Assembly: GCF_001457595.1 (NCBI RefSeq)
Contig: NZ_LN831039.1
Location: 510,001 to 542,000 of the forward strand
Reading direction: 5' to 3'
From: Mycolicibacterium smegmatis
Lineage (GTDB): Bacteria > Actinomycetota > Actinomycetes > Mycobacteriales > Mycobacteriaceae
DNA: 32,000 nucleotides
In this document: positions 1 through 32,000 of the stretch, in pieces
How the letters are laid out: each line of letters opens with the position of its first letter
Position numbering within the stretch: position 1 is the stretch's first letter
Program-made: the position numbers and the translations under genes
Notes under the pieces: generated by a model
The model's input: the letters and a program-made list of their open reading frames with translations, nothing else
What the model was told of the DNA's origin: nothing
Databases searched by the model: none

Positions 1-703
1 CCGGCGGGACCTCTTCGCCGGGCCAGCCCTCGTCGACGACGACCAGGTGCACGCCGGGCGACATCCGCGCCGCGGCGTGTGCGCGCAGCAGCACCTCGCC
101 GATGTCCAGGGTCGAGTCCGGCGCGATCGCAGGGTCGAACAGGATGCGCACCTCGGTGCCGTGCAGGTCGGGCTTGCGGTTGCTGACGCCGCGCAGTTTC
201 TGGGTGTCGTTGCGGGTGAACGGGGCCTCCGGGTCGAACTCCTTGCCCTCGAACACGCCCGGATAACCGCGGCCGAAGCTCTGCAGAAAGGTCTTGCCGT
301 CACGGCGCACCGTGACGTCGGTGCGCGCGGAGATGAACACCGCGGCCGCCGCGCCGATGCCGTTGAGGCCGGCGCCGGTGCTGGTGGCGTCCTTGTGCGC
401 GGAGAACTTGCCGCCGGCGCGGGCTGTGCCCAGCGTCTTGACGATGCCGTTCTTCCCGGTGGTCGGGTCGGTGTCGACGGGCAGGCCGCGGCCGTCGTCG
501 GCGACGCTGACCGAACCGTCGGCGTGCAGGGTGATCGTGACGGTCGACCCGCCGTGGCCGGGATCGGCGACCTCCTCGATCGCGTTGTCGACGATCTCGC
601 GCAGGGCGGTGTTGAGCACGTCGAGGCCCAGGTTCACCGCCGGCCGCAGCCGCGTGTGCTGGACATCGTCGAGCTCGGTGATGTCTGCGGCGGTGTAACT
701 CAC
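1..703 (-). CDS. GyrB/ParE-like type IIA topoisomerase ATPase subunit (GHKL fold). Only the N-terminal part is present; the gene runs off the left edge.
   Basis: Absent from the ORF track because it has no stop inside the window. The reverse-strand frame starts at GTG (complement of 701-703). It reads VSYTAADITELDDVQHTRLRPAVNLGL..REIVDNAIEEV..VADDGRGLPVD..ARAGGKF..GLNGIGAAA. These are the GHKL N-box, G1 (DxGxG) and G2 boxes in GyrB order. Confidence 0.7.
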   Translation of the reverse strand, partial: MSYTAADITELDDVQHTRLRPAVNLGLDVLNTALREIVDNAIEEVADPGHGGSTVTITLHADGSVSVADDGRGLPVDTDPTTGKNGIVKTLGTARAGGKFSAHKDATSTGAGLNGIGAAAAVFISARTDVTVRRDGKTFLQSFGRGYPGVFEGKEFDPEAPFTRNDTQKLRGVSNRKPDLHGTEVRILFDPAIAPDSTLDIGEVLLRAHAAARMSPGVHLVVVDEGWPGEEVPP

Positions 704-905
704 TGCTCGTTCTCTCCAAAAAGTGGGGTGGTGTGCCGGTGGAATGGTAGACGCCGGATCAGACATCACCGCGCATCTGCGCTGCAACCTGCGATGTGAT
801 CTGCCGCGATACGTACGGAAGTGGTCCAGACCACAGCCACCTGTCAGGGTAGGGACAGCCCTACCTTGAATACGCGGGCACACGGGATGGGGGTGGATCC
901 GGCAG

Positions 906-2210
906 ATGCCTAGCGTGACGAGCGTGACCACAACGCAGCGTTCCGGCCGACTTCGTCAGCTGGGTGTCGACAGCGCCTACGTGCTGCTCGGTTTTCCGCT
1001 CGCCACGGTGAGCTTCACCGTCATCGTGGCGATGCTGGCTGCCGGGATCGCCACGGCAGTCCTGGTGATCGGGCTGCCGATCCTCGTCGGAACGCTTCTC
1101 GTCGCCCGGGTGCTCGCCGATATCGAACGGTTGCGTCTGCCTGCTGTTCTCCGCCGCCCGCGCATCCGGCCGGCCTACCGCAAGGCCGCACCCGGGGCCG
1201 GCGTGTGGAACCGGCTCGGCGCCGTGATGGCCGACGCCCAGTCCTGGCTCGACGTCGTGCACGCCGTGGTGCGGTTCCCGGTCTCGTTGGTCACCTTCAG
1301 CGTCGTGGTCAGCTGGTGGGCTGCCGCGCTCGGCGGCACGTCGACCGCCGCGTGGGACTGGGCCGTCCCCCGCGGCCCGGACAATCAGTCACTGGCCCAG
1401 CTGATCGGCCTCGGCGACAGCACAGTTGCGCGGATCGGGTTTCAGACCGCCGCCGGCCTGCTCTGCCTGGTCAGCCTGCCCTGGGTGGTCCGTGGCTGCG
1501 CCTTGCTCGACGCCGGCCTGGCCCGCACGCTGCTGTGCGGTGTCTCGGAGATGCGTCAGACCATCACCGTGCTCGCGGAGCAGAAGTCGGCGGCCACATC
1601 GGCCGAGGCGCATGCACTGCGCCGGCTGGAACGCGACATCCACGACGGCCCGCAGCAACGTCTCATCCGCCTCGCGATGGATCTGGGACGCGCCCGTCAG
1701 CACACGCAACCGGGTGCCCTGCAGGACATCATCGACGAGGCGGTGGTGCAGACCCAGGAGACCCTCGACGAACTGCGCGCCCTGTCACGCGGGATCGCCC
1801 CGCCGGTGCTCACCGACCGTGGGCTACCCAGTGCGCTTGCCGCCCTTGCCATTCGGTGCACGGTCCCGGTCGAACTCAACGTCGACCCCGGCCTGGGCAC
1901 TTCCGCGGGCAGGCCGGACCCGGCTGTCGAGACCACCGTCTATTTCGCGGTCGCCGAGGCGCTGACCAATGTTGCCAAACACAGCGAGGCGACAACCTGC
2001 CGGGTCACCGTCGCCGCCGTGCCGCCGACTGCGCAGGGCAGCGCTCGGATCAGCGCCGAGATCATCGACGACGGACGTGGCGGTGCCCATATCGCCAAAG
2101 GACACGGCCTTGCCGGCCTGGCCGACCGTATCCGCGCCGGCGGGGGCACCCTCGATGTGTCGAGTCCCGCCGGTGGGCCGTCGACGATCGCTGTGGCGCT
2201 GCCGGTATAG
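906..2210 (+). CDS. Sensor histidine kinase, HisKA_3 type (NarL-partner class), with a multi-TM N-terminal sensor region
   Basis: 434-aa ORF with hydrophobic N-terminal segments. The H-box ERDIHDGPQQRL is typical of HisKA_3. The HATPase_c-like C-terminus reads AEALTNVAKHS ... DDGRGG ... GHGLAGLADR. A cognate response regulator starts 10 nt downstream. Confidence 0.85.
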   Translation: MPSVTSVTTTQRSGRLRQLGVDSAYVLLGFPLATVSFTVIVAMLAAGIATAVLVIGLPILVGTLLVARVLADIERLRLPAVLRRPRIRPAYRKAAPGAGVWNRLGAVMADAQSWLDVVHAVVRFPVSLVTFSVVVSWWAAALGGTSTAAWDWAVPRGPDNQSLAQLIGLGDSTVARIGFQTAAGLLCLVSLPWVVRGCALLDAGLARTLLCGVSEMRQTITVLAEQKSAATSAEAHALRRLERDIHDGPQQRLIRLAMDLGRARQHTQPGALQDIIDEAVVQTQETLDELRALSRGIAPPVLTDRGLPSALAALAIRCTVPVELNVDPGLGTSAGRPDPAVETTVYFAVAEALTNVAKHSEATTCRVTVAAVPPTAQGSARISAEIIDDGRGGAHIAKGHGLAGLADRIRAGGGTLDVSSPAGGPSTIAVALPV

Positions 2211-2219
2211 GGGGATGAT

Positions 2220-2864
2220 GTGAAAGTCGTCGTGGCCGATGATTCGGTTCTCCTGCGGGAAGGCCTGATTCGCCTGCTCACCGAGGGCGGTCACGAGGTG
2301 GCCGCGGCGGTGGGGGATGGACCGGCACTGGTGCAGGCCGTCGACACCCACCGACCCGATGTCTCCGTCGTGGACGTCCGGATGCCGCCGTCGCACACCG
2401 ATGAGGGACTGCGCGCGGCGGTCGAAGCCCGCCGCCGGGTGCCGAGGTCGCCGATTCTCGTGCTCTCCCAGTATGTCGAGGTGTCCTATGCCGACGACCT
2501 GCTGGCCGACGGCGCCGGCGCCATCGGCTACCTGCTCAAGGATCGCGTCATGGCCCTCACCCAGTTTCTCGACGCCGTGCAACGGGTCGCGTCCGGTGGC
2601 ACCGTGCTGGACCCGGATGTGGTCGCCCAACTCTTGGTGCGTCGCAGGCGGGATGACCCGCTGCGTCAACTCTCCGACCGGGAGCTACAGGTGCTGGGGT
2701 TGATGGCGGAAGGTCGGTCCAACACCAACATCGCACGCACCCTGGTGGTCAGCGACGGCGCGGTGGAGAAGCACATCGGCAACATCTTCGCCAAGCTGGC
2801 ACTGCCTCCCGACAGCGAACAACACCGTCGGGTTCTTGCCGTGCTCGCGTATCTACGGGGCTGA
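2220..2864 (+). CDS. NarL/FixJ (LuxR) family response regulator, canonical receiver
   Basis: GTG start. The receiver has an acidic pair (VVADDS), the phospho-acceptor context DVSVVDVRMPP, LVLSQY, and GYLLKD. The C-terminal LuxR HTH reads LSDRELQVLGLMAEGRSNTNIA. Confidence 0.9.
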   Translation: MKVVVADDSVLLREGLIRLLTEGGHEVAAAVGDGPALVQAVDTHRPDVSVVDVRMPPSHTDEGLRAAVEARRRVPRSPILVLSQYVEVSYADDLLADGAGAIGYLLKDRVMALTQFLDAVQRVASGGTVLDPDVVAQLLVRRRRDDPLRQLSDRELQVLGLMAEGRSNTNIARTLVVSDGAVEKHIGNIFAKLALPPDSEQHRRVLAVLAYLRG

Positions 2865-2875
2865 TGAGCCGCCGC

Positions 2876-3820
2876 TCATGTGATCGACCAGAACTCCAGC
2901 AGCGTGCGGATGGTCGCGACGAGCGGCAGCGGTTGATCGAGCATCGGGTGGTGGCCGGCCAGCGCGAGCTCGACGAACGGTCCACGCAGTTGCAGCGTCG
3001 AGCGGATCTGCTCGGCCATGTCGGGTGGTACCAGACCGTTCTCGCAACGCAGATAGCCCACGCGGCAAGGGATCTGGGCAAAGGTGTTCTCCAGGATCTC
3101 CTGCTCGGCCGGCGTCTGGCCCTGCAGTGAGCCGCTGAAGATCGCCGGATCGAACTTCCACACCCAGCCGGTGTCGGTCTGCCGTACCGATTCCGAGGCG
3201 ATGTGGCGGTCGATGAAGGGCAGTGTCACGTCCTGCGCCGGAACCGCGCGGAACCGCGCGAGGATCTCCTCTCTGCTGGGATAGCCGGGGTGGTCGCTGC
3301 GCCGGTTGCGCAGGCGGCCTTCCTCCGGGGCACGCTCGCGAAGCGGTGAATCGATGATCAGGATGCTGTCGATGTCGGCGCCGTACTTCATCGCGGCCGT
3401 CGCGGTCACCCACCCGCCCATGCTGTGGCCCACGATCGTGGGCCGCGCGGCGGGGCCTTCGGCTGCGGCGACGGCGAGGACCTCGCGGGCCCACTTGGTG
3501 AGGCTGTAGTGGGAGCGGGTGCCGCTGTCGCCGTGCCCGCTGACGTCCGGTGCGATGACGCGATGGGTCCGGGTGAAGAACGGGGCGATGTGGTCCCACC
3601 ACCCGGAGTGCGCCGCGCCACCGTGGACGAACACCAGGGGAGGATTTTCCGGATCTCCCCAGGTGCGCAGGTGGATGCGGCACCCCTCGAAGTCGATGGT
3701 GGAGTGTTGCGGCCGGTGTTCCAACGCGGCGGTGAACCACTCCGGCGTCCCCTCCGGGGGATCGGACGGCGTCGGCCGTTGTCGCTGGAATAACGGGCTC
3801 ACCTCGTCAGCATGCCTCAT
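2876..3820 (-). CDS. alpha/beta-fold hydrolase
   Basis: 314-aa ORF with an HGG oxyanion-type motif (VFVHGGAAHSGWW). The nucleophile elbow is GHSMGG. Confidence 0.8.
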   Translation of the reverse strand: MRHADEVSPLFQRQRPTPSDPPEGTPEWFTAALEHRPQHSTIDFEGCRIHLRTWGDPENPPLVFVHGGAAHSGWWDHIAPFFTRTHRVIAPDVSGHGDSGTRSHYSLTKWAREVLAVAAAEGPAARPTIVGHSMGGWVTATAAMKYGADIDSILIIDSPLRERAPEEGRLRNRRSDHPGYPSREEILARFRAVPAQDVTLPFIDRHIASESVRQTDTGWVWKFDPAIFSGSLQGQTPAEQEILENTFAQIPCRVGYLRCENGLVPPDMAEQIRSTLQLRGPFVELALAGHHPMLDQPLPLVATIRTLLEFWSIT

Positions 3821-3873
3821 GGCCGTTCCGGGGAAAGAGCCGAATCGCTGTCAGGCGTTCCTAGAATCCGGGT

Positions 3874-4488
3874 GTGGCGTACACCCTGGAGCCGGCGGCC
3901 CGGCCGTACGCCGAGGCGGTCATCAAGAACTCACGTTTCATCGCCCGGTTGTGCCGGGCGGACAGTGAAGCTGCCGCACGTGAATTCATCGGCACCGCGC
4001 GGGACGTCGAACGCGGCGCGGGTCATCACTGCTTCGCCTATGTCATCGGTGACGACGAGTCACCCGTCGAACGCTCCAGCGACGACGGTGAGCCGGGGGG
4101 CACCGCGGGCGTCCCGATCCTCAACGTCCTCAAGGCCCGTGAGCTCGTCAACGTCGTGGCGGTCGTGTCGCGGCACTACGGCGGGGTCAAGCTCGGCGCG
4201 GGTGGTCTGGTGCGGGCCTACGGCGGCACCGTCGCCGCCGCGGTCGACGAGGCCGACCTGCGGCCGCGCCTGCGGTGGGAGATGCTCCGCCTGGCCGCCG
4301 ATCACGCCGACGCCGGCTGGATCGAGGCCGAGCTGCGGCGACGGGGCTTCGAGGTGACCGGCGTGGCGTACGGCGATCGTGCCGTACTCACGTTGGCGAC
4401 ACGCGACACCGAGTCGTTGATCGCCGCCATCGATCAGATCACCTCCGGTCGTGGTGAACACACCTTCGCCGGGCACGTCTGGCGTTAG
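3874..4488 (+). CDS. yigZ: YigZ / IMPACT family protein (UPF0029)
   Basis: KNSRFIA ... HHCFAYVIG ... SSDDGEPGGTAGVPIL ... VVSRHYGGVKLGAGGLVRAYGG aligns motif for motif with my recollection of E. coli YigZ. Confidence 0.8.
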   Translation: MAYTLEPAARPYAEAVIKNSRFIARLCRADSEAAAREFIGTARDVERGAGHHCFAYVIGDDESPVERSSDDGEPGGTAGVPILNVLKARELVNVVAVVSRHYGGVKLGAGGLVRAYGGTVAAAVDEADLRPRLRWEMLRLAADHADAGWIEAELRRRGFEVTGVAYGDRAVLTLATRDTESLIAAIDQITSGRGEHTFAGHVWR

Positions 4489-4648
4489 CGGCACGCCACT
4501 GCTGCGCGCCGGGCCCGGTTGCGACCCGCAATTCCGCTCTGCCCGGACCGGCGGCCTGCGGTACAGTACGCACCGGCATGAGACGGAACTCAAGTTCCGC
4601 CTGGGGGCGGCGGCGTGGAAAGGGGTGGGATACGCGGTGTACCGGGTG

Positions 4649-5068
4649 ATGAAGCGGTTCTGGATTCCGCTGCTACTCGTCGTGGTGGTCGCGGTGGGCG
4701 CCTACGCGATCGTGCGGATCCGGGAGGCCGCGGGCGCACACGCGCCGACGGTGGCCGAGGGGACCGCCCTGACCGAGAACTTCAACCCCAAGCACATCAC
4801 CTACGAGGTCACCGGGGCCGGAGGCTCGGCGAACCTCAACTATCTGGACGAGAACGGGCAGCCGCACCTCGTCGAGAACGCGCCGCTGCCATGGTCGTTC
4901 ACCATCGTCACGACGCTTCCGTCGATGTCGGCGAACATCATGGCCCAGGGCGACCGCAATGTCAGTGGGCTCCGTTGCCGGGTGACCGTGGACGGAGAGA
5001 TCCGCGACGACCGCGCCAGCGACGACCTCGTCGAACCGTTCATCTACTGCTTGGTGAAATCCGTATGA
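4649..5068 (+). CDS. mmpS: MmpS family membrane protein
   Basis: The track ORF 4451..5068 is trimmed to the ATG at 4649 (MKRFWIPLLLVVVVAVG, a single TM segment). An in-frame GTG at 4637 is also possible. MmpS hallmarks are present: ITYEVTG, LPWSF, AQG, C..V.VDG, and a C-terminal Cys. Its stop overlaps the mmpL start (ATGA at 5065-5068). Confidence 0.85.
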   Translation: MKRFWIPLLLVVVVAVGAYAIVRIREAAGAHAPTVAEGTALTENFNPKHITYEVTGAGGSANLNYLDENGQPHLVENAPLPWSFTIVTTLPSMSANIMAQGDRNVSGLRCRVTVDGEIRDDRASDDLVEPFIYCLVKSV

Positions 5069-7950
5069 CCAACACGCACTCGAAGTCGCAGCGGCCGTTC
5101 GTCGGTCACGTGATCCGGATCTTCTCGCTGCCCATCGTCCTGTTGTGGGTTCTGCTCGTGGTCGCCCTGGGCGCGATTTTCCCGTCGCTCGACGACGTCG
5201 CGGCCACACGTTCGGTACCGCTGAGTCCCACCGACTCGCAGGCGTATCAGTCGATGCTGAACATCGGCAAGGTCTTCCGGCAGTACGACTCGGACTCCAC
5301 GGCGATGGTCGTTCTGGAGGGCGAGGACAAACTCGGCGATGCGGCGCACAAGTACTACGACGAGATCGTCGCCAAGCTGCGGGCCGATCATGAGCACGTC
5401 CAGAACGTGCAGGACTTCTGGAGCGATCCGCTGACCGCCGCGGGATCTCAGAGCGTGGACGGCAGGTCGGCGTACGTCCAGATCTTCCTCAACGGTCCGC
5501 AGGGCACCACGGCCAGCTACGAGTCGGTTGCGGCCGTCCGCGACATCGTCGAGTCGGTACCACCTCCGCCCGGGATCAAGGCTCACGTCGCCGGCACCAC
5601 CGTGCTCAACGCCGACACCTCCGTGGCCGGGCACCAGAGCATGGCGCGGATGGAGCTCATCTCGGTGGCGGTCATCATCCTGATGCTGCTCGCCATCTAC
5701 CGGTCGATAGTGACGATGCTCATCTCGATGGTGATCATCGGACTGGAATTGTTTGCCGCACAGAGTGTCACAGCCACCGCGGGACATTTCAACCTCATCG
5801 GGCTCACCCCGTACGCGGTCAGCATGACCACCATGCTGGCGTTGGCGGCGGGGACGGACTACGTGATCTTTCTGCTCGGCCGGTACCACGAGGAGCGATC
5901 GAGAGGACTCGACCGCGAAGAGGCGTACTACGTCGCCTATCGCGGTGTCTCCCATGTGATCCTGGGCTCCGGACTGACCATCGCCGGTGCGTGTCTGTGC
6001 CTCACGATGACGACCCTGCCCTACTTCCAGTCGATGGCACTTCCGTGTGCGATCTCGATCCTGGTGATCGTCATCGCGGCCCTCACCCTGGCGCCCGCGG
6101 TGCTGACCGTCGCATCGAGGTTCGGTCTGCTCGACCCGAAGCGTGAGCTCTCGACCAAGAGCTGGCGCAAGGTCGGCACCGCCGTCGTCCGCTGGCCGAT
6201 CCCGATCATCCTGGTGACCGGCCTCGTGGCGGCCATCGGTTTCGCGAGCCTGCTGACCTATGTGCCGCAGTACAACGACCAGAAGTTCACGCCTGCCGAC
6301 ATGCCGGCCAACGTCGCCATGGCGGTCGCCGACCGGCACTTCTCCGAGGCGCGCATGAACCCCGAATTGCTGATGCTCGAAGCCGATCACGACATCCGCA
6401 ACCCCGCCGACATGCTCGTGATCGATCGTGTCGCGAAATACGTCGTCCACATGCGCGGTATCGAGCGGGTGCAGACCATCACCCGCCCACTGGGCTCACC
6501 GATCGAGCACAGCTCCATCCCGTTCCTGCTGGGAGCGCAGAACGCCGGCACCATGCAGGCCGCGAAGTTCAACAACGACAACACCGCTCAGATGCTCGAG
6601 CAGGCCGACGAGTTGAGCCGGACGATCGCCAGCATGGAGCGCATGTACGGCCTGACACAGGAGCTGACAGACACCACGCACAGCATGGTCGGGCGGACCC
6701 ACGACATGGTGGAGGCCACCAAGGAGATGCGTGACAGCCTCGCCGATTTCGACGACTTCTTCCGCCCGATGCGTAACTACCTCTACTGGGAACCGCACTG
6801 CTACGACATCCCGGTCTGCCAGTCGTTGCGGTCGGTCTTCGACACCTTGGACGGCATCGGCCAGCTCACCGATGAAATGCAAGGTCTCACAATTGATATG
6901 GACCGCATGGATGAGCTGATGCCGCAGATGCTGCCGATCCTGCGGTCGACCATCGATTCGATGAAGACGATGCGCGACTTCATGATCGCGACCCACAGCG
7001 TCATGGCCGGAACCCAGGCACAGCAGCAGGAGCTGGCCAAGAACGCCACCGAGATCGGTCTGTACTTCGATCAGGCCAAGAACGACGACTTCTTCTATCT
7101 GCCCCCGGACGTGTTCGACAACCCGGATTTCAAACGCGGGCTCGAGATGTTCGTGTCGCCGGACGGCAAGGCGGTCCGGATGATCATCACCCACCAGGGC
7201 GATCCGGCCTCGGTCGACGGTATCGCGCATGTGCGCGATCTCAGGGACGTGGTCGCCGACGCGGTCAAGGGCACGCCGCTGGCCAACGCGAAAGTGTCGT
7301 TGGCGGGTACGGCTTCGTTGTACAGCGACATGCAGGACGGCGTCGTCACCGATCTGATGATCGCGATCATCGCGTCGATGATCCTGATCTTCGGGATCAT
7401 GCTCGTCATCACGCGAAGTGTGGTCGCGGCGCTGGTGATCGTGGGCACCGTGGCCGCCTCGCTGGGCACTGCATGCGGCCTTTCGGTCCTGCTGTGGCAG
7501 GACATCCTCGGCCTGGGTGTGCAGTGGGTCGTGCTGCCGTTGTCGATCGTGATCCTGCTGGCGGTGGGCTCCGACTACAACCTGTTGCTGGTCTCCCGGT
7601 TGAAGGAGGAGATCCACGCCGGGCTCAACACCGGCATCATCCGCGGCATGGGAGCCACCGGTCGGGTGGTCACCGCGGCGGGTCTGGTGTTCGCGTTCAC
7701 GATGATGGCGATGATCGTCAGTGACCTGCGCGTGGTCGGCCAGCTCGGCACCACCATCGGTCTGGGGCTGATCGTCGACACCCTGATCGTCCGGGCATTC
7801 ATGACGCCGTCGATCGCCGCGGCCCTGGGCCGGTGGTTCTGGTGGCCGCTGAACACCTTCGAGATCACCCGGCGGGGCAGGCAGGCGCCGCACGCGCGGT
7901 CGGTCGACGGCAACACCCAGCCCTTCCCGGGGGTGACGACGGCGCCGTGA
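5065..7950 (+). CDS. mmpL: MmpL family RND-type transporter (961 aa)
   Basis: The track ORF 4615..7950 is trimmed to the ATG at 5065 (MTNTHSKSQRPF...). It has two 6-TM bundles and GTDY / GSDYNLLL motifs. A long helical insertion with two Cys (HCYDIPVC) sits in the second extracytoplasmic loop. It is translationally coupled to mmpS. Confidence 0.9.
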   Translation: MTNTHSKSQRPFVGHVIRIFSLPIVLLWVLLVVALGAIFPSLDDVAATRSVPLSPTDSQAYQSMLNIGKVFRQYDSDSTAMVVLEGEDKLGDAAHKYYDEIVAKLRADHEHVQNVQDFWSDPLTAAGSQSVDGRSAYVQIFLNGPQGTTASYESVAAVRDIVESVPPPPGIKAHVAGTTVLNADTSVAGHQSMARMELISVAVIILMLLAIYRSIVTMLISMVIIGLELFAAQSVTATAGHFNLIGLTPYAVSMTTMLALAAGTDYVIFLLGRYHEERSRGLDREEAYYVAYRGVSHVILGSGLTIAGACLCLTMTTLPYFQSMALPCAISILVIVIAALTLAPAVLTVASRFGLLDPKRELSTKSWRKVGTAVVRWPIPIILVTGLVAAIGFASLLTYVPQYNDQKFTPADMPANVAMAVADRHFSEARMNPELLMLEADHDIRNPADMLVIDRVAKYVVHMRGIERVQTITRPLGSPIEHSSIPFLLGAQNAGTMQAAKFNNDNTAQMLEQADELSRTIASMERMYGLTQELTDTTHSMVGRTHDMVEATKEMRDSLADFDDFFRPMRNYLYWEPHCYDIPVCQSLRSVFDTLDGIGQLTDEMQGLTIDMDRMDELMPQMLPILRSTIDSMKTMRDFMIATHSVMAGTQAQQQELAKNATEIGLYFDQAKNDDFFYLPPDVFDNPDFKRGLEMFVSPDGKAVRMIITHQGDPASVDGIAHVRDLRDVVADAVKGTPLANAKVSLAGTASLYSDMQDGVVTDLMIAIIASMILIFGIMLVITRSVVAALVIVGTVAASLGTACGLSVLLWQDILGLGVQWVVLPLSIVILLAVGSDYNLLLVSRLKEEIHAGLNTGIIRGMGATGRVVTAAGLVFAFTMMAMIVSDLRVVGQLGTTIGLGLIVDTLIVRAFMTPSIAAALGRWFWWPLNTFEITRRGRQAPHARSVDGNTQPFPGVTTAP

Positions 7951-8006
7951 GGCCACGGCTGGATCTGGCAAGCTGGTGACTGAACTGTCGATCGCCAGAG
8001 AGATAC

Positions 8007-8621
8007 ATGAAGGCCACCGATTCGAAGCTGAGGCAGCGCACCGACGGGCGCCTGGACCGCACACGGGATCCGGCGATCCTCGACGCCGCGTTGGCCGCAC
8101 TGGCGGAGAACGGTTACGCGGGCACCAACATGGACGACATCGCCTCGCGTGCAGGTGTCGGGAAGGCTGCCATCTACCGGCGGTGGTCGTCGAAGGCTGC
8201 GCTGATCACCGATGCGCTCGTGTACTGGAAGCCCGCGCTTCTCATCGACGACATCCCCGACACCGGCAGCCTCGAGGGTGATCTGAACGAAATCGCCGAG
8301 CGCGCGGCACGCAACGCCGACGAGCGGATCACCTACGACCTGATCCTGCGTGTCGCCGTCGAGGCCATGAATGATTCGCAACTCGCCTCGGCGCTCGACG
8401 ATCTCACCCTGTTGAGGGGCCGTCGGACGATGACGGCGATCCTGAAGAACGCGACCGCGCGCGGCGAGATCGCCCCCGACACGGACTGGTCACTGGTCCC
8501 GGACGTGCTGACCGCGATGCTGCTGATGCGTGCGATCCGCGGTGAACGGGTGGACGCGAACTACGTCCGGAAGGTCATCGACACCGTCATCGTTCCCGCG
8601 GTGCGCGCAACCGCCTATTGA
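8007..8621 (+). CDS. TetR/AcrR family transcriptional regulator
   Basis: The N-terminal HTH signature is AALAALAENGYAGTNMDDIASRAGVGKAAIYRRWSSKAAL. The gene lies 56 nt downstream of mmpL on the same strand. Confidence 0.9.
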   Translation: MKATDSKLRQRTDGRLDRTRDPAILDAALAALAENGYAGTNMDDIASRAGVGKAAIYRRWSSKAALITDALVYWKPALLIDDIPDTGSLEGDLNEIAERAARNADERITYDLILRVAVEAMNDSQLASALDDLTLLRGRRTMTAILKNATARGEIAPDTDWSLVPDVLTAMLLMRAIRGERVDANYVRKVIDTVIVPAVRATAY

Positions 8622-9421
8622 CCGCCCTGCCACACCGCGTCGAACGGTGCGTTGCCGCCGACCCGCGCGACGATGCCCGCAGTAGTGAACTCCTTGGCCC
8701 TGAGCACGGCCTCTGGCACGTCGGCGCCCTTGGCTAGTTCGGCGGTGATCGCGGCGGCCAGCGTGCATCCCGCGCCGGCGACGCGGGCCTCGCCGACCTT
8801 GGCGGCACGCAGCACCTGGGCGTTCCTGCCATCTGAGTCACGGTCGAAGAGGACGTCGACGGCGTCGCTGCCGGGGAACTCGACGCCGCCCTTCACCACG
8901 ACATGGCGCGGCCCGAGATCGGCGATGCGGCGGGCGGCTTCGATCAGGTCGTCGACCGTGGTGATCTCGTCCATCCCGGACAGGGTGCGCGCTTCGAACA
9001 GGTTGGGCGTGGTGACGGTCGCCAGCGGCAGAATCTCGCGGCGCAGCGCGGTGTCGGTGTCCAGCGCGGCGCCGGGTTCCTGGCCTTTGCAGATCAGGAC
9101 GGGGTCGACGACGATGTGGCGCCACTGCTGCCCGCGCAGCCCCTCGGCGACGACATCGATGGTCGCCGGTGTGCCCAGCATGCCGATCTTCACGGTGTGC
9201 AGGTCGTATGCCGACGTCGCGGCCTCGATCTGATCGGCGACCACCTGCGCCTCGACGGGTACGAACCGATGCGACCAGCCGGCCTTCGGGTCGAACGACA
9301 CGATGCAGGTCACGGTGCCCACGCCGTAGGCGCCGAGCTGCTGGAAGGTCCGTAGGTCGGCCTGCAGACCGGCGCCGCCTGTCGCTTCGGATCCGGCGAT
9401 GACGTAGGCGAAATCAACCAC
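8615..9421 (-). CDS. pdxK: ThiD-family kinase, most like pyridoxine/pyridoxal/pyridoxamine kinase PdxK
   Basis: IAGSEATGGAGLQADLRTFQ, DP..GWSH, TPNLFEARTLSGMDEITTVDDLIEAA, AVDVLFD and GAGCTLAAAITAELAKGA are near-colinear with my recollection of Bacillus PdxK. No TPP-riboswitch core lies upstream. Confidence 0.75.
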   Translation of the reverse strand: MVDFAYVIAGSEATGGAGLQADLRTFQQLGAYGVGTVTCIVSFDPKAGWSHRFVPVEAQVVADQIEAATSAYDLHTVKIGMLGTPATIDVVAEGLRGQQWRHIVVDPVLICKGQEPGAALDTDTALRREILPLATVTTPNLFEARTLSGMDEITTVDDLIEAARRIADLGPRHVVVKGGVEFPGSDAVDVLFDRDSDGRNAQVLRAAKVGEARVAGAGCTLAAAITAELAKGADVPEAVLRAKEFTTAGIVARVGGNAPFDAVWQGGQ

Positions 9422-9546
9422 GTGTACGACCCTACGACAACCGCGGGAGGTTTCGGTCGGGGGCTTTGCCCGCTATTGCCACCGGACGATGGCGCCATCG
9501 GCTACGGTGACGAAATCGTCAATATCGACCGACCCGAGGATGCTTC

Positions 9547-10395
9547 GTGCTCAGATCTTTCGCTTCGGCCCTCGCCCTGACCGCCCTGCTCGCCGCGGGG
9601 TGCGCCGCCCGTTCTGATCAGCCGTCTCCCGAGAAGGCCGAGGCGGGTGCGGGCGAATCGGAAACCGTTGTTGAAGCAGCGGATTCGGACACCGGTGCCA
9701 TGGTGGTGCAGTACGAGGACGCCACCACTGAAGAGGCGCAACGGGGGCGTGAGCTGCTGCAGAAGACCGGGGTTCTCGAACAGCTCGCAGAAGACGTCAC
9801 CGCCACCTACAAGCTGCCGTATGACATCCCGCTCATCGGGGCGCAGTGCGATGAGGCCAACGACTTCTGGAGCCCTGACGACCAGGCGATGAGCATGTGT
9901 TACGAGGACGTCGACGAAAGTCTCAAGATCTTCGGTGAGGCCGGCGACCCCGACCCAGAGGAGTCGGCCCGTCGCGTCGTCGTCGCGTCGTTCTTCCACG
10001 AACTCGGGCACATGCTCATCGACATCTACCAGTTGCCGGCCACCGGTCGCGAAGAAGACGTCGCCGATCAACTGGCCGCGTCGATCCTGCTCGGCCCGGA
10101 CGACGACGGAAACATCGATCCCGACTACGTCCAGGCGGCCAAGGACCAGGCCCGCGAGTACCAGATCTATGCGCAGCAGGACGAACCCGACGAGGAGTTC
10201 TTCGCCGACGTTCACACCCTGGACAGAGCACGCGCCTACAACTTCGAATGCTGGATCTACGGATCCGATCCCGAGGCCAACGCCGACATCGTGGAGCAGG
10301 GATTGCTGCCCGAGTCGCGTGCCGAGCGCTGCCAGGACGAGTTCGACAAGCTCACCAATGCCTGGGCGGAGCTACTCGATCCGCACATCAAATAG
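9547..10395 (+). CDS. Secreted acidic lipoprotein, putative zinc metallopeptidase (DUF4344-like)
   Basis: GTG start. The signal peptide has a lipobox (LLAAGC). An HExxH motif is present (FFHELGHML). The protein is very Asp/Glu-rich and has conserved Cys pairs. Confidence 0.65.
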   Translation: MLRSFASALALTALLAAGCAARSDQPSPEKAEAGAGESETVVEAADSDTGAMVVQYEDATTEEAQRGRELLQKTGVLEQLAEDVTATYKLPYDIPLIGAQCDEANDFWSPDDQAMSMCYEDVDESLKIFGEAGDPDPEESARRVVVASFFHELGHMLIDIYQLPATGREEDVADQLAASILLGPDDDGNIDPDYVQAAKDQAREYQIYAQQDEPDEEFFADVHTLDRARAYNFECWIYGSDPEANADIVEQGLLPESRAERCQDEFDKLTNAWAELLDPHIK

Positions 10396-10404
10396 CTCAT
10401 CGGT

Positions 10405-11004
10405 TCACGTCAGCACCATGCCGAGGCCGAGCGCGATCATCGTCACGGCGATCACGCCGTCGAGGATGCGCCAGGTCATCGGAGTGGCGAACAGCCCGGC
10501 CAGGCGCTTGGCGCCCAGACCGAGACCCAGGAACCAGATGGCGCTCGCCAGCACCGCGCCGGCGCCGAAGAGCCACCGTTGCTCGCGTTGTTCGTTGGCC
10601 AGGGTGCCCAGCAGCACCACGGTGTCGAGGTAGACGTGCGGGTTCAGCCAGGTCAGCGCGAGGCACGTGACGAGCACTTCGGCGAGGCGCGCCGGGGTGC
10701 GCTCGGACGGATTGAGCGTCGACGGACGCAAAGCCCGGCGTGCCGCGAGCACGCCGTAGCCGATGAGGAACGCTGCGCCGCCGAACTTCGTGACCGTTAC
10801 GGCATCGGGGTGTGCGGTGATCACCGCGCCGACGCCGGCAATGCCCGCGGTGATCAGCAGCAGGTCTGACACCGTGCAGACCGCGATCACGGGCAGGACA
10901 TGCTCGCGTCGGATGCCCTGGCGCAGCACGAACGCGTTCTGCGCGCCGATCGCGGCGATGAGTGCCATCGAGGTGAGGAAACCGAGGACCAGCGGGGAGT
11001 TCAC
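10405..11004 (-). CDS. LysE/ArgO family basic amino-acid exporter
   Basis: [18 protein letters not shown] and [17 protein letters not shown] match the LysE/ArgO signature regions. About 6 TM segments, 199 aa. Confidence 0.85.
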
Positions 11005-11093
11005 GCGGTCGACGTTATGAGCGCGTGTCGATCAAGTACAGCTAATGATTCTACATATGGATTAGTGCTGCTTATTTAAACTGGGCATCGAAA

Positions 11094-11119
11094 ATATCTC
11101 TGACTAAGGTCAGAGATAT
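11094..11119. promoter_or_regulatory. Perfect 11-4-11 inverted repeat ATATCTCTGAC-TAAG-GTCAGAGATAT, ending inside the ATG of the MarR-GNAT gene
   Basis: Read directly from the sequence: arms 11094-11104 and 11109-11119, with the start codon at 11118-11120. It lies in an AT-rich divergent intergenic region. It is a candidate MarR operator or an RNA hairpin that occludes the start codon. Confidence 0.5.
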
Positions 11120-11990
11120 GAGTGTCACGTCGGTTCTTCGCCGGTTCAACCGCACCTACACCCAGCGCATCGGTGTGCTAGACGAGTCGTACCTGGGCAC
11201 CGGCCGGCCGCTCAATGTCTCCCGCGTGTTGTTCGAGATCGGGGGCCTCGGGGCGGTGACGATCCGCGATCTGCGGGACCGGCTCGGGCTCGATTCCGGT
11301 TACGTCACCCGCATCCTGACGCGACTGGAGAACGAGGGGCTGGTACGCGTCGTGCCGGACCCGGCTGACGGACGACGCCGCATCGTCGAACTCACCGACG
11401 CGGGCCGGGAGGCCGTGAACGAACTCGAGGACCGCTCGGAGAGTCGTGCAGCCGACCTCGTCGCGCCGTTGACTGCCCGCCAGCGGGAGCGGCTCGCCGA
11501 CGCGCTCGCAACCGCCGAACTCCTGGTGCGTGCGGCGACGGTGCGACTCGTGGAGGTCGACCAGGATTCCGATGTCGCGCGCACGGCCCTCACGCACTAC
11601 TACGACGAGCTGAACCGGCGCTTCCCCCAGGGCTTCGACCCGGGCGCGCCGTCCGGTCCGGAACACGGTGCGCACTACATCGCCGCGATCAGCGACGGCC
11701 AACCGGTCGGCTTCGGTGGCATCCGACCGCTGGAGTCGGGCGACGACGGGCCGGTCGCCGAGGTCAAACGCATGTGGGTCGACGATCGCTGGCGCGGAGC
11801 GGGTCTGGGCAGCCGGATCCTTCGCCACCTGGAAACGCTTGCGGCCGAACATGGTTTCGCGCGAGTGCGGCTCGACACCAACGGCAACCTCGGCGAGGCG
11901 ATCGCGTTGTACGAGCGCACCGGTTACGCCCAGATCGATCGTTACAACGACAATCCCTATGCGCAGTTCTTCTTCGAGAAGCGGTTGTAG
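11118..11990 (+). CDS. Bifunctional MarR-type HTH regulator / GNAT N-acetyltransferase fusion
   Basis: The N-terminal winged helix reads LRDRLGLDSGYVTRILTRLENEGLV ... DGRRRIVELT. The C-terminal GNAT motif A reads VDDRWRGAGLGSRILRHLE, followed by YERTGY. Confidence 0.85.
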   Translation: MSVTSVLRRFNRTYTQRIGVLDESYLGTGRPLNVSRVLFEIGGLGAVTIRDLRDRLGLDSGYVTRILTRLENEGLVRVVPDPADGRRRIVELTDAGREAVNELEDRSESRAADLVAPLTARQRERLADALATAELLVRAATVRLVEVDQDSDVARTALTHYYDELNRRFPQGFDPGAPSGPEHGAHYIAAISDGQPVGFGGIRPLESGDDGPVAEVKRMWVDDRWRGAGLGSRILRHLETLAAEHGFARVRLDTNGNLGEAIALYERTGYAQIDRYNDNPYAQFFFEKRL

Positions 11991-12877
11991 GCCGGACATT
12001 CTCTCGATCCGCGTGCGCTCAGCACCGCGTTGCTGACGACGATGAGGCCGATGCCGAACCATTCGTGCGCGGCGAGGGCCTGACCGAGCAGCACCCACCC
12101 CGCCAGCGCCGCCCAGACCGGGTTGACGCTGGTGAAGGTGCCGAACATCTGGGCGGGGACCCGGCGCAGCGCGAGCAGATCTGCGACATACGGCGCGATC
12201 GAGGACATCACCCCGCACGCGGTCGCCAACGCGATGGCGGCGACAGTGGGAACATGCGTCGCGAACCAAGCGATGGCGATGGGTGTCCATGCGAGCGCGG
12301 TGACGACGGCCGCCGTGGCTGTGCCCTGCAAGCCCGGCAGACGTTGGCCGACAGTGCGATTCAACAACACGTACGTTCCCCAGCAGGTTCCGGCGACCAG
12401 CGCCAGGCCGACGCCGACGAAGTCGGTGGCGGGGCCGGGCTGCGTGAGCACGACGACGCCGGCGCCCGCGATCAGGGCGCAGCCCATGTCGAGCAGCCGA
12501 CGTGAGCCGGCGATCGCCACGGTGAGCGGGCCCAGGAATTCGAGCGTGACAGCCAGGGCCAGGCCGATGCGGTTGACGGCGGTATAGAGGCTCAGGTTCA
12601 TGACGCTGAACACCAGGACCAGGCCGACGATGGGTGGCCACTGGTCCCGGCGCAGGCCGCGCAGACTGGGGCGCACGGTGGGAGCGAGGACCAGCGCGGT
12701 GGTGAACTGCCGGATCGCGACCACACCGACCGTTCCGATCATGGGGAACGCCATCGCACCGAGGCCGGCACCGGCCTGGTTCGACGCCGAACTGCTCAGC
12801 ATGAGGGCGATGCCCACACGGCGATGGCGTCCAGATGCTGAGCTGGTCGCCCGATCTGTGGCCTCCGGCATCTGCAT
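11957..12877 (-). CDS. EamA/DMT family transporter
   Basis: 10-TM-like hydrophobic profile with a duplicated EamA pattern. The start is set at the internal Met (MQMPE...). The track start at 12934 is also possible. The 3' end overlaps the MarR-GNAT gene by 34 nt (convergent). Confidence 0.75.
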   Translation of the reverse strand: MQMPEATDRATSSASGRHRRVGIALMLSSSASNQAGAGLGAMAFPMIGTVGVVAIRQFTTALVLAPTVRPSLRGLRRDQWPPIVGLVLVFSVMNLSLYTAVNRIGLALAVTLEFLGPLTVAIAGSRRLLDMGCALIAGAGVVVLTQPGPATDFVGVGLALVAGTCWGTYVLLNRTVGQRLPGLQGTATAAVVTALAWTPIAIAWFATHVPTVAAIALATACGVMSSIAPYVADLLALRRVPAQMFGTFTSVNPVWAALAGWVLLGQALAAHEWFGIGLIVVSNAVLSARGSRECPAYNRFSKKNCA

Positions 12878-12945
12878 GCGACCAGCGTAAGTACGTGGCT
12901 GCCATTCACCTAGTGCATGTTTTGACGATGCCATACGATCTGGTT

Positions 12946-13803
12946 ATGGAATGGACGCTGCGGGAACTCCGCGTTTTCGTGACGGCCGCCGATACCGGAT
13001 CGTTCACCGATGCCGCAGCGCAGCTTCATGTTTCGCAGGCCGCGGTGTCGCGCACGATCGCAGGCCTGGAGAAGATCGTCGGCGACAGGCTTCTGCGGCG
13101 GGTTCCGCGCGGGTGTGAGCTCACCGCGGCGGGACAGCAGATCCTGCCGCTGGCGCGCAGAGTGTTGGCCGAAGCCGAAAGCTTCACGGAGTTCCTGCAT
13201 TCGCGCCATGGAGTGTTGAGGCTGGGTTACGCGTGGGCCGCGGTCGGTCGGCACACCGCGCGTCTGCAACGGGACTGGGCGCAGCGGCAGGCTGACATCG
13301 AATTGGAACTGGTCCGGCACAATTCGCCCACGGCGGGGCTTGCGGAGGGTCTGTGTGACGTGGCGGTGATCCGGCGGCCGACCGACGAAAAGCGTTTCGC
13401 GTCGGTCATCGTCGGGCTGGAGCGTCGGCTTGTCGCGTTCGCATCCGACGACGAGCAGTGGTCGGGGCGCAGGCAGCTGAGCATGGCCGAGATCGCCGAC
13501 CGCACCGTGATCATCGATCCACGGATCGGCACCACGAGCAGCGAGTTGTGGGAAGGTTCGGGGCACGTGCCGCAGTTCATCGTGTCCACCGACGTCGACA
13601 CCTGGCTCGACGCGATCGCAGCCGGTCGTGGCGTGGGCACCACTGCCGAGGCCACCGCCCACCACCACCCGCGTCACGGCGTGACGTATCGGCCCATCAA
13701 GGACGGGCCCCGGATCGCGGTGCGGCTCGCATGGTGGCGCGACCATCGGCCGCGCGGCCTCGACGAGCTGGTCGACGCGGTGACCCGGCTCTACTCCACG
13801 TGA
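12946..13803 (+). CDS. LysR family transcriptional regulator
   Basis: MEWTLRELRVFVTAADTGSFTDAAAQLHVSQAAVSRTIAGLEK is a canonical LysR HTH. The start is trimmed from the track ORF (12835); the ATG at 12928 is an alternative. The gene is divergent from the EamA gene. Confidence 0.85.
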   Translation: MEWTLRELRVFVTAADTGSFTDAAAQLHVSQAAVSRTIAGLEKIVGDRLLRRVPRGCELTAAGQQILPLARRVLAEAESFTEFLHSRHGVLRLGYAWAAVGRHTARLQRDWAQRQADIELELVRHNSPTAGLAEGLCDVAVIRRPTDEKRFASVIVGLERRLVAFASDDEQWSGRRQLSMAEIADRTVIIDPRIGTTSSELWEGSGHVPQFIVSTDVDTWLDAIAAGRGVGTTAEATAHHHPRHGVTYRPIKDGPRIAVRLAWWRDHRPRGLDELVDAVTRLYST

Positions 13804-15395
13804 GACAGCGGCTCGGGCATCGCTGCGAGCTGGTTGAACTCGTCGAATGCTGCCATTCGGTCGCGGTACGGCACGTCGGCGATATGAGGCGAGGGCAGGT
13901 CCCACACCAAGGTCGACGGCGTGTGCTCGGAGAACTGTGGCCACGAGACGGGGCCCTGGACCGACGGGTCGCCAGTGGCCAGGAAGCTGAGCCAGGCCGC
14001 GCGTAGCTGTCTACCGAGTGTGCGGTCGGCATCGGTCCATGGCCAGTCCCGCACGCCGTAGGTGCCGAACAGGTAAGGCACGTCTGCTCCGTGAAATGCC
14101 GCGGCGTAGGACTTTTCGATGAGGTCGCTGTCGGGTGGGATCGGTGGTCGGCGCAGGAAGTTGTAGTGCCACAGCGGGCTGTTTCCGCGACGTGCCTGTA
14201 GACGGGCAGCGGTCCAGCTGGACCACACGAAGATCCGGTCGCTCTCCAGCGCCCTGCTGGCGGCGGGGACCTCGGCGTCCGACGATGCGGGATAGAGCTC
14301 GAGGAGCCGGGCGGCGTGTACGCCGTACGTGCGGCGTACGTGGTCGTGATAATCACGCAGACACGCGAGATACCGCGACCCGGATCGTTCATTGCCCACG
14401 TTCCCGACGATCATCGGCACGTCGAGTGCGCGACCGCTCTGGTACGCGGTGAGCGGTGATTCCCGCAGAACGTGGCCGTCGACAACGGGATAGGCCGCGT
14501 CGACCACGTGCGTACTCGTCGACGGGCCCGGCCTGCTGTCCGAACACCACGCGCCCTTGGCGCGTGGAAGCGAAACCGCGGCAAGGGTTTCAGGGGGAAC
14601 CGCCCGCAACTGCGCGGCTGTTCGCGCGCCCAGCAGATCGGCGATCTCGGTGCCGGCCTGTTCCGCGGCCGAAAGGCTCTGCGGGTTCGCGGCGTGGCTG
14701 GGGCCGTCGAGGACGGGCGCCACTCCGGGGCCGCTCTGGGCGATTGCGCGGTGGATCAGTCCCGCGGCCAGGTCCGACGCCCGCAGATTGTGCACGCTGT
14801 GGCCGCCGGCCGACACCCCCGCAACGGTCACCCTGGTCGGGTCGCCGCCGAATGCTTCGACGTTGTCCTGCACCCACCGCAGCGCCGCGAGTTGGTCGAG
14901 CATTCCGTAGTTGCCGGAGACGCCGTGATCGGACTCGGCCGACAGTGCCGGGTGCGCGAAGAAGCCCAAGCGACTCAACCGGAAGTTCACGCTGACAACC
15001 GTCGCGCCGTCGCGCGCGAGCACCGTCCCGTCGTACAGCGGGTTGGACGCCGACCCGAACTGGAACGCGCCGAAGTGCAACCACACCAGGACGGGACGAG
15101 GCTGCTCGCCGCGCGGGCCGGTCCAGACGTTCAAGTACAGACAGTCCTCGCTGAACTCGCGCTCACCGCCGTGATACAGCGAATTGGCCGCAACGTGCGG
15201 CTGCGGTGCACTCGGTCCGTAACGCAGCGTAAGACGGACACCGGTCCAAGGCTTCACGGGTTGCGGTGGCCGCCAACGGAGATCCCCGACCGGCGGCGCG
15301 GCATAGGGGATACCGAGAAACCAGCGGACCTTGCCGTCGGGGGAGTTATGGCCTTCGATCCGGCCACCCGTGACGGTGACCTGTGCGGCAGTCAT
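13791..15395 (-). CDS. Type-B carboxylesterase/lipase family protein
   Basis: The N-terminus G.IEG....V..FLGIPYAAPPVGDLRWRPP is diagnostic. EDCLYLNVW is present. The nucleophile elbow is GVSAGG. Confidence 0.9.
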   Translation of the reverse strand: MTAAQVTVTGGRIEGHNSPDGKVRWFLGIPYAAPPVGDLRWRPPQPVKPWTGVRLTLRYGPSAPQPHVAANSLYHGGEREFSEDCLYLNVWTGPRGEQPRPVLVWLHFGAFQFGSASNPLYDGTVLARDGATVVSVNFRLSRLGFFAHPALSAESDHGVSGNYGMLDQLAALRWVQDNVEAFGGDPTRVTVAGVSAGGHSVHNLRASDLAAGLIHRAIAQSGPGVAPVLDGPSHAANPQSLSAAEQAGTEIADLLGARTAAQLRAVPPETLAAVSLPRAKGAWCSDSRPGPSTSTHVVDAAYPVVDGHVLRESPLTAYQSGRALDVPMIVGNVGNERSGSRYLACLRDYHDHVRRTYGVHAARLLELYPASSDAEVPAASRALESDRIFVWSSWTAARLQARRGNSPLWHYNFLRRPPIPPDSDLIEKSYAAAFHGADVPYLFGTYGVRDWPWTDADRTLGRQLRAAWLSFLATGDPSVQGPVSWPQFSEHTPSTLVWDLPSPHIADVPYRDRMAAFDEFNQLAAMPEPLSHVE

Positions 15396-15454
15396 GGCGC
15401 TCCTTGATGCGGTGATCCTGACCGTGTCCGAACGCTAGTCACCGATCGAGTACA

Positions 15455-15482
15455 GCGGAATCCGCGTTCTGGTGTGCAGAAC
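15455..15482 (-). terminator. Two short adjacent hairpins downstream of the lipoprotein gene (possible U-tract-less terminator)
   Basis: GCGGA-A-TCCGC (15455-15465) and GTTCTG-GTGTG-CAGAAC (15466-15482) start 24 nt after the stop of the minus-strand gene. The stems are short and there is no U-tract. Confidence 0.2.
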
Positions 15483-15505
15483 AGCACAACTATTTCCGCT
15501 GGGGC

Positions 15506-16309
15506 TCAGGGTGTGTCTTCACCTGATCCGTCGTCCACGCCGTCGCTGTCATCGGCAGGCGGCGCGTCGCCGGTATCGGGGGCGTCGCCGGTAGGCGGGT
15601 CGACAGCATCGGGTTGATCTCCGGCGCCGTGGTTGGGATTGGTGCAGATGGTGCCCTCGCAGGGCGAGTATCCGTTGCTGCCGTCGGGGTTCCTGATGGC
15701 GTCGGGCGCGACGAAAGTGCCCGCAGGGCACGCCGGATCCTGGTTCTTGGCGCAGTACTCGTGGGTCAGGTTGTTGCCGGTCGATCCGTCGGCACCGGCC
15801 GGGCCGCCGTTGATGGGCCGGCCGTCGGGGCCCCACGTCCCGACAGGGTCGGCGGCGCCGTGGTTCGGGTTGGTGCAGATGGTGCCCTCGCAGACCACGT
15901 ACGTGGGTGATCCGTCCGGGTTCCGGATGGCGTTCGGGCCGACGTAGCTGCCGACCGGGCAGGCCGGATCCTCATTGCGGGCGCAGTATTCCTGGGTCAG
16001 GTTGTTGCCGGTCGATCCGTCCGCGCCGACCGGACCGCCGTTCACGGGTGCCCCGTTGGCGTCCCAGTGACCGCCTCCCGATTTCACCGCGACGAATGGT
16101 CCGACGTAACTGCCCGCAGGACACTTCGAATCCCGGTTGTGCGCACAGAACTGTGTGTCCGGTGCCGGCGCGGCGCTCGACTGTGCGACCGCCGACGACG
16201 TGGCCGACGGGGATTCTTCGGCCGCAGGCCCCGATTGGGATCCGCAACCTCCCACAAGCAGGGCGAAAACCGCCGCAAGCAGCACGAACATCCTGGATCG
16301 CAACGTCAT
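15506..16309 (-). CDS. Secreted Cys-rich tandem-repeat lipoprotein with an acidic C-terminal tail; function unknown
   Basis: Signal peptide with lipobox LLVGGC and GGGGAGAG upstream of the ATG. Repeated modules are (Y/F)CA.N.D..CP.G.(Y/F)V.P, CEGTICTNPNHGA and NGGP.GADGSTGNNLT. There are 10 Cys after the lipobox Cys. The tail is DAPDTGDAPPADDSDGVDDGSGED. Confidence 0.7.
   Translation of the reverse strand: MTLRSRMFVLLAAVFALLVGGCGSQSGPAAEESPSATSSAVAQSSAAPAPDTQFCAHNRDSKCPAGSYVGPFVAVKSGGGHWDANGAPVNGGPVGADGSTGNNLTQEYCARNEDPACPVGSYVGPNAIRNPDGSPTYVVCEGTICTNPNHGAADPVGTWGPDGRPINGGPAGADGSTGNNLTHEYCAKNQDPACPAGTFVAPDAIRNPDGSNGYSPCEGTICTNPNHGAGDQPDAVDPPTGDAPDTGDAPPADDSDGVDDGSGEDTP
15617..16153 (-). repeat. 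In-frame tandem repeat with a 231-bp (77-aa) period inside the lipoprotein gene
   Basis: Identical 29-mers occur at 15762-15790 and 15993-16021. Identical 22-mers occur at 15641-15662 and 15872-15893. Both pairs are offset by exactly 231 bp. A shorter degenerate first unit lies at the 5' end of the gene. Confidence 0.85.
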
Positions 16310-16586
16310 TCAACTCTCCCCGAGAGACGGCATCATGAAAGCCTTTGTCGCATAACAATCTTGAGCAAAGGCGACCTGTTCGCCACCATAGACCCGTTTG
16401 CTTGCACAGTGAAGGGTTTACGTCGGTGCGGGTGACGGTAGAGCAGCCGTCGGCGGCCCACTGAACGTGCACGAACGTACGGTTCGGATCGTGCGTGTCG
16501 CGGCGCCGCCGAAAACCAGCAGACGGAATCGAGCGGTTATACCGACCATTGGTATGTAAATAGGCGTGCTAGCTGGTCAAACGCCG

Positions 16587-16618
16587 CTACGGATTCCGTA
16601 GGCGCTGATCGCGCGATC
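16587..16618. promoter_or_regulatory. Two adjacent perfect palindromes in the long intergenic region: CTACGGA-T-TCCGTAG and GATCGCGCGATC
   Basis: Read directly from the sequence at 16587-16601 and 16607-16618. They lie about 55-85 bp upstream of the candidate promoter at 16671. These are candidate operators; the binding protein is unknown. Confidence 0.3.
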
Positions 16619-16670
16619 AAGAAAAATATATACACCTGCAAAAGCTAGCGGTGACCTGGGAAAATTCGCG

Positions 16671-16700
16671 TTGACCGTAGTTCTGGCAAATGTTTACGAT
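16671..16700 (+). promoter_or_regulatory. Candidate SigA-type promoter: TTGACC, 18-nt spacer, TACGAT
   Basis: The -35-like hexamer is at 16671-16676 and the -10-like TAnnnT hexamer at 16695-16700. It is oriented toward the LuxR-type regulator gene and would leave a 5' UTR of about 170 nt. This is a motif match only. Confidence 0.3.
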
Positions 16701-16878
16701 TCCTGCGGACCTCAGAGAGGGCCACTCGCGTGTTACAGGGGGGAACTGCGTTGAAGCGTGGATATGGGCCATCGTTGCTGGTCGGGGTTGCGAGCCGCCG
16801 ATGCCGTGGAGCCGGTCGCGGATTCGAGATCAACACTGCACTGGCACGACAAGGTTGCCGACGTTGACACAGGTGGAC

Positions 16879-17691
16879 ATGGGCAACGTCTCTTACGCTG
16901 CGACGCCGTCCGAACGGGAATCGGTGTGTGGACACACTGCTCTGTACCGTCGCCGATCGGCGCCAGGGGCCCGGACGTCATTCTCGTGCCAGGATGACCT
17001 GCGCGTTGTCCCAGATGACGGAGTCGGTCTGCTGCGGGACACGAGAATCCTCGTCGTCGACGACTCCACGCTGTACCGGGACTACCTCGCCGCGGCGCTC
17101 GCGGCGCATGGTGCGGTCGCTCCCGGCGTCGCCTGGGACGGGCCGTCCCTGCTCGCCTCGTTCGATGCCACCATGCCGCGCGTCATCCTGCTCAACATGG
17201 CCACTCGCGACAGCGCGACACTGCTGAAACAGGCCTTGGCGCTCGGACCGCACACGCGCGTCGTGGTCATCGGGATCGCAGAAGACGACGAAAGCGCGAT
17301 AGTCGCATGCGCGGAAGCCGGTGTGGCCGGCTACCACTCTCGTTCCGAGTCGCTCGACGAGCTCCTCGAACTGATCCACAAGGTAGCTGTGGGCGAGACG
17401 CTGTGTTCGCCGAAGGTTTCAGCAATCCTTCTCAGAAGGCTGTCGACACTGGCCGCCCAACGAGAGCCGGCACCGACAGAACTGGTTCTCACGCGTCGGG
17501 AGATCGAAATCCTGCGCATGCTCGAAGCCGGGCGCACGAACCGTGAGATCGCCGAGCAGCTCTGCATCGCCGTCCACACCGTGAAGAGCCACGTGCACAA
17601 TCTGCTGGCCAAGCTGGGCGTCAGCACGCGCGCGCAGGCGGCCGCGTTGTCCCGCACCATGCGGTACACCGCGGACCCACAAGAGGACTAG
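16879..17691 (+). CDS. LuxR/NarL-family regulator with an atypical (pseudo-)receiver domain
   Basis: The receiver fold reads RILVVDDS ... RVILLNMATRD ... VVVIGIA ... GVAGYHSRS, followed by the LuxR HTH LTRREIEILRMLEAGRTNREIAEQLCIAVHTVKSHVHNLLAKLGV. The phospho-acceptor position is Asn (AAC at 17194-17196). The start is uncertain: ATG 16879 or GTG 16924. The track start at 16690 lies in non-coding-looking DNA. Confidence 0.8.
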   Translation: MGNVSYAATPSERESVCGHTALYRRRSAPGARTSFSCQDDLRVVPDDGVGLLRDTRILVVDDSTLYRDYLAAALAAHGAVAPGVAWDGPSLLASFDATMPRVILLNMATRDSATLLKQALALGPHTRVVVIGIAEDDESAIVACAEAGVAGYHSRSESLDELLELIHKVAVGETLCSPKVSAILLRRLSTLAAQREPAPTELVLTRREIEILRMLEAGRTNREIAEQLCIAVHTVKSHVHNLLAKLGVSTRAQAAALSRTMRYTADPQED

Positions 17692-17856
17692 TCCGCGATC
17701 TAGACCGGTCCGGTCCCCGAAATCGATCCCCAATTCACTCTGATGGCCGATGTGCCAACAGCTTTCGGTGGCTGATAGTGAAGAGGTGTTCATGGGGGTA
17801 GCTGAGCGCCAGGTCGCTCGATCGCTGGAAACAGATCCGAATGAAGGATGTCGCTG

Positions 17857-19644
17857 ATGTGCGGGATCATCGCATGCCGCACGAACCGGCCAGCCGCGGA
17901 CTATCTCCGCGTCGGCCTGCGCAGGCTGGAGTACCGGGGTTACGACTCGGTGGGGGTTGCACTACAGACGGAGGCCGGCACCGTGGCCCGGTTGCGGACG
18001 ACCTCGCGTATCAGTGCACTGGAGTCGCTGCTCGACGAGTGGTCGGGACCGACCTTCGACGGAGTGGGCATCGGCCATACGCGGTGGGCAACACACGGCG
18101 CGGTCACGGAGACCAATGCGCACCCACACAGTGACTGCGGTGGTCGGCTCAGCCTGGTGCACAACGGGATCATCGAGAACGCAACGCAGTTGCGCACCGA
18201 GTTGAGCGCCGCCGGTCACAGGTTCACCTCGACCGTCGACAGCGAAGTGCTGTGCCATCTCATCGAAGACGAGCGGTCGAACGGCGCGGACCTGACCTGC
18301 GCAGTGCAGAACGCACTGGCGAAGGCGAGGGGCTCGTGGGCGCTGGCCGTTCTTGAACACGGCACCGGACGCATCGCCGTCGCGGCATCGGGTTCTCCTC
18401 TCGTCGTGGCGAACACGTCCCACGGTGACTTCGCGACGAGTGACGTCGCGGCCATCGCGGATTGGGCCGACGAGTTCCGTGTCCTCGAAGACGGTGATGT
18501 CGTGGAACTTTCCGTCGACGGCCGGTGGACCAGGGCGGGAATCCTCTCGGCGCCGCCGCCTGCGACACGGTGCACGCTGCGCACCCGTGACGTGGAACTC
18601 GACGGTTACACCGACTTCATGGCCAAAGAGATCGACGAACAACCCGAAGCGGTCGCGAGGGTCCTCGATTCGATGGCAGGCCGGATCGCCACCGGCGCTC
18701 TGTGGCGCGACTTCGGCCTGCCGTCTTTCGAACGGCTCCGTGTGATCGGCTGTGGGACTTCGCTCAACGCTGGCACCGTGATCGGCAACCTCGCGCGTGA
18801 CCTGGGCGGGATTCCGATGGCCACGACGGTGGCGAGTGAAGCGGCCATGGAGGTTTTCGATGCGGGACAGCTGTGGCTGGCCATCAGCCAGTCGGGCGAG
18901 ACCGCGGACGTACTGCGCGCGGTGGAGTCACCGGCGGTGAGCGAATCGTCACTGGTGGCGCTCACCAACAGCGGACACTCGACACTGGCACGCCTGGCCG
19001 ACGCGGTCGTGGGATGTGCGGCCGGCCCCGAAATCGGTGTGGCCGCCACGAAAACATTCGTCTGCCAGGTTGTTTCGGGGAGTGCGCTGATGATCTCCGC
19101 GCTCGTCGCGATGCGGCGGATCTCCGCGGCATCGGCCTCCCGGCTGGTCGACGATCTTCGGCGTCTGCCGGAGCAGCTCGATGCCGCGACCGTGACCGCC
19201 AAGAGCGTCGTACCGCCGATCGCCGAGGAACTCGCCACGGCAGGAGGATTCCTGTTCATCGCTCGCGGACTGGGCCTGCCGTATGCATCCGAAGGTGCGC
19301 TCAAACTCAAGGAACTCACCTACCGGTGGGTCGAGCACTACCCGGCCGGCGAACTGAAACACGGTCCGCTCGCGCTGGTCGGCAACGGAACTCCGGTGAT
19401 CGTCGTCAGCACAGGTGATCCGAAGATCGAAAGCAGCATCGCCGAGATACAGGCCCGCGGCGGACACGTCATCTCGATCGGCTCGGCGGGAAGCACGGTC
19501 GCAGTCACCGACGGGCCGAACGCGCCATGGGGTCCGATCACGGCCACCGTCGCCCTGCAGATCCTTGCACGGACCATGGCTCTGACGTTGGGCCGGGACG
19601 TCGACAAACCACGCAATCTCGCGAAGTCGGTGACGGTGGAATGA
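17857..19644 (+). CDS. glmS: Glutamine--fructose-6-phosphate aminotransferase (isomerising), operon-embedded copy
   Basis: The start is trimmed to give an MCGI N-terminus with the catalytic Cys at position 2. RLEYRGYDSVGVA and GHTRWATHG are present, followed by two SIS domains. The canonical C-terminus LAKSVTVE is present. Confidence 0.9.
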   Translation: MCGIIACRTNRPAADYLRVGLRRLEYRGYDSVGVALQTEAGTVARLRTTSRISALESLLDEWSGPTFDGVGIGHTRWATHGAVTETNAHPHSDCGGRLSLVHNGIIENATQLRTELSAAGHRFTSTVDSEVLCHLIEDERSNGADLTCAVQNALAKARGSWALAVLEHGTGRIAVAASGSPLVVANTSHGDFATSDVAAIADWADEFRVLEDGDVVELSVDGRWTRAGILSAPPPATRCTLRTRDVELDGYTDFMAKEIDEQPEAVARVLDSMAGRIATGALWRDFGLPSFERLRVIGCGTSLNAGTVIGNLARDLGGIPMATTVASEAAMEVFDAGQLWLAISQSGETADVLRAVESPAVSESSLVALTNSGHSTLARLADAVVGCAAGPEIGVAATKTFVCQVVSGSALMISALVAMRRISAASASRLVDDLRRLPEQLDAATVTAKSVVPPIAEELATAGGFLFIARGLGLPYASEGALKLKELTYRWVEHYPAGELKHGPLALVGNGTPVIVVSTGDPKIESSIAEIQARGGHVISIGSAGSTVAVTDGPNAPWGPITATVALQILARTMALTLGRDVDKPRNLAKSVTVE

Positions 19645-20942
19645 AAACCCGAACATCCGGAACATTCGCGGACTCTCAGCAGGAAAACGGGGAAGGAAGA
19701 CTGTTGATCACACTGCAACGCACGACGATTGCCGTCGTGGGACTCGGTTATGTGGGACTGCCCACCGCGCTGGCGTTCGCGGAGATGGGAGCAGAGATCA
19801 TCGGCTGTGACCTCAGCGAGGACCGGCTGGCGAACATCAAGACCGGAGACGTCGACATGCTGCCCCGGGACCGGACACGGCTTCTCCGACAGCTCGATTC
19901 GTTCAAGCTGACCACCGAGCCCAGTGCGATCGGAGTGGCCGACGCGGTCGTGGTGTGCGTCCCGACCCCGGTCGACCCGCATCAGTCCCCGGATCTGCGG
20001 GCGCTGACCGCAGCATGCGCCAACGTGGTGCGGTACGCGACGAAGGGACAACTCCTCGTTCTCACCTCGACGACATACGTGGGGTGCACACACGAGATGC
20101 TCGTCGAACCACTGCAAGCTGCGGGGTTCACGGTCGGCAAGGACATTTTCGTCGCGTTCAGTCCCGAACGCATCGATCCGGGAGTGAAGGATCACGCGCC
20201 GGAGCGGACGCCTCGCGTCGTCGGTGGTGTCACCCCGGCGTGCACGGCCCGCGCCGCAGCCCTGCTGAGGCATACCGCGAGTTCCGTGCACACCGTCTCT
20301 TCTCCCGAGTCCGCGGAGATGACCAAGTTGGTCGAGAACTCGTTCCGTGCGGTCAACATCGCTCTGGCCAACGAGTTCTCGGAAGTAGCCCGCGAACTGA
20401 GCGTCGACGTCATGGAGGTCATCGACGCGGCGGCGACCAAACCGTACGGGTTCATGCCGTTCTATCCGGGCCCGGGCGTCGGCGGCCACTGCATACCGTG
20501 CGATCCGCACTATCTCCTGTGGCAGTTGCGGGCCCGCCGATTCGACTCGCCCCTGATGCGGACAGCGATGACATGCATCGCCGCACGCCCACGCGACGTC
20601 GTGTCGCGGGCCCGGGAGATGCTGGCCGAGCGAGGGAAGCCCACGCAGGGCGCGCGTGTCCTGGTGGTCGGTGTCACGTACAAGCCGGGTGTCGCCGATC
20701 TGCGTGAGTCACCGGCACTGGCGATCATCGACGATCTCACCGCTGCCGGAGCCGTCGTCTCGTTCACCGACCCGCTGGTGCCCATGCTGCGGACGCCACG
20801 GGCCGGAACGCTCACCAATCACCGCTCGCCGGAACACGATGAGTGGGACCTGGTGCTGGTGCACCATTGGGCAGAAGAGCTCAGGGACTGGGTGTCGGCC
20901 CAGCCTGTGGTGCTCGACACCACATTCGGTCGGCGAGGCTGA
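19641..20942 (+). CDS. Nucleotide-sugar dehydrogenase of the WbpA/WbpO/WecC/TviB (UDP-N-acetylhexosamine) branch
   Basis: The ATG overlaps the glmS stop (ATGA at 19641-19644). Motifs are VVGLGYVGLPTA, VPTPV, FSPERIDPG, AEMTKLVENSFRAVNIALANE and AAATKPYGFMPFYPGPGVGGHCIPCDPHYL. The Ugd-type motifs (PEFLREG, GFGGSC.PKD) are absent. Confidence 0.85.
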   Translation: MKTRTSGTFADSQQENGEGRLLITLQRTTIAVVGLGYVGLPTALAFAEMGAEIIGCDLSEDRLANIKTGDVDMLPRDRTRLLRQLDSFKLTTEPSAIGVADAVVVCVPTPVDPHQSPDLRALTAACANVVRYATKGQLLVLTSTTYVGCTHEMLVEPLQAAGFTVGKDIFVAFSPERIDPGVKDHAPERTPRVVGGVTPACTARAAALLRHTASSVHTVSSPESAEMTKLVENSFRAVNIALANEFSEVARELSVDVMEVIDAAATKPYGFMPFYPGPGVGGHCIPCDPHYLLWQLRARRFDSPLMRTAMTCIAARPRDVVSRAREMLAERGKPTQGARVLVVGVTYKPGVADLRESPALAIIDDLTAAGAVVSFTDPLVPMLRTPRAGTLTNHRSPEHDEWDLVLVHHWAEELRDWVSAQPVVLDTTFGRRG

Positions 20943-20944
20943 AC

Positions 20945-22240
20945 GTGGCGACCATAGCGGCGGCAGATCGCACCATCGCCTCGGTGCGGCCGGCAGAGTT
21001 CGGCGTCAAGGTCGTGATCGTCATGACTTTGCTGCTCATCGTGATGCTCATATTCGGGTACAAGGTCGTGAGCCTTCAGAACATGAAGGACGAACCCTTC
21101 TGGGCGGCATACGGACTGGTCATCACCGCGTTCATCTTCACCAGGTTCGGTCTGGCCGCACTGTACCGTCCCCCGCGTCGCGATACCGAGAACTACTGGC
21201 CCGTCGTGGCCATCATCGTTCCCGCGTACAACGAACCCGACATCGCCAGGACACTCCTGCACTGCCTCGGTGTCGACTACCCGCGAGAACTGTTGCGTGT
21301 GGTCGTGGTCGACGACAAGAGCAGTGACGACACCCTGCGGCGGATCACTGATTTTGCCGCAGAGCACCCGAACCTGACGGTGATACCGCATGAAGTCAAC
21401 GGTGGAAAACGCCGGGCGATGGCCACAGGTATGGCAGCCGCTGACGACGCCGATCTGTTCGTCTTCATCGACAGCGACAGCCAGGTGACGCGTGACGCGA
21501 TACGAGTCATCGCATCGTATTTCGCTGACAGCTCGGTCGGCGCGGTGTGCGGGCATACCGACGACACCAACCTGTCCCACAACATCCTGACCCGCATGCA
21601 GGCGATGCAGTACTACATCGCCTTTCGCATCTACAAGTCGGCAGAGGCGTTGTTCGGATCGGTGACCTGCTGCTCGGGTTGCTTCTCGGCATATCGCGCC
21701 GATGCGGTACGGCCCGTGGCCGACAAGTGGTTGAACCAGACATTTCTCGGCCGCCCTTCGACTTTCGGTGACGACCGCAGCCTGACCAACTACCTGTTGC
21801 GGGACTGGCGCGTGCTGTACGCCCCCGACGCGCAGGCCTATACCAATGTGCCCGAACACCTCAAGCAGTTCTTGCGTCAGCAGTTGCGCTGGAAGAAGAG
21901 TTGGCTTCGGGAGGCGCCGCGGGCGATGTGTGCCGTGCGACGCAAGAACCCGGTCATGGTGGTGATGTTCGCTCTGAGCATCGTGCTGCCGTTCATCGCG
22001 CCTCAGGTGGTCATGAGGGCATTCGTCGTCCAACCGCATTTCATAAGTCAACTGCCGTTCTGGTACTTCGGCGGTGTCGCTGCGATCGCCGTCATCTACG
22101 GGCTGTTCTATCGGCTGCACCGACCTGTGAAGCGTTGGTACCAGGGCATTTTCTTCACGATGTTCTACACGATCATCCTTGTGCTGCAGATGCCGTACGC
22201 CATGGTGACGATCCGCGACAGCAAATGGGGGACGCGATGA
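20945..22240 (+). CDS. Processive family-2 glycosyltransferase, class-I hyaluronan-synthase (HasA)/NodC-like polysaccharide synthase
   Basis: The GTG start lies 2 nt after the upstream stop. There are 2 N-terminal and at least 3 C-terminal TM segments. Motifs are VPAYNE, VVVDDKSSD, FIDSDS (DxD), GDDRSLTNY (from 21767) and QQLRWKKSWLRE (from 21878). Confidence 0.85.
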   Translation: MATIAAADRTIASVRPAEFGVKVVIVMTLLLIVMLIFGYKVVSLQNMKDEPFWAAYGLVITAFIFTRFGLAALYRPPRRDTENYWPVVAIIVPAYNEPDIARTLLHCLGVDYPRELLRVVVVDDKSSDDTLRRITDFAAEHPNLTVIPHEVNGGKRRAMATGMAAADDADLFVFIDSDSQVTRDAIRVIASYFADSSVGAVCGHTDDTNLSHNILTRMQAMQYYIAFRIYKSAEALFGSVTCCSGCFSAYRADAVRPVADKWLNQTFLGRPSTFGDDRSLTNYLLRDWRVLYAPDAQAYTNVPEHLKQFLRQQLRWKKSWLREAPRAMCAVRRKNPVMVVMFALSIVLPFIAPQVVMRAFVVQPHFISQLPFWYFGGVAAIAVIYGLFYRLHRPVKRWYQGIFFTMFYTIILVLQMPYAMVTIRDSKWGTR

Positions 22241-23772
22241 GGCACCGTCGGCAACGTAAGAGCTACTCGATGGCGCTCACGGCGGTCTCGGCCAGCCTGG
22301 TCGCGGCGTACCTGGCCGCACCCAGTTACTGGCAGTGGCACCGAGCCGAGGAACGGCAGCAGCGTCTTGAGATCGTCCAGGTCGACACACCGTCGGGCGC
22401 GGTCGATCGACGGTTGGTGCATGAACTGCGCGATGCCACGGTGAGTTCGCAGAGCGCCCCGATCATCATCACCTACCACGACATCGGCTACAACGAATCG
22501 CCCTACACCGTGACGCCGGAGCGGTTCGCCACACAGATGCAACTGATCCACGACGCAGGCTGGACGACGCTGACGATCGACCAACTCGACGGATGGCTGG
22601 ACGGTGATCCGTTACCTCCGCACAGCGTGCTGGTCACCTTCGATGATGGAGCGAAAGGTGTGTGGCGGTATGCGGATCCGGTGCTCGCGCGGTTGGGGAT
22701 GCATGCCGCCGTGTTCCTCATCACCGGGTTCGTCGGAACCCACCAGCCCTACTACATGACGTGGGACGAGATCGGCCAACTGCACTCCAGCGGGCGGTGG
22801 GATCTACAGGTGCACACCCATCTGGGCCATGTCGAGGTGCCGGTCGATGCGGCGGGCAACCAGGCCCCGTTCCTCACCAGCCTGCAGTGGCTCGCCGACC
22901 ATGGCAGGAAAGAGACGCAGCAGGAGTACCACCGGCGGGTGCTGCAGGATCTCTCGGAATGCAAGCGACAGTTCCGCGCACACGGATTGCCCGAGCCGAG
23001 CTACTTCGCCTATCCGTTCTCTGCCCACGAGGGGGAATCCGAGGAAACCGAGCCACTGCAGGAGATCGTGACGTCGCTGTACCGCATGGCGCTGCTCGAT
23101 GATGCACTGGAGATCAGGACGAGCTCCAGCAGCGATGTGCAGGCCGGGATGATCCAGCGCATGGACATCGTCGCTGCCACCAGCACCGATCTGCTCGTCG
23201 ACAAGCTGGAGCAGGCCAGCCCGATCGACCCGAAGGCGTCGCGTCCGTTCGCTGACCCGACCGGGTGGGTCGACGGCACCAACAACCCGGCACCGGTCGA
23301 CCTCGATGCCGACACCCTGCAGATCAACCCCGACCCAGGCGAAGAGGTGATCCGGACCTACGCGCCGATTCGCAGCACGATGTGGACCGACTACACCATC
23401 GAAGTCGACGTGAGCGGTTTCGCTCCGGACGACTGGACGACGGCCGGCGTCACCGTGCTCAAGCCCAGCCGGGCGCCTTTCGACGGCAACGTCTCACAAC
23501 AGGTCGATGTGCGGATTCGCGGGAACTCGTTCGGTATCGGCCGCAGTTCGAAGGAGTTCGCAGATCACCCTCTCCTGCAGGGGAATTCGCACCACGTCGT
23601 CATCGATGTCACGGCGCAGCGGGTCACCGTCAGCGTCGACGGTGACATACCCCAGGTGATTGAACTGGACAGCAACCGGTCCCGCGGTGTCGGAGGCGGG
23701 GTGTCGTTCTGGGCGTACCGGCAGTCCGAGGCCAGCCCGCCGATCGTGTTCTCGAACCTCACGATTCGCTAG
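22237..23772 (+). CDS. Membrane-anchored polysaccharide deacetylase (NodB homology) fused to a C-terminal ConA/LamG-like (DUF1080-like) domain
   Basis: The ATG overlaps the GT2 stop (ATGA at 22237-22240). An N-terminal TM anchor is present. NodB motifs are TFDDG (22636-22650) and HTHLGH. About 130 C-terminal residues (roughly 23380-23769) have a beta-sandwich-like pattern ending GGGVSFWAY....IVFSNLTIR. Confidence 0.75.
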   Translation: MRHRRQRKSYSMALTAVSASLVAAYLAAPSYWQWHRAEERQQRLEIVQVDTPSGAVDRRLVHELRDATVSSQSAPIIITYHDIGYNESPYTVTPERFATQMQLIHDAGWTTLTIDQLDGWLDGDPLPPHSVLVTFDDGAKGVWRYADPVLARLGMHAAVFLITGFVGTHQPYYMTWDEIGQLHSSGRWDLQVHTHLGHVEVPVDAAGNQAPFLTSLQWLADHGRKETQQEYHRRVLQDLSECKRQFRAHGLPEPSYFAYPFSAHEGESEETEPLQEIVTSLYRMALLDDALEIRTSSSSDVQAGMIQRMDIVAATSTDLLVDKLEQASPIDPKASRPFADPTGWVDGTNNPAPVDLDADTLQINPDPGEEVIRTYAPIRSTMWTDYTIEVDVSGFAPDDWTTAGVTVLKPSRAPFDGNVSQQVDVRIRGNSFGIGRSSKEFADHPLLQGNSHHVVIDVTAQRVTVSVDGDIPQVIELDSNRSRGVGGGVSFWAYRQSEASPPIVFSNLTIR

Positions 23773-23781
23773 GGGCTGCAG

Positions 23782-24483
23782 ATGAAACGACTCATCGCCC
23801 TGGGCGCGCTCTGTTGCGCGGCGTGTGGTCACTCGGGTGCGCAGGGGTTGGGCCTCTCCGACGATTTCACCGGTCCCAATGGTGTGATCGCGGCCGAGGG
23901 TACGCCGGTGCAACCAGGTGACAAGTGGATCGTCACCAGCGGAACCTTGTTCCGGGACAACGGCACTGCGTGGACGGGTCCGCCGGACGAGTCCACGGGT
24001 TCGGAGGTCTTCCGGATGGTTTCGGTGGTCCGCGGGTTCAACGACCTGCAGATGTCGTTGGCGATGCGCGTCGACGCCATGTCGACGACGGCACGAACGC
24101 CTGCGCAGGACTACGACGGTGCACACATCTGGGTGCGCTACCAGTCCGATGTCGCGCTCTACGCCGTGAGTGTCGACCGACGCGATGCCACCATGACCAT
24201 CAAGAAGAAGTGCGCGGGCGGGACCGACAACGGCGGGACGTACTACGACCTGAACGGTTTCGTGCATGACGTACCCATTCCGTTCGGAAAATGGCAGCAC
24301 ATCGCGGTGACCGTCCGCGATCACCCAGATGGCTCGGTGTACATCGACGCCACGCGTGACGGGATCACGATGAGCGCGGTCGACGACGGTGTCGGCTGTG
24401 CACCGTTGCACGGCGGTGGTGTCGGGATCCGTGGCGACAACGCCGAACTCCGTTTCGCAGACATCTCGGTGACGTCGCTGTAG
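23782..24483 (+). CDS. Lipoprotein with a ConA/LamG-like (DUF1080-like) domain
   Basis: Signal peptide with Cys (LGALCCAACG). The body reads WQHIAVTVRD..DGSVYIDATRDG ... GGGVGIRGDNAELRFADISV. This parallels the C-terminal domain of the preceding protein. The gene starts 9 nt after that protein's stop. Confidence 0.65.
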   Translation: MKRLIALGALCCAACGHSGAQGLGLSDDFTGPNGVIAAEGTPVQPGDKWIVTSGTLFRDNGTAWTGPPDESTGSEVFRMVSVVRGFNDLQMSLAMRVDAMSTTARTPAQDYDGAHIWVRYQSDVALYAVSVDRRDATMTIKKKCAGGTDNGGTYYDLNGFVHDVPIPFGKWQHIAVTVRDHPDGSVYIDATRDGITMSAVDDGVGCAPLHGGGVGIRGDNAELRFADISVTSL

Positions 24484-24518
24484 AGAAGCGCACAGCCGCA
24501 TGTCTCTGCCTGGTAGGG

Positions 24519-25178
24519 CTACGCCGGTTGGTTGTGGCGGGGCAGGGTCGCGTAGGCGAATTCGAACAGGTAGTCGCTCAGGGCGAGGGATGCTCCATTC
24601 GCGGCTTCGGCGTTGCCTGCCGCGATCGCGGCGAGGATGTCATGGTGCAGCTGGGCGGCCCGACGCAGCTCCTCGACCGGATCGCTCAGATGCCCGAACC
24701 AGAAGCGTCGTGAGAGCCCCTGAAGTGGTGCCATCGCCACTTCGATGTATTCGTTGTGGGTTGCCGCGACGACCAGCGCGTGCGCTTTACGCAGGAAGTT
24801 TGAGAAGTCGGTGACGGTCTTGTCACCGCTCACAACGTCCTCGGCGAGTTCGCGGGCGGCTTGTCGTTGTGAATCGGTCGCCCGCGAGGCAGCGACTCGC
24901 ACGGCGAACGGTTCGAGTATGCGGCGCAATTCGAGGAGTTTGAGCTGCGCTTCGACGGAGGTGGGCGGAACCAGCACTCCCCGGTTGGGGTGGATCTCCA
25001 GCAGCCGCTCCCGCGAAAGCCGCTGCACCGCTTCCCGCACCGGCGTGCGGCCCAACCCGGTGAGCTCCATCAGCTGTTTCTCGGAGACGAGACTTCCTGG
25101 CGCGATTTCGCCGAGCACGATCATGCGCTCGATCTCGACGAAGGCTTGATCGCTCTTGTTCTGCGGCTCGCTGGTCAT
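24519..25178 (-). CDS. GntR family regulator (FadR/FCD subfamily)
   Basis: The winged HTH reads SEKQLMELTGLGRTPVREAVQRLSRERLLEIHPNRGVLV. The C-terminal domain is all-helical. Confidence 0.85.
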   Translation of the reverse strand: MTSEPQNKSDQAFVEIERMIVLGEIAPGSLVSEKQLMELTGLGRTPVREAVQRLSRERLLEIHPNRGVLVPPTSVEAQLKLLELRRILEPFAVRVAASRATDSQRQAARELAEDVVSGDKTVTDFSNFLRKAHALVVAATHNEYIEVAMAPLQGLSRRFWFGHLSDPVEELRRAAQLHHDILAAIAAGNAEAANGASLALSDYLFEFAYATLPRHNQPA

Positions 25179-25218
25179 TTGCCTCCTCTCGGTGGGCTAG
25201 ACAGTATCGCGCTCGGAG

Positions 25219-26619
25219 ATGTACGGTCCACATATGACTGATATATCGGTTGTATGGCGGCTGCGGCCGGAGATGGGCGATCACCGACTTCCCGTGGTGG
25301 CCGACGTCGATGTCGCGGTGGTCGGAGCCGGCGCTGCAGGAGTCGCCGCCGCGACTGTGGCCGCCGAAGCGGGCCTCTCGGTGGTGGTCGTGGAGAAATA
25401 CGGGTTCGCCGGCGGGGCGGCCGTGGCAGGTATGTCCGGCACCATCTGCGGGATGTACCTGGCTTCCGACTCCGCGTCGCGGCCCGAGAGGGTCGTGCAC
25501 GGCTTCACTGAGCGGTTCGCCGGGGAGTTGACCGTCCGCGGCGGACTCACGGCGCCACAGCGATATGGCAAGACCTTCACCGTTGCTCACGATCCGCTGG
25601 TGTGGCGGGAGGTCGCAGATGACCTGATGACCGCGGCAGGCGTCCGAATTCTCTATCACACCCAGGTGATCGATGTCCTGATCGAAGGCGACGACTATCA
25701 GGGGTTGGTTTTGGCGTCGAACGCCGGGGTTGGCGTGGTACGGGCGGCCAGGATCATCGATGCCTCGGGCGACGGTGCGGTGGTGGCACGCGCGGGCGGC
25801 GGGTATCGGTTCGGCGATCACGGGCGCATCCAGAACCCCACGATGTTCTTTCGGCTGGGTAACGTCGATCTGCACGCCTTCTGGTCCGCATGGGGGCCCA
25901 ACACGATCTCACCGCAATGGGTTTCCGACGCCATCGAACAGGCGCGTACCGCTGGACTGGATCTCCCCAGAAACAAGATCTGGATCTTCGACACCACCCG
26001 TCCTGGTGAGTTGCTCGTGAATGCGACCCGGCTCACGGCGCCGGACGGTCGCATGCTGAACGTGATCGACCCTGCGGACTTCACCATTGCTGAGGTCGAG
26101 GGGCGTCGTCAGGTGCGCGCATATGCCCGGTTCCTCGCAGAAAACGTTCCGGGATGTGGGCACGCTTTCGTGGTGGACACCGGCGTCGAAGCAGGCATTC
26201 GTCAGACCCGCACGGTGGACTGCATCGAGACGCTGCGGGACGGTGACGTCGTCGATGGCGCGAAACGTGACGACAGCATCTGCCGATCACCGTGGCCGAT
26301 TGAGTTGCACGACGGTGAAAAGCCCAAGCTTCATTGGCTTCTGGATGACTACTATGACGTCCCATACGGTGCGTTGGTGCCCCAACGCGGTGAGAACATC
26401 ATCGTGGCCGGCCGCTGCTTGAGCGCCGAACACCAGGCGCTCGCCTCTGCGCGGGTCACCGCACAGTGTTTCGAGTACGGCCATGCCGCCGCGGTGGCCA
26501 CCGCCCTCTCACTCGATCGCGGCACTGCCTATCGCGACCTGGACCCGGCCGGTATCCAAGCCCGGATGATCGCCAGCGGAAGCGCATTACGCACCCCTCA
26601 ACGACAGGATGTCCCGTGA
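25219..26619 (+). CDS. FAD-dependent oxidoreductase (FAD_oxidored/GIDA-like fold), substrate unknown
   Basis: The dinucleotide-binding motif is DVAVVGAGAAGVAAATVAAEAGLSVVVVEK. The start is ambiguous: ATG at 25219, 25234 or 25273. The stop overlaps the next start (GTGA at 26616-26619). Confidence 0.75.
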   Translation: MYGPHMTDISVVWRLRPEMGDHRLPVVADVDVAVVGAGAAGVAAATVAAEAGLSVVVVEKYGFAGGAAVAGMSGTICGMYLASDSASRPERVVHGFTERFAGELTVRGGLTAPQRYGKTFTVAHDPLVWREVADDLMTAAGVRILYHTQVIDVLIEGDDYQGLVLASNAGVGVVRAARIIDASGDGAVVARAGGGYRFGDHGRIQNPTMFFRLGNVDLHAFWSAWGPNTISPQWVSDAIEQARTAGLDLPRNKIWIFDTTRPGELLVNATRLTAPDGRMLNVIDPADFTIAEVEGRRQVRAYARFLAENVPGCGHAFVVDTGVEAGIRQTRTVDCIETLRDGDVVDGAKRDDSICRSPWPIELHDGEKPKLHWLLDDYYDVPYGALVPQRGENIIVAGRCLSAEHQALASARVTAQCFEYGHAAAVATALSLDRGTAYRDLDPAGIQARMIASGSALRTPQRQDVP

Positions 26620-28310
26620 CCGACAACTTCGAACGCGCAGGCGCGCCCGGCGAACTGCGTAGCAACTTCACGCCGGGAAGCACGCGCTGGGCCGTACGTC
26701 GCGCGCAATGGAGCGCCATGGGGATCGATTGGCGCGACCAGGAGAAGCCCAAGATCGCAATTGTCAACACCTCCTCGAAACTGTCCGTGTGTTTCGCGCA
26801 TCTCGATGACGTGGCCGTGCGGGTCGCCGAGGCGGTACGCGCAGCCGGAGGCCTTCCGTTCGAGATTCGTACGACGGCGCCAAGCGATTTCGTCACCAGT
26901 GCTGGGCGGAAGGCGCGCTACCTGATGCCTACCCGCGATCTCATCGTCAATGATGTCGAGGCAGCGGTGGAAGGTGCGGTGCTCGACGGAGTCGTTTTTC
27001 TCTCGTCGTGTGACAAGACGACTCCTGCGCATCTGATGGCAGCGGCGCGGCTGGACCTTCCTGCCATCGTCGTCATCGGCGGGTACCAACGCGGCGGCAC
27101 CTGGAGCGGATGTTCGGTGGACATTGACACCGTGTACGAATCCGTCGGTGCCTTGACCGCAGGCACGATGACCGTCGACCAACTCGGTGAGTTGGCGGAT
27201 CAGGCGATCGAGGGGCCGGGGGTGTGCGCCGGACTCGCCACCGCGAACACCATGCACTGCCTTGCTGAAGCTCTCGGCATGACGGTGGCGGGATCTGCAC
27301 CGGTACGGGCGAACTCCGATCGAATGCTGGACAATGCCGCAGCAGCCGGACACCACATCGTGAAGATGGTCGAGCAGAACCTCACTGCGCGCCAGGTCAT
27401 CACCGAGAAGTCGATCGAGAACGCCATCGAGGTGGCGCTTGCCCTCGGCGGGTCGGTCAACTGTATTCGCCACCTGGCGGCGATCTGCGCCGAGGCGGAC
27501 CTCGATCTGGATGTGGTTGGCATGTTCGAGAAGCACGGCGGGGATGCCGTCCAGCTCGCGGCCATCCGTCCGAACGGTGCGCACCAGGTGTGGGATCTCG
27601 ACGGAGTGGGCGGCATCCAGACTGTGATGCGTACTCTGCTTCCCCGTCTGCACGGCGATGCGCTCACAGTCGACGGCCGCACCGTGTCAGAGCGTGCAGC
27701 AGATGCGCAACCTGCCGACGGTGACGTGCTGCACCCGCTCGACGACCCCATCAACGACGAGCCCGGCCTGATCATCCTGCGCGGATCCCTGGCGCCGGAT
27801 GGATCGATCGTCAAGGTCGCCGGTGTCGGTAAGGCGACCCGTCGCCAGTTCAATGGCCCGGCAAAGGTTTTCGTGGGTGAGGATGACGCCATTGCCGCAC
27901 TCGGTGACGGCCGGATCCAACGCGGCGACGTCATTGTGCTGCGGGGCATGGGGCCACGTGGAGGGCCGGGCACGGTCTTCGCGGCGAGCTTCGTCGCCGC
28001 GCTGAACGGGGCGGGGCTAGGCGGCCACGTCGCAGTGGTCACCGACGGTGAACTCTCCGGACTCAATCACGGACTCGTGGTCGGGCAGGTCATGCCCGAA
28101 GCCGCCGACGGCGGCCCACTGGCCGGACTCCAGAACGGAGACACCGTCGCGATCGACCTGGACGCTCGTCGGATCGACAGCCACCCGATCCGCGACGGTG
28201 AGCCGGTGCGTGCCACCGGAGAACACCCGGAACGCGGCTGGCTCGGACAGTATGCGGCCCTGGTCGGCCCGGTCCAGCGTGGTGCGGTACTTCGCAGGCC
28301 GCGCAATTGA
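26616..28310 (+). CDS. IlvD/Edd family dehydratase (probably a sugar-acid dehydratase)
   Basis: The track ORF 26466..28310 is trimmed to the GTG at 26616 (VTDNFERAG...). Motifs are PKIAIVNTSS, SSCDKTTPAHLMAAARLDLPAIVV, and LVTDGELSG-like VVTDGELSGL. Confidence 0.85.
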   Translation: MTDNFERAGAPGELRSNFTPGSTRWAVRRAQWSAMGIDWRDQEKPKIAIVNTSSKLSVCFAHLDDVAVRVAEAVRAAGGLPFEIRTTAPSDFVTSAGRKARYLMPTRDLIVNDVEAAVEGAVLDGVVFLSSCDKTTPAHLMAAARLDLPAIVVIGGYQRGGTWSGCSVDIDTVYESVGALTAGTMTVDQLGELADQAIEGPGVCAGLATANTMHCLAEALGMTVAGSAPVRANSDRMLDNAAAAGHHIVKMVEQNLTARQVITEKSIENAIEVALALGGSVNCIRHLAAICAEADLDLDVVGMFEKHGGDAVQLAAIRPNGAHQVWDLDGVGGIQTVMRTLLPRLHGDALTVDGRTVSERAADAQPADGDVLHPLDDPINDEPGLIILRGSLAPDGSIVKVAGVGKATRRQFNGPAKVFVGEDDAIAALGDGRIQRGDVIVLRGMGPRGGPGTVFAASFVAALNGAGLGGHVAVVTDGELSGLNHGLVVGQVMPEAADGGPLAGLQNGDTVAIDLDARRIDSHPIRDGEPVRATGEHPERGWLGQYAALVGPVQRGAVLRRPRN

Positions 28311-28336
28311 GCTCGCCGAATCGAAGGAGTCATGTC

Positions 28337-29710
28337 ATGAGCAGAGCCGGCAACGATGCCGCTGAAAAGCCGCCGAACCAGGCCAGGAAGGCGGGCATCG
28401 CCGCACTCGTCGGTACCACCTTGGAGTGGTACGACTTTCTCATCTACGGCACGGCCGCCGCGCTCGTGCTCAACTCGCAGTTCTTTCCTGGCGTGAATCC
28501 GACGGCAGGCACGCTGGCAGCCTTCGCGTCGTATGCCGTGGGGTTCCTGGCCCGACCGCTCGGTGGCATCGTGCTCGGCAACATGGGAGACCGGTTGGGG
28601 CGCAAACGGATGCTTGTCTTCACCATCGTGCTGATGGGTGTGGCGACGACGTTGATCGGTGTCTTGCCGAACTACGACGCCATCGGCGTCTTCGCGCCGA
28701 TTCTGTTGATAGTGCTGCGACTGCTCCAGGGTTTCGGTGCGGGTGGGGAGTACGCGGGGGCGGTCGTACTGTCGGTGGAACACGGTGATCAGAAGCGACG
28801 CGGAATGGCCGGTGCTTGGGCACCAACAGGTTTCGCGATCGCGACTCTGTTGTCCACCGGTGTGTTCCAGTTGGCGACGCTCCTGCCCGACGACGCCTTT
28901 CACACCTGGGGATGGCGGGTGCCGTTCCTGCTCGGAGCGGTCCTGCTGGTCGTCGGATACTTCATTCGCCGCAGTATCGACGAAACACAGGCGTACGAGG
29001 ACGCTGTCGCGGCCGAGGCCGAGGGAACCGCTGAGCAGACCAAGATCCCGGTACTGGACGCGATTCGACGCAGCCCACGCAGCTTTCTCGTGGTGGTCGG
29101 ATCCCGTCTGGCGGAGAACGGCTTTGCGTACCTGTTCCCGGTGTTCGCCGTGGGATTCGCGGTCAACTCGCTGGGTGTATCCAGCAGCACCACCTTGCTG
29201 GCGGTCGTGATCGCGTCGGCCGTGCAGATAGGCGCGATACCGGTGTGGGCCAACGTGAGCGACCGCATCGGCCGCCGACCGGTGTACGCAGCGGGTGCCC
29301 TGATCTCGGTGTTGTGGCTCGTGCCCTTCTTCCTGCTGCTCGAATCGCTCAGTCCGGCTCTGCTGGTGCTCGGCTTCGTCGTGGGCTTGGGCATTCTCTA
29401 CCCGGCCATGCTCGCGCCCCAGGCCGCCTACTACGCCGAACTGTTCGATACCCGGACGCGGCTGTCGGGCTTCGCATTCGCCCGTGAGATCGGTTCGGTG
29501 CTGGCCGGTGGATTCCTGCCGTTGATCGCGACGGCACTGATCGCGGCGTTCGGACACTGGTGGGTGATCGTCGTCTACCTCGCCGTCCTCACACTGCTCA
29601 CCCTCGTTGCGCTCGCGTACGGGCCGGAAACCAACCGCAGGGACATCGTGTCTCCGAACGAGACTGATGCGACGGCGTCAGGCACCGAAGTGCGTGTGGC
29701 CCCAAGGTGA
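28337..29710 (+). CDS. MFS transporter, metabolite:H+ symporter (MHS) family
   Basis: GAAGGAG lies 7 nt upstream of the ATG at 28337. The MHS signature GTTLEWYDFLIYGTAAALV and GDRLGRKRML are present. 12-TM profile. Confidence 0.85.
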   Translation: MSRAGNDAAEKPPNQARKAGIAALVGTTLEWYDFLIYGTAAALVLNSQFFPGVNPTAGTLAAFASYAVGFLARPLGGIVLGNMGDRLGRKRMLVFTIVLMGVATTLIGVLPNYDAIGVFAPILLIVLRLLQGFGAGGEYAGAVVLSVEHGDQKRRGMAGAWAPTGFAIATLLSTGVFQLATLLPDDAFHTWGWRVPFLLGAVLLVVGYFIRRSIDETQAYEDAVAAEAEGTAEQTKIPVLDAIRRSPRSFLVVVGSRLAENGFAYLFPVFAVGFAVNSLGVSSSTTLLAVVIASAVQIGAIPVWANVSDRIGRRPVYAAGALISVLWLVPFFLLLESLSPALLVLGFVVGLGILYPAMLAPQAAYYAELFDTRTRLSGFAFAREIGSVLAGGFLPLIATALIAAFGHWWVIVVYLAVLTLLTLVALAYGPETNRRDIVSPNETDATASGTEVRVAPR

Positions 29711-29714
29711 GGGG

Positions 29715-30824
29715 TCACACGAAGATGTCGGTGGGAATCAATGCGGAAACCAGGATGTTCGGTGCGTCGACGATCTGGCTCAGTCGCAGGTCGACGGCAA
29801 CGCTGCACAAGGCATATGCCTGCTGTCGCGTGAAGCCGCGGTCGACGCTGAGATGGTCGACCATCAGCCGAAGGGCATTGCGGGTCGCCATGTTGAGATT
29901 CTCCGGATGGATCTCGCCCGCGGAGTCGACCGGGATGCCGGTGACGGCGAAGTGTGGCCGGCTTGCGACGTCGGGAGGTCCGGGAGTGAGTCGTTCGAAA
30001 CTCAGGTGAGGAGAATCCTGTGCTGCGGCGGCGCCCTTGCGCAGATCGAAACGTAGTACCACTCGCGCCGTGGTCTCGACTGCCGCACCACACGACTCAC
30101 CGTCACCCTGTGCGAAGTGTCCGTCACCGACCGAGAACAGCGCTCCCGGTACCCACACCGGGAGGTGGACGCGACTGCCTGCGGTCAGGTGTTTGATGTC
30201 GACGTTGCCGGCCGCCTCGGTGGGCGAGATGGTGCGCCGTCCCGGATCCGCCGCGCGGTCCGGTGGCACGGCCGAGGTGGGATTGGGAAGTTCGACCAGT
30301 CCACCGCCCTGCGCGGCGCGCTGTTCGGCCGCCTTGGTGCGGTCGAACAAAGCGCGGGAAGGTGCGACGCCCATGACGCCCATGAACGGTGCTCCCGGTA
30401 GCCGCACGCCGGGCAGGTCCGCCGAATGCGCAAACCCGTCGGCGATCTCCCAGCGCACGATGTGTGGTTCGGTGAACTCCTCACGCAAGAATCCGAACCC
30501 GGGAATGTTCAAGGTGGCTCCGAAGTTCCCGGTGTCCACGGAAAGAACGTCGACCACGAGGAGATCACCGGGTTCGGCACCTTCGATGTGTATCGGCCCC
30601 GTGAGCGGGTGGATACGGGCCAAGTCGGCGCGGAGCACATCGTCGGCGGTCGAGGCGCGGCCGAACTGACCGTCGTAGCCGTCGCGGGTGTCGATCGCCA
30701 CGATATCGCCGGGGACACAACGCAGTACGGCAGGAATGTCGGGATGCCACCGGTTGTGCCCGGCTCGCGGATCCGCGATGAGGGGTCGGTCCAGATCGAC
30801 AGTGATCTCGTGCGTGACATTCAT
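29715..30824 (-). CDS. Acetamidase/formamidase (FmdA_AmdA) family amidohydrolase
   Basis: The track ORF is trimmed to MNVTHEITVDLDRPL.... NRWHPDIP, PLTGPI.IEGAEPGD, NVDIK and GDGHFAQGDGE are typical of the family. The start overlaps the upstream amidase stop (ATGA, 30821-30824). Confidence 0.85.
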   Translation of the reverse strand: MNVTHEITVDLDRPLIADPRAGHNRWHPDIPAVLRCVPGDIVAIDTRDGYDGQFGRASTADDVLRADLARIHPLTGPIHIEGAEPGDLLVVDVLSVDTGNFGATLNIPGFGFLREEFTEPHIVRWEIADGFAHSADLPGVRLPGAPFMGVMGVAPSRALFDRTKAAEQRAAQGGGLVELPNPTSAVPPDRAADPGRRTISPTEAAGNVDIKHLTAGSRVHLPVWVPGALFSVGDGHFAQGDGESCGAAVETTARVVLRFDLRKGAAAAQDSPHLSFERLTPGPPDVASRPHFAVTGIPVDSAGEIHPENLNMATRNALRLMVDHLSVDRGFTRQQAYALCSVAVDLRLSQIVDAPNILVSALIPTDIFV

Positions 30825-32000
30825 GGTGCGCTCACTTTCGCTGGGAGGAACCCGCCGGTCGCCTCTTCGTACGCGTGCGCGACGCGCAACACGGTGGCGT
30901 CGTCGAAATGGCGACCGACGATCATCATGCCCGTCGGCAGGCCGTCCACCAGACCCGCCGGCACACTGCACGCCGGGTGCCCGGATACGTCGAGGCCGGC
31001 CGTGTTGGCCATCATCTCCAATGCACGGGCGAGATACTCGTCGCGGGGAGCATCGGATTCCGGGATCGGCGTGGCCACCAGCGGCGTGGTCGGCATGACG
31101 AGGACGTCGAAGCGTGACAGCGCGTCATCGTACGCGGCCCGCAACCGGGGCACCAGGTTGCGGGCCTTTGCATAATGCGCGCCGTGGTGGCGTCGGATGG
31201 TGTGCCGCCCGGTCAGAAGTACGAGCTTCACGGTGTCCGGCAACAGTGTTCCGTCCGCTTGCCTGCGGGATCCGAAGAATTCGATCAACGCAGGGTCGTA
31301 CGCTCCCTGCCAATTCATCCCGTAGGCATTGCCGTCGACCATCTGGGTCGTCGCACCTTCCACGGCGATCACGTCCCAGATCTTGCGTCCGTGCCGGTGC
31401 CACGGAATCGACACGTTCTCGCACTGCATTCCCTGCGCACGCAACACGTCGACCGCGCGGCGAACAGCGTCGTCCACTCCCGGTACCGCCTCTGGGTGGC
31501 CGAAGCCCTCGCACAGAACGCCGACACGCATCCCGGCGACCGGTCGCTTCAGCTCCGCGACGTAGTCGGGCACGGCGACACGCGTCGGCTGACGCGGGTC
31601 GAGGCCATCGCGTCCGGCGAGGACCCCGAGGAGCAGGGCGGCGTCGGCAACGGTACGTGTCATGGGGCCCAGGTGGTCGAGAGTCTGTTCGATGGGGAAG
31701 GCGCCGGTGTAGGGGACGAGCCCGTGAGTCGGTTTGTGCCCGACGATTCCGGTGAAGGCGGCCGGCAGACGTACCGAACCTCCCTGGTCGCCGCCGGTGG
31801 CGATGTCGACTATGCCGGCCGCGACCAATGCCGCGCTGCCGCTTGACGACCCACCGGAGGTCCGTGTCGGATCCCAGGGGTTTCGCACGGGTCCGGTGGC
31901 GGAGGTGTGTGAAGCTCCGGAGAAGCAGAGGTCTTCGCACACCGCCTTGCCGGCGATCGTGGCGCCGGCAGCCAGCATCCTGCTGATTATGGTGGCGTCG
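30821..32000 (-). CDS. Amidase-signature (AS) family amidase; the 5' end lies beyond the right edge
   Basis: The AS motif is GGSSSGSAALVAAG ... GGDQGGSVRLPAAFTG. The frame stays open upstream of the track start (..DATIISRMLAAGATIAGKAV), so the gene is truncated by the window. Confidence 0.85.
   Translation of the reverse strand, partial: DATIISRMLAAGATIAGKAVCEDLCFSGASHTSATGPVRNPWDPTRTSGGSSSGSAALVAAGIVDIATGGDQGGSVRLPAAFTGIVGHKPTHGLVPYTGAFPIEQTLDHLGPMTRTVADAALLLGVLAGRDGLDPRQPTRVAVPDYVAELKRPVAGMRVGVLCEGFGHPEAVPGVDDAVRRAVDVLRAQGMQCENVSIPWHRHGRKIWDVIAVEGATTQMVDGNAYGMNWQGAYDPALIEFFGSRRQADGTLLPDTVKLVLLTGRHTIRRHHGAHYAKARNLVPRLRAAYDDALSRFDVLVMPTTPLVATPIPESDAPRDEYLARALEMMANTAGLDVSGHPACSVPAGLVDGLPTGMMIVGRHFDDATVLRVAHAYEEATGGFLPAKVSAP

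Follow-up and report, generated by a model that had tools for sequence, protein, structure and literature searches.

A five-gene Mycolicibacterium smegmatis locus with a phylum-spanning core, a probable operon for a GlcNAc-based extracellular glycan

Five plus-strand genes at positions 17857-24483 of the window (the whole 32-kb stretch of M. smegmatis DNA analyzed here), the last of which is MSMEG_0479, probably constitute an operon for a synthase-dependent, GlcNAc-based extracellular glycan that would resemble chitin or hyaluronan. In order, the genes encode GlmS, a dehydrogenase, a GT2 synthase, a CE4 deacetylase carrying a ConA-like domain and a ConA-like lipoprotein. The GT2 family is found in at least 565 species-level genomes from many phyla, and it is the recurrence of the dehydrogenase-GT2-deacetylase order in distant phyla, not the packing of the genes in one genome, that places the locus beyond chance. 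An earlier sequence-only reading of this DNA had recognized the five genes but missed that they include a conserved module spanning phyla and that a comparable gene cluster had been noted before in fungi and chloroviruses. The features of the region are as follows.

16690..17691, plus strand: LuxR/GerE response regulator with an atypical receiver (Pfam GerE, 65 bits; Response_reg, 32.5 bits)
17692..17856, plus strand: 165-nt intergenic region upstream of glmS, presumed operon promoter and 5´ UTR
17857..19644, plus strand: GlmS (glutamine--fructose-6-phosphate transaminase), 595 aa (TIGR01135, GATase_6, SIS)
19641..20942, plus strand: nucleotide-sugar 6-dehydrogenase, apparently of the UDP-N-acetylhexosamine type (COG0677/WecC/WbpA-like), 433 aa from ATG 19641 or 412 aa from TTG 19704
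20945..22240, plus strand: predicted membrane-embedded processive GT2 synthase, 431 aa (Pfam, motifs, hydropathy)
22237..23772, plus strand: predicted membrane-anchored extracytoplasmic CE4 de-N-acetylase, PgaB-N/IcaB-like, with a C-terminal ConA/CBM66-like beta-sandwich, 511 aa (or 500 aa from 22270)
23782..24483, plus strand: ConA-like (DUF1080-like) lipoprotein MSMEG_0479, 233 aa (AlphaFold2, Foldseek, lipobox)
24484..24492, no strand: right border of the module, where identity among M. smegmatis strains ends 9 nt past the last stop

The open reading frames confirmed the coordinates and strand of these tightly packed genes. ATGA sequences lie at the glmS/dehydrogenase (19641-19644) and GT2/deacetylase (22237-22240) junctions. 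The dehydrogenase TGA stop (20940-20942) is separated from the GTG start of GT2 at 20945 by the two nucleotides ´ac´ (20943-20944), and the deacetylase TAG stop (23770-23772) is followed by a 9-nt gap and the lipoprotein ATG at 23782; the final stop is at 24481-24483. Both gaps were thus as first described. Both ATGA sequences, previously taken as translational overlaps, are also present, but the use of 19641 as a start is doubtful: in public assemblies, gene callers begin the dehydrogenase at TTG 19704, which is preceded by a good Shine-Dalgarno sequence, GGAAGGAAG, and would replace the overlap with a 59-nt gap. We left this start ambiguous because the N-terminus varies among homologues. The deacetylase start is also ambiguous, being called at either 22237 or 22270, with the former having the better Shine-Dalgarno sequence and retaining a basic stretch ahead of the membrane anchor. 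Whichever starts are used, no intergenic gap exceeds 59 nt, and we infer that the five genes are co-transcribed.

Neither a sigma-70-like site nor an Rfam element, such as the glmS ribozyme, was detected in the 165 nt upstream of glmS. The preceding LuxR/GerE protein, in which the site expected to accept the phosphoryl group has the sequence VILLNMATRD, may act as a local regulator; it falls outside the conserved module, as it does not adjoin the cluster in other genera. On the right, the match of strains L003-L005 to the window ends at 24492, beyond which they carry other genes. The 32-kb window is free of genes for Wzx/Wzy, ABC exporters and priming transferases, as the sequence-only reading had stated.

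Profile matches supported the domain assignments, with Pfam confirming the GT2, GlmS and deacetylase domains. For GT2, hydropathy predicts five hydrophobic helices, two at the N-terminus and three at the C-terminus, and the Pfam matches were Glyco_tranf_2_3, Glycos_transf_2 and Chitin_synth_2. The motifs DSD (176-178), GDDRSLTN (275-282), QQxRWKKSW (312-320) and the C-terminal WGTR (428-431) are invariant in the family. The best PDB match was the Chlorella-virus HAS (CvHAS), for which residues 174-458 align with GT2 residues 151-431 (112 bits), the alignment stopping exactly at WGTR. Identity was 30.7% to pXO1 HasA, up to 32% to HasA proteins, 27-32% to NodC, 28% to CvHAS and 22-23% to PgaC. 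The protein reached no NCBIfam equivalog cut-off, scoring highest with the NodC model (197 bits, cut-off 550) and 118 bits with PgaC_IcaA (cut-off 422). In a tree, HasA, NodC and CvHAS grouped together (84% bootstrap) separately from the GT2 family of this locus, with PgaC on a long outgroup branch. These comparisons suggest that the synthase belongs to the NodC/HAS/chitin-synthase branch and lies outside every characterized clade. The original description ´HasA-like´ fits the protein no better than ´NodC-like´ would; the claim that the locus has no characterized counterpart held, and no mention of MSMEG_0474-0479 was found in the literature searched.

Across genomes, 41 of 73 loci have the dehydrogenase gene directly upstream of GT2 and in the same orientation, with this arrangement seen in Actinomycetota, Patescibacteria, Bacillota and Acidobacteriota, and a CE4 deacetylase gene is directly downstream in 51 of 74. 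A glmS gene lies within 8 kb of GT2 in about eight unrelated loci as well. An enzyme of the GH18 chitinase family, with the catalytic D-x-E kept, is also encoded in around 30 loci, which points to a chitin-like backbone. The M. smegmatis GT2 lacks PilZ and any other obvious regulatory domain; PilZ::GT2 fusions occur in Holophaga foetida and Paenibacillus cellulositrophicus, and Holophaga and other diderm relatives encode a 1395-aa TPR::CE4 protein. The PilZ, TPR and GH18 partners are hallmarks of synthase-dependent exopolysaccharide systems, consistent with the mode of synthesis first proposed.

The same survey bears on a less probable reading that nonetheless has to be weighed, in which GT2 makes a chitin/chitosan-like GlcNAc homopolymer that is subsequently deacetylated by the CE4 enzyme, with the dehydrogenase product feeding another glycan or contributing in only some lineages. 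Twenty-four related loci (about one-third) have GT2, CE4 and often GH18 genes but lack a dehydrogenase gene within 8 kb, and not one column of the GT2 alignment tells such loci from those that have the enzyme, so that incorporation of GlcNAcA stays uncertain. The homopolymer would also fit the top score of the NodC model and the GH18 partners, as GH18 enzymes typically act on chitin and require an N-acetyl group in subsite -1. However, dehydrogenase identity drops in step with GT2 identity across lineages, and it is difficult to see why the two genes would stay adjacent so widely unless they served one product; moreover, genomes lacking a nearby dehydrogenase gene may encode one elsewhere.

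The two precursor genes argue for a polymer built on N-acetylhexosamines. GlmS scored 538 bits with TIGR01135 (cut-off 418), begins at 17857 with MCGII, which supplies the obligatory N-terminal Cys, and ends in AKSVTVE. The dehydrogenase passed the general nucleotide-sugar dehydrogenase model TIGR03026 (372 bits, cut-off 190) and scored 222 bits with WecC and 167 with TviB, compared with at most 138 for UDP-Glc dehydrogenase models. Likewise, its best PDB matches were Cap5O (185 bits) and the Pyrococcus UDP-ManNAcA dehydrogenase (179 bits), compared with at most 106 bits for UDP-Glc dehydrogenases. The enzyme thus looks closer to the N-acetylhexosamine dehydrogenases, with the exact substrate left ambiguous because the UDP-ManNAc enzymes WecC and Cap5O score slightly above TviB. 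Near the homologous loci, neither a WecB epimerase nor a priming enzyme of the WecA type was found. These scores make it very improbable that the locus is a genuine hyaluronan (GlcA-GlcNAc) operon like hasA-hasB-hasC, despite the has-like synthase-dehydrogenase pair, the similarity of GT2 to pXO1 HasA and CvHAS and the JGI automatic annotation of GT2 homologues as ´hyaluronan synthase´. In addition, has loci lack a deacetylase, GH18 or ConA-like protein, and the HasA/NodC/CvHAS group excludes this GT2 family.

The deacetylase matched PF01522 (Polysacc_deac_1) with 59 bits and the PgaB model TIGR03938 with 108 bits, below the cut-off of 322. Its AlphaFold2 model (pLDDT 91) comprises a helix (residues 2-43), a CE4 domain and a beta-sandwich (~350-511); H81, D136, D137, H193 and H198 are invariant in the family. 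Foldseek aligned the model with PgaB, BpsB and IcaB at TM (target) 0.74-0.79 and the C-terminal domain with CBM66 or lectins. Given the PgaB/IcaB-like fold and N-terminal membrane helix, the enzyme is predicted to act outside the membrane. The lipoprotein model (pLDDT 92) is an all-beta jelly roll with generic structural matches (TM 0.4-0.57) to PL28 ulvan lyase, CBM66, lectins, alginate/glucuronan lyases, GH16 and DUF1080. Both ConA-like folds are too weak to call by sequence and were assigned from the AlphaFold2 models and Foldseek. Cys15 of the lipoprotein, behind an (L/V)-A-(A/G)-C lipobox, is conserved across the family, and the gene adjoins that for the deacetylase in Actinomycetota only; the protein may either bind or cleave the polymer.

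The closeness of the deacetylase to PgaB-N, BpsB and IcaB, the JGI naming of its homologues as PgaB and the 118-bit PgaC_IcaA score of GT2 raise the prospect of a PNAG (beta-1,6-GlcNAc) system like pgaABCD or icaADBC. We regard this as highly doubtful, since that score is far under its cut-off and under the NodC score, PgaC is distant from GT2 in both identity and the tree, PgaD and IcaD are missing, and GH18 partners are found in place of the GH153/GH13-like PgaB C-terminal domain. To our knowledge PNAG systems have no dehydrogenase, and this locus has one. It is also most unlikely that the genes make short, Nod-factor-like chito-oligosaccharide signals and no polymer: NodC is the best curated family, GT2 is about the size of NodC and a related GT2-CE4 pair is found in a Frankia symbiont (L016), but the NodC score is far below its cut-off, NodA acyltransferase and NodIJ exporter genes, both of which adjoin nodBC on the rhizobial plasmids examined, are missing, NodB is a small cytoplasmic enzyme whereas the CE4 protein here is predicted to be membrane-anchored with a carbohydrate-binding-like domain, and the PilZ, TPR and GH18 partners of relatives are typical of polymer secretion.

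For the favored reading, an operon for a synthase-dependent GlcNAc-based glycan, we propose the following pathway. The extra GlmS would raise GlcN-6-P and so enlarge the UDP-GlcNAc supply, part of which the dehydrogenase would convert to UDP-GlcNAcA. GT2 would polymerize GlcNAc, probably with GlcNAcA, at the cytoplasmic face, most likely through beta-1,4 or alternating beta linkages, passing the chain out through a transmembrane channel within the synthase itself. Outside the membrane, the CE4 enzyme would strip some N-acetyl groups as its ConA-like domain grips the chain, and the lipoprotein would bind or trim the polymer, a role that a GH18 enzyme appears to fill in other lineages. With the same core genes in hundreds of distant bacteria, an entire class of matrix polymer may so far have escaped notice.

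Several known systems share parts of this gene set. The has operons (Streptococcus hasA-hasB-hasC; Bacillus pXO1/pBCXO1 hasACB) similarly combine a small multi-pass class-I-type GT2 with D/DxD/GDDR/QxxRW/WGTR motifs, a 6-dehydrogenase and a precursor gene without a separate exporter. However, HasA identity is only ~31-32%, the dehydrogenase here is apparently of the N-acetylhexosamine type instead of Ugd/HasB, the supply gene is glmS instead of galU/hasC, and an extracytoplasmic deacetylase and a ConA-like lipoprotein are added. Rhizobial nodABC shares the GT2 and CE4 pairing, the GlcNAc basis and the NodC model match, but differs in having NodA/NodIJ, in GT2 sequence (27-32% identity) and in its small cytoplasmic NodB, as opposed to a PgaB-like, anchored, extracytoplasmic deacetylase and relatives with polymer-secretion accessories. 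The pgaABCD/icaADBC systems are likewise synthase-dependent, with a PgaB/IcaB-type CE4 outside the membrane and PgaA as the counterpart of the TPR protein of diderm relatives, but the M. smegmatis locus has a GT2 of the NodC/HAS branch, a dehydrogenase and glmS, no PgaD/IcaD, and a GH18 or ConA-like partner instead of the PgaB C-terminal domain.

Landstein et al. (1998) reportedly described a hyaluronan gene set of Chlorella virus PBCV-1 consisting of the HAS A98R, the GFAT A100R and the UDP-Glc dehydrogenase A609L, in which polymer output is driven by a class-I synthase together with an amidotransferase of the GlmS type and a sugar-nucleotide dehydrogenase. The combination is that of our locus, although the viral genes do not form one operon, the dehydrogenase acts on UDP-Glc and there is no deacetylase. 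A viral scan recovered no chlorovirus contigs. By gene set, the closest described analogue appears to be the fungal/chlorovirus UNGD-CHS8-CDA1 cluster, which has been noted but is uncharacterized, its product not established (PMC4059230, PMC5122149, PMC7053769). Its hosts are eukaryotes and giant viruses, and the only chlorovirus synthase compared was CvHAS (28% identity), but it too is a conserved cluster of a UDP-GlcNAc 6-dehydrogenase, a chitin/hyaluronan-synthase-like GT2 (CV class) and a CE4 deacetylase.

Five ORFs, all on the + strand, occupy positions 17857-24483 and encode, in order, GlmS (gene 1, 17857-19644), a nucleotide-sugar dehydrogenase (gene 2, 19641-20942), a GT2 synthase (gene 3, 20945-22240), a CE4 deacetylase with a ConA-like C-terminal domain (gene 4, 22237-23772) and P233, a ConA-like lipoprotein of 233 aa (gene 5, 23782-24483). 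The reading frames are backed by third-position GC, a Shine-Dalgarno-like purine run is found 5' of every start, and direct reading of the sequence gave the following junctions:

19641-19644, + strand, glmS/dehydrogenase junction, ATGA read in the sequence
20943-20944, + strand, dehydrogenase/GT2 junction, 2-nt gap
22237-22240, + strand, GT2/deacetylase junction, ATGA read in the sequence
before the ATG at 23782, + strand, deacetylase/lipoprotein junction, 9-nt gap

The sequence-only reading had described all four junctions exactly and had taken the tightly packed genes to be translationally coupled. The packing is certain, but coupling is certain only at some junctions because the starts of the dehydrogenase and deacetylase genes are ambiguous. 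In public annotations the dehydrogenase begins at a TTG at 19704, preceded by GGAAGGAAG, such that the gap becomes 59 nt, and an upstream-region alignment of nine related loci revealed no conservation of the dehydrogenase N-terminus. The deacetylase start is called at 22237 or 22270, depending on the annotation. The number of predicted promoters and terminators was not above expectation (7 vs 3.8 +/- 2.2 in shuffled sequence), the sole hairpin 3' of the last gene is weak, and Rfam and tRNA scans detected no RNA elements. The window is 100% identical to GCA_029222015.1 over 21 kb and the GT2 protein exactly matches an NCBI M. smegmatis entry. In strain mc2 155, the putative operon corresponds to about MSMEG_0475-0479, with MSMEG_0479 as the last cluster gene and the GT2 entered in UniProt as A0QPQ1 under the name 'Chitin synthase'.

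Judged from its sequence, gene 1 is a complete GlmS, scoring 538 bits on TIGR01135 (cut-off 418), with GATase and SIS Pfam domains, MCGII including the catalytic Cys at the N-terminus and LAKSVTVE at the C-terminus. Gene 2 belongs to the nucleotide-sugar 6-dehydrogenases (TIGR03026, 372 bits vs a cut-off of 190; all three UDPG_MGDP_dh Pfam domains) and resembles UDP-N-acetylhexosamine dehydrogenases, with UDP-glucose dehydrogenases scoring much lower, both on profile models (167-222 bits on UDP-HexNAc vs 44-138 bits on UDP-Glc dehydrogenase models) and in a PDB search (Cap5O, 185 bits; Pyrococcus UDP-ManNAcA dehydrogenase, 179 bits; UDP-Glc dehydrogenases, at most 106 bits). The protein is 36% identical to E. 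coli WecC and falls below the equivalog cut-offs for WecC (222 bits vs 459) and TviB (167 bits vs 592). Because tblastn with E. coli WecB matched no UDP-GlcNAc 2-epimerase in either the window or 82 related loci, UDP-GlcNAc is the parsimonious prediction for the dehydrogenase substrate.

The GT2 synthase (431 aa) is predicted to have five hydrophobic helices, two near the N-terminus and three near the C-terminus, and carries every motif typical of the NodC/HAS/chitin-synthase branch (DSD, GDDRSLTN, QQxRWKKSW and a C-terminal WGTR), all invariant in 16 diverse homologues. Residues 151-431 align right up to WGTR with CvHAS, the hyaluronan synthase of a Chlorella virus, for which a structure is known. 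The GT2 thus has the class I HAS architecture (single GT2 domain, DxD/GDDR/QxxRW/WGT(R/S), multi-pass topology), which is not diagnostic of HAS because these motifs and this topology are common to NodC and chitin synthases. With identities of 30.7-32% to pXO1 HasA (152 bits), 28% to CvHAS, 27-32% to NodC (120-154 bits) and 22-23% to PgaC (65-76 bits over partial length), the GT2 appears about equally distant from HasA and NodC, and much further from PgaC. It did not group with the characterised HAS enzymes. In a bootstrapped neighbour-joining (NJ) tree, the one tree method used, HasA, two NodC proteins, a Lactococcus has-like GT and CvHAS formed a group at 84% bootstrap from which the M. smegmatis GT2 was excluded, the latter falling among Actinomycetes members of its own family, in a subclade with 75% support; the tree does not order the two groups. 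Gene 2, with its higher scores on UDP-HexNAc models, likewise does not look like a HasB-type partner (UDP-glucose 6-dehydrogenase). On the NodC equivalog TIGR04242 the GT2 scored 197 bits vs a cut-off of 550, and on the PgaC/IcaA equivalog TIGR03937 118 bits vs 422, with no NodA or NodIJ in the window and no PgaD-like gene at the locus. The claim that the operon has no characterised counterpart would be undermined by a GT2 lying within a characterised clade whose loci have the same composition; by the NJ tree and the equivalog cut-offs the GT2 lies outside any such clade, and the claim therefore stands on this point.

Gene 4 is a CE4 enzyme (PF01522, 59 bits vs a cut-off of 23) with a catalytic set, H81, D136, D137, H193 and H198, that is invariant in 40 homologues, though it scores 108 bits vs a cut-off of 322 on the PgaB equivalog model. 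Its AlphaFold2 model (pLDDT 91) consists of an N-terminal helix (2-43), which includes the membrane anchor preceded by a basic stretch, the CE4 domain, for which the best Foldseek matches were PgaB-N, BpsB and IcaB (TM by target 0.74-0.79), and a C-terminal beta-sandwich that is CBM66/lectin-like by Foldseek and has a ConA-like fold as in P233. For P233 itself, which carries an N-terminal lipobox cysteine conserved across the family, the sole Pfam match was Laminin_G_3 (18.6 bits vs a cut-off of 27.6). DUF1080 (PF06439) was not detected in its sequence, and a few homologues have precomputed PF06439 hits. The ConA-like fold was recovered by AlphaFold2 (pLDDT 92, a jelly roll), with Foldseek probabilities of 1.0 for lectins, CBM66, PL28, PL7, PL20, GH16 and DUF1080 (3hbk). 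These matches to lyases, CBMs, lectins and GH16 are generic (TM at most 0.57), and we therefore did not assign a function to P233 from structure. A duplication linking the deacetylase C-terminus and P233 was also rejected, as BLASTP detected no similarity between the two sequences (E = 0.72) despite the common fold. Altogether, profile, motif and fold evidence bore out the five domain assignments made in the sequence-only reading.

Relatives of the GT2 were found in at least 565 species-representative genomes, and neighbourhoods were counted by targeted tblastn for the best 80 of these loci (GT2 identity 39-77%). The 80 include Mycobacteriales, Pseudonocardiales, Arthrobacter, Acidimicrobiia and Thermoleophilia as well as many Patescibacteria, Methylococcales, Acidobacteriota, Nitrospinaceae and even Woesearchaeota bins, an unexpected breadth, spanning Patescibacteria, methanotrophs and Actinomycetota, that goes far beyond what the single operon suggested. 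Of the 73 loci whose flanks were long enough, 41 have a homologous dehydrogenase gene immediately 5' of the GT2 gene and in the same orientation, and a CE4 deacetylase gene directly follows the GT2 in 51 of 74, while 24 related loci have no dehydrogenase within 8 kb of the GT2. Dehydrogenase identity tracks GT2 identity (55-69% in close relatives, ~50% in Solirubrobacterales, ~36% in Patescibacteria), and this parallel fall suggests that the two genes have been inherited as a unit. glmS is near the GT2 in ~8 loci from several lineages, and the ConA-like lipoprotein gene, at times duplicated, was confined to Actinomycetota among the loci examined. A GH18 protein with the catalytic D-x-E is present in ~30 loci, the motif being DGxDxDYE in diderms and DGxNxDFE in Actinomycetota.

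The M. smegmatis locus itself encodes no c-di-GMP receptor and no TPR/porin scaffold, and PilZ::GT2 or TPR::CE4 fusions are found in relatives. Holophaga foetida DSM 6591 (locus L081, 6322-16160) encodes a dehydrogenase, PilZ::GT2, CE4, a 1395-aa TPR::CE4 and GH18, and an IS66 transposase lies immediately upstream of this module. Other diderms (loci L047, L056 and L073 of the comparison) likewise encode the TPR-CE4 and GH18 pair. Paenibacillus cellulositrophicus (Bacillota; L088, NZ_CP045296, an 897-kb megaplasmid, 4538-12168) has CE4, dehydrogenase, PilZ::GT2, CE4 and GH18, with the dehydrogenase (6073-7122) missing from the PLSDB gene table. In Rhodococcus spp., a 664-aa GT2 homologue (P0044; locus L011, 7491-9245) is extended at its N-terminus by a segment that weakly matches, below the cut-off, class-II glutamine amidotransferases (GlmS-N-like; GATase_7, 22 bits) and may be the remnant of a fusion linking GlmS and the synthase. 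An IMG/VR scan detected no chlorovirus contig carrying the GT2 family. The one contig matched (L087, IMGVR_UViG_3300019888_000005, 4712-10377), with the order dehydrogenase-GT2-deacetylase-P233-P233, is filed as viral but resembles a piece of actinobacterial chromosome more than a set of phage genes.

In the pathway we propose, GlmS would raise hexosamine supply, the dehydrogenase would convert UDP-GlcNAc to UDP-GlcNAcA, and the GT2 would both polymerise the sugars and translocate the chain. Outside the membrane, the anchored CE4 enzyme would partly de-N-acetylate the chain, and the lipoprotein would bind or trim it, a role taken elsewhere by GH18. Given the usual specificity of GH18 enzymes, these partners argue for beta-1,4-linked GlcNAc in the backbone. 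The chemically novel part of the prediction, a polymer containing GlcNAcA, we regard as only about evenly balanced. No GT2 alignment column separating loci with and without the dehydrogenase passed 70%/70%, and this route therefore neither backs nor rules out GlcNAcA use. The same result, together with the 24 dehydrogenase-less loci, makes a plain chitin- or chitosan-like polymer the strongest rival to the GlcNAcA-containing product.

A Wzx/Wzy- or ABC-dependent pathway was rejected because the window has no such genes and a WecA query found no WecA-like priming enzyme there. The gene survey of the rest of the window agrees with what the sequence-only reading had said of exporters and priming transferases: the neighbours are regulators, an esterase, small-molecule transporters (LysE, EamA, MFS), an MmpL/TetR pair and catabolic enzymes. 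The locus combines a membrane-embedded GT2, predicted to be processive, with a modifying enzyme that would act outside the membrane, and the window lacks Wzx/Wzy, ABC and priming enzymes; these are features of synthase-dependent exopolysaccharide systems. PilZ domains on the synthase, TPR scaffolds and dedicated glycoside hydrolases are recognised accessories of such systems (cellulose, alginate, PNAG, Pel). The occurrence of PilZ::GT2, TPR and glycoside hydrolase proteins in relatives gives the synthase-dependent assignment independent support that the window alone could not provide.

The module ends abruptly on its right side, with strain identity stopping 9 nt past the last stop (junction 24492/24493). 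Three M. smegmatis assemblies (L003-L005) diverge completely after 24492: where the window continues with a block of GntR, FAD-oxidoreductase, IlvD-like and MFS genes, they have genes for DUF1361 and diol dehydratase. The GC content of the cluster (0.61-0.66) is slightly below that of the upstream flank at 12-16 kb (~0.68). The MmpL-family transporter (1111 aa) and the TetR regulator that follows it (4615-8621) lie ~10 kb upstream with unrelated genes between, and no evidence was found for a link to the operon. A LuxR/GerE response regulator is encoded directly upstream of the operon (16690-17691, + strand), though its start is uncertain (270-333 aa across annotations) and a LuxR-type regulator beside the cluster is not conserved in other genera. 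Its receiver domain is barely above the Pfam cut-off (32.5 bits vs 30.2), with an apparent Asn at the expected phospho-acceptor Asp (VILLNMATRD), and the regulator may be phosphorylation-independent. Further upstream (15506-16309, - strand) is a gene for a predicted 267-aa lipoprotein with an LLVGGC lipobox, no Pfam match and two Cys-rich tandem repeats of ~77 aa (EYCA[RK]N[EQ]DPACP...GTICTNPNHGA); the corresponding DNA repeats, 15622-15811 and 15853-16042, are 82% identical.

Taken at its broadest, our reading is a tentative one, to which we give somewhat less than an even chance: the M. smegmatis operon would represent an unrecognised synthase-dependent exopolysaccharide family with a core of UDP-GlcNAc 6-dehydrogenase, NodC/HAS-like synthase and PgaB-like deacetylase, spanning Actinomycetota, Patescibacteria, Bacillota, Acidobacteriota, Methylococcales and others. 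Its product would be an acidic or zwitterionic chitin analogue (GlcNAc/GlcNAcA, partly de-N-acetylated), subject to GH18/ConA-like trimming and, in some lineages, to c-di-GMP control via PilZ fusions, and the family would be the bacterial counterpart, possibly the evolutionary source, of UNGD-CHS8-CDA1, a three-gene cluster of fungi and chloroviruses. To our knowledge, the understood synthase-dependent bacterial polymers are few (cellulose, PNAG, alginate, Pel, hyaluronan, curdlan and mixed-linkage glucan). If the reading is true, a further matrix or capsule polymer with a distinct precursor logic would be added for at least 565 species-level genomes, among them a genetically tractable model mycobacterium, uncultured Patescibacteria and methanotrophs, and an acidic chitin/chitosan analogue would be a potential biomaterial. 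The polysaccharide component of the mycobacterial biofilm matrix is still debated, and the operon is a concrete, deletable candidate for it. The fungal CHS8-UNGD-CDA1 cluster is linked to virulence and mycoparasitism; the family would offer a bacterial model for it, and the module could explain this fungal and viral cluster.

The operon would be a synthase-dependent polysaccharide system and not a new kind of machine. Its gene logic (hexosamine supply, HexNAc dehydrogenase, NodC/HAS-like synthase, PgaB-like deacetylase and GH18/ConA-like partner) nevertheless matches no characterised system, and the equivalog cut-offs for NodC, PgaC, PgaB and WecC are all missed. In the literature searched, which did not cover subscription journals, we found no mention of MSMEG_0474-0479 and no description of this system or of a PilZ/NodC-like, GH18-associated synthase system. 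Some fungi and chloroviruses have a conserved cluster of UNGD, the chitin/hyaluronan-synthase-like CHS8 (CV class) and the deacetylase CDA1, the product of which is unknown (PMC4059230, PMC5122149, PMC7053769). This cluster, absent from the sequence-only reading, is the nearest described analogue of the M. smegmatis operon.

What the first reader, a model, noticed from the sequence alone, without database searches (positions are those of the whole stretch)
20945..22240. The GT2 carries the class-I hyaluronan-synthase signature rather than a generic GT2 pattern
- The translation contains CCSGCFSAYR....NQTFLG.P..FGDDRSLTNY.........YAP.A.A.T.VP..LKQFLRQQLRWKKSWLRE.
- From memory, Streptococcus HasA reads ..GPLS.YRR....NQTFLG.PVSIGDDRCLTNYA....Y.....C.TDVP..LK.YLKQQNRWNKSFFRE.
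- NodC instead has GEDRHLT and QQLRWARS.
- The match to HasA therefore extends beyond the universal D, DxD, ED, QxxRW set.
- The topology (2 N-terminal plus C-terminal TM segments) matches class-I HAS.
- Bacterial HasA homologues are rare outside streptococci, and I know of no characterised actinobacterial one.
Basis: partly seen in the sequence, partly recalled or inferred. Interest (0 to 1): 0.65.

Follow-up and report, generated by a model that had tools for sequence, protein, structure and literature searches.

The report
HAS-like exopolysaccharide synthase operon, M. smegmatis
This Mycolicibacterium smegmatis gene does look like a hyaluronan synthase in sequence and fold, but its own evolutionary branch and its neighbour genes suggest it makes and exports a different, still uncharacterised amino-sugar polymer rather than hyaluronan.

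Summary
The 431-aa GT2 (20945-22240, +) aligns end to end with S. pyogenes HasA (31% identity, E 1e-61). It shares QTFLG, GDDR, LTN, RWxKSxxRE and a C-terminal WGTR with HasA and with viral and vertebrate HAS, where NodC differs. Its high-confidence model best matches Xenopus and Chlorovirus HAS structures.

The protein is not inside the HasA clade. It belongs to a large separate clade (at least 144 clusters at 50% identity), while NodC groups with the true HASs, so the "HAS signature" looks ancestral and does not diagnose the product.

Context also argues against hyaluronan. The gene sits in a tightly coupled operon: glmS paralogue, nucleotide-sugar dehydrogenase, GT2, membrane-anchored PgaB-like CE4 deacetylase, ConA-like lipoprotein.
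- Across 92 related loci a deacetylase follows in 61/71 evaluable cases.
- A dehydrogenase precedes in 31/64, always of the WecC/TviB (N-acetylhexosamine) type and never HasB type.
- GalU/HasC is never nearby.

Most likely it is a processive synthase-translocase for a partly de-N-acetylated GlcNAc/N-acetylhexosaminuronic acid polymer. HasA-like genes are not rare, and pipelines already label this family "hyaluronan synthase". I found no experimental study.

The parts
17857..19644 (+). glmS paralogue (glutamine--fructose-6-phosphate aminotransferase). It would supply hexosamine precursor for the pathway. The likely true start is the MCG... codon at 17857; the ORF's first ATG is at 17848.
   Evidence: NCBIfam NF001484 557 bits and TIGR01135 538 bits, both above cutoff. 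Its stop overlaps the next gene's ATG (ATGA at 19641-19644). GlmS is also upstream in the close loci L014 and L020.
19641..20942 (+). Nucleotide-sugar 6-dehydrogenase of the N-acetylhexosamine (WecC/Cap5O/TviB) branch. Inferred to be a UDP-GlcNAc (or UDP-ManNAc) dehydrogenase that makes the uronic-acid donor.
   Evidence: All three Pfam UDPG_MGDP_dh domains are present. NCBIfam scores: UDP-ManNAc DH 222 bits, TviB 167 bits, UDP-Glc DH models 44-138 bits. PDB best matches are Cap5O at 185 bits and P. horikoshii UDP-ManNAcA DH at 179 bits, with UDP-Glc DHs at 107 bits or less. B. cereus HasB, by contrast, scores 570 bits on the UDP-Glc DH model.
20945..22240 (+). The finding: a HAS-like processive GT2 synthase-translocase of 431 aa, ending exactly at WGTR.
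22237..23772 (+). Membrane-anchored CE4 polysaccharide N-deacetylase (PgaB/BpsB/IcaB-like) with a C-terminal domain of about 220 aa that gives a weak LamG/ConA-like signal.
   Evidence: Pfam PF01522 E 5e-16 and TIGR03938 PgaB 108 bits. PDB BpsB 5bu6 E 6e-17. TFDD and HxxxxH motifs are visible in the translation. ATGA overlap with the GT2 stop. A homologue lies downstream of the GT2 in 61/71 evaluable loci. The C-terminus gives a weak Laminin_G_2 hit.
23782..24483 (+). Probable lipoprotein with a ConA-like beta-jelly-roll fold. It could be a polymer-binding module or a lyase/hydrolase; this is unresolved.
   Evidence: AF2 pLDDT 91. Foldseek matches are CBM66, ulvan lyase PL28, legume lectins and alginate/glucuronan lyases, all with TM 0.58 or less. 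Orthologues lie next to the operon in Mycolicibacterium, Rhodococcus, Smaragdicoccus, Pseudonocardia and Acidimicrobiia. Some sources name it '3-keto-disaccharide hydrolase domain'.
16690..17691 (+). LuxR-family response regulator directly upstream. A candidate regulator only; any link to the operon is unproven.
   Evidence: Pfam GerE 65 bits plus Response_reg 32.5 bits.

Best explanation
The GT2 is the catalytic and export subunit of a synthase-dependent exopolysaccharide operon: glmS2, dehydrogenase, synthase, deacetylase, ConA-like lipoprotein. It works like a class-I hyaluronan synthase. A single cytosolic GT-A domain (D124, D176xD178, G275DDR, Q312QLRW) transfers sugars from UDP donors, and the growing chain is pushed through a channel formed by its own five transmembrane and interface helices, gated by the C-terminal WGTR loop.

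The product is most likely not hyaluronan. It is more likely an N-acetylhexosamine-based acidic polymer. GlmS2 boosts UDP-GlcNAc supply. The co-translated dehydrogenase oxidises a UDP-N-acetylhexosamine (GlcNAc favoured, ManNAc possible) to the uronic acid. The synthase polymerises GlcNAc with, or as, HexNAcA through beta linkages. Outside the membrane the anchored CE4 enzyme removes some N-acetyl groups, and the ConA-like lipoprotein binds or trims the polymer.

Shown here: homology, fold, motifs, operon structure and conservation of the partners. Inferred: donor sugars, linkages, partial deacetylation and the lipoprotein's role.
For: HAS-like machine:
- Full-length alignment to HasA, E 1e-61.
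- Catalytic and gating motifs are invariant across 50 homologues.
- AF2 pLDDT 89.5, pTM 0.89. Foldseek best hits are XlHAS1 with nascent HA (TM 0.78) and CvHAS with UDP-GlcA (TM 0.72, rmsd 3.7).
- Acceptor-collar residues named in PMC11750622 are conserved: Y223, F227, C242/243, GDDR, W316, S319.

Operon:
- ATGA overlaps or gaps of 2-9 nt join all five genes.

Partners across 92 loci:
- CE4 downstream in 61/71 evaluable loci.
- Dehydrogenase upstream in 31/64, all of M. smegmatis type or TviB-like and none HasB-like.
- GalU in 0/49.
- GT2-CE4, NTP-transferase-GT2 and GlmS-GATase-GT2 fusions exist.

Dehydrogenase type:
-. In the homologous Paenibacillus operon the dehydrogenase in the same position scores 429 bits on the TviB (UDP-GlcNAc 6-DH) model.
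- No UDP-GlcNAc 2-epimerase appears in any listed neighbourhood.

Beta-GlcNAc content:
- GH18 genes flank the operon in 7/49 long loci and in Paenibacillus.

Exported polymer:
- The deacetylase has an N-terminal membrane anchor and the last gene product has a lipoprotein-like signal.

Compatible with an anionic chain:
- K40, R228, K231 and R358 are conserved basic residues in TM/interface helices. Position 222 is R in most family members.
Against: - No biochemical or genetic data exist for any family member in the literature I could search.
- The dehydrogenase meets no equivalog cutoff. Its clade also contains a TDP-glucose dehydrogenase (CalS8, 146 bits), so a UDP-glucose substrate is not excluded.
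- Half of the related loci have no adjacent dehydrogenase.
- No residue separates synthases with an adjacent dehydrogenase from those without, so uronic-acid use by the synthase itself is unproven.
- The residue equivalent to XlHAS1 R287, proposed to stabilise GlcA, is Q in M. smegmatis.
- The trees are neighbour-joining only, with a single outgroup.
Confidence: 0.55

Rival explanations
1. It is a chitin/chitosan-type synthase. The GT2 polymerises only UDP-GlcNAc into a beta-1,4 chain, which the CE4 enzyme partly deacetylates. The dehydrogenase would serve another purpose or contribute only a minor or priming sugar.
For: - The universal partner is the deacetylase, not the dehydrogenase (61/71 against 31/64 loci).
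- GH18 (chitinase-family) genes are neighbours in several loci.
- Pfam Chitin_synth_2 hit at 77 bits.
- No residue differences between synthases with and without an adjacent dehydrogenase.
- Streptococcal HAS itself makes chitin oligomers from UDP-GlcNAc alone (review PMC10939387).
Against: - In M. smegmatis the dehydrogenase is translationally coupled on both sides, inside the operon.
- It holds the same position in Mycolicibacterium, Rhodococcus, Arthrobacter, Pseudonocardia, Smaragdicoccus and Paenibacillus.
- GH18 co-occurs with dehydrogenase-containing operons (L002, L060, L066, L068).
- Conserved basic residues in the channel helices fit an anionic chain.
Confidence: 0.22
2. It is a genuine hyaluronan synthase, as the first reader leaned towards and as the automatic annotation states. 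The adjacent dehydrogenase would be a divergent UDP-glucose dehydrogenase, and the polymer would be HA, possibly partly deacetylated.
For: - HAS motif set, topology and fold.
- Pairwise scores are slightly higher to HasA than to NodC, and this holds for most family representatives.
- JGI and UniRef name family members 'hyaluronan synthase'.
- The dehydrogenase clade includes a glucose-type enzyme, CalS8.
Against: - The family is a separate clade, and NodC is closer to true HASs than this family is.
- The dehydrogenase scores 44-138 bits on UDP-Glc DH models, against 570 bits for a real HasB.
- The Paenibacillus counterpart dehydrogenase is TviB-like.
- No galU/hasC nearby in 0/49 loci.
- has operons have no deacetylase.
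- The automatic names are unverified.
Confidence: 0.1
3. It is a NodC-like chito-oligosaccharide synthase paired with a NodB-like deacetylase, making short signalling oligomers.
For: - The best NCBIfam model is NodC at 197 bits.
- 32-33% identity to NodC.
- CE4 is the NodB family.
Against: - The NodC score is far below the cutoff of 550.
- NodC-specific states (GEDR, LTIL, WLSR, E at position 222) are absent.
- The CE4 protein is about 510 aa, membrane-anchored and PgaB-like, so it acts outside the cell.
- No nodA or nodIJ genes are nearby.
- NodC is phylogenetically separate.
Confidence: 0.04
4. It is a PNAG (beta-1,6-GlcNAc) synthase equivalent to PgaC/IcaA, working with a PgaB/IcaB-like deacetylase.
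For: - The deacetylase's best matches are PgaB/BpsB/IcaB.
- The PgaC model scores 118 bits.
Against: - The PgaC cutoff of 422 is not met, and the pairwise score is only 100 bits.
- PgaC lacks the QxFLG/GDDR/WGTR states.
- The fold and profile matches are HAS.
- No PgaD/IcaD-like small partner was seen.
- The dehydrogenase and GH18 neighbours do not fit PNAG.
Confidence: 0.03

Closest known systems
Streptococcal / Bacillus cereus class-I hyaluronan synthase HasA (has operon hasA-hasB-hasC)
   Same: Same size of about 420-430 aa. Same topology (2 N-terminal plus C-terminal membrane helices). About 31% identity end to end. Shared QxFLG, GDDR, LTN, QQxRWxKSxxRE and C-terminal WGTR. Encoded next to a nucleotide-sugar dehydrogenase.
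   Different: It sits in a separate clade. The partner dehydrogenase is WecC/TviB-type, not HasB (UDP-Glc DH). There is no hasC/galU. A CE4 deacetylase and a ConA-like lipoprotein are added. The product is unknown.
Chlorovirus CvHAS and Xenopus XlHAS1 (class I-NR HAS with cryo-EM structures)
   Same: These are the best structural matches (TM 0.72-0.78). The acceptor collar, GDDR, QxxRW and WGTR gating loop are conserved.
   Different: Only 21-29% identity. The viral and vertebrate enzymes carry extra C-terminal helices after WGTR, whereas this protein stops at WGTR. XlHAS1 R287 is Q in M. smegmatis.
Rhizobial NodC with NodB (chito-oligosaccharide synthase and deacetylase)
   Same: Similar length, 30-33% identity, and pairing of the GT2 with a CE4 deacetylase.
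   Different: NodC has GEDR, WLSR and E at the first interface-helix basic position. NodB is a small cytosolic enzyme, whereas here the CE4 is large, membrane-anchored and PgaB-like. The NCBIfam cutoff is not met.
PgaC-PgaB / IcaA-IcaB PNAG systems
   Same: The logic is the same: a membrane GT2 synthase followed by an extracytoplasmic CE4 that partly de-N-acetylates the exported GlcNAc polymer.
   Different: The synthase is HAS-like rather than PgaC-like (100 bits). There is no PgaD or PgaA. The dehydrogenase implies an acidic sugar that PNAG lacks.
TviB / WbpA / WecC / Cap5O UDP-N-acetylhexosamine dehydrogenases (Vi antigen, ECA, S. aureus capsule)
   Same: The operon's dehydrogenase belongs to this branch. 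The Paenibacillus counterpart is clearly TviB-like at 429 bits.
   Different: Those enzymes feed Wzy- or ABC-dependent pathways with separate glycosyltransferases. Here the dehydrogenase is coupled to a HAS-like synthase. No equivalog cutoff is met for the M. smegmatis enzyme.

Membership tests
Class I hyaluronan synthase (HasA / CvHAS / vertebrate HAS) | Single GT2 module with D, DxD, GDDR and QxxRW, plus the WGTR gating-loop motif | tested here: met
   D124, D176/D178, G275-D-D-R278, Q312-Q-L-R-W316 and W428-G-T-R431 are invariant across 50 homologues including HasA.
Class I hyaluronan synthase (HasA / CvHAS / vertebrate HAS) | Integral membrane protein whose own helices form the polymer channel, with a HAS fold | tested here: met
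   AF2 pLDDT 89.5. Foldseek XlHAS1 TM 0.78 and CvHAS TM 0.72, against chitin synthase about 0.52. Five hydrophobic helices. The channel itself is inferred and was not examined.
Class I hyaluronan synthase (HasA / CvHAS / vertebrate HAS) | Phylogenetic placement inside a clade of demonstrated HASs | tested here: not met
   The family forms its own clade (86-99%). The split {HasA + eukaryotic HAS + NodC} is supported at 95-100%, and {family + HasA} at 0%. These are neighbour-joining trees only.
Class I hyaluronan synthase (HasA / CvHAS / vertebrate HAS) | In bacteria, operon with a UDP-glucose 6-dehydrogenase (hasB), with or without a UDP-glucose pyrophosphorylase (hasC) | tested here: not met
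   The dehydrogenase scores 44-138 bits on UDP-Glc DH models, against 570 bits for B. cereus HasB. GalU is present in 0/49 long loci.
Class I hyaluronan synthase (HasA / CvHAS / vertebrate HAS) | Product is alternating beta-1,4-GlcA / beta-1,3-GlcNAc made from UDP-GlcA and UDP-GlcNAc | not testable with these tools
   This needs enzyme assays or polymer analysis. The structurally defined GlcA contacts (K177, R341 and the priming loop of CvHAS; PMC12987647) are generic residues also present in NodC.
NodC chito-oligosaccharide synthase | NCBIfam TIGR04242 equivalog score of at least 550 | tested here: not met
   197 bits.
NodC chito-oligosaccharide synthase | NodC-specific motif states (GEDRHLT, QQLRWARS, WLSR) and nodA/nodB/nodIJ neighbours | tested here: not met
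   The window protein has GDDRSLT, RWKKS and WGTR. Its neighbours are glmS, a dehydrogenase, a PgaB-like CE4 and a ConA-like lipoprotein.
PgaC/IcaA PNAG synthase | NCBIfam TIGR03937 score of at least 422, and a small PgaD/IcaD partner | tested here: not met
   118 bits. No small membrane partner gene lies between the GT2 and the CE4, because the two genes overlap.
Synthase-dependent exopolysaccharide systems (generic: membrane GT2 synthase plus extracytoplasmic modifying enzyme in one operon) | A processive membrane GT2 co-encoded with a secreted or anchored polymer-modifying enzyme, conserved across taxa | tested here: met
   CE4 lies downstream in 61/71 evaluable loci, and GT2-CE4 fusions exist.
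Synthase-dependent exopolysaccharide systems (generic: membrane GT2 synthase plus extracytoplasmic modifying enzyme in one operon) | c-di-GMP control of the synthase (PilZ or equivalent) | tested here: inconclusive
   The M. smegmatis protein has no PilZ domain. The Paenibacillus homologue has an N-terminal PilZ (27 bits). The Rhodococcus operon is followed by a GGDEF-EAL protein.

The most novel reading that the evidence does not exclude
M. smegmatis and many soil Actinomycetota, Bacillota and uncultured bacteria carry an undescribed synthase-dependent pathway. In it, a HAS-like enzyme would co-polymerise GlcNAc and N-acetylglucosaminuronic acid made by a dedicated UDP-GlcNAc 6-dehydrogenase. 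The exported chain, an 'N-acetylated hyaluronan analogue' or chitin-uronic acid, would then be partly de-N-acetylated to give a zwitterionic matrix polymer. A further consequence would be that many genes annotated 'hyaluronan synthase', including Bacillales genes inside the HasA clade that sit next to the same dehydrogenase type, do not make hyaluronan.
Probability: 0.4. Interest if true: 0.75.

Novelty: new variant of a known kind. Interest (0 to 1): 0.55.

Why it matters
The polysaccharides of mycobacterial biofilm matrices are poorly defined, and M. smegmatis is a genetically tractable model. A conserved five-gene operon built around a self-exporting HAS-like synthase is a concrete and easily testable candidate for an unknown extracellular polymer.

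For glycobiology, this clade sits outside the HAS + NodC group yet keeps every "HAS" motif. Product specificity in this superfamily therefore cannot be read from those motifs. Hundreds of database entries named "hyaluronan synthase" are probably mis-assigned.

If the donor is UDP-GlcNAcA, the enzyme would offer a natural route to hyaluronan or chitin analogues of biomaterial interest. It would also be a comparison point for how HAS selects two donors.

Tried and rejected
1. Literature: eight searches combining M. smegmatis/mycobacteria/actinobacteria with hyaluronan synthase, chitin synthase, NodC, deacetylase, c-di-GMP and GlcNAcA found nothing on this operon or family. Papers opened on leads were unrelated: Frankia nod genes, bacterial CHS transfer, Actinoplanes EPS, epsSMASH, cell-free GTs.

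2. Residues that bind GlcA: I looked for residues that could tell HAS from GlcNAc-only enzymes. The contacts reported for CvHAS and XlHAS1 (K177, R341, priming loop, R287, R296) are generic or variable, so they are not diagnostic.

3. Specificity-determining positions: I compared synthases with and without an adjacent dehydrogenase. No column differed by more than 0.41 in frequency.

4. The ConA-like lipoprotein: I hoped a clear lyase fold would prove a polyuronate. Foldseek gave only generic jelly-roll matches (CBM66, lectins, PL28/PL7/PL20 lyases, TM 0.58 or less). There is no detectable similarity to the deacetylase C-terminus by BLASTP.

5. RNA and signals: no riboswitch or other RNA family was found upstream or anywhere in the window. 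Promoter and terminator scans were at chance level.

7. One contig look-up (P0087) found nothing.

8. The M. smegmatis locus tag could not be established with the tools.
Full report
**What is there.** The window is Mycolicibacterium smegmatis DNA. The protein encoded at 20945-22240 is 100% identical to an NCBI "glycosyltransferase family 2 protein [M. smegmatis]" of 431 aa. The ORF begins with GTG two bases after the stop of the upstream gene and ends exactly at ...SKWGTR. Pfam sees GT2 and Chitin_synth_2 domains. In NCBIfam the best models are NodC (197 bits, cutoff 550) and PgaC (118 bits, cutoff 422), and neither cutoff is met.

**Checking the observation.** A from-memory HasA probe retrieved S. 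pyogenes HasA at 100% identity (P0121). Real NodC genes were taken from Sinorhizobium, Rhizobium and Bradyrhizobium symbiosis plasmids.

Pairwise scores for the M. smegmatis protein:

| Comparison | Score |
|---|---|
| HasA | 171-193 bits; 31% identity over residues 23-431, E 1e-61 |
| NodC | 154-173 bits |
| XlHAS1 | 126 bits |
| CvHAS | 119 bits |
| PgaC | 100 bits |

In the multiple alignment the protein and its relatives share several states with HasA and with viral and vertebrate HAS where NodC differs:

| This family, HasA and eukaryotic/viral HAS | NodC |
|---|---|
| NQTFLG | QLFRG |
| GDDR | GEDR |
| LTN | LTI |
| RWxKSxxRE | RWARSTFRD |
| WGTR | WLSR |

Hydropathy and the AlphaFold model both give two N-terminal and three C-terminal membrane helices plus an interface helix.

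**Structure.** An AF2 model built on 50 homologues is confident (pLDDT 89.5, pTM 0.89).
- Foldseek against the PDB puts Xenopus HAS1 (TM 0.77-0.78) and Chlorovirus HAS (TM up to 0.74, rmsd 3.7 Å) first, well ahead of cellulose and chitin synthases (about 0.5-0.66).
- Sequence and profile searches of the PDB agree: CvHAS E 4e-31 against chitin synthase 3e-7. With the family profile, XlHAS1 scores 242 bits, CvHAS 218 bits and chitin synthase 55 bits.
- Residues that the cryo-EM papers place around the acceptor sugar (Y288, F292, C307, GDDR, W382 and S385 of XlHAS1; PMC11750622) are conserved here as Y223, F227, C242/C243, G275-R278, W316 and S319.

Mechanistically this is a HAS-type processive synthase-translocase.

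**Why it is not simply a HasA.**

First, phylogeny. I built neighbour-joining trees on 400 trimmed columns, using 23 family members, 19 HasA-clade proteins, three NodC, CvHAS, XlHAS1 and PgaC.
- The window's family is its own clade, with 86% bootstrap using corrected p-distances and 99% using BLOSUM-score distances.
- The split that unites HasA, eukaryotic/viral HAS and NodC against this family plus PgaC has 95-100% support.
- A family + HasA grouping has 0% support.

NodC, which makes GlcNAc-only oligomers, is therefore closer to true HASs than this protein is. The "HAS" motif states are best read as ancestral states that NodC lost, not as markers of GlcA use. The structurally defined contacts to the GlcA carboxylate in CvHAS (K177, R341 and the end of the priming loop; PMC12987647) are likewise present in NodC.

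Second, the family is large. An exhaustive search of 1.84 billion representatives gave 608 clusters at E ≤ 1e-30. Of the best 150 clusters, 144 are closer to the M. smegmatis or Paenibacillus protein than to HasA or NodC. HasA-clade proteins at about 50% identity to HasA are also common in Bacillales. The statement that such homologues are rare is therefore wrong, and JGI and UniRef already label many family members "hyaluronan synthase".

**Genomic context.** The gene lies in a five-gene, tightly coupled unit:
- a glmS paralogue (17857-19644);
- a nucleotide-sugar dehydrogenase (19641-20942), whose start overlaps the glmS stop in an ATGA;
- the GT2;
- a CE4 polysaccharide deacetylase (22237-23772), again with an ATGA overlap;
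- a 233-aa probable lipoprotein (23782-24483), 9 nt further on.

The dehydrogenase-GT2-deacetylase core, usually with the small protein, recurs in Mycolicibacterium chubuense, Rhodococcus, Arthrobacter, Pseudonocardia and Smaragdicoccus. With a different dehydrogenase subtype it also occurs on a Paenibacillus megaplasmid, where the GT2 carries an N-terminal PilZ domain and a GH18 gene follows.

Over 92 loci (genomes plus 80 metagenome contigs):
- a CE4 gene follows the GT2 on the same strand in 61 of 71 loci with enough sequence;
- a dehydrogenase directly precedes it in 31 of 64, of which 20 are M. smegmatis type, 11 are TviB-like and none is HasB-like;
- GalU never appears (0/49);
- GH18 appears in 7/49.

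Fusion proteins joining GT2 to CE4, NTP-transferase to GT2 and a GlmS-type amidotransferase to GT2 exist in the family.

**The dehydrogenase.**
- By NCBIfam it scores 222 bits on UDP-ManNAc DH, 167 bits on TviB and 44-138 bits on UDP-glucose DH models.
- By PDB search it is closest to Cap5O (185 bits) and the Pyrococcus UDP-ManNAcA DH (179 bits), with UDP-glucose DHs at 107 bits or less.
- Five other actinobacterial operon dehydrogenases give the same ranking.
- The Paenibacillus one scores 429 bits on the TviB (UDP-GlcNAc 6-dehydrogenase) model.
- A real HasB, from the B. cereus has operon, scores 570 bits on the UDP-glucose DH model.

No UDP-GlcNAc 2-epimerase is present in any neighbourhood examined, so UDP-GlcNAc is the more economical substrate. 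This is an inference. CalS8, a TDP-glucose dehydrogenase, belongs to the same broad branch (146 bits), so a glucose-type substrate cannot be excluded.

**The other partners.** The deacetylase has an N-terminal membrane anchor, the TFDD and HxxxxH CE4 motifs, and best matches to PgaB, BpsB and IcaB. It would therefore act on an exported N-acetylated polymer. Its C-terminal 220 aa and the downstream lipoprotein both give weak LamG/ConA signals. The lipoprotein's model (pLDDT 91) is a beta-jelly roll. It resembles CBM66, lectins and several polyuronate lyases only generically, so its role as binder or lyase is unresolved.

**Best explanation (confidence about 0.55).** This is a synthase-dependent exopolysaccharide operon. 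A HAS-like enzyme polymerises and exports a GlcNAc-based polymer that incorporates an N-acetylhexosaminuronic acid made by the coupled dehydrogenase, most likely GlcNAcA. The chain is then partly de-N-acetylated at the cell surface.

**Rivals.**

| Rival | Confidence | Main reasons |
|---|---|---|
| GlcNAc-only chitin/chitosan-like polymer | 0.22 | The deacetylase is the more universal partner, GH18 genes are nearby, and no residue distinguishes synthases with an adjacent dehydrogenase |
| Authentic hyaluronan | 0.10 | |
| NodC-like oligosaccharides | 0.04 | |
| PNAG | 0.03 | |

**Unexpected side result.** Two Bacillales genes inside the HasA clade (Alicyclobacillus, Lysinibacillus) sit next to M. 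smegmatis-type dehydrogenases (46% and 38% identity) rather than HasB-type ones. Even HasA-clade membership may not guarantee hyaluronan.

**Novelty and limits.** I found no publication on this operon or family in the searchable library. The current HAS review lists class I enzymes only from streptococci, a chlorovirus and vertebrates, with B. cereus and Cryptococcus as candidates (PMC10939387). I rate it a new variant of a known kind: the machine type is known, while the operon architecture and probable product are undescribed. Three limits apply:
- The trees are distance-based with one outgroup.
- All substrate assignments are inferred.
- Absence from the searched literature is not proof of absence.

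Noticed in passing
L100:5001-7641 (Alicyclobacillus) and L101:3179-6293 (Lysinibacillus): Two Bacillales synthases that fall inside the HasA clade (about 50% identical to S. pyogenes HasA) are adjacent to dehydrogenases 46% and 38% identical to the M. smegmatis operon dehydrogenase, and only 26% identical to B. cereus HasB. No deacetylase is present. Many 'HasA' annotations in Bacillales may therefore not be hyaluronan synthases.
   Followed up: partly
L006:8001-9995 and L016:6191-8245 (Rhodococcus); L006:12534-16526: The Rhodococcus orthologue is 664 aa, with an N-terminal GlmS-type glutamine amidotransferase-like domain fused to the synthase (weak Pfam GATase_7 hit, plus a phmmer hit to the window's GlmS). 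The operon is followed by a 1330-aa GGDEF-EAL protein, hinting at c-di-GMP control.
   Followed up: partly
L002:2538-10168 (Paenibacillus cellulositrophicus plasmid): A homologous operon reads: double-CE4 deacetylase, TviB-like dehydrogenase (unannotated in the PLSDB table, ORF 4031-5275), PilZ-GT2, CE4, GH18. The PilZ domain has RxxxR and DxSxxG-like motifs.
   Followed up: partly
L011:10124-11503 and L027:3896-5647 (Acidimicrobiia): In operons that lack the dehydrogenase, a PL9/Pel9A-like beta-helix protein sits between the deacetylase and the ConA-like protein. It may be a polymer-cleaving enzyme.
   Followed up: no
window 17848-19644: A complete glmS paralogue is translationally coupled to the dehydrogenase through an ATGA overlap. 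The annotated-style first ATG at 17848 would put MSL in front of the obligatory N-terminal Cys, so the real start is probably 17857.
   Followed up: partly
window 16690-17691: A LuxR-family response regulator (REC plus GerE) with an unassigned N-terminal extension of about 115 aa lies immediately upstream of the operon on the same strand. It is a possible dedicated regulator.
   Followed up: no
window 24519-29710: Downstream there is a divergently oriented GntR/FCD regulator. It is followed by a FAD-dependent oxidoreductase (PF12831), a dihydroxy-acid/6-phosphogluconate dehydratase-family protein and an MFS sugar transporter. This looks like a sugar-acid catabolic cluster, and any link to the polymer is unknown.
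   Followed up: no
window 11178-13944 (- strand) and 15506-16309 (-): Long ORFs of 575, 344 and 267 aa have no Pfam hit at E ≤ 1e-5. I did not check whether they are real genes.
   Followed up: no
P0250, P0301, P0244 (family representatives): Natural fusions of the HAS-like GT2 occur with a CE4 deacetylase (910 and 1202 aa) and with an N-terminal sugar-nucleotidyltransferase domain (667 aa).
   Followed up: partly
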